Shown here: positions 1-64,000 of the stretch, one piece after another | How positions within the stretch are numbered: the first letter of the stretch is position 1 | How the letters are laid out: every line of letters starts with the position of its first letter | NCBI RefSeq assembly: GCF_964204645.1 | Contig: NC_134028.1 | Location: 8,494,001 to 8,558,000 of the forward strand | Direction: 5' to 3' | DNA from: Tubulanus polymorphus | Taxonomy: Eukaryota; Animalia; Nemertea | Length of the DNA stretch: 64,000 nt | The notes under the pieces: generated by a model | What the model saw: the letters and a program-made list of their open reading frames with translations, nothing else | What the model was told of the DNA's origin: nothing | The model's database searches: none | Program-made: the position numbers and the translations under genes

Positions 1-11431: not shown

Positions 11432-13734
11432 TTACACTGACTGACACTCCTGCGGCGGTATGAAAACGTTTGGATCCTGATTTCCAAGCAAAACATCAAA
11501 ATAACTGAAATTCATGAAAACAAACGTCAAAATTCACCTATGGACCAATGATGTGATAAAATATTCAAATAGTTTTTCGAAAAGAGAAATAATGACCAAA
11601 CAATACCGGCAAAAGTAACCTAATGAAATGGCGGCTAGCAACTGTAAAATAGTTTATTGGTGAACGTAGAGCCGTTTGAGCTACAATTATAGAGACCTAT
11701 GAATATTAGAGCTTGTGGAATATTTCATATGAAATAACCTTGAAATTCGAAATTGAAATTTATTTTCATTAGAATGTTACATTATTGGACGATATTACAA
11801 ATATAAGTTAACTAAGTAAAAACTCCCTCTTCGATGATTTTTAGCTGAGCCTATTACTATACAAATGGAGCAAATTTAAATGGCATGGTTTCCAGAATAA
11901 AGGCTCTTTGACTGTGCAACTGAGCATATATTCATACAAATCATGCATTAAAGTATTATCCATTCTCCAACCCCTATGAAGGTGAATTTTGGAAGAGGGC
12001 CTCGCTAAAATTTATATGAGCTTTTCCTGAAAGCCAATCAGAAAGCAAAGACTCCTCGTCTATGATTGGCTTAGCCGCAGAGATCAGCAGGTGTTCACGT
12101 GAACCCGCGGTATCGTCTACCGTTTTACTTCCGGGTTTCATTTTAAGATCTAAAATTGTATATCAATATCGATTTCTGTGAAATCTTTTGTTGATTTGGT
12201 GTTTTTGGGAGGAATATTTTTATTTGCACTATCATTGACAATTGTGCAAAGTGCAGGAAAAATAGCTTTTTCTCAAATCGGATGGATGACCGTGATATGC
12301 CAATGAGCCATGTGCTCAAACTGCAAATTCAATAAAATTTTATTCTGCAAAAAATCCGATTCGATTGTACTTTATTGAACAAGGTACAACAACAAATCCA
12401 ATTCAATTTTGTTTAATTGAGCAATCAATTCTATTTCGCATTCAAATCGATAAGACCAAGGGAAAAGATTTATCTGAGGTATTTGTTCCTGCCAGCTCCA
12501 GTCGCTGTATGTGCTACTTATGAAGACACGATTGAATTGTGTAAATTATTAGCCTGGGATTGACTAGTATGAGCTGGGAGTGTATTTGGATAAATCTAAC
12601 CCACAGAATGCACCATTTGCCATTTTATGAAAAGCTGACAGGTTGGCCATAGTGCCTCTTGGGGCTCTAATTCTCACAACTTCTGATGAAAAGAAATAAT
12701 AAATTTTATATGGCCTTACCTGGTTTGAACAGTCCCATGATGTTTGCTGATAAGAATTTGTTGAATTGGAATACAATCTTTCTCAGTCCATACTGCTGAA
12801 TAACGCCCTGCAGATTATAGCATAATCTATACATATGGTAAGGGAAATAAATTGTAAATTTTAGGAATGCTTCTCAATTTGTATCTATTCTTAATTTTAT
12901 TTCTTACCTCCGGGGGTATCTGCGCCCCACATTTGCGCCGAAACTTGATTAGACGACAAAAGCGATCCAATAGACACTTCACCATAATACGTAGCACTGG
13001 ACGGAATTTGAATAGCCGCCCATGCATGGGTAATCTGCTGACTTTGACAAACTTTAGTCTTCAAATTCAGGCGATATTCCTTGCCCTAGAGAGTAATTTC
13101 ATAACTGAATCCACGATAACAGAACACAATCTCAATATTGGTTCGAACTTAAAATCCGATTATGAGAACTTCGAAGCAGAAACTTACAGCATTGTAAAGA
13201 CGAATTATGTCGTAGTTTTCTTTATCGTCGTTGATGTTAACTTCATCAACGAACCTTTCGCGGCGTCCGATCGCGTCATAGGTGTAATGGGCACGTGATT
13301 CGATCTTTTCACTTGTGTTCAACTGTAAAACGAATCAATCTGATTCAGGTGATTCGCCCTGTTAGGCGTCATTTTCTTAAGAATGTATTGCTGATATACG
13401 ACAACTTACTGTGATAATGATTGCTTCCAGTCGATCCGGTGCATCTGATTAAAGTAAAAGTGAAACCAATGCAAATGATGCAAACTTACGATGATTAGGT
13501 ATTAAAATCCATGAGGTAAATTCTATCCTTCTTTAAACGCAAATTAATGATCGCTTGTTTAGAAATATCTAAATTTGTTTGAATACTTGTTCACGTGTTT
13601 TTCGACGCAAATGTATACACAAAATGGATGTAATTAGGTAATATCGATAGTAATATTCTATTACCGCATGGTATAGGAGCCTGAGCAGCAGCAGCGAAGG
13701 CCAGAAATCCTGCTAAATATATCAGAACGTGCAT
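11432..13734 (-). CDS. EPDR1: Ependymin-related secreted protein, 6 exons (approx. 13734-13665, 13444-13410, 13322-13188, 13086-12909, 12807-12720, 11504-11432)
   Basis: Absent from the ORF track; assembled by hand through in-phase GT-AG introns: signal peptide MHVLIYLAGFLAFAAAAQAPIPC / DAPDRLEA / YTYDAIGRRERF / GKEYRLNLKTKVC...IQIPSSATYYGEVSIG...QMWG / YSAVWTEKDCIP / YFDVLLGNQDPNVFIPPQEC*. The last motif is the typical ependymin C-terminus. Confidence 0.88.
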
Positions 13735-16700
13735 AGCTGACGACAGTCTGTCGAACTCGAATTATTCAAAGACACCTGAAATGGTCCAGCAAAGCTTTTT
13801 GCCTAATCTGAAGAATACCAGTTACGGTAAACAACGGCTGATACTGGAATCTCGAGCCCAAGTGATCGTTGTCCCGGGCCGAATAACATATCTATAATCA
13901 TCCGCACTGCGCGCAGCTGATTGGGTGACCTGGATGGCTGGGTGACTTGATGACTGGCCGACTGGATGGTGGTGACTGTGATGTTGGGGAAGGCGATGGT
14001 GGTTGTCAGTGTTTACACCTACTGTCATGCCCACTGCCAGTAGAAATCATTCAACAATAGTTTATAGAAATTCTGGCGCTAGTACGGTATATGGCATTAT
14101 AGTGCGTGTGCGTTATTCGGTCGGTGTGCTCACAGCAGTTGACCGTTGACACTCGACGGCTGGAGTAAACTACTAGAAGAGATGGCAACTGAGCAATATT
14201 CAGTTCGAATAACTACTATAGGGCGTGGCGAATAGGAGAGCTATTAACCCCAGTGCAAATTGGATTAACTAACTAAAAAGCCAATGAAAATACTTAATTA
14301 GCTTTATTTATTTCCTGGTTCCAAAAATAGATAAAATAAATTGTAAATAAATTATCATAACTTTATGTTGGTAAATTCTAGTATGTTCGGAAAGTAAGTC
14401 ATTATATTTTCTCAACAACATTGAGTTCTAAAGGTATGTGATATGTAACTGACACTCCCTGACTGGACAATAAAACGCACTTACCTTTTGTCCAAAGAGA
14501 TTGTTACTCCCAATCCGTCTACGGTATCTACTTTTAAAGAGCTCCGTAGGAAAGTCAACTCCGTATAACAAACATCTGTTCCCCCTGGAACCCAATCACC
14601 AAAACCTATATTTCAAAATTTATCAATTATCTTTGACAACCCTCTTTCATTTAATCCGATAGTACCGTAGGTTATGGGTTTTATATCTATAACTTTAAAC
14701 CTGATAAATGGGAAACTGACGTGTACTGTTCTCGAAATCATGAAACAGCCGTTTTAATACGATATTATTGTCAGATAGGATGACATAGTTATTGCTTATG
14801 GAAATGATTTGAAATCAACAACTCAACCACGTGTCACTATGACCTATTGTGCGCCATTTGAAGAATTGATAAACTTGAACGGCCAAATTGATACCAATGT
14901 AACAATGCCACAACGAGATTTCAGTCTTACGAATTCGGGTAGTGCGCACGTGCAAGCAGACGAACATGCTGGCAAAGGACTGGCAAAAACTACTCCTGAA
15001 GTCTTGTGTTGAGAACATTGGTATGAGACTAAGTCTTAATTCTATCAGGCGGGCGTCGGTCGCGCCAATGGAGTCTTTGGTCGTCCACTCCGTGTTCTGA
15101 TATCTACTTCAGGATGACGGATTAGTGGGTTCCAAAATTCCATATTGGTTATACAACACAGTAATCTAACAATAGATGACCTACGCAAATCCCTCTAACT
15201 ATAGGAGCAGGTGTTAGATTTGTAATTAAGATTAGAGAAGTTGTCCGATTTTGCTGACGCAAAATTCGACTACCCTTCTAATCTAACGCTATATACAAGG
15301 TATTCGCCGACTCTAGAACCACATCTTTGCCTAAGTTATCTTGAATCAGTTTATTACGACTACACGAATCTATAACAGCCTCCAAATAGGCCGAAATGAA
15401 CCGGATCAACCGATGTTGATTAACTGAGACTTCGAGGGTTTGTAAAGAACACTGGTTCTGTATCAGATAAACATCTATAATACATCTCCTCAGCCAAAAT
15501 CTATGATAACCTTGGGTTATGCAAGGAGTCTGCCTCTAAAATTATGTGACTATCTATTATCTATTTATTCCACTAAGTACATCACCACCAAACTTACAAA
15601 CTACCTGAACTATCCCTCGTTTAGTCAAATTCTGTACCGTCAACCATCTTGCAGAAGTAAAATATCCCTGCCGAATGGGGCCTTCAACTACTGAAGGATG
15701 ATTTAAAAAGTATTGATTTTATAAAATCGACACTTCGACACCTGTATCAACTAATAAGACCTGGAGCCATCCCGAGGAGAAGCTGTTAATTGTTTTGCTG
15801 TACTTGCTAATATCCGAGGAATGTATATTCATCCGTTGGTATATCCTGACTAGACAATAAAAATGGCACTTATTTTTAGTTCCCAAGAGTTGTGTATGAA
15901 ACTGCTTATGAAACTGATGTAAAAATGACAACTCAACCACGTGTTACTATAGCGTATTACACCGCTATGGACTGACGTGAACTGTTCAAACTACGAAATG
16001 TGAAAAACAAGTTTACCAAATAATTAGTTGCATATAACACTATCAACATTAAAGAAATTATGTATATCGTCATTATCATCAATATAGTTTGAAGATTGTT
16101 TGTTTATTGAAAAGGAAGTGGTATTCTCACATCTACAAATTGAGGATCTGTGTTATGGACCATTCGTATATCATGTACAAATTTTATAAACCATCCTTTC
16201 TTTTGTAAATTGTTTTTCTTTTTATCACCCACAACCGTGTAAGATTTCATAAATGATGAATGAATATTGAATTGAATTGAATTGGAAGGTGATACTGTAC
16301 TACAACCCCGTGTGAGAGAATTAACTGAGAAGGGCTCGCAGTAGATAAGACAGAACGAAGAGTACGTCGTTGATTAGAAAACTACACAAATGTATGGAAG
16401 GGAAAAGAACTTTAATGTCCCAATCGCAGTTTGAAAACGCACAGACAGAATATAATTCATGGATGAAATGACATGTATACGGAGATTTTACGAAGATAGA
16501 CAGCGAATATGTGGCTTTATTATCAACGGAGGAGTTAGCTTCGGATAGAAGTTCGTAGTTTAGTTGTAAAGATAAAAAGAGTCCCTAGAATGTCTACCCC
16601 CAAAAATCCTAAGTAACTTTTTTCAATTGAGGTAAATATAAAACAAAAAGGAAATGGTATTTTCTCCGTGCAAAATGATATACAATAGTATTGTGATTGT

Positions 16701-17446
16701 GCTATTGTGTATTGTGTATTGTTTACGACTAATTTCTTGGATTTCATTTATTCAACTTCGTGAAAAATCTCACCAAATTCTCCTCAAAATTTCAAAATAT
16801 TTTCTATCGTCGAGGGGAGACCCCTTGAGCCGCAGTCGTTGGCCGACGTTGTCTACATATTTAAACCACAACCCATATTTCGCAATGCTACATAGCATTA
16901 TACATAGGGGCTGGTTTGAATCTATGGGATGGTCAAACCGAGTAGACCATGGGGTCTTCGAAGTCGACGAAGCCGGAAACTCGTTCCGGAACAATCTAGG
17001 GTGTAATTGGACTACTCGCTATGGAACCAGAGCGAGTGAGACTAATAACGTATTAGCAACAATACATAGCGCAGAACAAAAAAAAATCCGTCAACGAGAC
17101 ATTCATTAGATTCGGTGTTACGAACCGAAAATGACTTGTAGATAACCTTAAATCACGAGTGCGTTTCCTTCGGCTAAATGGCGGATTTAGAGGAGATCCA
17201 GAAGACCCCAGGACCGCACAAAACGAGGGAGGAAAATATAGGGTCGGGAGATCCTACAATGTTCTATTTTGTATTTTTTTCTGCTTCTGGCCATCCTCCC
17301 TCGGCAGGGGATTCTCGTCCCAGGGTGATATGAGGCTGGAGAGATGGAGGATGCCTCCGAGGGAGGATACCTCTGGCATGTGAGTAACTGTAACGACCAA
17401 CGACCTTGAGATGACGGCTGACAATCAGTCATGTGACGGTTTCAAA

Positions 17447-20400
17447 ATGGCGGAGTTTTACGATATCCGTCTTGCTCGAATTATCGTACTTGGAATATCG
17501 TTTATGTTGATGTTCACTGCATTTCAAACATGTTCTATGATCGAGGTATTTAAAGTTAATCTGTTCTATCCATATAACTCGAGATTTGTTGATGACAAGT
17601 GGTGGAATGGTGGTTCATGAAGCTAAAACGATGATGATCATGGTCAAATGTCAACCCCAACCAGCAACCAGTCCAATCTGTCAGTCAGTTCGTTCAGTCT
17701 ACCTACACTACATTCTCAAATCGTAGTTTTCGGAAAGTGGTGGGTTCAACGTCAGACTTTGTCCAAGTCAGATGATTTACACGGCCTAAAATATCCGACA
17801 TACACTAAGGTTTACACTTGGCTCTATTTGATTATTTTTCATGCTACTCCACTCGCTCCATCCATATCCATGATACGATGGCTTTTGAAGTGTTGCCTGT
17901 GCGCTGTAAGCAGGCAGTAGGACTTGAACCCACTTATCACGTGCCTTATCCCCCTCTGAGTTATTGAAGCTGCTAAACTTTTGATAATTTGGAAAGACTG
18001 GGAAAATCCGATCGATTTCTATTGCAGGAGACAGTAATCGAAGGAGCAATAAATGAACCAAACAGTACATTCACCGGAAATGGATATACAAGGTTTCATT
18101 TGCATATGAAAAAATCCGATTTAGTCTGGCAATTCTTTTTTTGCGAAAATTTCTTAAAGTGAAAAACTTTTTTTTTCAGCCTTGCGATAATTTATGCTTC
18201 ATTCGCAGTATCGAATTGGGCGGCGCCTTCGATTGTTAGCGTGTTAGGCCTCAAAATTTCGATGATGGTATCTGGTGCTATTTATGCGTGGGTATTGATA
18301 TTGTTTTATTTTATTCCATTTTATAGTTAAGTTTGAGCGTTGAAGGATAGATCAGTTAGATACTATAATAACAGAAAGGTGGACTGGTGGATATCGTGTC
18401 GACATGGCAATGTGTTAAGTCAATTGTTTTTGATTGTTACTTCGTGGCATCGATATAGAAGAAATTTGAGTTCGAACCCGGGGCAGCTATATATCGCTAG
18501 TTCAGTAAAGTCAACTCACTTAGGCTTGTAAACCACTGAATGTCTTAACTGCCCGGTATTCCAGCCCTGACCTTAAACGAACCTTAAACAATAAGAAACC
18601 ATAAACCTAACCCTTTTAAACCCTTATCCCTTAATCTAATCATAGTGATATGAATGTTATCTGATTATTAGATGGCGGTAAAATAATGTTTGCAAAAATA
18701 CTGTAGCAAAATATGAACTTCCTTGTAACTGTTTAAAACACAGGTACAATCATTGTCATGGAGTTTATCCATACACGTAAACTTCTTGACGAACGTTTGA
18801 GCCAGTCACCCCAAAAGTAAACTGAAAAGAATTATTTTAACAGTCCTTATACACTATCGCGTTGTTGATGTTTGCAGGCTGTTTATAGCGTCATTTTTGA
18901 AACCAATGACGTGGGCATTGTACACGATGTCGGTTTTGGTCGGAATCGCTGCGGCAGGTGACTATATTCGTCATTCAAAAATTGCATTATTTTTCGCTCT
19001 TGTGCTAGTAAAAAGATCTGTCTCGATTGTATTTTTAGTGATATGGACGGCACAAGGAAGTTACTTAACTATCAATTCTGATTCCGATACAATCGCAATT
19101 ACAAGTGGAATTTTCTGGGCATTGTTTCAGTGCAGGTGGGTGCCCTAAAATCTTCTTTCAGATAATATAATTTTTCGATGCTTCGTAAGATAGGCAATAG
19201 GGGGGCCAGCACAAATGAATTTGAATTTTCCTACATTCAAACTAAGGGGAGCTATGCTTTTTCCAGGTACTCTTGATAAAACGAAAATGATGATAATAAT
19301 GATGATGAAAATTGTATAAAAACTAGTAGTATCCAGACTTCTGAACTTACTTTTTCGTGAGAGTCAGGCTATTCGATTTAAACACATATATCAATGTCTA
19401 TATGTTACCAGAATTAATGTAATGGCTGTCGAATGTGCATCTATGCTTACATTACTGCACGTGATTAGATTTTCGGGTTTTTCTTTTATCTTCCAGTTTG
19501 CTGATAGGAAACGTGTATGTTTATTTTACGTTCAAAGGTGATATAACAGTGGACGCGGCGACCAGGACTACGTTGTTTTTAGTGTTTACAGCGGTCTGTG
19601 TGGCGGGCGTTTTGTTTCTCGCGATATTGTTCTGTCTGAAAGGTCGACAAGAGACCAGTATGGAGTCTCTAGTAGTTCCAATAAATCCGGGGTAAAGTAA
19701 TTTACGACAGTGTGCTGTTTGAAAATCGTTTTACCGATTAACTGCTGCGAATTGATTTCAATTTTTCCAAAAAATTGCAATGTTGAGCGATGTTCTAATG
19801 GAGTAGTGCTACAGGGTGAAATCGTTGAAACGTAATTGAATTCAATGTAGAATATGACATAACATTTTGATAAATCCTGTTGTTCTAAAGTGTCTTAGTG
19901 TTTTACATATTTGACTATGTAAATTAATTTGATTCTTAGCAGATCAAGATTTGATTCTTAGCAGATCAAGTCAGGGTAAACAACTTGCATGTCAAGAAAC
20001 AGTCAGGAAAAAAGCGGGAATTGGAATTTTTGATGAAAACCTATTTTCCTGATGCTCAACTCTGTATCCAGTCACTGCTCATCTTCACCCGTCAAGGGAT
20101 TCGAACCCACTCTGCTAAAGCTGTTCCCCGAACCCCTTGACCTCACGAGTCGTTGGAGTCGTTACTAGCCGACCAGAATCCGGTCGTACCAATCACAGCG
20201 CTTGTAACAAACCGTCAGTAGACTTCTGTTGGTTTTCCCGTTAAATTGACCAATCAGCGAACGTTTTACCGAACAAGGAAGTATTTCGCAAATCGATATA
20301 TGACGTCATGCGCAACAGCGCCAGTAATGAAACCACGCTTCGTGAGGCCAGGGGGCTGGTGGAAGCGAGTTCGGGAGTGATACCGGACCCCTGGCAAGCG

Positions 20401-23400
20401 AGGATGGTTGCTGTTCCAACCCTGCCATGTCTGTACAATGTTGTATTAAGTATTTTTGTGTGCTGTTTTCAGTGATGGAGAAAACCGGGGAAATAATGGG
20501 CCGTTACAAGCGCTTAGTAAGTTCAGTTAATCGTGATTTTGAATGCTGTCAAAATTTAGTTTTATCTACTTTACCGATGTCTTAGTACATAATTGATTTC
20601 AATCATTCATTTACAGAACGATCGTTCCATTTGTTTATTACTAGAGAAATGTTATTGCTCAGCGTCACATTTGGATTCACAGGTACCTAAATTCATCATT
20701 AAATTTGTGAAATTATGAAAAGTGAGTACACTCCACTTACCACTGAGCCTCTGATTATTGTATGTCCTGGGCAAAACATTGAAAACTTTCTCATTCGAAT
20801 ACATGTAATATCGACCCATCCCTGCTCCGGCTGCCCTGAAAATCGAATACCTCGGAGCTAATTTATCGTCACCGAAGATCTGAGGCTAGCGGAGTCTACT
20901 GCATATAGCAGACAGAGGTTTCTTCGGAACTATCTGAAGTATGCAATATTGGCAATTTTTGGATTTAAAAGATTGAGCCTGTATAAAGATCTGAGGTAAT
21001 TTGTATGATACATTGTGCATTGTATAATTATAAAAGTCCTTTGTTAATCATATTGACACATGTTGTATCGAGGTATGCAAGTTAATTTGATAATCCAAAT
21101 TGCGAATTATGTTTTTTATCGTGGTGGATGAGGCATTGAAAATTGCACATGTGGCTATTTTGAGAAACAAAAACCGTAGATATTTGTTTTATTTTTATGT
21201 GCGATCGATGAAACAAATCTGTTTATTTTGTTTTATCACGACAATGAAGCAAAATACGACAATACATAAACTAGTTACCATTGATGTAATTAAATACCCT
21301 ATCGATGTTTGAGGATAATATGAAATCCACACTAAAAATAAAAACGTTAAAAAAAACATATCAGAATTGTTATTTTCTCAGTGTGGGATTTTATATGAGC
21401 AGTTGACTAGACTGGTGAAACTTCGAATGCCTTCTTGTCCAATATTCACTATACTTTGCGATACTATATGAATTATGATTCCTATGTTGTACTCGTAAAT
21501 CACCAAATAACGAAATGGTGACGTGTTGTTTCTGGTAGTGGTACAAATTGTCTGAATTGGCCCCCATTATGCTGTATATTGGGAGCTCAATCATCCCTAT
21601 TTACTGGAAAATACTCAAATATTCCTTTCAGAAACACAGAGCTTTTAGTGTGGTGTCTTTTCTACCTCATTACAGGTCTTTCACTCACATTCTTCAGTGG
21701 TGTTTACGGTACATGTGTCGGTCATTCGCAAAAGTTTGGTACCGATGCTAAAGGCCTGATCGGAATTTGTGGAATATTCATCGGAGTTGGTGAAATTCTA
21801 GGTAATTATGAAGCTAAATACGGATATCCAATACATCAAAATCTTGAATAATGAAAGGATAATTGTGCACAAGCTTGTTTGATAAGGATTTTAGATATTC
21901 AAACAAATTACATGCAGTTGCACCTACACAAGTGTATGTATGTTAATCTTGGGAGGGAATAACTCTAACCAAGATGGTTTGCTTTTGTTGTTAGTTGACT
22001 AGTATAGTCGTATTAACTAGTGGTAGGAACTGGACGCACTTTTGCTTTATCTTACACATTTCATTGCCTTGGGAATCTAGGTCAGATGCTACAACAGCGA
22101 CTGCGCTCAATTGCATGTTTCACTGTTTTTGGACTAACTGACATTTGAGTCCATAGTCCAGCTACTTGACTCGATCATAATTGAGTTACCGGTAAATCTT
22201 CAGTTAATCTAAAACTAGCGTCCGAATCTGGCTGCAGGAATACTGAGAATATGTTATGCCAAGGTAGCAGGGTTCAGGCCCTCTGTTAGCACAACCATAG
22301 CTGCTACACATTTCAGCCTTGCACCCGTATGATTTAGCGATAATTTAATCACTACAATTTTCAATTTTCTACACAAGGTGGTGCTCTGTTCGGTTTATTC
22401 GGCAAGTGGATTAAACGATTTGGTAGAGATCCCATTGTATTGTTCGGTTTCCTAGTAAACATAACGACGTATTATCTGATATTCTTAAATCTGCCGCAAA
22501 TGTCTCCCATCGAAGAAACTGATGGTGCGGTGTATGTGGACTTTGGGTAAATTTTCTCTATGATAATTTTAAGACCATTTGTTAGGTACCGGTACGTATG
22601 TAAGCTGTGCCTTCGGTCCACAAGGTTGAAGTCAAAAGCAAACAATCTCTGTACATTAATGTAGCCCGGTAGAGAGAGTGAAGATACAAGATAAATCAGT
22701 TGATGTGCATTCCTTAAAAAGTAATGTATGGTCTTATTTTTTCTCAATATTTGAGTACAAATGTAGAACCCAACCTTTTTTTGACATTAATATAGGTAAT
22801 AAGTAAAATCAATGGAGTTTCTTTATTTTTTGCATACTTGGGTAATCGACCTAGTATCAATATTTACCTATGTTAGATAGCTTTTTGGGTACCGGTACGT
22901 AACTCATGAATGGTCCCACATAGATTTTCAAACGAATCATATTGATTTTGAATCATGTCACTTTTTGTGGTAGTAATTTGTAAGATGAAATTCCTTTTTA
23001 GAAAGTTTTCCAAGTATGTGGCGGTGATCTGTGCATTCCTTATAGGCTTGGGTGACAGTAGTTTCAATACACAGGTTAGTAGGTTATCGGTTTCTAGATG
23101 TTTTTACTTCGAAAAAATGGGTATCATCCATGCATTACAAACTTATTGCAAAAGGTGAGGGAATGTTTACGAAGAAATGAAATGTAGATGAGCCGCTTCC
23201 ATAGTCATGGCTTATATTTAGACCGGTGTAAGACCAAGTCTAAGAGCAATTTAAGACCGGTCTTATGATTAAAAACCACTTTTGGATTAAGTCATCTTTA
23301 GAAAGACCCCTCTCCCCCCCCCCGGAAGGTGAGGAGAGTGGGCACCTGGGGGCATTTGATTTGAATTTGGGGCCATTGGAATATGAACTGAACTGATCTA

Positions 23401-24296
23401 CTGTATTTTATTCTATTGTTTTGCAGATATATTCAATGTTAGGATTTTTATATCCTGAGGACAGTGCTCCAGCTTTTGCCTTGTTTAAATTTGTCCAGGT
23501 AACCAATATCACAAGCAATATATTCCCACTAGAAAATTAAAGATAGCAATTCATACAAAACTCATTGAATTGAAATACCAGTTCCACAGTTCCTTGTTAT
23601 ACAATTTGATTAAACTTGACTCGTGACTGTTGAACTGGGTCCAGTTTGCAAAATGCTTCAGCGATCTAGTGCTAGCTTTGCACTTTGGTCAATAATCAAT
23701 TAGATATTCAACGCTTTCCTATCATAATCAATAAACAAAATTCATCACGAACTTCATCAAAATCTAAATATCCTTCTAATCATGAAATCAATATGCAGTA
23801 AACCTTGCCTAATTCAGATAAACTGGGACCGGCAAAATTCGTTTTTGTCCGAGTTTGTTAAAATTCCGAGTTGGCCATGGTGTGTGTTAGGCGCGGTTTA
23901 CTGTGTGTCATTTGCGTAAGAGATTTACATTAAAGTTCTTGTCTTGCCAGCAATACATTATTGAAGCAAATATAAAGAATATTTGAAATCCAATGCTGGT
24001 AAGCCACTCATTTTGGAGTGATAAAAATCTATATGGTGAACACGAAATTGATTTATTTGCAGTCCGTCGTAGCGGCAATCGCATATGCATACAGCAGTAG
24101 TCTACAAGTACAATGGCAGTTACTGATCCTGGCCACTGCCTGTACGCTATCATCCATAACATTCTTCGTATTAGAATTCTCACCTGCCACGCAACCAGTT
24201 TATAAATGCGGAACCCAGTATCAGGCTGTATCCCTGGACAGTCCGCGAGAGTCCTCAGATGACGGAATCGGTCAAGACGACGAAAATGAAACTTAA
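17447..24296 (+). CDS. MFSD11: MFSD11/UNC93-like MFS transporter, copy 1 (about 13 exons; alternative terminal exon at 25335-25505)
   Basis: Exons include MAEFYDIRLARIIVLGISFMLMFTAFQT, GNGYT, NWAAPSIVSVLG, IWTAQGSYLTINS, SGIFWALFQ, GNVYVYF, LTFFSGVYGTC, GIFIGVGEILG, FLIGLGDSSFNTQ and DSAPAFALFKF, all with GT-AG boundaries. Confidence 0.9.
20080..20406. mobile_element. Probable MITE in an intron of MFSD11 copy 1
   Basis: The block is absent from the paralogous intron of copy 2 (about 48487). Its ends CATCTTCACCCGTCAAGGG and CCCTGGCAAGCGAGGATG are imperfect inverted repeats, and the same 18-mer occurs at about 2988. Confidence 0.55.
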
Positions 24297-25334
24297 AAAG
24301 AGAGAGCAAGAATTTTGTGATTCAAAATCGTTTTATGAATCCTGGTAGGATGTGATTTCAAGTGATTGCTAATGCAAATTATTTATGCTAATGTGGTTAT
24401 CAATCTTCAGCCTGGAATCACCCCTTCAAAAGTTTGAAGAAGACTGAATGAACATTTGAAAGTGTGGTGACAAAATGTATTTGCTCTTTTTTCTAGTGTT
24501 TATAACCCATTTGATATTTCGTTTTTTTAACGTTGGACATTATCTTGGACTGTCAAAAATTGGCAGAATGACGTTAGGTGTCGGGGCCTCTTACAGACCA
24601 GTGTCGAGCTTTTTTGTGGGACAGTTCTATTTCAAGGAAAAGGGCACTTTCCCCATGAAAAGGGGCACTTTCCTATTGAATAAAGAAAGATCTTAGATAT
24701 GAAGTGCCCGGGTACCAAATCGAAAATCATTTGAGAATGGACTACTTCTCATTTTCCAAAAAAAGAAATGAAAATTGTATCCAACTTTCGAAAAATCTCG
24801 ACCAAAATTTATTGAACTGACTTTTTGAAGGGGACTTTGAAAATCTGCTACCCCCTGCTCTAAGGTTTGTGAGCGCGGGCTAATCGATCGATTGATAACT
24901 GCCATTAGCGGGATCAGTGGCACTCAAGAGGCCATATCTGAGTATCAAATTTTTTAAATTTTCTTCCTACCAAACTGAAAATGAACCAACCCACTCTCGC
25001 TTATTTCTCACGCTACGGGTTTGACTGCTATCAAACGGAGCTAGTTTCATAAACTAGTTTTCATTATGTTAGACCCTGTATACGTTTTGCTTTAGTTAGA
25101 ACTTCTATAGCCCAATGAACAACCCTCGAACCAATCTTAATTGGTCATAGCCAATCTTTAGGAACACTTTTGGACTTAAGTCATGATATGGTAACTGGGT
25201 CCCTGGAACAATGAACTATAAGGGTATTAAGATTGGTGCATGTAACGTGTAAACCTTACATTTCATGTTATTACCTGTCCCGACATAGAAATTTCATATG
25301 AAGCAGAATAATCATATTCTGATATCGGTTTCAG

Positions 25335-25505
25335 TCGGTGTTAACTGCTGTCGGCTTTTTCTACAGTACAGCTCTACAGCTCGAGTTTCAGCTGCTGATA
25401 ATGGTCATAGGAACAACTTTAGGAACTCTGTCTTTTTTCGTGGTCGAGCACTCAGGAAATTTACATAATCGCAGTGGGTATGCGGAGATAGGTTCCAGTA
25501 TGTGA
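25335..25505 (+). CDS. MFSD11: Second, duplicated terminal exon of MFSD11 copy 1
   Basis: TTTCAG acceptor followed by 57 codons SVLTAVGFFYSTALQLEFQLLIM...YAEIGSSM*, nearly identical to the last exon of copy 2 (51817-51987). Confidence 0.65.
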   Translation, partial: SVLTAVGFFYSTALQLEFQLLIMVIGTTLGTLSFFVVEHSGNLHNRSGYAEIGSSM

Positions 25506-26191
25506 AATAAACCAAACGTTTCTTCCAAAACGACTTGATATTTTGTGCATGGTTATTAAAATATTATAAAAAAATGAAATATATTAATATTTGTACAATT
25601 ATGTATATTTACTTGTGTTCTAAAAATAGAAACTGTTCATAATACATGTTTATCTTCATTTTGGTTTCGTCCCATTTGCTGGATTTTTTAATTTGGATTT
25701 GTCATATATACTGCTGGCATGCGAACCAGATTCCAGATCGCCTTGCCGGTTCAATAGGCGTTTTCGCTTTACGTACATGCACTGAGGATGAAATTTAAAA
25801 CAACTACGGAACCGCACGGATACCGTAGCGTGTTCAGGGGGAGGGGGATTTTATTTGTCGAAAATCAATTGATATCAGAGCCAACACAACCGAGACTTCC
25901 ACTCCATTTTTGTCATTACTTCATTTTACAACCTAAACACAATTAGTTTTGTTAAGGAATGACGGTATGATTTTTAAGCAAATAATGCCGTTCAAAAGAG
26001 TGTGCCATCGGAAACTCGTAGGTCATATAATGTTCCATTTAATTGTATTTGTTTTGCTTCTGGCAGGGCGGGAGATTCTCGAACCCGTGTTTGTGGCCTT
26101 ACCGTCCGGCTTACGTGGGAGGATACTCTGGCATGTGAGTAAAGATCAAAGCAACGATGACGGCCGACAATCAGTCATGTGACTGTTCAAA

Positions 26192-29100
26192 ATGGCGGAT
26201 TTCTACGATATCCGTCTTGCTCGAATTATCGTACTTGGAATATCATTTATGTTGATGTTCACTGCATTTCAAACATGCTCTATGATCGAGGTATTTAAAG
26301 TTAATCTGTTCTATCCATATCACTTGAGATTTGTTGATGACAAGTGGTGGAATGGTGGTTTATGTGGCTAAAGCGTGCAGGCCGGTTTAGTAGTCTGAAT
26401 ACCAGTCGTTGCGACAGTTGTTTGGGGCACAGGGACTTGTCACATTTGATAGTGAATGAATAAAACCAGTATCAATGACCAACTCCAGTATCCCTGTATG
26501 ATAAAAAAAACTAATCATCAATCTGAAAATGACCTCTCCACATCAACCTCCTGTAATTCCGTAATACTAATGCAGACACACTTACCAACAAACTCCACGA
26601 ACTCCATTTGTTTGTAAAGATAACCCGGACATGACGATATCGGAGGTTCATCCGAAAAATTATCCACGTAACTGCATAGGTGTAAGTAATTAGAAAAGTG
26701 GGGTTTCAGATCAGAGGGCGAGAGGGCGAGACACCACTCATCACCACAAGTAATTTTTTTTTCCTACTCATCACCACAAGTAATTTTTTTTCCTTATAAA
26801 TGGGGGAGAATGAACACCAGCCAGAAAACAATAATGTCAATAAAAATCAATATTATTGCCAATATTGTAAAAAATACATCGATACATCTCATAAAACACG
26901 ACATGAAAAAACTGCAAATCATATAAAAAATGTAATAGATTTTGAAACTCCAGAAAATTCTAATGAAAGAAAAGAACGATTAGAAAATATGAATGTGGAT
27001 GAAATAAAATGTGAAGTTTGTAACGAATTTATAGTAAAAAGGAATTATAATAGACATCTCGAATCACAAAAACATTATAAAAATTTAAATAAAAATGTTT
27101 TAGGATTAGAATATTTTGATAATAAACCTCAACAAGTAAAAGAATCAACTTCAAAAACAAAATCTATTTCAAATAAACCTTACATGGAAAATGTTAGAAA
27201 TTATATTGATTCACTAGAAATAAAAGATACAATTGAAATCTTAGAAACATTACATAGTAAAATTGGTCCTGCAGCTATTATATTTAGATTTTTTAAAGGT
27301 ACAACAATAGAAGATTATAGTAAATTTAATGAAATAATAGAAAAAATACTAGATTTGATAACAGATGTTGAATATCCAAAAATTAGTATCTCTGGGAAAG
27401 TAAGTTTTATAAAGTCAGAAGAAAAAATGAATTATAATATTCAAACACTCTCTGAAGAAATAATTTCAAAAACACAAATAAAAGAGAAGTTAGAAAAAAT
27501 ATTAAATGAATTTAAACGTCATATTGAAGAAAGATATTTTGAGGGTTCTGGCTTAACATTGAATGAAATTATATATTTAGATTTAAATGTTTATAATACA
27601 AAAAGGAATAAAACATCAAAAAGTAATAAAATGTTTAAAAATGATTCAAACTTTACAACAGAAAAGGATATTAAAGCATCATCTTATATTAAATTACCAT
27701 TTATAACAAAAGCAGTAATAAATATTCAAAATGAAGATAATAAATGTTTTCTATGGTCAATTATTAGTTGCTTACATCCAACACAGGAAAATGTTTGTAG
27801 AATAACAGATTATCGGAAATATGAAACATTATATAAAATTGATCAATATCCAGTAACTATAAAAATGATTCCTAAAATAGAAAAAGTTAATAATTTAAAA
27901 ATAAATGTATTCGAATTAATGCAATTACCAAAAACAAAAGGTGAAAATATTAAAGATTATACATTGGAAGCTTTATATTTAACAGAATATTATGATGATG
28001 AAAATGCTATAGATTTGTTATATTATAAAAAAGATGAAAATGAACATTATATGTGGTTAAAACAAATTGATTTATTCTTTAGAACAACAGAAAGTGATCA
28101 TCATCGTAAAATTTATCTATGTAGAAAATGTTTGTCTAAATTTATGACTGAGAATACATTATTAAAACATAAAGAATTATGTGATAATAAAGATTTTTGT
28201 AAATTAATAATGCCAACAGAAAAAGATTATAAATTGAAATTTACTAATCATAAATTTAAAAATATTATTCCATTTGTAATTTATGGGGATTTTGAATCGT
28301 TGAATAAAGAATTAACTGATCAAGATAGAAAAGAAATATATAACAAAAAGCAATTATTAAAATCAATGGATAAAGGAAATGAATTAAATGAAGACACAAT
28401 ACAAGACCCGCCAATTATAAATACAATTAAAAAAGTTCATCAAAGAGCTGCTGCTTATGGAATTTACATCAAATCAAATTATCCCGAATTATATGAAAGT
28501 CAATATATTTCTTTTAGAGGTGAAAATGTAGTTAATGATTTTTGTGATAAAATGATTGAATTAGAAAGTGATTTTACAAAATTATTAAACAAAAATAAAT
28601 GAATAGTTATGACAAAAGAAGATGAAATTGATTTTAATTATGCAACTCATTGTTGTTATTGTGAAAAACGTTTTTATTCATTTGATAAAAGAGTTAGAGA
28701 TCATGATCATTTGAATTCAAAATATCGTGGAGCTGCTCATGAAGATTGCAATTTACAAGCTAAAAAAGTAAATTTCGTACCAATATTATTTCATAATTTA
28801 TCAGGATATGATACCCATCTATTTATAAAACAATTATCGGGAAAATTGGGAGCAATTAATCAAGAAATAGAAGAATATAATGCTATGAATGAAGCAAATG
28901 TAAGAAAATATGATTTTAAACTATTAGCTAAAACATCTGAAAATTATATTTCATTTCAATTTGGTTGCATTAGATTTTTAGATTCTTATAGATTTCTTGC
29001 AAGTTCATTAGATAATTTATCAAAAAGTTTAGTTGATAATGATTTTGTTATAACTCGATATTATTATCCAAATGAACAAGATTTTAAATTATTGAGATAT

Positions 29101-32100
29101 AAAGGTGCAATTCCTTATTCATTTTATAAAACACATGATGATTTTAATGTAACAGAATTATTAAAAGATCAATTTTATGATCAATTAAAAGAGGAGTATG
29201 TGAAAGACGAAGTTTTTAATAGAACATTAAATATTTGGAACCATTTTAATATGAAAAATCATGGTGAATTAGTTGATTTATATTTAAAATCAGATGTTAT
29301 GATATTGGCAGATATATTTGAAAAGTTTAGAGAAGTTAATCTAAACCATTTTAATGTTGACCCTTGTTATTGTTATTCAAGTCCTGGTTTAACCTGGCAA
29401 TGTGGTTTAAAATATACAAATGTAGAATTAGATTTATTAAAAGAACCAGATATGGTTTTATTATTTGAAAAATCAATTAGAGGTGGAATTAGTGGTGTTA
29501 TGGGAGATAGGTATTTTAAAGCAAATGATGAATATAAATTATTATATATTGACGCTAATAATTTATATGGTTGGGCAATGATGCAACCTCAACCATATAA
29601 AAATTTTATATTAACAGAAGTTGAAAATGATGATAAAACTGATTGGGAAAGCGCAATTACGAGTTTAAAAGATGAAGCGCCAATTGGTTATTTCTTCGTT
29701 GTAGATTTGGAATATCCCGAAAATATAAAGTTTAAAACAAGAAACTTGCCATATTGCCCAGAACATTTAACCGTAGATGATAGTTATTTAAGTGAATACC
29801 AGAAGAAAGTAAAACCGAAAGATCATGTTTTTACGGAAAAATTAATACTTACTCAAAATAATAAATACAATTATATTGTTCATTATAGAATGTTAAAATT
29901 TTATCTAAAACAAGGAATGAAATTAAAGAAAGTACATAGATATATTGAATTTAATCAATCGAAGTGGTTAGAAAAATATATAGATTTCAATACTCAACAG
30001 AGAACCATATCAAAAACAGATTTTGAAAAAGATTTCTTCAAATTAATGAATAATAGTTTTTATGGTAAAACATGTGAAAATATTAGAAATAGAAATGATA
30101 TTGAATTAGTAAATAATTCTGAAAGATTAAGACATTTACAATCAAGTCCTAGACATTTAGGAAATAAAAGATTTGAAGATTATTTAACAGCAGTTAAATT
30201 AAAAAGAACATCAATGAAATTTAATAAACCTATATTTATTGGTTCGACTGTTTTAGAAGTATCAAAATTATTAATGTATGATTTTTATTATAATGTTTTA
30301 CAACCACTTTTTGGAGAAAAACATATAGAAATATTATATTTTGATTCTGTAACAGCTGACACCCCAATATTATTAAAATACAATAACCAAATATTGGTAA
30401 GAAGAATTTCAGAAATAATTTCAAAACAAAATGAATGTTATATTTCATATGGTGAAAAAGAATTAATGCAAATAAATGGATTAATGGATGTTTGGACAAG
30501 AAATGGATGGAAAAAATTAAAGAATATTATTAGACATAAAACAAATAAGAAAATCTATAGAGTTAGAACTAAATTAGGATTTGTAGATGTAACAGAAGAC
30601 CATAGTTTAATTAAACGAAATGGTGATGAAATAAAACCAACTGATATAAAAATTGGAGATGAAATTATTACATAAAAGATTTTACCCAAGAATGAATCAT
30701 ATGTCATTTGATGAAATAATTGATAATATTTATAATATAGAACCTGAAACATTGGAAGAAAAAGAATATTTTATCAAAGGATTTTTCATGGGTGATGGTT
30801 CAGCAGGTGTGTATAAATATGTTAATCGCAATAAATATTGTTGGTATTTATGCAATCAAGATTTGAAATTATTAGAAAGAATAAAGAAATTTTGCGAAGA
30901 AGTTTATTCACATAAAACATTTAGAATCATGGACCATATGAAATCATCCGCGGTTTATAGAATATTTGTAAATAATCCTAAAGATTTTGCTACAAAATAT
31001 AATGATGAATTCTATATTCATGCAATAGTGAAAAGTAATACTTCAACTAAAGAAAAGATAGTTCCAGATTATGTATTAAATGCAAAAAATAATTTAAGAA
31101 AATGGTTCTTCATTGGATTCTATGCTGCAGATGGTTCAAAAAGTTTCAAAAACCACAAAACAATATCCTTTGCTCAAAAAGGAAAAGTTGCTATATCAGG
31201 ATTAAATATATTATGCAGTTCATTAGGATTTAATATGAATATAGAATTAATTAAATCTAAACCAAATTGTTTTAATTTAAGGCATGTAGAAAAAGAATTA
31301 ACAGAAGAAGTTAAAGATTTATTTGAAATATATAACCCAACTGACTATGTTTATGATTTATCAACAGATGACGGAACATTCAATTCTGGGTTCCCATTAA
31401 TCCAAAAAAATACTGACAGTTACATACTAAAAATCAAGACAAATGATATAACAAAAGACTTAAAAACATTAAAACATCATTTTGATTTTAGCAATTATCC
31501 CAAAGATCATGAACTATTTAGCAATGATAATAAAAAGATTCCTGGTAAATTTAAAGATGAATTAGGAGGTGATGAAATGATTGAATTTGTTGGGATAAGA
31601 AGTAAAATGTATTCATATAAAACTAAAGAACATGAAGCTAAAAAGTTAAAAGGAATAACAAAACATGTGGTTGATAAACATATAGAATTTCAAGATTATA
31701 TAAAGTGTTTATATAAATCAATTGTAATGAAACACAAAATGAATTGTTTAAGATCAGAAAATCATGAAATGTATATAAATGAAGTTGAAAAAACTAGTTT
31801 AAATCCATTTGATGATAAAAGGCATATTTTAGATGATGGTATAAAAACATTACCTTATGGCCATTAAAACATAAAATCAATATCATCAAACTCGAAATCA
31901 CTATTGGCTTCTTCATTTTCATTTAATTGTTCAGGTTCTTCTTCAATTCCATTTTTCTCATTTAAATAAATTTCTATCTTGTTCCACATTTCATCTCGCT
32001 CTCTTTGTTTCTTTTTGTTTGTTAATTCATCAAATGGAATTATAATATCTAGGTTTAAATAATTTACAATCTTATTTAAAAAGAATTCATAATTTATTGA

Positions 32101-35100
32101 ATCTGTTATTCTATTTTCCAAATGATACATTAATATTTGTTTAAATATTTTTTTTATATTTTCCATATCTTCTTCTGTTAATTTAGGTTTTTCATAATAA
32201 TCGTTAAATAATAAATATAAATACATTTTCTTTTGTTTTGTGTTAAATGTTGACGGAATAATTGTTTTTATAATATCTTTTTTAGTTATTTCACCATTTT
32301 TATTTTCTATTATTTTCATTTTTTCAAGCCATTGCATATATTCTGGTGTATGATCTTCTATAGAAAATATTTTAAAAATTTCATCTAGATAATTTAATTT
32401 TGGTTCTATGAGAAAATCTCTAGTTTTTTCTTCACCCCATAAATTCTTTTGCCATCCACATTCAACACAAAATAACACAGCACCTTCTTGTCTTAAGGTC
32501 GCATAACTACATTGTGGGCATTTTCGTTTATAATTTATTGGTAATAGATCTTCATTAAGCTCTTGGTATTTTCTTACGTTTTCTTTATGTTTTATTGTTC
32601 TATTATGTAGATTTGAATTACTTGTTGTAATAATCAATTTACAATATTTACAATAATATGTTTTTCTTGTTAATTCATTATATTGTTTTTCTAACTTTTC
32701 AACTGTTTCTTTATTATCTGGTAACGTTTTCTCATATTTTATTTTTTCTAATAAATTATTTTTTCTTTCATTGAATTCAGTTTCAAATTTATTAGAAATT
32801 TTATCTATATGTGCTTTACGAAATTGATGATTCTCCCAATCTTCTATATTTTCAGGGTTATATTTTATTCGACAAGGCTCACAGAAATGATCTTTTATAT
32901 TATCCTTATCATAGAATAAGAAAGGTCTTTTCCAAATAACTTCAGGTTCAACTTCGGCAGATTTACTATCAACATTAGCCGTTGCGCCATTAATTCTACA
33001 CTTCTCTGAATGTTTTTTAACATAATTTCTTGAGAATAATTTATTACATTTTGGACAGTTTATTTTAGGGGGTTTATAATTTTCATCATGTTTTTTCATA
33101 TGTCGAGCCTTATTACTTTTTCTTAGAAGTTCACCACAAATTTCGCATGCTATCTTCTCTTCCATTTATTAAGGAAAAATTTTATTAAAATTAATTTTTA
33201 GTGATGAGCGGTAATTTTTTTATGTTATAAATAATGGTAGAATTAAAAGAATACAGAATATTTGTAGATTCTAGAAGACTTACAAATTATAAATCTCATA
33301 ATTTATTAATACAATTAGATAGAGAATTTAAGAATTGCGTTGATTTAAAATTAGTAAATATTAGTTTATGTAATTCTTTTTACAATGTAACGGATAAAAG
33401 TCTTGAACATTTAATTTTTTCAATCTTTTATAAAAAAAGGAATAAATGGTTTTTTATATATTTAAAACCAGGATTATATAATTTAAATACATTAGCACAA
33501 GAAATTAATAGAAAAGCTCGAGCTAAATTAGGAAGTGATTCTGGATTTAATATTAGAATTTTAAAAAGTGCTAGTTCTAATAAAATAAAGATTAGGTTAG
33601 ACGAACAATTTAAATTTACAGTAAGAAAACCTTTAGGTAAACTGTTAGGAATTGCCCCAGATATTGTTACAGCATACGCAGAAGGTAAATCAAACTTAAT
33701 ACCTTTTACACACTTTTATATTTATTGTAATTTAATCGATCCTACAAAAACATTCGAAGCAACTAAAGATATAACTTGTAATTCTGGTTTACTAAACATT
33801 TTACCATTGAAGAATGTTAAAGAATTTGGAACGCAAATAAATTATAATTTAACGGAATGTGATTTCAAACCTTGTATTCCTCAATTTAATAATTTTAAAT
33901 TAGAAATAAGAAATCATAATGGATACTTAATTGATTTGAATAACTTTCCTGTAATTTATGAATTAGTTATAAGATGTAAAGAGTAATTTTTCACCTATAT
34001 AAATGAATATAACTGTTGGACCGAGTATATGTTTTGGTTTTGATTTTAAACGTGAGAAAGAAATGAAATTTAATATGAATGATGTAATTACACATATCAA
34101 AAATATTGCATTTTCTAATGAAACAACATTTGAGTATGAAACAACAATAGATAAAGAAACTTTTAATGTAGAAAAGATTACTAATTTAATTAGAGAATCT
34201 TTAAGATTTTATGAATTAGATGAAGATTTTATAATCGATGATATCAAAAAAATAATAATTGAAATATATACAAATGAAACTAGTAATAAAATAAATGTTG
34301 AATTAATCATCACTAATTTAACTAAATATTTTGATGATAGTAATTTTTTTGATTAATAAATGAGTGATAATAAGTGGATAATAACTGGATTATATAATGG
34401 AGCATTACTATCAGTTGGAACTGTTGGTTATTCAATGGTATTAAAAAAAGTATTCAAAATGGGAAGTGTTAATGTTGATAGATTTGATATAAATGATATT
34501 CTAAAATTAACATTAGCAGTTACTTTATCTAATTTAACAATTGATTATTTGGAAAAACAAAAATATATTCCCCCCATATAAATGTATAATTTTTTTGCTA
34601 AATAAATGGCTTCTGCAATTATAACTATTATAGGATCAGCAATCGTTAACGCTTTAGCATTTACTGGTGGTGGATATTTATTTAAACATATTGATAAAAA
34701 TAGTTCATTAGGAGAACAAAGAAGACATAACTTAGCGTTAGAGAAATATAATAAAGATGCAGAAGAATATAGAGAAAAGAGACAAAACTATATGGATTAC
34801 ATCAATAAAGAATTATATGATCAGAAGATTTCACATAGAGATTTTCAATCAGTCGATGATGCAATGAGTTTATATAACGCGGTAACAAATAAAGAAAAAT
34901 TACATCTTTACAAACCTAAATTATCAGATTATTATACCCCAAGTAAAGAACAACAGAAATATGAAATAATATGGATTTTAGGTGGAACAGTTATTGTTAT
35001 ATTTGTTGCTTATAAGTTTACTAATTAGTAATTTTTTTTCTAAATAAATGGAAGATAAAGTTGATAGTATTGATATTATTCCTCATGATATAAATAAAAC

Positions 35101-38100
35101 TAAATTAAAAACATATTTAAAAAAACAAATATTAGAATTTGAAAGTGACTTAAAGATAAAAAAGAAAAAATATTTAAAAAGTAAAATTATATATTATCTT
35201 ATTATTAGTGGTTCGGTTACAATTAGTTCTGTAATAACATTTCTAGCAATATTCAGTCCATTAACACCTTTAGCTATATCAATTGGTGTATTAGGATTAA
35301 GTTCAAGTGTTTTAACTGGTATAAGTTCAAAATTAAATATAAAAAGTAATAAAGAAAAAATAAAATCTAATATAAAAGAAATTAATAAATTAAAGAATAC
35401 ACTAGATTATATAATAAGTTTAAATGGTCATATAACAGTTGAAGAACAAGATAAATTATTAAAAGAATTAATAAATTATTAATTTTTTAATTATATAAAT
35501 GGTAGAAAGTTTTCCAAAAACTTTCCGATATAATAAATCAATTAAATATAATATTCCAGCAATAGATTTTAATAAAGATATTACATATAGAAATGAAGTT
35601 TTAAATTCATTAATTGATTTATATATTTATGTTACTGAAAGTAATAATTTTAATGCAAAGATGGAAAATATATTTCATGTATATTTAATTAATTTTAAAA
35701 AATTGAAAGATGAAAAACAATGGTTATTAAAATCTAATATGAAGTATTGGCAGAACCAATTAAATTTTGCTGTTTATTGTGCAACAACAGGATGTGGAAT
35801 AAGTTGGAATGATCATTTGAATAATTCTAAATATAAATTAATTCAAAGTTTATTTAGATTTCATACATACTTTCAAATCAGAATAATATTAAATGAATTA
35901 GAGTGCGCTTTACCAGGATCTAGATATTTTAAAGAATTAGATAATAATATTAATTTATCAAAGTTTTATAAAATTTGTAATGAATTTAATATAGATATAA
36001 ATAATTCTGATTTTAGAATAAAAATTGGAACAATAAGATCACTTCCATGCCCTAGAAAGATTGCAGAATATTGTGCACTTCCCATACCATCTAATAGCTT
36101 TTATAATATCTATAATAAAAAATTAGGTTATGGTAAAATAGAAACAAAGGATTTAGAAACATTAAATTTCAATAAATTACCGAAATTTTATGATAATTTA
36201 AAACAAGAAAACAATAATGGTTGGGTTTATTTTATTTTAGAAAATAGTGAAGGTTTTACTAAATCAGGTATAGAAAGAATAAATCAATCTATTAGAACTT
36301 ATTTGATTTGTATTCTAGGATCACAAGTTGAAACAAGATCACCGATAATTGGAAATTTGAATACATCATTCGATACACAAAAACAATTCAAAGTTTTATT
36401 TGAAGATTCAATTCATAATGATAAAAATAGATCGATTCCAGAAAACATTATAAGATATCAAAATTATTTAGATAAATCTCATGTAAGACTTAATTATTGT
36501 ATAGGCCCTAATCTATTAATTATTTCTAATGATTTAGTATTAAAGATGGGAAATATAATTGGTTATAATAATCTAATTAAAACAGCAACAATAAATAATT
36601 CATTTGGATTAAATGATATAAATAAAAAGATTATTACTGCTCCAAAATTAATGGAAGGTGAAAAAAATAAAAAACACATTCAATCAACAGAAACTAAAAC
36701 TAAGAATATTAAATTGGTTAATGATTCCAAAATAAAAGATTACAATACATCAGAAAATAATAGAACTAATAATATTCAACATGATATAATTAAACTAAAT
36801 GATGATAATAAATCACATGAAAATACTAAATTAGCTATAACTTGTATAGGAATTGTAATCGGAGGAATATTATATTTTAAATTTTAATTTTCTTTATTAT
36901 ATAAATGGAAGTAGAAGGTGTAGAAGATATTGGAATGGATCCTTTTGATAAACCTGGTATAACTGATGAACAACCACCTAATTTTGATGAAACAAGTTTT
37001 AATGATGGTAATGAAACAGCATATAATTCTAATTTAACTACACCCCAATTTATTGACAAAGCACGTTCAAAGATAAGTATTGAAAATGAAGTACCAGAAA
37101 TAACAGAAAAAGAATACAATTATAATGAATTTATTAATGATTTTAAACCTTTATTTGAAGAATCTGGTTATAATATAAATGAAAGAGGCGCTAGACTTTT
37201 AGTAAAAGATTTAAAATATTTAGATGGTGAATATTATTATTATTTGGATGGTGATAATTTAAATGGTGAATTTTATATTAATATCTCTTATAAAAATCAA
37301 AACAAAATATTAGCAGAATCAACTTTGATTAAGTTAGAACCAGATAGAATTAAGAGAATAAGTAATAGTAATGAAATAACTGTTGTTACACAAGAAGAAA
37401 TAGATCACTTTAAAAAATTATTTAAAAAAAGAATTAATGAGTTATTTAACAAAATCTATGATAATTTAGAACCAGAAATGGAAGAGAATAGAAATCGATT
37501 AGATAGATTGAGATCTTCAACACCCGAAACATCGAGAAGAGACACTCAACCAATTGATAATGATTCAAGTCAATTACAATTACAATTACAATTAGAAAAA
37601 CAAATTAATAGATTAAGTGATTCAGAAGAAGAAATGAATAGTACTGGAATAAATCGACTGCAATATTTACTAGAAAAAGGATTTCTTAATTTAACTGATG
37701 AAGAATTAGAAGCATTTCCTGAACAAATACGTAGAGAAATTAAAGGTATACAAGTATCAGCTGATGAAATTGCTAATATTAAGATGAGATTTTCTAAAAT
37801 AACCATGTTAGAAAAAGAATTAACTAATGCAGATGAAGAATTAAAACAATTAGAATTAAATAGAGATCTTAATGTAATTTATGAAGCTGATTATGAAAGC
37901 AGAAAGTTAGCTTTAGTAAAAGAAATAGATGATTTAGAATATAACATAAAATTACAAAAAGAAGAAAGAGATATATTATTAAAATCATATGATCTTAATC
38001 ATATTAAAAAATTAAAAGTTATTTTTAAAGATTTGTTGATTAAACCAGATTCTGAAATATCATTAAAAGACAGAATAAGATTATTATTTAAATTAGAAGG

Positions 38101-41100
38101 AATAACAATTCTTTCAATTGTAACAGCTGTAACTATGTTATTTACAACAATTGGTTTAGCAATATCAAATGCTTTGAAATCTACTCCTACTCCCACTCCC
38201 AATAAACCAGATAAACCTCCAGGTAATAATTCTATACAAGATAAAGTTAAAGATGGTTTAAAGAAATTAGCAAAATATTTATGGGAACTATCAAAGAAAT
38301 CTGCTGCAGCTTTACCGGGAGTTATTGCTTCAATTGTTGGTTTTATATTGAAATCTGCAGGTAATATTCTTAACTTTGCTGCTGAACATATTATTTTATT
38401 TTTAATTACAGTTGTAAGTGCTATTATTTTTGGGTTAGTAAATATGATATCAAAAAATATCAAGTAAACCATGATATCAAAAAATATCAAAAAATAAATA
38501 ATTAATTTTTTTGTTAAATAAATGAGTGGGAGTTATATAAGTCCTTCGAAGAATCATAGAATATCTAATGCTATTAAAGCAGAGAGATCACATCATATAA
38601 TTACTCATAACCCTTCTAATATTAATCCCGATGAAACTTTATACGTTAGAATCCCTCGATTAACACAAAATACTTTTTATGTTCCAAACAGTATTTATTT
38701 ATCAGCCGATATAAAAGTAACTGGCCATGATAACAATTATGTTGTTGATAATGTTGGAAGATATTTGATTAAAAAATTAACTATAAAGATTGGTCCGGAA
38801 ACAGTTTTCTCATTAGATGATTATAATTTATTTATGCATTATAAAGATTTATGGTTAACTAAAGAAAATAGAAATAATATGATATTTCAAGGCATCCAAT
38901 CGGAAAACCATAATAAATTAAGATCTGAAGCCAATAATGCAGTAGTAACTCGTGCCACAGATAATTTGATTAAAAAGATTTATGGAAGCAAATATAAAAT
39001 TCCATTAGACTTTGAATTGATAAATAATAATGCACCTTTATATAAATACGCAATTCAAGAAGATATTATATTTGAGATAACATTTGCTCCTGTAAATGAA
39101 ATTGTATTATCTAGCGTTGTTAAAGATATGGGTTATAAATTATCGAATATATGTTTAGAATATAACACAGTAACTAATGAAAATATTGCTAGCACAATTC
39201 AAACTCAATACAATCAAGGATTTTCATTATTATATGATTATATTGATAAATTTAAAACTGTAACTATTAATGCAAATGATGAAATAATTAATGAGAATAT
39301 TAACTTTCCTAGAAGATCTATTAAAGGTATATTAATATTTTTTACTATTGCAACATATTCTAATGGTGCAATAAATGTTGATAATTATTATAATCCTGAA
39401 ATAACAAAAGTAGAAATAACTATTGAAGGTATAGCGAATAAAATATTTTGTCAAGGAATGAGAATGATAGATCAATGGGTAGAAATTAAAAAACATTTTA
39501 TGAATGAAAAAGTAAAATCATTTGAAAATTGTAATATTAATCAAATTGATTATTATACCGGTAATAAATATGCATTATGGTTAGATTTTAGAACAACTGA
39601 AGATAATTCATTACATGGTTCTGGAAAAAAACTACAAAATACAAAAGATGGAATACAATTATTCATGAAAAAGAATAAAGGAATCAAAAATTTTAAAATG
39701 CACATTTATATTATATCTGATGCGCAATTAAATATTGTAAATTCACAATTAGATAGTATTCAATATTAGAAATATAAAGTTAAAATTAAGTGTATATAAA
39801 TGGGTGGTAAAAAATCTCCTAATACTAAAGAACAATATTTAAGAAATTTATATTACAACCCTGAGAGTTCGGTTGCTTATTCTTCTACCAAACATATATG
39901 GCGTCAAGTAAAACAAGATAAATTAGATAAGATAATCCCACAAAATTTAGTTAAATATAAAGATATAAATGAATTTATGTTAGAACAACCAACATATACA
40001 ACACATAAAAAAATTGTTAGAAAATATGAAACTCGTAAAACTATGGTAAGTTATGTAGATCAACAGTGGCAAGGAGATTTAATTGATAGGAAAAATGTTA
40101 AGAAAGATAATGATGATTATTGGTGGTTATTGAATATAATTGATATTTTTAGTCGTTATGTATGGAGTTTCCCACTTTATAGAAAAGATGCTGCACAAAC
40201 ATCACATGTTTTAAGAAAATTTCTTTCGGATGATAAACTAAAACCAGAAAAAATACAATTTGATGATGGAAAAGAATTTGATAATTCACTTGTTCATGAA
40301 CTCTTAGATAATCATAATATTAAATATTTTTCAACAAAATCAGATAAAAAAGCAGCAGTTGTTGAACGATTTAATAGAACATTAAGAACAAGAATGTGGA
40401 AATATTTTACAGCAAATAATACTTTTAAATGGATTGATGTTTTACCAAAATTGATAGAAGGATATAATAATTCTTATCATTCTTCTATTGGAATGAAACC
40501 TATTGATGCTAGAAAATCTGAAAATGCTGAAATTGTTTGGAATAATTTATATGGAGCATTTCTTATAGATGATTTTGGTGAACCTAAATTTAAAGTTGGT
40601 CAAAATGTTAGAATTTCTAAGTATAAAAAGATATTTGATAAAGGATACGATCGAAATTTTACTAGGGAAATATATAAAATAAAAAAGGTAATAACAACAA
40701 AACCATATGTCTATAAATTAGAAGATTTAGATGGTGAAGAAGTTGATGGATATTTTTATGAAGAAGAATTAAGTTTAACTACTGAAAATCTAGAACAAGA
40801 ATATAAAATTGAAAAAGTATTAAAAACAAAAACTATTAAAAGAAAAAAATATTCTTTAGTAAAATGGGTTGGATGGCCAGATAAATTCAATGAATGGATA
40901 TTATCAAGTAAAATTAAAAATATATAAATGAATAAGGAATTACTCATATTTGAGCCTCATAATATGTTAATTTCTGGTGTAACAAATTGTGGAAAAACTT
41001 ATTTTATATTACATTTATTAGAAACTGTTTATGAAAACTATTTTGATAATATAGTATTATTTTGTCCAACATATGAATTTAATCAAACTTATGATAGAAA

Positions 41101-44100
41101 TATTACTAGGAATAATAAATTTATTATATTAGATCCTAAAACAGTAAAAGAAAATTTAGATAATTGTATTAAAATAGCAATTGATATTTATAAAGGATCA
41201 AATACATTATTTATCATAGATGATTGTGCAAATTTACATGATTCTAAAATTAGAGAAAGTGAGTTATGTTATTTAGCTTTCTCTGGGAGACATTTTGGGA
41301 TAACAACTTGGGTTTTAAATCAAAAATATAATTCAATTGTTAAAGACTTTAGAGAAAACATTAGATTTCTAGTTTTATTCTACAATAAAGATAGAAAATC
41401 AATGAAAAATGCACTTGAGGAAAATGATATTATTCCACATGATTTACATAATGAATATATGGATGAGTTGAAAAATATCAAAAGATCAAAATTACTATTT
41501 AGATTACAACACCCATTTAAATATGAATTTATTTAAATTCAATTAGTTTGTTAATCTAGTTGAATTCTAGTTATTGGTAGTTGTAACAAAAATCAAATAG
41601 ATTTAACAATATTTTAACTAGCTTGTTAATCTATTTTAATTCTAGTTACATTCTAGTTGAATTCTAGTTGTTAGTAGTTGAAACAAAAATCAACTAGATT
41701 TAACAAGAAATAAATAAAAACAACAATATTTCAACTAGCTTGTTAATCTAGTTGAATTCTAGTTACATTCTAGTTAAATTCTAGTTGCAACATCACACAA
41801 TTAATTTTTTTGTTATATAAATGGTAGGTGAAAAGAAAATAAAATCTAAAAATGGTGATGTTCCAATTGAAAAAACTTTAGATAATTTAGGAATAACAGA
41901 AACAAAATTAACTCCAGATGATGGTGTTTTAAATAATGTTACAACAAATAATAATTATGAATATTATCTTTATTGTAAACATCAATTAGAAATATTAATA
42001 GCATCTGGAAAATGTAAAAATTTTGTCAGTAAAAATTTAACTTATAATGAATTAGACACAATGAAATCAGATGAAATTATTAAATTATTTAAGATTTATG
42101 AAGCCGCGAGAACAGCTAGAATTAATGACGCGATATCAGAAAATGTAGTAAAAGGTTATAGTAAATTATGTAATTATATACTACCAATTGAAGATGAAAA
42201 TAGATTATATTCCGATTTAAAAAATGATTATTTAGTTATGACTGAATTAAATAAATGGATTGGATATTTATCATTTCAATTAGGTGGATTTATGACATTA
42301 TTATCAACTGGAGTTATAACATTTTCAAATATTGAAAGTAAAAATATTTCTATAATAAATGAGCGAGGTGAAAGAAGTGAAGGAATTAACTGTGAAGAAA
42401 AAACCGAGAACTCAGAAACAAATTGAATGGTCTCGACAATTAGGAATTAAATCACAAGAATATAAAAAAGCTGTAAAAGAAAAAATAAGTAATAAAAATG
42501 TTAATAAAAATGGTGAAAATATTGTTATTTCTACTCCTTCTGATAGTAGAATATTTGATAAATATTTATATTTTACAGTTGGATTTGTAATTGTATTCAT
42601 TTTGATTGGGTGTAGTTGGTATAAGAAATCAAATAAAATTCATAATATTAGTAATTCTGAACCAACTGCTATCAAAAATGAAAGTACTTCTGAAATTCCA
42701 AAATTGATAATAAAAAAAATGGATTAATATTTTAGAAAAAAAAGTAAAAAAAATAATTAAATATCTCACTACTTTTGTCTATCTATGTGGAGCAATTAAA
42801 TTGTCCAGATAAGTCATTTCGGATTCTAGATATTCATTATTTTTATTAATTTATTTTGTTTTTATTTGAATATTTGAATTTGAATTTGTTAATCAATTAA
42901 CATAGTAATTGATTACTAATTTGATTAAAAATTATATCATAATTAAGTTAAAAATACATAATTCATTTATCAGTTTTCATTCTTACATTCTTTTCATTTG
43001 GAATAATTTATAATTTCAAATTTCACATATTTTTTTAACACCAACAACATTTACTTAGGTGTTTTAGCTAAGTATATAAGGCAATTCATTCAACCACTGG
43101 AGTAGCTCTAGCCAGCAGAGGCATTTTGAAAATGCACCTTCGTCCACTCTCTGGGTTTCTACTTCGGTTTCGAATTTCGAGATTGGTAGAAATTACATTA
43201 GGCGCCTTTAATATAATGTGATTTCTACCAATCATTGAAGGAGATCCCGGTTGATGTGGGTCTCCGGGGGTGTAAGTAGAAATGACGGGGGATAAGCGTC
43301 CCGTGGCGCCTTTCAATAATGGGATGCTTATCCCCTGAAAACTCTGTAGGTCGAGGATAGGGCAATTTTGCTAAAACTTACCGTAAAAACATTGAAATAT
43401 TCCTTTTAATCACGAGAGAATGATGACTATCCTCCTATCGTCACAGCTGAGCTAATTTAAATAAACCTCGTTTTCAGCAACTAATGAAAACGCAGTAATT
43501 CGATACCAGCTAACTGGTTTGTGTGTGTTGTATGTACTACGTGCTTATTATAACAACAACGTTGTGCAACACCTGTTTGATTGATCAATATTCAAATGAA
43601 GCACTCTCTTATAATAATATGTAACAGATGTACTGTATGATTGTAGTTGTTTATAAAACGACTAAGGTCATTTTGGATTCTAGATATTCATTATTTTTAT
43701 TTCTTATTTAATCAACAATTTCTAAATCATGATGACCGTCTTCATTTTTCCCATGATATATTATTTTAAATCCTACTAAATCTTTCAATTCCTCCGTACT
43801 CAATGAAACCCATTTATCGGGTAAAAACACTTTAAATTCTCGCGATGTACTAACATTACAGTAGCTTAAATTAGCTGATACTTTCTCTCCATATTTAGTT
43901 TTTATCTTTTCTAATTTCAATATTTTATGTTCAATTTCTTTTGTAACATCAACTAACTTTTTTATTTCAAATTGTTTTTTTGCTGGTTTTATTCTGTTAT
44001 TTATTGTTGCTAAGAATGCTTTTCTATCTCCCATTTATTAGGAAAAAAAATTACTTGTGGTGATGAGTGGTGTCTCGCCCTCTCGCCCTCTGATCTGAAA

Positions 44101-47100
44101 CCCCACTTTTCTAATTACTGGTGTAAGCGTTTATTTTACGAAGCACCGTCAACGGCGGAAGAGTAGTTATTATCTATGTGAAACACGGTATTGATTATTG
44201 CGAACTCTTATCATATGAAGTAACCAATGATAATCTTTGGATAAAATTAGAAAACTACAACCGGGGTGTATCTACTGAAGCCCTAATGCATCCATCGATG
44301 AGAGTAGGGAGATTTGATTTATAAGATGTCAAAAGAGATACGCCCTATGCCGAAATTATTATCTGTGGAGATATGAATTTTTATCCTGAGATAGACTGGA
44401 ATGAGATGTCCACCAAGTTAGGGTTGCCAACTGCTCCGGAAAGATTCGTGATTATTTTCTCACCCAGCACGTATAGATCAACCAACAAGGCACCGTGCAA
44501 ACCAGCGTAGGTCACGACTGTCAACATAAGGCACCCCTTCTGGGAGCGAAGACCACGTCATTATTATTTTTAATCTCAATTGATTTTAATGAACTTCCGA
44601 GGAGTGTTAATGTATGAAGTGGTGAACCTACGATAAAGTGAGGGACGAAATGTGTAAACAAAACTCATTTGACTGTCAAATCAGTTTTGTTTTGACAACT
44701 CGTCAGACAGCTTATCAAGCTTGGATGTCACATTTAGCTGATATTTAATTAGAGATTCGATATGTGATCTAACCAAAAGGTTTGTACCCTGTTATAGAAT
44801 TACCCATGAGCACGACGAAGGTAAAAAGCCCATTTGGATGAATGCCCCGGCTCTAAGGAAAGTTAAAATGAAACACTACAGAGAGCCTGGTAAAGGTATC
44901 TCACCACCAAGAACGGTAAGTTTAACAAATTGTATCAACAAAAGAAACTTTGCGCGAAGAGAAATAAAAAGAGCCGTCAGATTGTACGAAAAAAAACTAT
45001 CGTGAACAAGGTTAGAAAAACCCTTAGGCATTCTGGAGTTACATGAATACTAGATCTAAAATCAAACAAAAAACAGACATACCGCCTTCGGTTTCAACAA
45101 CGGTTCGATACTTTCAGATGACAAAGAGATAGCTAAACTATTTAACACCTTCTTTAGTCGCGTGTTCACGGAGAAAAATTTGACGAGCTTTCCCGATCGA
45201 GCACCGAAGGTTTTAGAAAACATAAGTAATATTGATATAGATGCCGAACTAGTATAGAAACATTTGAATAACCTAAATATACAAGAGCCCAGGCCCTGAT
45301 ACTCTCACCGAGAGTATACTCGGGGAACTGTCCGTTGAGCTTTGTTTACCTTTGGCGATTCTTTTTGAAAAATCGCTAAAACTATGGTCACTTACCATCG
45401 GACTGGAAAATTGGTCTTATAATGCCTATCCTAAAAAGGACGAAAAGACGAAGTTAGAAATTACCACCCTGACAATTATCAGGCATACAACAATGGAGCA
45501 CTTAAGATACATCGATATCCCCTGCACAACATAGCTTTGTACCCAAAAAGGAATTGTCAGACCAACCTGTCAATGTCTCTTGAGAAATGGACCAGTAAAC
45601 TCGACCGAAAAGGTATGGTTGACTCAATTTACATAGACTTCGAATAGGTGTTTGATAGGGTACCTCAGTGCCACCAACGTTTGACAAGGAAACTACGTAA
45701 TATGGGTATAGACGGCAAGGTCTTAGATTGGATATCAGATTTCCGAAGGAAAAAACCCGAGCGTGACTTAAGCATTCCGCGTTATTGAACTTCGTTTTGT
45801 GAATAATATTAGGCGGCTCCGAAATGTTCTCGGTTATTATCAGGATATCTAATTTTATGCGCTCTGCGTGATATATGCATTTTGCTGAAGACCCGTGTGA
45901 GTTATCCTGTAACATCTTCTGAACAAACCAATGATGATCGTAAATGTCAATAATGAATGTCTATCACGTCCACGATTCCCCGGTCTCGGCACATAAGAAA
46001 AAGATACAGTAAACCTTGCGTAAGTCGTATAATCGCTTATATAGGATGAATATTGATGGTCCCGAATTTTCCTTCTTTTTTCTAATAAATTAACATCCCA
46101 ATATTTCCTCCAATTCAAAAGTCGGTAACTCGCCATACTCGTAGTATATCTTTTCTTGGCCCCAAAATAAAAATCAGGATTACTAAAAAAATCGAGATTA
46201 ATCACCGAAAGCCAAAGGGATATATATTCTTCCCATTGCAGTTTGATTTCTTCCCTGTTCCGACCCCTGTTTCTTGCTTGGAATCGACGATGCATTTGAC
46301 AGACGTTATTATTGTGTTTTAGAAAAATAAACCGGAAATATTTCAGTGTTTTCAAAACATTTGTTGATTTAATTTTTCCGTTCACAGAAACTGATTCTCA
46401 AGTCGTAGTTTTCGGAAAGTGGTGAAATCCGACTTATTCAACGTCAGATTTTCCATGTTGGGGGATTTTTCTTGTTCCCAAAAGATCTGACTTACACAAG
46501 GTTTACACTTAGCCTATTGGATTCTTCATGATACGACGGCTTTTGAAGTGTTGCCCGAATGCTGTAAGCAGGCAGTAGGACTTGAACCCGCTTGTCACGT
46601 GCATTATCCCCCTGAGTTATTGAAGCTGCTTAACTTTTAATAATTTGGAAAGACTGGGAAAATCCGATCTATTTCTATTGCAGGAGACAGTAATCGAAGG
46701 AGCAATAAATGAACCAAACAGTACATTCACCGGAAATGGATATACAAGGTTTTATTTGCATACGAAAAAATCAGATGTAGTCCTGCGATTCATTTTCGCG
46801 AAAAATGTGTTAAATCGAAAACCATTTATTTCAGTCTGGCGATAATTTATGTGTCACTCGCAGTGTCGAATTGGGCGGCGCCTTCGATTGTTAGCGTGTT
46901 AGGCCTCAAAATATCGATGATGGTATCTGGTGCTATTTATGCGTGGGTATTTTTATATTCTATTCAATTTTTTTGTATTAAGTTTGAGCGTTGAAGAATA
47001 AGATAGCTTCATAATAACAGTAAGGTAGTGGGTATCATGTCGACATGACAATGTTGTAACTAAAGCGTTCTTGACTGTGACGTAGTGGCAGCGATATAGA

Positions 47101-50100
47101 AAAAATTCGAGTTCGAATATTGCTAGTTCAATCAAGTCTACTCACCCTTAACCCTCAACGATTCTAATCATGAATCTAACCATTTAACCCCTTACCCCGA
47201 AACCTAATCATAGTGATATTAATGTAATTTTTTTTTATACATGGAGATGGTGGTAATGATGGTAGACTTCTCAACGAACTTTTGAGCACGTAACCCCGAA
47301 AGTTAACTCAACGGAATTATTTTAACAGTACATATACACTATCTCATTGTTGATATTTGCAGGCTGTTTATAGCGTCATTTTTGAAACCAATGACGTGGG
47401 CATTGTACACGACGTCGGTTTTGGTCGGAATCGCTGCGGCAGGTGACTTTTTTCGTCATTCAAAAATTGACTTAAAATGAAAAACACCTCAATTCTTGTG
47501 CAAATAAAAAGATCTGTCTTGATTGTATTTTTAGTGTTATGGACAGCACAAGGAAGTTACTTAACTCTCAATTCTGATCCCGATACGATCGCAATTACAA
47601 GTGGAATTTTCTGGGCATTGTTTCAGTGCAGGTGGGTGCCCTAAAAGATTCAAATTTTCCTATATTCAAACTAAGGGGAGCTATGTTTTCCGGTTACTCT
47701 TGATGAGATGAAAATGACGATAATGATGATGAAAGAATATACATGTATAGAACTAATACTATCAGTTACCCAGAATACCAAACTTACTTTTCCATGAGAG
47801 TCGGGCTATTCGATTGAAACAAATACAATGCCTATATGTTACCAGAATTAATGTAATGACCGTCGAATGGTTAAGCACCTATGCTCTTACTTGCTTCACG
47901 TAGGTCAGCATTCAAAAAGCGATTAGATTTTTGTGTTTTTCTTTTATCTTCCAGTTTGCTGATAGGAAACGTGTATGTTTATTTTACGTTCAAAGGCGAT
48001 ATAACAGTGGACGCGGCGACCAGGACTACGTTATTTTTAGTGTTTACAGCAGTCTGTGTGGCGGGCGTTTTGTTTCTCGCGATATTGTTCTGTTTGAAAG
48101 GTCGACAAGAGACCAGTGTGGAGTCTCTAGTAGTTCCGATAAATCAGGGGTAAAGTAATTTACAACAGGGATTTCATCAATGCGCCATTTGAAAATCTTT
48201 TAACCCATAGATTACTGCGAATTAATTTCAATTATTCCGAAAAAAACTTCAATCAATCTTGTTTTCAAGAATTTTGATTTTCTTCGCATAGACGCGACAT
48301 GATATAAGCTCGTCAGGTCTATATGAGTGTCTTAAGTCTATACTCTTACACGGATATTCTTGTCTAATACTCTTTGTAAGTGGTATAGAATGGCGAATGT
48401 CGGCAGCCTTTTAGAAAATTGGGATGTTGATCAATGTTCTAATGGGAGTAGTGCTAATCCCCGATGCTCAACTCTGTATCCAGTCACTTTAGTCCCAACC
48501 CTATCATGTCTGTACAATGTTGTATTAAGTATTTTGTGTGCTGTTTTCAGTGACGGAGAAAACCGGGGAAATGACGGGCCGTTACAAGCGCTTAGTAAGT
48601 TCAGAATCGATTTAGAATTCTGTCAAAATTTAGTTTATCTTTTTTACGGATGCCTTGTGCATAATTGATTTTAATCATCCGTTTACAGAAGGGTTGTTCC
48701 ATTTGTTTATTACAAGAGACATTTTATTGCTGTGCGTCACATTTGGATTTACAGGTACCTGTATTAATCTAATTCATAGGACTAGACTCGTCAAACTTCG
48801 AATGCTTCTAGTCCGATATTCACTGTACTACGCGATACTGTATAAATTATGATTTCGATGCGCCATACACCACACTAATGGTGGCCGATTCAGACAATTC
48901 GTACCGTTATGAGAAACAACACAAGACACCATTTCGTTGCTTGTGTCGTGGTGATTTACGAGTAGATACCCAAAAAATGGCGCCTGGAAACTGTAAAAAG
49001 GCTTATTAAGCCTTTTTACAGTTTCCAGGCGCCATTTTTTTATAGTAAATCACCATGAGACAAGCAACGAAATGGTGTCTTGTGTTGTTTCTCATAACGG
49101 TACGAATTGTCTGAATCAGCCACCATTATATTGTATATCGGGAGCTCAATCACCCCTGATTACTGGGAAAATACTCAAATATTCCTTCCAGAAACACATA
49201 ACTGTTAGTGTGGTGTATGGTGCATCTCTGATTAACAGAAAAAATCTCTTGACTGTCCCCTGATGTGGAGAGCTGTTCTTATTGTTTTCTACCTCATTAC
49301 AGGTCTTTCACTCACATTCTTTAGTGGTGTTTATGGTACATCCGTCGGTCATTCGAAACGATTTGGTACCGATGCCAAAGGCCTGATCGGAATTTGTGGA
49401 ATATTCATCGGAGTTGGTGAAATTCTAGGTATTTTAAAGCTTATTAATGTTAGAAAATGAAAAGATGATTGTGCATAAACTTGTTTAATGGGGATTTTAG
49501 ATATTCGAGCAAATTACATGCAATTGCACCTACACACGTGTATGTACGTTAATCTTGGGAGGGTTTAACATTAACCACGATAAATTTGGTCTCGTAAATA
49601 GTTGACAGTTACTAGGCTGAAACATAATTGAGTCACCGGTAAATCTTCGGTTAATCTAAAACAGGCATGTGAATCTGGCTGTATGATTACTGAACCTGAA
49701 AATTCGTTACTGCAAAAAGTTAGCAGCGTGTACATGTATCATGTATGAACCTGTTTTCGTGCTCTGTGCAAATGTAAATTTTTTGTGGAGCAATAAACTG
49801 ATTGTAATTGTAAAAAAAATCTAAGCGCTCGGTTAACCATGTAGCTGCTTCATTTTCCAACCTGGCAGATTTACTTGTAGCAATGATTTAATTCACTACA
49901 ATTTTTAATTTTTTACACAAGGTGCTGCTCTGTTAGGTTTATTCGGCAAGTGGATTAAACGATTTGGTAGAGATCCCATTGTATTGTTCGGTTTCCTAGT
50001 AAACATAACGGCGTATTATCTGATATTCTTAAATCTTCCACAAATGTCTCCCATCGAAGAAACTGATGGTGCGGTTTATGTGGACTTCGGGTAAATGTTC

Positions 50101-51987
50101 TTTAAGATGATTTTAAAGACCGATTGTTAAGTACCGATACGTGTGTAAGCTGTACCTAGGACCAAAAGTATAAAGTCAAAAGCATATACAATCTCTGTAC
50201 ATTTATGTAGCCTCGTAGAGAAAGTGAAGATACAAGATACAAGTATACAAGTATAAATGTACATTCCTGAAAAAGTAATGTATGGTGGTCTTATTTTTTC
50301 TCAATATTTGAGTATGGTATAAATGTAGAACCCAACTATTCTTAATGTTTACCAGGTAACGAGCAATGAGTTTCTTTATCTTTTTGCATACGGGTGCTCG
50401 TCTTAGTACCAATATTTACCAATGTTAGATAACCGGCGAAATACACTATTTTTGGGTACCAGTATAAACCTAATGAATAGTCCCATATAGATTTTCAAAC
50501 CAATCATATTTGAATCATTTATGAAAATTCGAATTAATAGTACCGGTAATAAGTTTAAGATGAAATTCCTTTTTAGAAATTTTTCCAAGTATTTGGTGGT
50601 GATCTGTGCATTCCTTATAGGCTTGGGTGATTGTTGTTTTAATACTCAGGTTAGTAGGTTATTGGTGTATTGATGTTTTTACTTCGAAAAATGGGAATAC
50701 TCCATGTATTACAAACTTATTGAAGAAGGGGAGGGGAATGATAACGAATAAATGAAATATAGGTGAGCCGCTTCCATAGTCATGGCTTACATTAAGATTA
50801 GTCTAAGACCAAGTCTAAGAGTTCTATAGCCAATTTAACAACTTAAGGCCAGTCTTGTGATTTATGACCCCTTCCAGAGATTAAGTGAACTTTAGAACGC
50901 CCCCCCCCCCCCAGAAGGGGAGGGTAGGGGCATTCGATATGCAATAAATATGAACTGAACTGATCTGTGTTTTTAATATTCTATTATTTTGCAGATATAT
51001 TCAATACTAGGATTTTTATACGCTGAGGACAGTGCTCCGGCTTTTGCCTTGTATCAATTCCTCCAGGTAACAATATCACAAGTAATATATTGTTCTCAAA
51101 ATCTGATATAGCAACAATTCATTCGCACAAAACTCATTGAATTAGATACCAGTTTCACATTTTCTTGTTATATGTATAAAGCAAAATCAGTTAAAATTGG
51201 TTAAATAATCAAACTTGACTCGCGACTGTGGAACTGGGTCCAGTTTACAGAATGCTTCAGTGATCTATTGCTAGCTTTGCATTTTGGTCAATAATCAATT
51301 AGACATGCAACGCTATCCTATCATCATCAACAAACAAAATTCATCACTTACTTCATCATAGTCTGTATATTCTTCCAATCATGAAATCAATCATGAAATC
51401 CGTATGCGGTAAACCTTGCTTAATTCAGACAAGCTGGGACCGGCAAAATGCCTTTTTGTCTGAGTTTGTTAAATGTCCGGGTCTCGCTATACGGGTTTGA
51501 CATCGCTATCAAACCATGGAGCTAGTTTCATAAACTAGTTTTCATTATGTTAGACCCTATATACGTTTTTGCTTGAGTTAAACCTTATAGCACAATGAAC
51601 TACTCAAACCAATCTTAATTGGTCATAACCAATCTTGATTAAGAATTTAAGAACACTTTTGGACTAAATCATGCAACTGGGTCCCTTGGGCCATAGGAAC
51701 TACATGTATATAGGTATTCTATCAAATTGATGCATGTAATGTGTAAACCTTCCATTTCATTTATACATAGACATTTCATATGGAGTAGAATAATCATTTT
51801 CTTATATCGGCTTCAGGCGGTGTTGGCTGCTATTGGCTTTTTCTACAGTACAGCCCTACGGCTCGAGTTTCAGCTACTGATAATGGTCATAGGAACAACT
51901 TTAGGAACTCTGTCTTTTTTCGTGGTCGAGCACTCAGGAAGTGTACATAATCGCAGAGGGTATGCAGAGATAGGTTCCAGTATATGA
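26192..51987 (+). CDS. MFSD11: MFSD11/UNC93-like transporter, copy 2; intron 1 (26291-46683) expanded to about 20.4 kb by nested insertions
   Basis: Exon 1 (26192-26290) is almost identical to copy 1. Exon 2 resumes at 46684 (CAG|GAGACAGTAATCGAAGG), and the remaining exons and introns are colinear with copy 1. Confidence 0.85.
26560..26684 (+). mobile_element. Decayed CR1/L2-clade LINE, 5' part of ORF2 endonuclease (left of the Polinton)
   Basis: Translates as TNADTLTNKLHEL...EVHPKN, the start of an APE-type endonuclease domain. It continues on the right of the Polinton. Confidence 0.6.
26685..26766 (+). repeat. Left terminal inverted repeat of the Polinton
   Basis: AGTAATTAGAAAAGTGGGGTTTCAGATCAGAGGGCGAGAGGGCGAGACACCACTCATCACCACAAGTAA(T)9CCTA matches the reverse complement of 44039-44119 except for T-run length (9 vs 8). 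Confidence 0.95.
26800..31867 (+). pseudogene. Protein-primed family B DNA polymerase (pPolB) with N-terminal Zn fingers, OTU-like and endonuclease VII-like domains and an intein; interrupted by an in-frame TGA (28600) and a +1 frameshift (about 30663)
   Basis: ORFs 26800-28602, 28609-30675 and 30653-31867 are parts of one protein. Motifs: ExoI YGDFES, ExoII FHNLSGYD, ExoIII YLKSDV, PolA YIDANNLYG, PolB KLMNNSFYGK, PolC LYFD|TDS split by the intein, then GKFKDE, RSKMY, KLKG and DDKR. Confidence 0.92.
30346..31411 (+). mobile_element. Intein with LAGLIDADG homing endonuclease at the PolB motif C site (YxD|TDS), about 355 aa after frameshift correction
   Basis: Block A SVTADTPILL, block B VDVTEDHSL, endonuclease blocks GFFMGDGS and GFYAADGS, block F DYVYDLST, block G LIQKN|T. 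Removing it restores LYFDTDSY. Confidence 0.93.
31864..33165 (-). CDS. Zn-finger protein with a C-terminal poxvirus A2/VLTF3-like late transcription factor domain
   Basis: N-terminal C2H2-type fingers, then zinc ribbon CPQC-x13-CVECG, KLNYL and KLTEEDMENIKKIFKQILMYHLENRITDSINYEFFLNKI...EMWNKI. This matches, from memory, the IFK..EN..INYxFFLxKI..W pattern of vaccinia A2. Confidence 0.75.
   Translation of the reverse strand: MEEKIACEICGELLRKSNKARHMKKHDENYKPPKINCPKCNKLFSRNYVKKHSEKCRINGATANVDSKSAEVEPEVIWKRPFLFYDKDNIKDHFCEPCRIKYNPENIEDWENHQFRKAHIDKISNKFETEFNERKNNLLEKIKYEKTLPDNKETVEKLEKQYNELTRKTYYCKYCKLIITTSNSNLHNRTIKHKENVRKYQELNEDLLPINYKRKCPQCSYATLRQEGAVLFCVECGWQKNLWGEEKTRDFLIEPKLNYLDEIFKIFSIEDHTPEYMQWLEKMKIIENKNGEITKKDIIKTIIPSTFNTKQKKMYLYLLFNDYYEKPKLTEEDMENIKKIFKQILMYHLENRITDSINYEFFLNKIVNYLNLDIIIPFDELTNKKKQRERDEMWNKIEIYLNEKNGIEEEPEQLNENEEANSDFEFDDIDFMF
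33234..33986 (+). CDS. Minor capsid protein (penton, single jelly roll)
   Basis: IFVDSR, ISLCNSFYNV, LKPGLY, FYIYCNLI, LEIRNHNGYLIDLNN are typical Polinton/NCLDV penton-like motifs; 250 aa. Confidence 0.72.
   Translation: MVELKEYRIFVDSRRLTNYKSHNLLIQLDREFKNCVDLKLVNISLCNSFYNVTDKSLEHLIFSIFYKKRNKWFFIYLKPGLYNLNTLAQEINRKARAKLGSDSGFNIRILKSASSNKIKIRLDEQFKFTVRKPLGKLLGIAPDIVTAYAEGKSNLIPFTHFYIYCNLIDPTKTFEATKDITCNSGLLNILPLKNVKEFGTQINYNLTECDFKPCIPQFNNFKLEIRNHNGYLIDLNNFPVIYELVIRCKE
34003..34356 (+). CDS. Hypothetical Polinton protein (117 aa)
   Basis: Intact ORF starting at TAAATG within the tightly packed gene block. Confidence 0.6.
   Translation: MNITVGPSICFGFDFKREKEMKFNMNDVITHIKNIAFSNETTFEYETTIDKETFNVEKITNLIRESLRFYELDEDFIIDDIKKIIIEIYTNETSNKINVELIITNLTKYFDDSNFFD
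34360..34581 (+). CDS. Small hydrophobic Polinton protein (73 aa)
   Basis: TAAATG start and two hydrophobic/amphipathic segments. Confidence 0.65.
   Translation: MSDNKWIITGLYNGALLSVGTVGYSMVLKKVFKMGSVNVDRFDINDILKLTLAVTLSNLTIDYLEKQKYIPPI
34606..35028 (+). CDS. Putative virion membrane protein (140 aa; hydrophobic N-terminus, coiled coil, C-terminal TM)
   Basis: MASAIITIIGSAIVNALAFTGGGYLF...EQRRHNLALE...IIWILGGTVIVIFVAY; TAAATG start. Confidence 0.7.
   Translation: MASAIITIIGSAIVNALAFTGGGYLFKHIDKNSSLGEQRRHNLALEKYNKDAEEYREKRQNYMDYINKELYDQKISHRDFQSVDDAMSLYNAVTNKEKLHLYKPKLSDYYTPSKEQQKYEIIWILGGTVIVIFVAYKFTN
35048..35482 (+). CDS. Two-TM membrane protein (144 aa)
   Basis: Hydrophobic hairpin IIYYLIISGSVTISSVITFLAIF / LAISIGVLGLSSSVLTGI flanked by coiled-coil-like segments; TAAATG start. 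Confidence 0.7.
   Translation: MEDKVDSIDIIPHDINKTKLKTYLKKQILEFESDLKIKKKKYLKSKIIYYLIISGSVTISSVITFLAIFSPLTPLAISIGVLGLSSSVLTGISSKLNIKSNKEKIKSNIKEINKLKNTLDYIISLNGHITVEEQDKLLKELINY
35499..36887 (+). CDS. Hypothetical Polinton protein with C-terminal TM anchor (462 aa)
   Basis: Intact ORF with conserved-looking blocks WQNQLNFAVYCATTGCGIS and FRFHTYFQIR and a C-terminal LAITCIGIVIGGILYF. Confidence 0.75.
   Translation: MVESFPKTFRYNKSIKYNIPAIDFNKDITYRNEVLNSLIDLYIYVTESNNFNAKMENIFHVYLINFKKLKDEKQWLLKSNMKYWQNQLNFAVYCATTGCGISWNDHLNNSKYKLIQSLFRFHTYFQIRIILNELECALPGSRYFKELDNNINLSKFYKICNEFNIDINNSDFRIKIGTIRSLPCPRKIAEYCALPIPSNSFYNIYNKKLGYGKIETKDLETLNFNKLPKFYDNLKQENNNGWVYFILENSEGFTKSGIERINQSIRTYLICILGSQVETRSPIIGNLNTSFDTQKQFKVLFEDSIHNDKNRSIPENIIRYQNYLDKSHVRLNYCIGPNLLIISNDLVLKMGNIIGYNNLIKTATINNSFGLNDINKKIITAPKLMEGEKNKKHIQSTETKTKNIKLVNDSKIKDYNTSENNRTNNIQHDIIKLNDDNKSHENTKLAITCIGIVIGGILYFKF
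36905..38467 (+). CDS. Coiled-coil protein with C-terminal multi-TM region (520 aa)
   Basis: Acidic N-terminus and long heptad region, followed by EGITILSIVTAVTMLFTTIGLAI, a P/T linker, ALPGVIASIVGFIL and IILFLITVVSAIIFGLV. Confidence 0.75.
   Translation: MEVEGVEDIGMDPFDKPGITDEQPPNFDETSFNDGNETAYNSNLTTPQFIDKARSKISIENEVPEITEKEYNYNEFINDFKPLFEESGYNINERGARLLVKDLKYLDGEYYYYLDGDNLNGEFYINISYKNQNKILAESTLIKLEPDRIKRISNSNEITVVTQEEIDHFKKLFKKRINELFNKIYDNLEPEMEENRNRLDRLRSSTPETSRRDTQPIDNDSSQLQLQLQLEKQINRLSDSEEEMNSTGINRLQYLLEKGFLNLTDEELEAFPEQIRREIKGIQVSADEIANIKMRFSKITMLEKELTNADEELKQLELNRDLNVIYEADYESRKLALVKEIDDLEYNIKLQKEERDILLKSYDLNHIKKLKVIFKDLLIKPDSEISLKDRIRLLFKLEGITILSIVTAVTMLFTTIGLAISNALKSTPTPTPNKPDKPPGNNSIQDKVKDGLKKLAKYLWELSKKSAAALPGVIASIVGFILKSAGNILNFAAEHIILFLITVVSAIIFGLVNMISKNIK
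38522..39769 (+). CDS. Probable major capsid protein (double jelly roll)
   Basis: 415 aa and beta-rich (LYVRIP, LSADIKV, IKKLTIKIG, IIFEITFA, LSNICLEY, INENINFPRRSIKGILIFF, ALWLDFRT). It lies next to the integrase and ATPase and is the only soluble ORF of MCP size. Assignment is by pattern and context. Confidence 0.7.
   Translation: MSGSYISPSKNHRISNAIKAERSHHIITHNPSNINPDETLYVRIPRLTQNTFYVPNSIYLSADIKVTGHDNNYVVDNVGRYLIKKLTIKIGPETVFSLDDYNLFMHYKDLWLTKENRNNMIFQGIQSENHNKLRSEANNAVVTRATDNLIKKIYGSKYKIPLDFELINNNAPLYKYAIQEDIIFEITFAPVNEIVLSSVVKDMGYKLSNICLEYNTVTNENIASTIQTQYNQGFSLLYDYIDKFKTVTINANDEIINENINFPRRSIKGILIFFTIATYSNGAINVDNYYNPEITKVEITIEGIANKIFCQGMRMIDQWVEIKKHFMNEKVKSFENCNINQIDYYTGNKYALWLDFRTTEDNSLHGSGKKLQNTKDGIQLFMKKNKGIKNFKMHIYIISDAQLNIVNSQLDSIQY
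39800..40927 (+). CDS. Retroviral-like (rve) DDE integrase with C-terminal chromodomain
   Basis: Intact DDE in WQGDLID, IQFDDGKEF and VVERFNRT, plus IDIFSRY and YNNSYHSSIGMKP. Chromodomain YKIEKVLK...LVKWVGWPDKFNEWI. Confidence 0.95.
   Translation: MGGKKSPNTKEQYLRNLYYNPESSVAYSSTKHIWRQVKQDKLDKIIPQNLVKYKDINEFMLEQPTYTTHKKIVRKYETRKTMVSYVDQQWQGDLIDRKNVKKDNDDYWWLLNIIDIFSRYVWSFPLYRKDAAQTSHVLRKFLSDDKLKPEKIQFDDGKEFDNSLVHELLDNHNIKYFSTKSDKKAAVVERFNRTLRTRMWKYFTANNTFKWIDVLPKLIEGYNNSYHSSIGMKPIDARKSENAEIVWNNLYGAFLIDDFGEPKFKVGQNVRISKYKKIFDKGYDRNFTREIYKIKKVITTKPYVYKLEDLDGEEVDGYFYEEELSLTTENLEQEYKIEKVLKTKTIKRKKYSLVKWVGWPDKFNEWILSSKIKNI
40928..41536 (+). CDS. A32/FtsK-like genome packaging ATPase
   Basis: Walker A GVTNCGKT, Walker B LFIIDD, SGRHFG and LNQKY...REN motifs. 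Confidence 0.9.
   Translation: MNKELLIFEPHNMLISGVTNCGKTYFILHLLETVYENYFDNIVLFCPTYEFNQTYDRNITRNNKFIILDPKTVKENLDNCIKIAIDIYKGSNTLFIIDDCANLHDSKIRESELCYLAFSGRHFGITTWVLNQKYNSIVKDFRENIRFLVLFYNKDRKSMKNALEENDIIPHDLHNEYMDELKNIKRSKLLFRLQHPFKYEFI
41548..41788. repeat. Intergenic array of direct and inverted (T)TCTAGTT repeats
   Basis: 11-bp units TCTAGTTGAAT/TCTAGTTACAT/TCTAGTTAAAT lie within larger repeated blocks. TTGTTAATCTAGTTG and CAACTAGATTTAACAA are near-inverted copies. Confidence 0.8.
41821..42426 (+). CDS. Hypothetical Polinton protein (201 aa)
   Basis: Intact ORF with TAAATG start and a hydrophobic segment near the C-terminus. Confidence 0.7.
   Translation: MVGEKKIKSKNGDVPIEKTLDNLGITETKLTPDDGVLNNVTTNNNYEYYLYCKHQLEILIASGKCKNFVSKNLTYNELDTMKSDEIIKLFKIYEAARTARINDAISENVVKGYSKLCNYILPIEDENRLYSDLKNDYLVMTELNKWIGYLSFQLGGFMTLLSTGVITFSNIESKNISIINERGERSEGINCEEKTENSETN
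42359..42727 (+). CDS. Basic single-TM protein (122 aa)
   Basis: TAAATG start overlapping the previous ORF; TM segment YLYFTVGFVIVFILIGCSW. Confidence 0.65.
   Translation: MSEVKEVKELTVKKKPRTQKQIEWSRQLGIKSQEYKKAVKEKISNKNVNKNGENIVISTPSDSRIFDKYLYFTVGFVIVFILIGCSWYKKSNKIHNISNSEPTAIKNESTSEIPKLIIKKMD
43096..43337 (+). ncRNA. Candidate structured non-coding RNA (at least four hairpins)
   Basis: 20-bp stem 43181-43233 and 19-bp stem 43286-43337 have near-identical loops. Further stems at 43096-43168 and 43240-43265. All non-Watson-Crick pairs in these stems are G-U on the + strand. Confidence 0.5.
43708..44034 (-). CDS. Small Polinton protein (108 aa), possibly OB-fold ssDNA-binding
   Basis: Starts at a TAAATG directly inside the right TIR; KILKLEKIKTKYGEKV...FKVFLP pattern. 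The fold is inferred only. Confidence 0.6.
   Translation of the reverse strand: MGDRKAFLATINNRIKPAKKQFEIKKLVDVTKEIEHKILKLEKIKTKYGEKVSANLSYCNVSTSREFKVFLPDKWVSLSTEELKDLVGFKIIYHGKNEDGHHDLEIVD
44039..44119 (-). repeat. Right terminal inverted repeat of the Polinton
   Basis: Reverse complement of the left TIR, followed by the TSD GGTGTA. Confidence 0.95.
44120..45770 (+). mobile_element. Decayed CR1/L2-clade LINE ORF2 (rest of endonuclease and RT start), right of the Polinton
   Basis: Broken-frame motifs IICGDMN, PEIDWN, FLTQHV-DQPTR, SPGPD, ELSVELCLPLAILFEKSL, PSDWK, QHSFV, CQTNL and VDSIYIDFE*VFDRVP, with many stops and frameshifts. Confidence 0.8.
48876..49128. mobile_element. Foldback/MITE: near-perfect ~250-bp palindrome in an intron of MFSD11 copy 2
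   Basis: TAATGGTGGCCGATTCAGACAATTCGTACCGTTATGAGAAACAACACAAGACACCATTTCGTTGC... is mirrored at 49060-49128. The central AAAAAATGGCGCCTGGAAACTGTAAAAAGGCTTA|T|TAAGCC... is also palindromic. Confidence 0.8.
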
Positions 51988-53154
51988 AATGATCAAAGCA
52001 CCAAAAATTTCTTCCAAAACGACTCTTTATATATTTTTTGCACGGCAAATAAAATTTTATAAGAAATGAAATATATTGATATTTGTAATTATGTATTTTT
52101 AATGTGTTCTAAAAATAAAACTGTCCATAATATATATCTTCATTTTGGTTTCGTCCCATTCACTGGATTTTAAATTTGGATTTGTCTTACTGGTATATAA
52201 ACCAGATTCATTTATCAGATCACCTGTTCAGTGGTCTTCACAAGAGGTAGTGTCAGTAGAGCCTGTTCCACAGTTTGCTAGTAGATTTGACTACAGGACC
52301 CAATTCCACGGATACCGGTTAGAATATCAATCCATAATATTAATCTAGAGTTAAAGCATTGGAAACGATCTGATTTTGACGAGGAAATCAAACTTGACCA
52401 GAACCGCGGACCCGAGCCTGCAGACTGATTGAACTATAAATGAACTATTTCAACTCGAGAACCTATGGAAGAAGTAAAACCTCGGTTCAACCCAATTCAA
52501 CCACGCCCACTTGAGTTAGGCGCAAGATTGGCCAGGTTATCAACATCCCTCAGTCTAGAGATTTAACCCAGTTGATGGGACCGAGACCTTTGAAACCAGA
52601 CTTGCCCCACGATAGATACATAGTCCTGTATTAGACTAACCAAGAATTACAGTAAACATCGTTTTACTCGCACACGGACAAATCTAGCCGGTTCCTGTTC
52701 GTTTGAGTTAAGCAACGTTAACTGTAGTTCGTTTCAATTATTTCGCTCATGGTATACCGTGAGAATGAAATTTTAACCAACACTCACGGAATATTTGAGT
52801 ATTAACCTAAATTCATCAGTGCAATGTTTTAAGAAGAACTCGAAAACTTATATTATATATATCATGTTTTATTTTATACTGATGTAAAGCGCACTGATAA
52901 CACTTTGTAGGAGTGCGCTATGTAAGAAAATAAATTATCATTATTACTATCAAAATAAATTATCCCAGATTGCCAAAACACGTAAATTGCAGTATAAGGT
53001 TATACGTATGTCTAATATACATGTACGTATTCGTTGAACAAATATGAACTTTCATGCCAATGAGTTTGTATTCGGTTAATTAAAAGGGGACACCTTATCA
53101 TTAGAACTGACCATAGCTTAACTTGACTTGTAGTTAATAGCGACATATAGAATT

Positions 53155-56100
53155 ATGGCGGAATTCTGCGATATCCGACTGGCTCGAATTATCGTTCTTG
53201 GACTATCATTCACGTTGATCTTTACTGCGTTTCAAACATGTTGTATGATTGAGGTATTCATAGATTTTAAATTGGTTTGGTTTTCTTCTGGAGATTTATT
53301 GTTCTATTTGGGTGTTGCCTCTGAGCCACAGATGTTTCACTTACTCGATTCCTCTATCGGGTCTGACTTGATTCGTTTCAACGGTAACTGTTTTTGGGCT
53401 CTTTTGATCCGTGATCAAGTTCCGCAGTTGGAGGCTGAAATCATGTAAGTCGGGGCTTTGTTCACAGGTGCGGGTTTAGTTTCAGATATACAGATTTGCA
53501 GGTTTGATTTTGTGACCCTAGTTTTAGTAGTAGGGGTTAATCTCGACAGGACTTAAAGGGTTTTCTACTTTGTGGACCAGTTTCCGGGAATTTGATTTGT
53601 CTTAATGACTTTTTTACATTTGAGTTACCCACCAGGTTATAGTCATTCTATATCAGTTGTGGGTTGAGATAAAGTTTCATTTTGCAGCAAACGGTTATCG
53701 AAGGTGCAATTAACGAACCAAACAGTACATTCACTGGAAACGGATATACAAGGTTTGTCCAATAAGATAAAAACCCACTATAGACAAATTAAAAGAATTT
53801 TAAAATCGAGAATTCATTTAATCAAAAAATATAAAATATAAAATACACGACCCTAAAAATCATCGTCAGGTGTGGTTTTAACGTTTGTTCATTTAACCAA
53901 CAATTGACCTGCCTTCTTCAATCTTGATGTCAGGAATAGTTTTCTGGAACTTGTCTTTAACATGTTGCGTTTCATTTTGTATTCCAGCTTGGCAATACTC
54001 TATGTCGCGTTTGCTGTAACAAATTGGGCGGCTCCGTCAATCATAAGTGTCTTAGGCCTCAAGATATCATTGATCGCATCTGGCGTTATTTACGCGTGGG
54101 TATTCTTATTTGATTTAGAGGATTGAAGTGAAACACATTTGAAATTACCGATTTTTGTTCCGTTATTCTTTCAGCTTGTTCATAGCTTCATTTTTGAAAC
54201 CAATGACCTGGGCACTATACACCATGTCAGTCCTTGTGGGATCTGCTGGAGCAGGTCAGTAGTGTTTCTGTGTTGAATATCTTCAGCGTGTGAAAACAAT
54301 ATGTATAATCTGGACAGCCACGATTTCCTTGAACTATATGATTAAGCCTATCATTCGACTAGCCGATGCGCAAAATTTTGTGATGTATCTCTGAAGCAAA
54401 AATACCGTGGAATAACGAACACGGTATCGGGGTTAAACTATATGTTTTTAATTCATTTCAGTTTTATGGACGGCACAAGGAAGTTACTTGACAATAAATT
54501 CTGATTCAGTTACAATACCGATAACAAGTGGCATTTTCTGGGCATTGTTCCAGAGCAGGTACTGTGGGACGTTTTATTTGTTTCGGAATCGAATTCCTGT
54601 TTAAAAACGTGAAAATTGAAGAAATCAGAAATTGAAGCATTATCATAATAATAATATCATGAATAATTTATCGTGAAAACTGTACAAATTCTTCACTCTC
54701 GAACGTTTTCAATAGCGATTGAAGGAAATCCATCACTGGACTCCTTTCTCGCTGTGGCTGGAGAGTAATGAACTGAAATGGTCCGGAAATTGAGAAAATA
54801 CACTTACAATGAAAATGTCTCTATTTTTCAGCATGTTGTTCGGAAACCTGTACGTCTATTTTACTTTCAAAGGCAATATAACGGTGGATGCCGAAACCAG
54901 GACTACGTTATTTTCAGTATTTACAGCAGTTTGCGCGGCGGGCGTTTTGACTTTCACGATATTGTTTTGTTTGAAGGATCGGAAAGAGAACGTCGAATCT
55001 GCACAATCGGAAAAGCCAATCAATTCAGTGTATGTCTCTGATCTACGTATGTACAGGCTGTCCCGTAAAAAATGTCACTCAGGTTTGATTAGTTCTAGTT
55101 AATTCTAATACACAGAGTTATGTACTTCAATCAATTTCTTCTATAATGAAGCCATAGGATGTTTACTTCATACTGAAAAACTTTCGTGGAAAATCACTGA
55201 TGCATCAATTAGGACCTAGAAGTGGTGATCGACAAAGTGTCAATTTGGTCATTTATTTCAATTATTCCAACTATAGCACTTGAATTATGAAAAGAGTTGC
55301 CGATTGAAACAATTCATACGTTAATCCCAAAATTGTTTTAATGAACTGCAACCGAGTGTCTCAATTTTGTACTTCGATTTAAACAAAAAATTCGACCGCC
55401 GATCACACAAGTATATCTGTTCTTCGATTTCCGATATCAAAATCAAACCCTCTGTTTCGCTCCAGGCCGGTGTGGTGGGTTTGTAAGGGAAACCAACTCA
55501 AAAAAAAATCAAACGAAATCTATCAATCAAATGAATAACAGGGTCAATCCCTATTTTAAGATAATAGAAACCCAAAACCTTAACCATTTCACAGCAGTGA
55601 ACATCCACTGGCTTCATTCTAGACCAAATTAATCAAAGTACATATAACTAAGTTGATAACAAACTAAGTGAAATTTCCTATGGTACACCCTTTACACATA
55701 ACGTATCATTCCCCGGATTTTTTTTTCCAAATGACTTTTTTCCTTCCACAGCAAACAAGACGACCGCAGTCCAGGCCCAGTACAAGCCCTCAGTGAGTTG
55801 AACCATTCACTTTCGAATACATACTGTCGAACTGCATCTATTTCTTGCTTTTTCTTATTCGTTTATTTACAGAAAAATCATTTCAGTTATTCATAACAGG
55901 ACGTATGCTGCTGCTCAGTATTACATTTGGATTTACGGGTATGAATAAACTTATTAGGATAGTCTTTTCGCGCTGATCACATTTCTATGAATAGGAAGAT
56001 GTCATACATTCTGTAAACCATATGCCAAGAGGCAAACACTTTGGATTTTTCACGTTATATTTTACATATATACAAAAATATTGTTAACAAGTTTCGGCTA

Positions 56101-57748
56101 ACCAATGTTGCCTTCATTAGAATCTGAATCACGATCGGTAAGCTTCAAATCAGTAACGGCGTTTTGGACATATTTTACCTTAACTGCCCCTACGCAAATG
56201 CGCAATCCCTATTGCCAAGAAAAGTTATCGCTGCAAATCCATCCTTGATTTTCAATTTCGATATTCAGGTCTTTCGCTCACATTCTTCAGTGGTGTTTAT
56301 GGAACATGCGTCGGTCATTCGAAACGGTTTGGTACCGATGCTAAAGGTCTGATCGGAATTTGTGGAATATTCATCGGAGCTGGTGAAATTCTCGGTAATA
56401 TTTTCTAAGTGATCTTCAATAATAAGGAACTCGCAATAAACGTATTTCTATATTTTTCTATCTGTGTTAATCAGGTGGCACTCTTTTTGGCATATGCGGT
56501 AAATGGATGAAACGATTTGGTAGAGATCCGATCATACTGTTTGGTTTTCTCGTAAATATAACGACGTATTATCTGATATTTTTGAATCTTCCACAAATGT
56601 CCCCAATTGAGGATACCTACGGCGCCGTGTATGTGGATTTTGGGTGAGTACGCCATGCTCATATTCAAATTTTCAGGAACATTTTATATGAATATATTTG
56701 ACTTGAATTGTGTCCGACTGATCGTACGTATTTCCAAGCCGTTGACAAACAGCGCAGCTGGAATATCTATCGTTTCTGTTTTGTAGTTGTTAATTGTATG
56801 ATTGGGAAAAACAATCTTTATCAAATCTTGAGACGGAATTTATTTCAGATACTATTCAAAGCATCTGGCGGTAATCTGTGGATTTCTAGTGGGTTTGGGC
56901 GACAGTAGTTTTAATACACAGGTATATAAAACAAATAAATTCCTGATAAAAGGCAAACACATTTCATGATCCTTCGATACTCGAGCGTGAAAAAATATCT
57001 TCTACCATCAGTTCATTGAGCATTTAAGAATGAATCAATCTAACTTACATAACATTTGAATCTTTGCATCGTTATGCCTATCTGTATGTCTGTATATATT
57101 TTGATTACGTCGCAACGTAAAATACAATGATTATATTTGTATATCAATGTAAAAACCATCATTATGAACTGTATCTATCTTCATTATCCTAAAATATCTC
57201 GTAAGAGATATGGAAGTACTACGTATTTTTACCCAATGGGATAAAACCATGAAATTTACCCCACAACATAACGCTGCCCAATCACTTAATTTGGTATTTT
57301 TCAGGTTTATTCCATTCTCGGGTCACTATATCCTGATGACAGTGCTCCTGCATTTGCACTTTATAAATTTTTTCAGGTAACGTTCACCTTTGTTCCTAAA
57401 TATATACTTACCGATTTCCGATGGAAATTAACAAGTTCTTTATCTCCAATGAAATCCTGAAAAATTAAAAGTTAGACAGATGATGGGTAATATGACGCAT
57501 ATGAACAATGCATTTTTCATCTATAGCTGTTTTGATTTTCTTTTTTTGTCTAGTCTTTGTTCACTGCCGTTGGATTTTTCTACAGTACAGTCCTAGAGCT
57601 TCAATTCCAGCTGTTGATTATGGTCATAGGAACGACTACAGCAACTCTGTCATTTTTCGTGGTCGAATGGTCAACGATCAAGAAAATTAGCGGTGAGTGT
57701 GAATATAAGTTCTGGGAAGGGATTGTCGAAAGTAATGAACTGAAGTAG
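53155..57748 (+). CDS. MFSD11: MFSD11/UNC93-like transporter, copy 3 (3' end uncertain: GTGAGT donor at about 57693)
   Basis: Same exon series (MAEFCDIRLARIIVLG, LWTAQGSYLTINS, FFSGVYGTC, GLGDSSFNTQ, DSAPAFAL, AVGFFYST) with GT-AG boundaries. Confidence 0.85.
55051..55695. mobile_element. Possible old Tc1/mariner-derived non-autonomous element
   Basis: TACAGGCTGTCCCGTAAAAAATGTCACTCAG has a diverged inverted counterpart at about 55664-55695. The block is absent from the paralogous intron of copy 4. Confidence 0.4.
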
Positions 57749-57950
57749 TTGTATTCGTATGGCTCTTAGTGATTCGAGCTCATTCCCCGCTCATTTGATC
57801 CGTTCAAACTTCGTGTTAAATAAAACATTCGTCGAAAATGTATTCAACTTCGCACGTACGTGCGAGATTTGGTATATTTTCAGTATATCATTTCGCGAAA
57901 AGAAAAATATTGAGTTATTGAGTAATTAACAAAAATTGAATTGAAAGATA

Positions 57951-58948
57951 TACAGGGTGTCCCATTAATTACTATACATAAAGAACTGCCTGTCATTTTC
58001 AAACCGTTTGAGATAAATCAGCCAAATCTTCAGGAGAGATGGACTACAATAATACTTTTCACCACAAAAAATTACTTTACTATAATCCAATTAGTTTACA
58101 AAATATGCTAGATGGGAGAACCTTTCAATTTTATCACTTGATTCAGTCTATTGTTGAAATTTCTCAGTACGTCGCCAATCATCTGTGTTATTGCAGATGT
58201 TTCTCTTGAAATCATCAATAGTTTCTGGTTTGTTTTGGCACACTGTGTCCTTCAGCTAGCCCCACAAGTCCAGTGGATTTAGGTCAGGCGAGTATGGGGC
58301 CCAGTCGTTTACAGTTTGCAGCGCTGTGATTCTGTCACCGAAATGCCTATGCAGAACATCAATTGTTTTGCGTGCTGCAAGACATTGCGCACCATCCTGT
58401 TGGAACCACACTGGATTGAGACTTCCTCTAGACGAAGTTTTGTAATAGAGTACTGAATCGGCATCTTATGATAGCCGGCTCCATTCATAGTCAGCATTTC
58501 CTTTTTAGTCAAAAAAGTATAGGCCGATTATAGGCCCACCGGATGACCTCTGCATGACAAATCGAAAGATCTCACCTCGTAGACAACAGACAGCTCACTT
58601 GATGACTTGGCAATCAAATAGGGATTCTTAACCCCAAAATCTATGGAACATCTGATATCTACTGATAGAAAGATTTGGTTTCCTAAAACCAGCATACCAT
58701 CTAGGCTTTTTGTTTCAGAGATATAGAAATGATTTAACAGTGATCTGTTCTAAATCAGAATTACACAAAATCACTACAACAATGTAATCAATTGCTAGGA
58801 AATCACTAAGCATATTACCATAGAAAACCACGAAAATAATCAAAAAGTACCGTTACATTCTATCATTTGGTGGAAAATCAAAACATTTCATTAAGAAATG
58901 TGGATGATACAGGCAGTTCTTTACGTATAGTAATTAATGGGACATGTA
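57951..58948 (-). mobile_element. Internally deleted, decayed Tc1/mariner-superfamily DNA transposon
   Basis: TIR TACAGGGTGTCCCATTAATTACTATACATAAAGAACTGCCTGT is mirrored at about 58909-58948. Minus-strand remnants include WFQQDGA and WAPYSPDLNPLD-W..LKD.V, with stops. Confidence 0.85.
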
Positions 58949-61083
58949 GAATCGCAAAATTTAGTTGTACATCCGATGCTTCAATTGCAATACGCAGGTT
59001 CCAAAAAGAAGTTTCCAGTTACTAGACGCCATTTTGTGGCGGTCCTCGAGGTCGCCATTGTTGAAAAGCCGCACCTTCCTTTTCTTGGACCCCAAACATA
59101 CTAAATGATATTTTGAAAATTTGCAGATAAGCCACCGAATGAAATGCAAGTGGCTGTCGTCAGTGTGACTAAAGGACAAGAAACCGAACAAACAAAGATG
59201 TGAAGAAATACCCGTCATTAGCTTCAAGTTAAAATTGCAGTGTTTTATGTTTATAATACAAACAATTTTCATATAGTTTTCGACTTAATCTAAAAATGAC
59301 GTAAAATCGTTCTTTAATAGAGAAGATATTTTTGTTAGCTCGTGTGTATCATCAATTTACTAGATAAGATTTGTATTTTCAAAACAAAAACAAAACTCGC
59401 TTTATTTTTCTGGTTTTGAAATTTCGGAAGGAAATTTTCTTTTTAAAGCGGGAGGATCAATACTATACAATGCGAATGCAAAAACACAAACATAAAGTCC
59501 TGCAAACATCTAGAATGTGAGACTAAGACGAGACGATTCCTGCGCCGCCCCAGGTTAGCCTAACCACGGATAAGCCACTAACCACGGTTAGGCTAACAGG
59601 GTTTTCCTGTGGTGGGTTCATAAAGGACACTACCGATCTAATACACAACAGAGGCAATTTTTTTTTTAAGATCAAATAATAAAAAAATGACAAGACAACT
59701 CCTTTTTTAAGATTAAATAATCAAAAAAGACAAGACAACTCGTTTTAAGCGACTTAACAATCATGAACCGATAACTTTTTTCTTCTAAGGGAATAAATCA
59801 ATTCTCGAAAATGTCATTATTTAGCAGTTTGAGAGTCACAGCGGCAGGACAATCAGTGGGACGATGGTATATGAAATGTGACAACAGCGCTCTTTTCTGC
59901 CGCTTTGAGTCCAAGGAATGAACGATCACCCCCTAGAACGCTGGGACCATATTTTTTGTTGTAGAATGTATCTGCGGGTATATCGGCTAGCTTCAGTTTT
60001 AGGAATGATAATTGACTCTTTTTTCGACGGATCAGGTGCTCTATTTACCGCACTACGACCAGTCTTAAGGTGCTTTGCATTGTATTTTCAGCGTTTTTTC
60101 TCTATCCGTTTCGAATTTCTTTTTCGTTTGCTGTGTATGGTTTTCGTAGATTTCTTGACCGTTGCGACAATTGGCATTCTGGGCACGACACCCTTTGCCA
60201 TTCCACTGTATACCAAACTGCCAGAAATTTGGATAAGAAATAAATTATATCTTCATCGGTTTTAAATTCATTTATTTGCTTCTGCAGTTTTTTGGGCTGA
60301 CCGTACTATTTCTGACTGCGTTTCCGCGGATGGTCAAAAGATCCATCTTTTTATATTGGAGGCTTTCGAAACAAAAATGAGCTCACGCTTTCAATTAAAC
60401 ATGTACCATTGCTTTCATTTTATATATTTTCATAACCGTACTTGCATGGTGCCGTTCTGCATTTAGAGTCTTGTTGAAATGGTTCTTATGATTGTATACG
60501 CAATTTTTCTCTTTGGATTTAAAGCGAGTAATAGCATCATTAATGCAGAAAACCCGTTATCTCCGCTGTGCAGATAGCTTTTACGTGTTATATCATCATC
60601 ATAATAATTCAACAATGATTGCATTTGCAAAAGGATTTCACGAAGGAAAGAGTGACATTGAGAAGGAAATATTAATTGCATTATGCTAGATCAATTCCGA
60701 ATCCGCAGTGTTTTCTTGACCGAATATTGAAAGCACTGAAAGGTACATAGTTAACGCATTCCGGATCTCGGGTCGACCTGCATCCTTGGGAATAGAAAAA
60801 AGAAAACAATGAAAAATTAAAAACAAAGAAAATTAAGAAGCATTCAAAAGCAGGATTTCTTTTTCGAAAAACGAAATTCTTTCTCATTTTTTTTAATGTC
60901 CCGACCGTACGTACACCCAAACAGAGGCTTGTATATAGGAAATATATTACCAAAACGTGTAGTAGAAGCGCTTTATTCGTTTAACAACGAACTTTCCCGC
61001 AAATTACTAGTCGGTGCGCCATCATAAATTATAAAACTGACAAACCCGTCCTTGGCATGCCGCTAATAGCGACAGGCAAAGTC

Positions 61084-64000
61084 ATGGCGGAATTCTGTGA
61101 CATCCGACTCGCTCGAATTATCGTTCTTGGAATATCATTCATGTTGATCTTTACAGCATTTCTAACATGCTGTATGATTGAGGTACCTAAATTGAAATAT
61201 ATGTCCAAATGAAAGACTGAATTCTTTAGATGTGCTGGGCTTGGTTTAATTTGGTAATAGGTTAATTTCAGTAAGTTCTGGATCTAGTTCAACGTTTATG
61301 GCATTTGCCTCTGGACCACAGACTTGATTCATTTCAACAGTTGTGGGCTATTCTGATCCTTAATCAAAATCCGCAATTGGGAGCTTAATTAACGTAACTC
61401 GGGGGGGGGGGGGCATTCTTCAAAGGCGTGGGATTAGTTCCAGATCTACAGATTTGCAGGTTTGATACATAAAGTGCCCTAGTTCTAGTTGGAGACAGTT
61501 TATCTTGACTGCAGACTAAGAGAGGTTTCTTCTTCTTGGACCGGTTTTCGGGCTCATTTAGCGAGTTTGATTTGATACTTTAGTTACCCACCGGGAAGTC
61601 TGACGGTTGTGGGCTCACCGGTTCAGTGTATCACAGTTGTTGTTGAGATTGTATCACAGTTGTTGTTGAGATTAGGTTTCATTTTGTAGCAAACGGTAAT
61701 CGAAGGAGCAATAAAAGAACCAAACAGTACATTTACTGGAAATGGATATACAAGGTTTGTTTATATAGAACCAACAAAAAGACTTATCTTTTGAATTTTT
61801 CTATATAGGGAATAGTTTTCTGAAACGTGTCTTCGACATAATACGTTTCCTTTTGTATTTCAGCTTGGCAATACTTTATGCCTCGTTTGCTGTAACAAAC
61901 TGGGCGGCTCCGTCAATTATAAGTGTCTTAGGCCTCAAGATATCATTGATTGTATCCGGCGTTATTTACGCGTGGGTATTCTAGTTTGATTTAGAGGATT
62001 GAAGGGTGAAACACATTTGAAATTACTTTTATTCATTTTGCAATTCTTTCAGATTGTTCATAGCTTCATTTTTGAAACCAATGACGTGGGCACTATACAC
62101 CATGTCAGTCCTTCTTGGACCTGGCGCTGCAGGTTTGTGGACGCTTAATCTGGTGACCCTGATATACATCTGTATATTAAACCTATATAGGCTTTTTTAT
62201 AATCATTTTCAGTTTTATGGACGGCACAAGGAAGTTACTTGACAATCAATTCTGATTCTGCTACAATTCCAATAACAAGTGGCATTTTTTGGGCATTGTT
62301 CCAAACCAGGTGGGCTGTCTAAAGTTCAAACTTCTACGGTTTCGAGAGTAAAACCATTTCACAGATTGAAATATTATCATCGGATATAGCCCATACGGTT
62401 ACAAATTCATAACGGCCTTGACTCTATGGTTATGAAGAACAAATATTCATGTGACTCTCCTTCGCTATGGTCGGAGGTTGAAACTGAAGAACAGCTCGGT
62501 AAATAAAGATTTTGAATGAGTTTTCTATTTTTCCAGTATGTTGTTCGGCAACCTGTACGTCTATTTTACTTTCAAAGGCAATATAACAGTGGATGCCGAA
62601 AGTAGGACTACGTTATTTTCAGTATTTACTGCACTCTGCGTGGTGGGCGTTTTGACTTTCGCCATACTATTTAGTTTGAAAGATAGAAAACAGAACGTCA
62701 AATCTGCACAATCGGAAGACCCAATCAATTCAGTGTATGATGTCCTTTAATGTATGATTAATTTAAAAAAGAAAATAGGTTTTTGATAAATGATATTCTA
62801 TGTTCGTTCCACAGCGAGCAAGACGACCGCAGTCCAGGGCCAGTACAAGCCTTCAGTGAGTTCACATCATTTATTCCCTCTCGAATGCTGCCAACGGCAT
62901 CAATTATTTACTTTCTCTTATTTGTTTATTTACAGAAAAATCATTTCAGTTATTCCTAACAGGCCGTATGTTGCTGCTTAGTATTACATTTGGATTTACA
63001 GGTATGAATGTAGGCTACTAATAAGCATTTATATTCAATCGTATTTTCTAACGAGAATGAAAGAAGATTTTCGAGATAACTGTCCCCCAGAACTATCAGC
63101 AATTCTTGATTTTCTATTTCGATATTTCAGGCCTTACGGTCACATTCTTCAGTGGTGTTTATGGAACATGCGTCGGTCATTCGAAACGGTTTGGTACCGA
63201 TGCTAAAGGCCTGATTGGAATTTGTGGAATATTCATTGGAATCGGTGAAATCCTTGGTACACGTATATTTATATTTTACCTTTTTTAAGCTTTTATTGAC
63301 AGTCAATAAACTTTTCACGAATAACATATACATATTCATAGATTTATAAAGATGGTAGCATCATTTCACAGACCTGTCTTCTAAATCTGCCTTGGAAGAA
63401 TCGAAGCAAGCGGCATATGATATTCTATTATTACTTAGTATCTTAGTACTTACTGTATCAATGACAACTAGTTGGTCCGTTACCATATGTTTGGGCTAGA
63501 ATACATAGAGAATGGTAACGCCTCTGTAACTATGGGCAACGGGGCCGGGGCCACTTTTATGTATCGGGACAATAAATTCATGGCTCCACGATTCTGGATA
63601 ATATCCGCTTTTTAATGTCATTTTAAAAAAGAATGGTTGTAAGTTTAATAGTTGAATTGTGATAAGCCGTAATGTCAACTGCAGTTACAAAAACCTCACT
63701 CTATTTCCATCTCGAGCTAATCACCGGTATCCGATTAATGAACATAGATAAATATTATCAAATATCGGTAATCATAATGCAAATAATCTTCAACGCTTTT
63801 GAAATGAATATTTTTTCTATCTGTAATCACCAGGCGGTGCTCTATTTGGTTTATGCGGTAAATGGATGAGACGATCTGGTAGAGATCCGATCATACTGTT
63901 TGGATTTCTCGTAAATATAACAACGTATTATCTGATATTTTTGAATCTTCCACAAATGTCTCCCATCGAAGATACCCACGGTGCTGTGTACGTGGATTTC
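61084..64000 (+). CDS. MFSD11: MFSD11/UNC93-like transporter, copy 4 (truncated by the window end)
   Basis: ATGGCGGAATTCTGTGAC start; exons closely similar to copy 3 up to ...GAVYVDF at the window edge. Confidence 0.85.

Follow-up and report, generated by a model that had tools for sequence, protein, structure and literature searches.

Maverick/Polinton elements (Polintoviricetes; adintoviruses in PMC8502044, groups 1 and 2 in 10.64898/2026.06.19.733378) are present in many copies in animal genomes and carry terminal inverted repeats (TIRs), a 6-bp target-site duplication (TSD), pPolB, an rve integrase, an A32 ATPase and a DJR capsid. According to the latter source, no Maverick-Polinton virion has yet been seen. 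The field has yet to settle by what means Polintons are transcribed and if a helper is required. The element described here lies in a 64,000-nucleotide stretch of the Tubulanus polymorphus genome (the window) and shares these features, with a probable protein for the capsid, as well as the size of the group. It differs in that almost all of its genes start at one pox-late-type motif, which only its clade shows, and in that motif C of its pPolB holds a LAGLIDADG intein, with no protease detected.

Mavirus and the Cafeteria provirophages (10.1101/068312) share with it integration by an rve integrase, pPolB, TIRs and TSD, AT-richness and the lack of an RNA polymerase. Mavirus has one late-type promoter motif, as here, which matches the motif of its helper (10.1101/068312). 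However, the helper of Mavirus is known and is mimiviral, its silence and reactivation have been demonstrated, and it lives in a protist, whereas the window element resides in an animal and combines a pox-type motif with its own VLTF3-like gene. The entomopoxvirus-associated PLVs (Barth et al., PMC11296320) are Polinton-like and proposed poxvirus parasites in animals. These have a tyrosine recombinase or lack any integrase that can be recognised, their capsids are highly divergent, and they come from occlusion bodies; the main text does not mention promoters, TAAAT, VLTF or inteins. Vaccinia late transcription (PMC11980589) and yeast pGKL (PMC6211774) share with the window element TAAAT(G) at the start, a T about 10 nt upstream and an A2-like factor. 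Poxviruses and pGKL2 encode an RNA polymerase and have early promoters, while the window element shows neither, and its A2-like domain is fused to zinc fingers.

The Polinton spans positions 26685..44119 (17,435 bp). Its 77-nt TIRs (26685..26761 and 44043..44119) are 100% identical to each other, the repeat comparison listing I2 at 100% and I4 at 95%, and the same TSD, GGTGTA, stands on both sides (26679..26684 and 44120..44125). The inverted match extends past the left TIR to 26807, through the promoter-like block of the pPolB gene. The GC content is 24.0%, against 33-45% in the flanks (1-kb bins). In the ORF map the element has tightly packed ORFs and no sign of introns, and no RNA polymerase family was matched by a Pfam scan of its 17 ORFs. 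With pPolB, rve integrase and A32 ATPase also present, it has the hallmarks of a Polinton/Maverick. A first, sequence-only reading had listed the repeats, TSD, integrase, ATPase, low GC and absence of introns and RNA polymerase, and all are borne out. The same reading called the element complete, which does not hold: pPolB is split over three ORFs by a stop and a frameshift, and the Pfam scan matched no maturation protease family among the 17 ORFs, several of which have no assignment. An adenain-type cysteine protease is a mark of adintoviruses and group 1 Mavericks.

It had also suggested looking for other copies in raw reads. Read depth points to tens of copies, divergent from one another, and just 2,604 of the 48,278 reads placed are at least 99% identical to the window copy, the placement covering the element up to 1.3 kb from its right end. 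At 26685, the left TIR edge, 258 reads break with diverse loose ends. Scans of viral contigs with element-type queries, and a scan of genome contigs, returned no relatives. The element is one member of a Polinton family with many copies, integrated and with a defective polymerase.

The first pPolB piece (26800..28602, plus strand) contains zinc fingers and N-terminal domains, has a TAAATG start and terminates at an in-frame stop (28600-28602); it is 32% identical to the N-terminal part of the intact pPolB P0161. The second (28609..30675, plus strand; PF03175, E 5e-21) carries an endonuclease-VII-like insert, the exonuclease/palm region and the intein N-terminus. The third (30659..31867, plus strand), assigned from the ORF map and Pfam, holds the C-terminal parts of intein and polymerase. 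Pieces 2 and 3 are not separate genes, and piece 2 has no TAAATG. The intein (30346..31411, plus strand) has a LAGLIDADG domain, lies in polymerase motif C and is frameshifted in the window copy, a lesion absent from 175 of the 222 reads that cover it. Its splicing domain is above the cut-off (TIGR01445, E 5e-8); it begins with Ser and ends with Asn followed by Thr, and six relatives have the same insertion site. Two further pPolBs of Polinton type give the best intein matches; next in rank come RNA-primed PolBs, four in number and one of them archaeal, and the family also occurs in RNA-primed PolBs on 19-68 kb contigs. Against the Polinton relatives the intein is 60-67% and 47-50% identical, and the flanking polymerase 57-60% and 43-46%. 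Intein identity thus tracks that of the polymerase, which fits inheritance within Polintons, and we rejected the intein as a sign of recent helper contact. A Mimivirus-like intein had been claimed; a LAGLIDADG intein is indeed there, but its nearest kin are Polinton pPolBs. By sequence, it gives no support to a pox helper or to recent giant-virus contact.

The remaining genes are mostly on the plus strand. A 250-aa ORF (33234..33986), by its position probably the minor capsid protein, is followed by a 117-aa ORF with no assigned function (34003..34356; homologue in locus L001), a 73-aa hydrophobic ORF (34360..34581; homologues in L001, L006, L007 and L016), a 140-aa ORF hydrophobic at both ends (34606..35028) and a 144-aa two-TM protein (35048..35482) with a weak SLATT match (E 0.0055). 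Next come a 462-aa ORF with no assigned function (35499..36887; homologues in L001 and L008), for which we obtained no Pfam assignment, no Atlas match and a structure model of pLDDT 30, and a 520-aa coiled-coil protein with a hydrophobic C-terminus (36905..38467), presumably resembling the adintovirus GasderminX/PZ class. The probable major capsid protein (MCP) has 415 aa (38522..39769) and 923 homologues. Capsids had been named in the sequence-only reading: candidate ORFs are present, with labels drawn from weak Pfam matches and position. Capsid_N matches 7 of the 32 aligned members of the MCP family, weakly and below the cut-off, and PDB sequence searches with both capsid candidates gave nothing significant. 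The integrase with chromodomain (39800..40927; PF00665, E 3e-10) abuts the A32-type packaging ATPase (40928..41536; PF04665, E 3e-13), its stop being the TAA of the ATPase's TAAATG. Two further ORFs overlap, one of 201 aa with no assigned function (41821..42426) and one of 122 aa with a single hydrophobic segment (42359..42727), the second starting within the first. Lastly, a 108-aa ORF on the minus strand (43708..44034; homologue in L001) points inward from the promoter-like block of the right TIR. From the 117-aa ORF onward every start is TAAATG.

The motif was counted, as the sequence-only reading had done. TAAATG is present at 14 of 15 gene starts and at 40 of the 666 other ATGs of the element (Fisher p 1e-15), as well as at 9 of 87 spurious short ORFs. 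The sole exception is the start at 33234, where TAAAT sits 3 nt further upstream. A T is found 11, 10 and 9 nt upstream of TAAAT in 15, 13 and 12 of the 15 starts, respectively, so that the T at -14 is invariant. AATTTT, a sub-motif picked after inspection of the starts, precedes 11 of 14 TAAATG gene starts and none of 40 internal TAAATG. Polymerase, integrase, capsid and VLTF3-like gene are all behind this one motif, and a promoter-like block is present within both TIRs. The motif places a T at -3, contrary to the Kozak preference of animals. In the vaccinia late consensus, TAAATG spans the start codon and the 10th base upstream is a conserved T (PMC11980589), and the poxvirus late signature is kept as deep as salmon gill poxvirus (PMC4542343). 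In their sequence, the gene starts match this consensus, with TAAATG and a T about 10 nt upstream in a T-rich block.

Among 13 non-redundant relatives, 47 of 56 starts have TAAATG, compared with 21 of 314 spurious ORFs in these loci. As a control, a set of four loci at a greater distance, amounting to about two independent elements, has the motif at 0 of 12 starts. A T at -12 (9 nt upstream of TAAAT) occurs in 49 of 52 starts of the relatives. Some relatives are at 36-44% GC and yet keep TAAATG, with 7 of 9 starts in L006-L008. The motif is preserved at 51-76% MCP identity and despite gene reshuffling. In a quick MCP tree of 47 rows, the motif-bearing loci form one clade (SH-aLRT 96), with the motif-less L015 outside, and on this sequence evidence the motif marks a Polinton clade. 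Head-to-head genes in L002, L009, L010 and L011 have 19, 28, 28 and 30 nt between their ATGs (L009 and L010 are related), which leaves no room for ordinary 5' UTRs. The promoter-like anatomy first proposed holds in a stronger form than the sequence-only reading could show, being clade-specific, kept at higher GC and through gene reshuffling, present in both TIRs and fitted into the 19-30 nt between head-to-head genes. The literature searched did not describe promoters of this kind for Polintons.

The 433-aa protein at 31864..33165 (minus strand, TAAATG start) is modelled with N-terminal zinc fingers and, at about residues 205-410, a Zn ribbon and cyclin-like helical fold. It has no direct Pfam match (PF04947) at E 0.1, as is the case for its three closest relatives; an NCBIfam scan and a word-index homologue search were blank, and a PDB sequence search gave nothing significant. 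The Atlas score is 0.96, with Pox_VLTF3 in 27 of 30 matches. With the window domain, phmmer reached one Pfam-recognised VLTF3 (E 2.6e-5), a 226-aa Pox_VLTF3 plus A2L-ribbon protein. It shares 63% identity with the A2 gene of a virus of 232 kb and 18% GC whose other genes include entomopoxvirus-type ones. A profile built without this Pfam-recognised protein still scores it at 51 bits. The similarity to VLTF3 is remote (28% over 199 aa). Foldseek ranks cowpox, MSEV and DlEPV VLTF3 at 1, 3 and 4 (E 2e-7), the top four matches being 14-20% identical and ranks 6-50 including VLTF3 of many other giant viruses; the alignment used for folding held a bona fide VLTF3, which may bias this ranking. Against the PDB, Foldseek gave no match at E 0.001, with weak rows for Rap94 and TFIIB. 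In the structural comparison with solved chains, the top match is TFIIB (93 residues, rmsd 3.5) at a Z of 6.8, below that tool's trust threshold. Poxvirus proteins rank highest for this domain by sequence and modelled fold. The A2/VLTF3-like factor first claimed is thus indirectly supported, by the profile chain and fold, as a divergent homologue, VLTF3-like rather than a Pfam member. Read depth over the gene is about 220-260x, compared with about 770-870x over the structural genes just downstream, and 303 reads depart from the window sequence where the two join; at about one third of the depth, many copies are without the gene in its window form. Some of the polintoviruses of stony corals are reported to have VLTF3 (PMC11131425, also citing Krupovic and Koonin 2016 for Polintons). 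The passages searched of PMC5499653 and PMC10748475 mention neither VLTF nor inteins. Mriyaviruses keep VLTF2/3 without an RNA polymerase (PMC11253617), so the presence of VLTF3 is not enough to infer a viral one.

We give an even chance to the window element being virophage-like, its transcription carried out by the RNA polymerase that a cytoplasmic, poxvirus-like virus brings along in a co-infection. We know of no poxvirus of this host. RNAs would begin inside the AAA of TAAAT and, like those of vaccinia, acquire a poly(A) leader by slippage. With polymerase, integrase, capsid and VLTF3-like gene behind one motif, no early class is visible and an outside trigger would be required to switch the element on. 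The element's own A2-like factor may add to the helper's late complex or bias it. Integration of arriving particles by the rve integrase would explain the many germ-line copies. Virophages and PgVV provide a precedent, using promoters of their helpers (10.1101/068312, 10.1101/2022.07.28.501842). Such a helper had been proposed from the start; promoter anatomy and the pox-ranked VLTF3 homologue favour it, but the intein lends no support. More tentatively, and with rather less than even confidence, the whole animal Polinton clade may be endogenous poxvirus virophages, silent in the germ line, whose captured A2 biases the helper polymerase, marking undiscovered pox-like viruses and a mavirus-style inducible antiviral system. 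If the helper reading is true, virophage biology reaches integrated elements of animals, which become markers of unknown pox-like viruses. The single clade-specific motif makes it testable how Polintons are transcribed.

Against the need for a helper, coral polintoviruses are transcribed in ordinary colonies (PMC11131425), and the TFIIB/cyclin-like model could work with Pol II. The main rival reading, conceivable if rather unlikely, is that the element is an autonomous nuclear virus whose TFIIB-like VLTF3 homologue steers host Pol II to TAAATG starts. This would agree with the structural match to TFIIB, the tens of divergent germ-line copies, the coral expression and the mriyaviruses, which are thought to be nuclear (PMC11253617). 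However, the VLTF3-like gene is behind the same motif and could get its own expression going only if Pol II already recognised that motif, and many copies do not have the gene in window form. The 19-30 nt head-to-head gaps leave no templated leader, and TATAAA overlaps the ATG, where it is unusable as an ordinary TATA box for these starts. If this reading were true, a nucleocytoviral VLTF3 would work with Pol II, with a bearing on its role in viruses without RNA polymerase. A cytoplasmic helper other than a poxvirus, such as another nucleocytovirus or a pGKL-type linear plasmid with a pox-related polymerase, is improbable: TAAATG over the start codon with a T block is the poxvirus late signature (PMC11980589, PMC4542343) and pox proteins rank top in sequence and fold, although yeast pGKL elements start RNAs at a TAAAN initiator, add poly(A) leaders by slippage and use an RNA polymerase related to that of poxviruses (PMC6211774), VLTF3 of other giant viruses also matches the model, and the intein family is shared with RNA-primed PolBs.

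The twice-broken polymerase and the few reads close to the window copy would suit a relic, with promoters from a helper-dependent ancestor and present copies as passive fossils in a now helper-free host. We regard this as quite improbable, given identical TIRs, an intact TSD, open ORFs besides the polymerase, the frameshift missing from most reads and a motif conserved across relatives. Finally, the motif could be a translation signal (an in-frame stop before the start, with stop-start coupling) or an effect of AT composition: TAA is in frame immediately before ATG, integrase and ATPase abut as TAA-ATG, and the element is 76% AT. Yet the TAA doubles as the stop of the preceding gene in only 1 of 12 pairs of neighbours in this element and 1 of 33 among the relatives, the motif is also at terminal and divergent genes with a position-fixed T block, and it persists at 44% GC, which makes this very improbable. 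It is the poxvirus-like helper that we prefer.

Other signals were considered around the starts. A trans-splice acceptor was rejected, with AG at most 12 nt from the ATG in only 7 of 52 starts, as was a TATA box. Depletion of TTTTTNT as a pox early-terminator signal was also rejected, as T/A homopolymers are depleted generally, in controls too. The coding strands show no depletion of AATAAA (78 observed, 69 expected), which speaks weakly for the helper: its observed/expected ratio comes to 0.77 in the ten higher-GC relatives, which is not significant, and to 0.61 in controls, with 11 motifs tested. A point against the pox helper is the entomopox-like locus L025, where 9 of 20 starts have TAAATG but are preceded by alternating AT rather than a T run.

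In a Polinton clade that lacks RNA polymerase, genes for replication, integration, structure and regulation are all preceded by one motif of the poxvirus late type. In the window's element (26685-44119), TAA stands directly before the ATG at 14 of 15 gene starts, whereas of the 666 remaining ATGs 40 have it (p 1e-15); the count of gene starts given in the sequence-only reading is borne out. Gene starts have an invariant A at -4 and an invariant T at -14, the latter within a TAATTTTTT-like block, and the element has 11 occurrences of the pattern AATTTT.{4,14}TAAATG, with none in 46.6 kb of flanking sequence. Both terminal inverted repeats (TIRs) include a promoter-like block facing inward, and these blocks would drive the protein-primed polymerase (pPolB) and the 108-aa ORF (43708-44034, reverse strand). 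The late promoter of vaccinia is described as TAAAT, usually with a G that makes it overlap the start codon; the 10th base upstream, one of several Ts, is conserved as T (PMC11980589). Initiation at TAAAT with slippage is reported to yield poly(A) leaders (PMC6211774).

Metagenome contigs were scanned with an alignment of the probable major capsid protein (MCP, 38522-39769), giving 24 loci. Under a blind ORF rule, TAAATG was found at 52/61 starts in the 15 loci with 51-76% MCP identity and at 0/12 starts in four loci with 44-47%. With near-duplicates removed, the values are 47/56 for near and 0/5 for distant starts. Four further short distant loci also gave 0/5, the fragment L024 was left out of motif scoring, and the background among spurious short ORFs is 21/314. 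The exception among near loci is L014 (0/2). The motif is kept at 36-44% GC and despite gene reshuffling. A quickly built MCP tree places the loci that bear the motif in one group (SH-aLRT 96), with L015 outside. By these comparisons the motif marks a clade, the control set of distant loci being thin.

The element was also said to carry its own A2/VLTF3-like factor, and both sequence and structure agree. For the 433-aa product of ORF 31864-33165 (reverse strand), residues 205-410 scored 0.96 in the ESM Atlas, with Pox_VLTF3 clusters making up 27 of 30 matches. A phmmer search of the domain against 1.84 billion proteins returned four matches. Three are uncharacterised proteins of the element's own VLTF3-like type, and the fourth is a 226-aa protein with Pox_VLTF3 and an A2L ribbon (E 2.6e-5). 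The latter is 63% identical to a gene on a 232-kb, 18%-GC viral contig, which we read as probably entomopoxvirus-like because it carries MSV199 repeats and a NAD ligase. A structural model (pLDDT 74.5), built from a five-row alignment that includes the 226-aa protein, had 15 BFVD matches at E 0.001 or better, with the VLTF3s of cowpox, MSEV and DlEPV at ranks 1, 3 and 4. Among solved chains the model is closest to TFIIB (Z 6.8), then cyclins, a likeness that is suggestive only. A VLTF3-like homologue starting at TAAATG is present in the related locus L001. To judge by read depth, many copies of the family are without this gene in its window form. VLTF3 has already been reported in coral polintoviruses (PMC11131425), and mriyaviruses are described as retaining it without RNA polymerase (PMC11253617).

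A 77-nt inverted repeat of 100% identity delimits the element, with the 6-bp target duplication GGTGTA on both sides. Its GC content is 24%, very low as claimed, against 33-45% in the flanks, and the observed/expected ratio of CpG is 0.59, compared with about 1.0. Pfam assigned pPolB, rve with a chromodomain, and the A32 ATPase among 17 ORFs; it found no protease family and, as had been stated, no RNA polymerase family. The description as a complete element stands for the TIRs, target duplication, integrase and ATPase. The capsid labels have weak Pfam matches only, and the window copy is not intact: its pPolB reading frame is broken twice, by an in-frame stop (28600-28602) and by a frameshift within the intein.

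How these genes are transcribed admits several explanations. We give an even chance to transcription by the polymerase of a pox-type helper, whose machinery the element's own A2-like factor would bias. Helper precedents are described for mavirus, activated by CroV (10.1101/068312), and PgVV, supported by PgV (10.1101/2022.07.28.501842). The main rival holds that the element is autonomous, with a TFIIB-like factor that works with host Pol II. The structural likeness to TFIIB is compatible with it; four head-to-head gene pairs among the related loci have TAAATG at each gene, and since only 19-30 nt separate their start codons, ordinary Pol II leaders are poorly compatible. AATAAA is not depleted in the element (78 observed, 69 expected), which leans weakly towards non-nuclear transcription. 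Host Pol II is on balance rather unlikely.

A cytoplasmic helper other than pox would suit the giant-virus VLTF3s in BFVD, but these rank lower than the poxvirus ones, and we hold it improbable. A fossil state would fit the broken polymerase, but the frameshift is absent from 175/222 reads covering its site; we hold this state quite improbable. It is very improbable that the motif is a translation signal; TAA does abut the ATG, and the T block lies farther upstream. The promoter system itself is real, clade-wide and apparently undescribed, in an element of known kind, and the pox-type helper is proposed. Promoters of the pox type in Polintons are not described in the literature that we searched, which did not extend to subscription journals or supplementary files. 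Polinton-like viruses occur in entomopox occlusion bodies (Barth et al., PMC11296320); the main text of that report does not analyse their promoters.

The LAGLIDADG intein in pPolB (30346-31411) lies at the Y-x-D/TDS motif. Its C-terminal part, searched among longer proteins, had six matches. Two are pPolBs, at 60% and 48%, and the other four, at 31-37%, are RNA-primed PolBs, of which P0165 is archaeal by NCBIfam, so the label "Mimivirus-like" was not upheld. The insertion site is identical in all six, and intein and extein identities are similar among the pPolBs. The intein thus appears to be an old, inherited passenger, and gives no evidence for a pox helper. The motif-C intein family of P0165 is common to giant-virus-like and Polinton polymerases. 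The window intein also occurs in P0162, whose cluster numbers 136 sequences and includes a 657-kb contig; many copies are therefore probably present in another eukaryote genome. Here it lies within a Polinton pPolB of an animal nuclear genome; we know of no inteins in animal genes. Homing-endonuclease insertions in Polinton pPolBs, likely intein invasions, have been described (PMC11071308), and a literature query on polinton and intein had no such title among the matches listed.

Raw DNA reads labelled as the same species (run X7, of which 12% was used; 90% identity cut-off) cover 27 of 28 element bins at about 175-870x, against 11x in one flank bin. The remaining element bin has 26x, and the mapping tool flagged skipped repeats there. 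In the same run, 258 reads diverge from the left end into dissimilar sequences. Together, these results indicate that the family has tens of copies, most of them 1-10% diverged, spread over many sites. A further 303 reads depart from the window sequence at 33233, just 5' of the gene for the probable minor capsid protein, and coverage is about threefold higher over the structural block, pointing to a structural module common to members with another left arm. Another 451 reads connect the TIR promoter-like block to a different terminal sequence at 26766; a second subfamily thus seems to have the promoter cassette in common with the element, not the termini. The window copy has 29 nt of this cassette in duplicate at its left end.

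The flanks encode Tmem26, MoaC, RING and UNC-93 genes, a set that points to an animal host, probably an invertebrate whose genome is compact. About four UNC-93-like copies form a tandem array (17400-64000), and the element, which probably lies in an intron, interrupts the second between two conserved blocks (repeat matches D9 and D14). The Polinton is nested in another repeat (26428-26684 and 44120-46600), with 589 loose read ends at 26428. Frameshifted pieces in the right flank, without a Pfam match, have motifs that we take to be those of a LINE endonuclease/reverse transcriptase. A non-coding stretch (41540-41800) that separates the ATPase from the 201-aa ORF holds 11-nt TCTAGTT-type tandem repeats, a possible origin or protein-binding array. 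The close relative L001 encodes a deoxynucleoside kinase (L001:10343-10981, Pfam dNK E 2e-31); the gene starts at TAAATG and is arranged head-to-head with the VLTF3-like gene of that locus. Contigs of 0.5-1.6 kb deposited in several Bartonella assemblies hold MCP relatives of 55% identity (cluster P0046), probably as eukaryotic contamination. A small palindromic MITE-like element with 84-nt arms and 34-nt inner arms lies at 48876-49128.

Follow-up and report, generated by a model that had tools for sequence, protein, structure and literature searches.

Virophages employ the promoters of their helper viruses, and the genes of mavirus, Sputnik, and PLV Gezel-14T are described as lying under a helper-type promoter motif (bioRxiv 2022.07.28.501842). 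The helpers in these cases are Imitervirales, and the motifs differ from the one reported here. Mavirus, like the element described below, integrates with a retroviral-type integrase. For animal Polintons, it is debated whether they act as autonomous viruses of the nucleus or parasitize larger viruses, and to our knowledge a helper is known for almost none of them.

Two further kinds of small virus are close to the present case. Polintovirus-like elements of ~12 kb that are associated with entomopoxviruses and were found in lepidopteran occlusion bodies and in a beetle have been proposed to be poxvirus hyperparasites that exchange genes with their helper (Barth et al. 2024, PMC11296320); the terms VLTF3, promoter, TAAAT, transcription factor, and intein do not occur in the main text of that article. 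Small double jelly-roll viruses carrying a giant-virus VLTF3 have been described as coral polintoviruses (PMC11131425, which cites an earlier report), as a MELD virus, whose VLTF3 is called mimivirus-like (PMC8502044), and as Zephyrvirus clusters (bioRxiv 2026.06.19.733378). In these descriptions, on which our comparison is based, VLTF3 is not presented as poxvirus-type, finger-fused, or promoter-linked, and the coral genes may belong to the same clade as the gene reported here. A first-pass annotation of the present locus had placed VLTF3 outside the canonical Polinton gene set, a claim that has to be qualified in view of the coral precedent. Publications thus exist both on polintoviruses with VLTF3 and on satellites of insect poxviruses that resemble Polintons; our literature search returned no report of a poxvirus-type factor combined with poxvirus-type promoters.

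An integrated Polinton with a zinc finger-VLTF3 gene

The 64,000-nt stretch of DNA that we analyzed (the window) contains a 17.4-kb Polinton integrated in the genome, with a gene for a zinc finger-fused VLTF3 (ZnF-VLTF3) among its 17 ORFs (Table 1). A protein-primed PolB (pPolB), a retroviral-type integrase, terminal inverted repeats, a 6-bp target duplication, and a packaging ATPase place it among Polintons. By gene content rather than by tree, it resembles group 2 Maverick-Polintons, which share with it pPolB, an RVE integrase, an A32 ATPase, a capsid (a candidate here), terminal repeats, the 6-bp duplication, and an animal host, and whose gene content is described as variable (bioRxiv 2026.06.19.733378). 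Unlike them, it has VLTF3, a pPolB intein, and a T at position -3 of nearly every start. The Ulp1/adenain cysteine protease, core in group 1, had no Pfam match in the 17 ORFs, several of which lack any family assignment, and a six-frame search of the element gave no match to VLTF2/A1.

Table 1. Features of the Polinton, in window coordinates
Feature	Position	Strand	Remark
Left target-site duplication GGTGTA	26679..26684	.	Identical 6-mer at right end
Left terminal inverted repeat	26685..26807	+	77-nt arm 100% complementary to right end
pPolB N-terminal part, two U1-type zinc fingers (zf-U1)	26800..28602	+	In-frame stop in this copy
pPolB core, then intein N-terminal part from 30343	28609..30675	+	PF03175, 75.5 bits
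Intein remainder (LAGLIDADG nuclease, to ~31411) and pPolB C-terminus	30659..31867	+	PF14528, 32.6 bits
ZnF-VLTF3 gene, 433 aa, unbroken	31864..33165	-	Orthologues P0002 (L313), P0003 (L314)
Poxvirus A2-type VLTF3 domain, aa 205-410	31936..32553	-	C4 zinc ribbon and one cyclin/TFIIB-like helical bundle
N-terminal extension of ZnF-VLTF3	32554..33165	-	Two C2H2/C2HC fingers, two U1-type fingers, helical hairpin between the U1-type pair
Late-promoter-like start motif of VLTF3 gene	33163..33185	-	T5, 6-nt spacer, TAAATG
Seven tightly packed genes (250, 117, 73, 140, 144, 462, 520 aa)	33234..38467	+	TAAATG start in 6/7
ORF	38522..39769	+	Capsid_N, E 0.013, under cutoff
Retroviral-type integrase with chromodomain	39800..40927	+	PF00665, 40.7 bits
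A32-like packaging ATPase	40928..41536	+	PF04665, 50.1 bits
Two genes, 201 and 122 aa, unassigned	41821..42727	+	TAAATG start in both
108-aa ORF, start motif within right terminal repeat	43708..44034	-	No Pfam family above cutoff
Right terminal inverted repeat	44027..44119	-	
Right target-site duplication GGTGTA	44120..44125	.	

The left terminal repeat has a second arm of 42 nt with 95% complementarity and terminates in the T-tract/TAAATG motif that forms the start of pPolB. Genes are packed so closely that the TAA stop of the integrase doubles as part of the TAAATG start of the ATPase. The block of seven genes gave no Pfam match above the cutoff; its 250-aa gene is possibly a minor capsid protein, judging from size and position. 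The ORF with the subthreshold Capsid_N match has Atlas neighbors at 0.97, with DJR/capsid families on 10 to 24% of members, a weak capsid signal. The element is 76% A+T and occurs in numerous variants (15,236 contigs in one public run). The ZnF-VLTF3 gene is not an assembly artifact, since a public-run contig showed no differences over positions 32538-32853.

The arrangement of this gene is as the first-pass annotation had given it: the minus-strand ORF is open for all 433 codons, its stop shares 4 nt with the pPolB stop in a tail-to-tail overlap, and it is one of only two minus-strand genes, the other being the 108-aa ORF, both of which have their own start motif. The remaining minus-strand ORFs of the element are antisense frames within longer genes. 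The orthologue P0002 in locus L313 likewise lies tail-to-tail with pPolB.

Identity of the VLTF3 domain

We confirm that the 433-aa ORF encodes a VLTF3 with N-terminal zinc fingers inside a Polinton. The ribbon reported earlier reads C216-x2-C219-x13-C233-x2-C236-G, starting at nucleotide 32520, and the motif quoted with it, LTEEDMENIKKIFKQILMYHLENRITDSINYEFFLNKI, occupies aa 329-366, with W394 also present. The domain matched PF04947 at 26.6 bits (E 5.6e-6; cutoff, 25), and its last 105 aa did so at 28.9 bits (E 1.1e-6; cutoff, 25); a full-length Pfam search did not list VLTF3. The poxvirus-specific A2L zinc ribbon model PF08792, in a departure from poxvirus A2, did not match the domain even at E 10, although the ribbon cysteines are spaced as in chordopoxvirus A2. 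In the ESM Atlas, 27 of 30 matches fell in the PF04947 set (top score, 0.96).

When the domain was modeled with AlphaFold2 (pLDDT 82.7), its top Foldseek match in BFVD was cowpox VLTF3 (E 1.3e-6; TM 0.62), and ranks 1, 3, and 6 among the 10 matches at E<=0.001 were named poxvirus VLTF3; Megaviridae VLTF3 ranked fifth with the domain and second with the whole protein at E-values near those of the poxvirus matches, and the models were derived from alignments that contain entomopoxvirus rows. The structure searches made here returned no solved A2 structure. VIA-align gave Z scores of 6.2 (a chain of the Pol III initiation complex) and 5.6 and 5.3 (TFIIB entries), with cyclins tied; no match reached Z 8, and Z 5-6 is the range that the tool calls common. 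The domain has one cyclin-like bundle, whereas the TFIIB/TFB/Brf family has two cyclin repeats plus a zinc ribbon. On these models, the TFIIB likeness suggests that the domain may work like TFIIB, not that it is a member of that family.

The proposed fusion to zinc fingers was borne out by four fingers read upstream of the domain (C7/C10/H22/H26; C37/C40/H52/C56; C95/C98/H113/H119; C172/C175/H187/H193). Fingers 1 and 2 resemble DNA-binding C2H2 arrays (CTCF, E 2e-4; Foldseek rows weak). Finger 4 matched zf-U1 at 28.9 bits; over 39 aa, it shares 38% identity with finger 1 of the pPolB encoded by the same element.

Affinity to poxvirus A2

Like vaccinia A2 (VLTF-3), the domain combines a C4 ribbon, a 13-residue loop, a short linker, a helical bundle, Y-x-F-x-L-x-x-I, and a terminal W. 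Unlike it, the protein has a 204-aa N-terminal extension with the four fingers and an acidic tail, and its gene resides in an integrated 17-kb element that has neither an RNA polymerase nor VLTF2. Identity to entomopoxvirus A2 is 22 to 25% over the domain alignment.

Profiles, ribbon geometry, and trees all side with poxvirus A2 against three other giant-virus sets, in agreement with the closer relationship to the poxvirus form suggested at first reading. A phmmer search of 1.84 billion representatives gave five matches; a single one of these, 226 aa long and containing both PF04947 and the A2L ribbon, is assigned to VLTF3 by Pfam, and all three named matches of a profile search were entomopoxvirus VLTF-3. 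Against Polinton-free profiles, the domain scored 32.9 bits with 18 chordopoxvirus-type A2 rows, a profile with an advantage because the motif used to retrieve its rows is the one that the query resembles, and 30.6 bits with 5 entomopoxvirus-type rows, versus 11.1, -2.0, and 0.8 bits with other giant-virus VLTF3 profiles (20, 16, and 10 rows). The two poxvirus groups score each other at ~50 to 69 bits, whereas the Polinton factor reaches only ~31 to 33 bits against poxvirus A2. The 13-residue ribbon loop occurs in 3/4 Polinton, 5/5 entomopoxvirus, and 8/9 chordopoxvirus rows versus 1/36 others; the ribbon-to-helix linker is 22 to 26 residues in 3/4 Polinton rows and 20 to 24 in 14 poxvirus rows, versus 29 to 34 in 33 of 34 measurable other rows.

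In a tree of 37 rows, the 3 Polinton and 10 poxvirus rows grouped with 100/100 support, and the join survived omission of either poxvirus group (SH-aLRT, 97 and 98). Among the sampled groups, sequence comparison thus supports a grouping of the VLTF3 domain with poxvirus A2; its position within or beside the poxviruses is left at 68/69 for a Polinton-entomopoxvirus node versus a p-AU of 0.377 for the placement as sister to all poxviruses (chordopoxviruses and entomopoxviruses together without Polinton), which was not rejected. The trees omitted VLTF3 of egoviruses, mriyaviruses, fish poxviruses, coral Polintons, and PLVs. The first-pass annotation had expected such a tree to point to the helper type; the grouping with poxviruses was recovered, but what a tree by itself identifies is a donor-like group rather than a helper. 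A clade of Polinton and asfuvirus-like sequences was rejected (p-AU, 0.033).

A start motif resembling the poxvirus late promoter

TAAATG occurs at 14 of the 17 ORF starts of the element versus 40 of 664 other ATGs (p 4e-14), and the bipartite form with a fixed upstream T-tract, TAATTTTYT...TAAATG, occurs at 9/17 starts versus 0/664 other ATGs. The gap between T-run and TAAAT is 5 to 7 nt in nine genes and 8 to 10 nt in three (about 5 to 9 overall); three of the 15 genes have no T4 run close to the start. The motif is present inside both terminal repeats, and an identically laid-out copy precedes the VLTF3 orthologue in L313. In L313 and L314 together, TAAATG was found at all three real gene starts. 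At 76% A+T, such motifs arise easily, a concern addressed by the internal control and by low-GC loci: across 22 further pPolB loci, 15 of 202 ORFs have TAAATG and none has the bipartite motif, also in the 4 loci below 30% GC. TAAATG by itself is not tied to the VLTF3 gene, since control locus L316 has it at 7/7 ORFs with no VLTF3 within the 9 kb examined. The first-pass annotation made no mention of the motif.

The vaccinia late promoter is described as T residues, a 5- to 7-bp spacer, and TAAAT(G/A), and late promoters of asfuviruses are reported to be bipartite as well (PMC5294985); TAAA is read directly by the poxviral polymerase (PMC12917281). As far as sequence can tell, the motif of the element fits this layout, with a T-rich core, a spacer, and TAAAT(G/A) overlapping the start. 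In poxviruses, the polymerase initiates within TAAA, slips, and adds a 5' poly(A) leader. Of 15 gene starts in the element, 14 have T at -3, whereas 142/195 control starts have a purine there (p 5e-7); the slippage leader proposed below would account for T in place of the host-typical purine.

A putative satellite of a poxvirus-like helper

We put at about 0.5 the probability that the element is a virophage-like satellite whose genes are transcribed by the RNA polymerase of an unsampled poxvirus-related helper, a reading that we infer mainly from the promoter-like motif. The start motif would serve as a late promoter and be read as in vaccinia, with initiation inside TAAA, slippage, and a 5' poly(A) leader. 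The element lacks its own RNA polymerase, capping enzyme, and VLTF2, so the helper would have to supply them. The captured A2 would first be produced by the late machinery of the helper and then join its late initiation complex, while the added zinc fingers would hold A2 on element DNA; the polymerase would thereby be drawn to the satellite genes at a cost to the helper. Unlike mavirus, Sputnik, and Gezel-14T, the element would itself carry a late factor of the helper type. Donor and helper would both come from a poxvirus-like lineage, as yet unsampled, that infects a marine invertebrate. A bolder version, which we hold only tentatively and with the odds against it, is that this marine-invertebrate Polinton lineage is a poxvirus virophage with a retargeted, DNA-tethered A2 that captures poxviral RNA polymerase for its late-type promoters, and that the element is fossil evidence for a still undiscovered poxvirus lineage, which would branch below the insect/vertebrate split and infect molluscs or their kin.

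The main rival is a reading by host RNA polymerase II. An autonomous nuclear element would use A2 together with that polymerase, the fingers would confer DNA specificity, and the motif would be a binding site inherited from the donor that no helper reads. We consider this unlikely, though integration into nuclear DNA in many variant copies and the resemblance of fingers 1 and 2 to DNA-binding arrays speak for it. Several giant viruses without an RNA polymerase retain VLTF3. Mriyaviruses, of 35 to 45 kb, are described as retaining VLTF2 and VLTF3 (PMC11253617). From both cases, the VLTF3 family can likely act with a host polymerase. However, TATAAA/TAAA abuts the ATG, and from Pol II geometry a TATA box at this place would put the transcription start inside the reading frame. 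The T found at -3 in nearly all genes would disfavor the start unless a slippage leader were present, most intergenic gaps are 3 to 30 nt or overlaps, and the VLTF2 partner was not found in the element.

If the element is a satellite of a poxvirus-like helper, its A2 could instead be a rapidly evolving mimic with a dominant-negative effect, which blocks the late complex of the helper and thereby protects the host without promoting the element's own transcription. Between the window and L313, the VLTF3 domain (pN 0.30, pS 0.35; 50% identity) has changed about threefold more than pPolB (pN 0.11, pS 0.37; 82% identity) at a similar synonymous distance, in contrast to the highly conserved chordopoxvirus A2; dN/dS values are unreliable here, as synonymous sites are near saturation at a GC3 of ~0.11 to 0.15. 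The four cysteines of the ribbon and the core motifs of the helical part are all retained, and an outright late block would silence the element too, since its own genes bear the late-type motif. We regard such a decoy as quite improbable.

Slightly less probable still is that donor and helper belong to another Pokkesviricetes-type or deep lineage, such as egoviruses, and that the poxvirus grouping reflects missing taxa and long-branch attraction. The trees have long stems and drew a long-branch warning from the tree tool, and bipartite late promoters are shared by asfuviruses. Egoviruses, described as the closest relatives of poxviruses, have a VLTF3 so divergent that it needed its own HMM, and they are reported to have passed a gene to Polintons (bioRxiv 2024.03.23.586382). 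Against this, two characters independent of the tree, the 13-residue loop and the short linker, as well as the profile scores and the TAAATG initiator, all point to poxviruses, and the AU test rejected an asfuvirus-like placement.

A passenger gene that takes no part in transcription, with TAAATG as a by-product of AT-rich, densely packed genes, would suit the base composition, the rapid divergence of VLTF3, and its patchy distribution as described across polintoviruses (PMC11131425), but it is very improbable given that open frame and zinc ligands are retained in 40 to 50% identical orthologues at the same position and that the motif is position-fixed, lies within both terminal repeats, and in its bipartite form is absent from all other ATGs and control ORFs.

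Implications for animal Polintons

Two independent signals, the poxvirus-type late factor and the late-like motif before almost every gene, indicate the same type of helper. If the satellite reading is true, promoter motifs could assign helpers to animal Polintons in bulk, and a satellite carrying the helper's own initiation factor would represent a new mode of virus-factory hijack. A poxvirus relative would then be expected in a host group from which we know of no poxvirus, and the ZnF-VLTF3 would offer a small natural variant for studying A2 function.

The intein and the interrupted pPolB

The intein in pPolB matched TIGR01445 at 38.1 bits (cutoff, 24.5). Inteins are known from other giant viruses, and this one hints, if anywhere, at contact with nonpoxviruses, which counts against a poxvirus helper. 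In this copy, pPolB is interrupted: the ORF of its N-terminal part (26800..28602) ends at an in-frame stop, and the ORF of its C-terminus (30659..31867) lies in another frame than the one before it, whereas its L313 counterpart is an uninterrupted protein of 1336 aa. Identity to the latter is 67% over 584 aa for the N-terminal part, 81% for the core up to YFD, and 82% for the last 151 aa of the C-terminus.

A VLTF3 gene in a multicopy Polinton family

The AT-rich island in the window (G+C of ~0.21 to 0.25 inside versus 0.35 to 0.42 outside) is a Polinton, as indicated by its terminal inverted repeats (77 nt at 100%), the flanking 6-bp duplication GGTGTA, and its genes for pPolB, an RVE integrase with a chromodomain, an A32 ATPase, and a probable capsid protein. 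In three public runs from one organism, variant contigs numbered in the thousands (15,236 in one run; likeness, 85 to 100%) and filled 30 of 30 bins across positions 26000 to 42700. The element is therefore a member of a multicopy family, and its VLTF3 gene is no assembly artifact. Some of these contigs share the start of a 250-aa gene and then diverge upstream (loose ends at 33233), hinting at family members in which another or a diverged gene replaces VLTF3. One run, presumed to be of RNA, matched the element with just two short, partial contigs.

Features of the Polinton and its flanks (window positions)
Feature	Position	Strand	Remarks
Host single-exon ORF, MoaC family	4078-5025	+	Pfam
Host single-exon ORF, RING-finger protein	5305-6447	+	Pfam
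Polinton	26685-44119		
pPolB	26800-31867	+	
In-frame stop in pPolB	28600-28609		
Intein with LAGLIDADG nuclease	30343-31411	+	TIGR01445, 38.1 bits; PF14528
Frame change within intein	30659-30675		
ZnF-VLTF3	31864-33165	-	433 aa
Divergence among public-run contigs	33087-33295		
Two-helix membrane protein, 144 aa	35048-35482	+	Weak SLATT match, E = 0.0055 (Pfam)
Noncoding tract between ATPase and next gene	41540-41810		Imperfect 11-nt units (TCTAGTTGAAT)

The flanking host RING protein had five other matches, and the three named ones were limpet proteins (33 to 34% identity), which points to an animal host, probably a mollusc. Other viruses related to Polintons also have SLATT genes, according to PMC8502044 and bioRxiv 2026.06.19.733378.

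In the window copy, pPolB is broken by an in-frame stop and by a frame change, and the copy has therefore likely lost the capacity for self-sufficient replication; its other genes are open. The intein is inserted at the YFD/TDS catalytic motif of pPolB, and the same site is empty in a close relative (locus L313). To our knowledge, inteins are unusual in elements integrated in animal genomes. The compared passages of PMC11161782 and PMC12220804 included no Polinton inteins.

Zinc finger-VLTF3 fusion protein

The gene is real and encodes a VLTF3, as the first-pass annotation had proposed. Rereading of the sequence recovered the minus-strand ORF that it described: the CxxC-x13-CxxCG ribbon and the quoted peptide are present, and the stop overlaps that of pPolB tail to tail, by 4 nt. 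Residues 205 to 410 scored above the PF04947 cutoff once excised, whereas a Pfam scan of the whole 433-aa protein missed the domain; the A2L ribbon model (PF08792) did not match it. In the ESM Atlas, 27 of 30 matches belonged to the PF04947 set. An AlphaFold2 model of the domain (pLDDT of 82.7, built from a nine-row alignment) comprised a beta ribbon and a helical bundle. Its top Foldseek match among predicted viral structures was cowpox VLTF3 (E = 1.3e-6), which upheld the identification at the structural level; entomopoxvirus VLTF3 ranked third and sixth, and giant-virus VLTF3 followed closely. Among solved structures, neither a sequence profile nor Foldseek at E ≤ 0.001 gave a match. The helical bundle resembled TFIIB-like and cyclin chains at Z scores of only 5 to 6, which is compatible with one cyclin-type repeat but not decisive.

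The N-terminal 204 residues contain four zinc fingers and a helical hairpin. Fingers 1 and 2 resemble CTCF-type C2H2 fingers, and finger 4 resembles the finger that opens the element's own pPolB (38% over 39 aa), so that the fusion may have been assembled partly from the element's own parts.

Relationship to poxvirus A2

Five proteins were matched in an exhaustive phmmer search. Two share the zinc-finger fusion architecture (P0002 and P0003; 50% and 39% identity, respectively), one is a stand-alone, very divergent pox-type VLTF3 of 281 aa on assemblies of ≤13 kb (P0004), one is a 226-aa poxvirus-type A2 with PF04947 and PF08792 (P0005), and the fifth is an unrelated cysteine-rich protein. A profile that included P0005 added three named entomopoxvirus VLTF-3 proteins and an unnamed one. 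A word-index protein search with residues 205 to 410 returned no match, although phmmer shows that relatives exist, and no relatives turned up among viral contigs when the protein, an alignment of it, or the capsid protein served as the query. Outgroup VLTF3 genes were fetched from viral contigs by short motifs, and 11 of 11 that were spot-checked passed PF04947. On the basis of their motifs, we take these sets to be chordopox-type, Imitervirales/Algavirales-like, Pimascovirales-like, and asfuvirus-like.

Trees and profiles agreed, for the sampled sets, that the domain is closer to poxvirus A2 than to other giant-virus VLTF3, as the first reading had suggested. The chordopox-type profile, whose set was picked by a motif resembling the query and is thus biased toward it, scored 32.9 bits and the entomopox profile scored 30.6 bits, versus 11.1, -2.0, and 0.8 bits for the other giant-virus sets; the two pox profiles scored each other at 50 to 69 bits. 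The 54-row tree held 4 Polinton-type, 5 entomopox-type, and 9 of 18 chordopox-type sequences, with 14 of 20, 12 of 16, and 10 of 10 from the other sets. P0004, two long asfuvirus-like rows, and 14 near-redundant rows were omitted from the 37-row trees, the AU test, and the leave-out trees. Polinton rows joined the poxviruses with SH-aLRT support of 99 (54 rows) and supports of 100/100 (37 rows), and with SH-aLRT values of 97 and 98 when either pox group was removed; this grouping involves long branches, and its trees exclude egoviruses, mriyaviruses, and polintovirus-like elements (PLVs). A join with the asfuvirus-like set was rejected (p-AU = 0.033). The trees were compatible with a Polinton clade inside Poxviridae (68/69) and with a sister position (p-AU = 0.377). 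Two structural characters also fell on the pox side: the ribbon loop has 13 residues and, relative to the other sets, the linker is shortened by ~8 to 10 residues.

P0004 lay on the pox side of the 54-row tree on a very long branch. P0005 and P0014, entomopox-type A2 proteins on 9-kb and 39-kb assembly contigs, grouped with each other, separately from the named betaentomopoxviruses, in the 37-row tree and may mark undescribed poxviruses.

Late-promoter-like motif at gene starts

TAAATG, which the first-pass annotation had not mentioned, opens 14 of the 17 element ORFs; the other three are a gene that has TAAATAATG instead and two fragments internal to pPolB. Among other ATGs, the word occurs at 40 of 664 within the element and at 47 of 1,643 in host sequence. 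Upstream, a TAA at -19 to -17 and a T tract at -16 to -10 are fixed in position, and the element's promoter-like core reads TAATTTTTT. The strict motif (TAATTTTYT...TAAATG) precedes 9 of 17 starts and none of the 664 other ATGs. The motif is present within both terminal repeats, where it would drive inward transcription of the first gene from each end. The integrase gene stops at the very TAA that begins the next gene's start motif. At L313 and L314, the loci of P0002 and P0003, TAAATG was found at three of three real gene starts. The 22 control pPolB loci comprise 202 ORFs; TAAATG was found at 15, of which the single locus L316 contributes 7, and the bipartite motif was found at none. The base at -3 is T in 14 of 15 gene starts of the element, whereas 142 of 195 control starts have a purine there, so that this is not a preference of translation starts.

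This layout matches that of the vaccinia late promoter, given in the accessible part of PMC5294985 as T residues, 5 to 7 bp, and TAAAT(G/A). According to passages of PMC12917281, the poxviral polymerase itself reads a TAAA initiator at intermediate promoters, and TAAA is also common outside promoters. Avoidance of the early terminator TTTTTNT (9 seen versus ~20 expected) was rejected as a pox signal because TTTTTN[ACG], T6, and A7 were equally depleted, also in many control loci, which indicates general homopolymer avoidance. The terminal 7 bases of the element, AGTAATT (26685 to 26691), also open the promoter-like core (AGTAATTTTTT), e.g., at starts 34339 and 35027; one protein might thus bind both the ends and the promoters.

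A possible satellite of a poxvirus-like helper

Pfam scans of the ORFs and an A1 profile detected no polymerase, capping enzyme, or VLTF2 in the element. Taken with the late-type starts and the late factor, this is most simply read as a satellite that would depend on a poxvirus-like helper for transcription and in which ZnF-A2 would bias the late machinery toward the element (probability of about 0.5). The helper machinery would express the element's genes first, the ZnF-A2 product would join late initiation complexes, and its fingers would tether it to element DNA, biasing these complexes to the satellite. The sequence gave no support for the fingers acting as a substitute for VLTF2/A1: the A1 profile, from 29 poxvirus loci, matched nothing in the element. 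Mavirus and Sputnik use late promoters of their helpers (bioRxiv 2022.07.28.501842, available portion) and offer an analogue.

Transcription by host RNA polymerase II, the main rival, is less likely beside the late-type starts and draws its weight from the puzzle of how a nuclear, integrated copy would first meet a cytoplasmic polymerase; proviral mavirus poses the same puzzle. The A2 copy could instead be a decoy, an unlikely role beside late-type starts at the element's own genes, and a donor from a non-pox lineage is improbable given the tree and profile results. That VLTF3 is a passenger gene seems very improbable: its domain has diverged ~3 times as much as pPolB, yet the frame and all four ribbon cysteines are kept. 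At L313, the orthologue lies tail to tail with an uninterrupted, intein-free pPolB (core, 81% identical), and a third orthologue is present at L314, a short contig. As a measure of selection, dN/dS was set aside as unreliable because of base composition.

By itself, the gene is a new poxvirus-type example of a polintovirus VLTF3. Such genes have already been reported, as the available passages of PMC11131425 (citing Krupovic and Koonin 2016), bioRxiv 2026.06.19.733378, and bioRxiv 2022.07.28.501842 state; PMC8502044 also has such a VLTF3, termed mimivirus-like in a figure key. Published figures or supplements with coral-element gene maps may include the ZnF-VLTF3 clade. Poxvirus-associated PLVs appear in portions of PMC11296320 and bioRxiv 2026.10.13.758929, and mriyaviruses (PMC11253617) and egoviruses (bioRxiv 2024.03.23.586382), likewise in part, provide context. 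In a search beyond whose reach most subscription journals lay, we found no report of pox-type promoters in Polintons or, which carries little weight, of poxviruses in molluscs. Together, VLTF3 and the element-wide motif make a specific, testable case for some animal Polintons as satellites of poxvirus relatives; if true, these carry a piece of their helper's late machinery.

The control locus L316 (1 to 9034; 38% G+C) is an unrelated-looking pPolB/integrase/ATPase contig with TAAATG at seven of seven ORF starts and no VLTF3 in its 9,034 nt. Several of its starts have TAAG, a baculovirus-late-like word, upstream, and it is possibly another helper-wired Polinton.

Follow-up and report, generated by a model that had tools for sequence, protein, structure and literature searches.

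The DNA polymerase (PolB) of Mimivirus contains an intein which, according to the accessible part of its description (Ogata et al. 2005, PMC549080), splits its host as YGD|TDS, starts with Ser, ends with Asn and is followed by Thr at +1. This intein includes a LAGLIDADG domain, is about 350 aa long and ends with Lys-Asn (KN) in the Mimivirus entry P0200. The same site is occupied in the PolBs of aquatic NCLDVs (Mimiviridae sp. ChoanoV1, P0174) and in three gp43 polymerases of T4-like phages (P0112, P0382 and P0412) by inteins whose block G is shorter by one residue. Inteins have also been found in eukaryotic nuclei, within viral-like DNA polymerases encoded by nuclear scaffolds of Klebsormidium, Tetrabaena and Hondaea (PMC10710043). 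The three hosts comprise an alga, a relative of plants and a protist, and the accessible sections of that paper present the polymerases neither as Polinton protein-primed polymerases (pPolBs) nor as multicopy elements that have both full and empty alleles. A 2018 survey of eukaryotic inteins (PMC5784728) covers, in its accessible part, fungal nuclear, algal plastid and NCLDV inteins.

Polintons or Mavericks (adintoviruses) are characterized, in the available portions of PMC8502044 and PMC8097293, by terminal repeats, a 6-bp duplication, a pPolB, an rve integrase, an A32 ATPase and a capsid protein; the word intein does not occur in the main texts of these two papers. Inserts of the HNH and VSR types are known within Polinton pPolBs and are presented solely as endonuclease domains in the accessible sections of PMC10748475 and PMC11071308. 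Our literature search, which did not extend to subscription journals, Repbase reports, InBase and supplements, where a prior note is possible, did not turn up any intein described from a Polinton or from a protein-primed polymerase. A previous, sequence-only reading of the DNA analyzed here had stated that inteins were already noted in Polinton polymerases; the search gave this statement no support, the available text of PMC11071308 merely speculating that the HNH/VSR inserts originated from inteins.

Here we analyzed a 64,000-nt stretch of DNA (the window) and found in it an intein that resembles that of Mimivirus in its site, its Ser start, its Asn end, the Thr at +1, its LAGLIDADG domain, its length and its KN end, and is 38% identical to it. 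By contrast, its host polymerase is protein-primed and belongs to a Polinton that is integrated in nuclear DNA, its block G is one residue shorter, and Mimivirus is not its sister lineage. The short-block-G inteins of NCLDVs and T4-like phages are 35–43% identical to it and fall in the same clade of our 45-row tree, but their hosts are RNA-primed polymerases of free viruses, and their sisterhood with the pPolB inteins is weakly supported (70/60). Unlike the HNH/VSR inserts as they are described, the window intein has complete splicing blocks, occupies the motif C site and has precise empty alleles. The element shares the features listed above for Polintons/Mavericks, its capsid protein being probable, and differs from those described in that no protease was detected in it and nearly all of its genes start with TAAATG. 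The motif C (pol-c) inteins of Polinton pPolBs are apparently an undescribed clade, of which the window copy is a decayed member.

The element and its host polymerase

The features of the element and of the intein, in window positions, are the following.

26679..26684, no strand: left 6-bp target-site duplication, GGTGTA
26685..44119, no strand: element of 17.4 kb read as a complete Polinton/Maverick, with 77-nt terminal inverted repeats (0 mismatches)
26781..26802, + strand: start motif (T-run and TAAATG) preceding the polymerase gene, one of the 9 in the element
26800..31867, + strand: PF03175-type polymerase gene, host of the intein (Pfam; PF02945 on the nearest relatives)
30346..31411, + strand: intein coding sequence, 1066 nt, with Ser start, block B T-x-x-H, two LAGLIDADG motifs, block F Asp and Lys-Asn end
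30346..30675, + strand: N-terminal splicing region (blocks A and B) in the N-extein frame, TIGR01445 match
30650..30675, + strand: frameshift region of the window copy, where the reading frame breaks; most sister reads lack the break
30650..31411, + strand: linker, LAGLIDADG endonuclease and C-terminal splicing region in the C-extein frame
38522..39769, + strand: probable double-jelly-roll major capsid protein (Atlas feature matches to viral clusters)
39800..40927, + strand: rve integrase with chromodomain (Pfam)
40928..41536, + strand: A32-like packaging ATPase (Pfam)
44120..44125, no strand: right 6-bp target-site duplication, GGTGTA

Terminal inverted repeats, AG...CT ends, a 6-bp target duplication and a length of 15–20 kb are the hallmarks of Polintons/Mavericks. 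The segment 26685–44119 ends AGT...ACT and has a GC content of 24%, against 37–39% in the flanks; judged by its sequence, it is a complete Polinton/Maverick and a recent insertion. Pfam detected no adenain-like protease among its 16 ORFs, seven of which match no family at all. The ORF at 38522..39769 likewise had no Pfam match; its Atlas features match viral clusters at 0.97–0.98, and in some of these clusters DJR/capsid families are found on 10–24% of the members, with low recognition, so that its double-jelly-roll capsid identity is a lead only. The polymerase is of the HNH/EndoVII type. Besides the frameshift within the intein, it has a second break, an in-frame stop at 28600–28602, and the window copy, decayed in this way, would make neither polymerase nor endonuclease.

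Scanning of 68 of the 132 flank ORFs revealed TMEM26, MoaC and a RING gene upstream and tandem intron-split UNC-93 paralogues around the element. TMEM26 is a metazoan family, and the flank gene set suggests an animal host. The Atlas gave no taxonomic placement for the host exon. The observed/expected CpG ratio is about 1.0–1.1 in both flanks (1–26684 and 44120–64000), indicating that CpG is not depleted in the host. The UNC-93 family is represented by at least four tandem intron-split paralogues, at 18800–23200 and 46700–63300, and the Polinton lies between the first two. A small MITE-like element of nested inverted repeats occupies 48876–49128, and a related arm is found at 21523–21569, in an intron of the first UNC-93 copy.

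Anatomy of the intein

YFD is encoded at 30337–30345, the Ser1 codon of the intein is at 30346, its final Asn codon at 31409–31411, and TDS follows from 31412. The insertion point is therefore between D and T of PolB motif C, the pol-c site, and these coordinates confirm the YFD|TDS split, the Ser start and the KN end that had been read from the sequence. Because 1066 nt correspond to 355 codons plus one base, the frame breaks within the intein, between about 30650 and 30675. Ser at position 1, the terminal Asn and Thr at +1 are all in place, as are the block B T-x-x-H, the block F Asp and two LAGLIDADG motifs with acidic (Asp) catalytic residues. When the translation was read with X at the frame break, LAGLIDADG_3 scored 33.2 bits (cut-off 22.5) and the TIGR01445 intein N-terminus 33.5 bits (cut-off 24.5); Pfam Intein_splicing reached 24.7 bits, under its cut-off of 35.8. 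From these residues and profiles, we identify 30346–31411 as a LAGLIDADG intein at motif C of a Polinton protein-primed polymerase. All ten motifs of the sequence-only reading were recovered, and they line up with those of the Mimivirus PolB intein (P0200, 38% identity, E 9e-62).

The penultimate residue is Lys instead of the usual His. Among 321 parsed intein ends of the family, near-duplicates included, 156 were KN and 106 HN, and the Mimivirus intein also ends KN. The KN end is thus the family norm and was not treated as defining for a class-1 pol-c intein; KN was rejected as a distinguishing mark, and of the earlier statement on this point the KN end stands and its unusual character does not.

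A PDB sequence search with the second-frame piece of the intein gave no meaningful match. For P0003, a natural relative whose intein is 47% identical, a Hint plus LAGLIDADG fold was predicted (pLDDT 93, from a 61-row alignment); this prediction applies to the relative and not to the window copy. The P0003 fold matched the TliVMA intein, PI-PkoII, PI-PfuI, PI-SceI and I-DmoI, and its best viral matches were NCLDV PolB entries.

Distribution of related inteins

Homolog searches returned 98 matches of similar length and 817 longer ones, the best 120 of which were listed. The best matches were other pPolBs with an intein at the same site (9 of the best 120: P0100–P0105, P0107, P0108 and P0125), with inteins 44–63% identical to that of the window. 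P0100 is intact, measures 1693 aa and has an intein 62% identical to the window's; in P0100 and P0101, unlike in the window copy, the intein is in frame within a translatable host gene. Next among the listed matches were RNA-primed PolBs, mostly at 33–43%, including ChoanoV1 (39%) and Mimivirus. A search of 50% representatives gave 2058 matches, 298 of them at 1e-30, and its parsed rows were RNA-primed PolBs.

Alignment scans located family members on many giant-virus MAG contigs, and no pPolB host was found among those loci whose flanks could be parsed. The scans also yielded 24 prokaryote loci, comprising two Lokiarchaeal PolBs at 39–41% and distant hyperthermophile pol-c inteins. Single-sequence scans for the window intein gave no match in viral contigs, prokaryote genomes or 50,697 phage records.

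Several observations concern the wider family, which includes Lokiarchaeal, T4-like phage and topoisomerase-site members. The two Lokiarchaeal (Promethearchaeota) PolBs, at L081:1754-5737 and L082:1694-5686, lie in an archaeal gene context and contain a 336-aa NCLDV-type intein that nests with viral and topoisomerase-site members. Topoisomerase II and a second PolB site are further, non-allelic locations of the family (P0450, P0500, P0506 and P0021; P0138, P0145 and P0378). One further T4-like gp43 polymerase, P0466, has an intein with the long block G, and the nesting of T4-like gp43 inteins among giant-virus PolB inteins suggests, from the sequences, virus-to-phage intein traffic. Many PolB halves of 545–760 aa (P0022–P0088, P0175, P0186, P0199 and P0215–P0219) contain mini or full inteins; they begin about 60 residues before motif C and are apparently split PolB genes of one virus group.

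Phylogeny of the intein and its possible donors

The pPolB inteins formed one clade in each tree: 13 of 120 rows with an SH-aLRT of 99 (a tree limited to inteins of at least 320 aa), 9 of 76 rows with a support of 99 in a mixture-model quick tree, and 7 of 45 rows with 100/100. The 45-row tree was computed under LG+G4 from hand-picked rows and was rooted on four archaeal pol-c inteins. In this tree, the pPolB inteins joined 16 NCLDV-type and two T4-like inteins in a clade with a support of 99/98, outside of which were Mimivirus, one row that we take to be prasinovirus-type, the Lokiarchaea and the outgroup. The NCLDV-type PolB intein family, the pPolB set included, was separated from the hyperthermophile archaeal pol-c inteins at 100/100; a grouping with these archaeal inteins, which would have spoken against a giant-virus connection, was thus not observed. 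The other pattern that would have done so, an intein tree congruent with the pPolBs and lacking NCLDV neighbors, was seen in its first half only, since NCLDV-type neighbors are present in the 99/98 clade.

Block G is shorter by one residue in 74 ends, namely all 23 of the pPolB type and 51 others; the 247 long-form ends include no pPolB. The short-block-G grouping had a support of 86 in the 120-row tree and of 70/60 in another tree, and the 76-row quick tree preferred the NCLDV-type P0172/P0385 as the sister of the pPolB inteins (84). AU tests (LG+G4, hand-picked set) did not reject a pPolB clade that is basal (p=0.27), that is sister to T4-like phage inteins (p=0.09) or that is sister to the short-block-G inteins of NCLDVs only (p=0.15). 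Two groupings were rejected as clades: pPolB with Mimivirus (p=0.003) and pPolB with Loki (p=0.001). The sister group of the pPolB inteins is therefore unstable on present alignments, and an ancient NCLDV-to-Polinton jump appears as the best tree but is not proven. Membership of the intein family is settled; the donor and the direction of transfer are left undecided by the trees.

The description of the window intein as Mimivirus-type accordingly holds insofar as it shares family and site with giant-virus PolB inteins, and a special link with Mimivirus falls away, given the AU result and the closer inteins of other pPolBs. The strongest form of that proposal, a recent direct homing from a Mimivirus-like virus into the Polinton lineage within an animal host, could draw on the common site and motifs and on the 38% identity. 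It is very improbable in view of the rejected pairing, the closer pPolB inteins, the co-divergence of intein and exteins described below, and base composition: the intein has a GC content of 25% and the extein of 24%, and their GC3 values are similarly close. At 37 short-block-G loci, the present NCLDV target sites differ from that of the window at 4–9 of 18 bases, so that present-day cross-homing looks unlikely. In the accessible part of PMC549080, similar distances were taken as an argument for stepwise rather than single transfers.

Alternatively, the donor may not have been an NCLDV: the intein may have come from a T4-like phage, or may have originated in Polintons, from which one group of giant viruses and phages then acquired it. 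The three T4-like gp43 polymerases with the same short-block-G intein, the phage-sister and basal arrangements retained by the AU tests and the family members held by Lokiarchaeal PolBs would fit such a history. Against it, T4-like phages are not the hosts in 43 of the 46 short-block-G cases outside pPolBs, the 45-row tree places the phage pair within NCLDV inteins with a support of 97/95, the pairing with Loki is rejected, and the phage records gave no match. We regard a donor other than an NCLDV as unlikely.

Intein and extein histories

To compare the intein with its host, a FastTree of 110 N-exteins was used, from which 22 proteins with an unparsed site had been dropped and in which P0103 was not included. 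The 12 intein-bearing rows among the 110 require nine changes, and the nearest exteins of the window (P0225–P0227, 73–82%) are empty. Extein and intein identities to the window were 60.5/62.6, 48.4/50.6, 48.5/44.3 and 45.5/48.8, and the branching orders of the two trees agree among HNH-type pPolB carriers. Since intein identity follows extein identity and the branching order is the same, a single old entry followed by co-divergence is indicated, and the entry into the pPolB lineage was probably ancient and single. It also follows that the window copy inherited its intein along with the extein. The window copy thus records no recent co-infection of the kind proposed from the shared allele.

Signs of turnover were nevertheless present. 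P0354 (full) and P0357 (empty) have exteins that are 99–100% identical. In the P0101 cluster (P0337–P0350), 7 of the 15 listed members are full, 4 are empty and 4 do not cover the site; full and empty members are 97–100% identical in most windows of the alignment, and 87% and 77% identical in two 30-residue windows touching the site. This dip could reflect a co-conversion tract or a cleavage-resistant empty allele. The empty alleles of the cluster encode TDA instead of TDS and differ from the full ones almost only beside the intein site. P0103, which motif reading places in the VSR-type pPolB class, gave no significant BLASTP match to the window N-extein, yet the intein that it carries shares 48% identity with that of the window and groups within the pPolB clade. 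The intein has thus jumped between pPolB classes at least once, although a placement of P0103 outside the HNH-type clade was not rejected (AU, p=0.12).

Both catalytic Asp residues are kept in 12 of 12 full-length pPolB inteins as well as in the window, and identity to the window is 44–60% in the endonuclease, compared with 44–66% in the N-terminal splicing region, so that conservation of the endonuclease equals that of the splicing domain. The retention of both Asp residues, the patchy occurrence and the presence of P0103 in an unrelated pPolB class favor a homing cycle. Patchiness and co-divergence, on the other hand, also fit inheritance with repeated loss. According to this alternative, the intein still splices but no longer homes, having been inherited from an early Polinton, and the empty sites arose through recurrent precise losses or because empty copies converted full ones. 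The matching divergences and the common branching order in HNH-type pPolBs agree with it, and so do internal deletions within the intein, detected as read joints on some contigs of the species. However, the catalytic residues persist in all 13 full-length members over about 50% extein divergence, where the homing-cycle model, as presented in the accessible part of PMC1654191, expects the endonuclease to decay after fixation; in addition, P0103 needs a lateral move, and identity in the P0101 cluster dips only at the site. Inheritance with loss alone is therefore quite unlikely in our judgment, and homing remains the preferred reading.

Full and empty alleles in one species

Sister copies were observed through the reads of four runs of the same species (at most three samples from two studies, one of them possibly the source of the window), mapped at 80% likeness. 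In the raw reads X5, the mean depth was 475 in 20 extein bins and 215 in 7 intein bins, a ratio of 0.45. The intein/extein depth ratio of 0.45–0.49 is a rough guide, copy number being uncalibrated and divergent copies adding to the conserved extein bins. Sixty-two reads with 41 different starts skipped exactly 1066 bases and thus represent a precise intein-free allele. A further 45 reads represent a second empty allele: they lack the intein, and 4 of the 8 bases that follow the site are changed, with T-D-S still encoded. Empty alleles also occurred in the X1 contigs. Full and empty intein alleles therefore coexist in the species, and the intein-less sister copies that the sequence-only reading had proposed to look for do exist, as precise skips in reads. 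This coexistence suggests that the intein is still spreading among the copies.

The stop of the window copy was absent from 310 of 321 reads, and its frameshift from 179 of 231 X5 reads and from about 99% of the X1 contig depth. As most sister reads lack either break, both are nearly private to the window copy. This result bears on whether the frameshift might be functional, as in a split, trans-splicing intein or a programmed frameshift, given that the break is located just 3′ of the N-terminal splicing region and that an ATG is available in the second frame at 30659. Because the frameshift is nearly private, the same gene has the unrelated premature stop, and the ATG at 30659 lacks the start motif of the element, a functional split intein was rejected, and we find any functional role of the frameshift scarcely credible.

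A probable homing cycle among Polinton copies

Taken together, we consider it likely that a full-length motif C intein entered the Polinton pPolB lineage long ago, likely once and probably from the giant-virus PolB pool, and that it likely persists by homing into empty sister copies. Following established intein chemistry, an intact copy would undergo class-1 splicing, in which an acyl shift at Ser1, transfer to Thr+1 and cyclization of the Asn would rebuild D-T-D. Without splicing, the polymerase would be dead, so that the splicing domain would be kept under selection. Under the homing-cycle model, the endonuclease would cleave empty sites, which would then be converted as the break is repaired on the template of a copy with the intein. 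Such homing could involve integrated copies, or free copies that replicate together.

The pol-c allele now spans the divide between RNA-primed and protein-primed polymerases and reaches what is probably an animal nuclear genome. The intein would attest that Polintons and large DNA viruses were in contact in the past, and it bears on a possible free, helper-dependent viral phase of animal Polintons. As full and empty copies occur in one species, the homing cycle is testable by population sequencing alone. Finally, Polinton polymerases that seem about 350 residues too long may be intact rather than misannotated.

Start motifs of the element

TAA-ATG begins 14 of the 15 element genes examined at 26781–44053, a count that covers the right end in part. 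A set of 13/14, obtained once two antisense ORFs and two Met starts lying inside the broken polymerase had been excluded, became 14/15 on addition of the ORF at 42359. As background, 50 of 631 ATGs are preceded by TAA. A T-run plus TAAATG occurs 9 times, always at a gene start inside the element, against 0.2 expected. In vaccinia, late promoters consist of a T-containing core, a 5–7 bp spacer and TAAAT(G/A), as given in the accessible part of PMC5294985, and PLVs have been found with entomopoxviruses, according to the available text of PMC11296320. The poxvirus-type TAAATG starts hint at a life beside a cytoplasmic large DNA virus; no poxvirus is named among the listed relatives of the window intein. 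Co-infection, which the intein alone does not show for this host, thus receives an independent hint from the start motifs. Among 22 HNH-type pPolB loci of viral contigs, none contained an intein and one (L195, 4/4 ORFs) had TAAATG starts throughout, indicating that neither trait is general.

More tentatively, the intein may act as a gene drive among Polinton copies in animal nuclear DNA, with the Polinton parasitic on a cytoplasmic large DNA virus, and that setting may have spread the family over giant-virus, T4-like phage, Asgard archaeal and two unrelated pPolB classes; we hold this to be possible rather than probable. At the left end of the element, the terminal segment with the start motif is tandemly duplicated (26737–26799), which places two T-run boxes before the polymerase.
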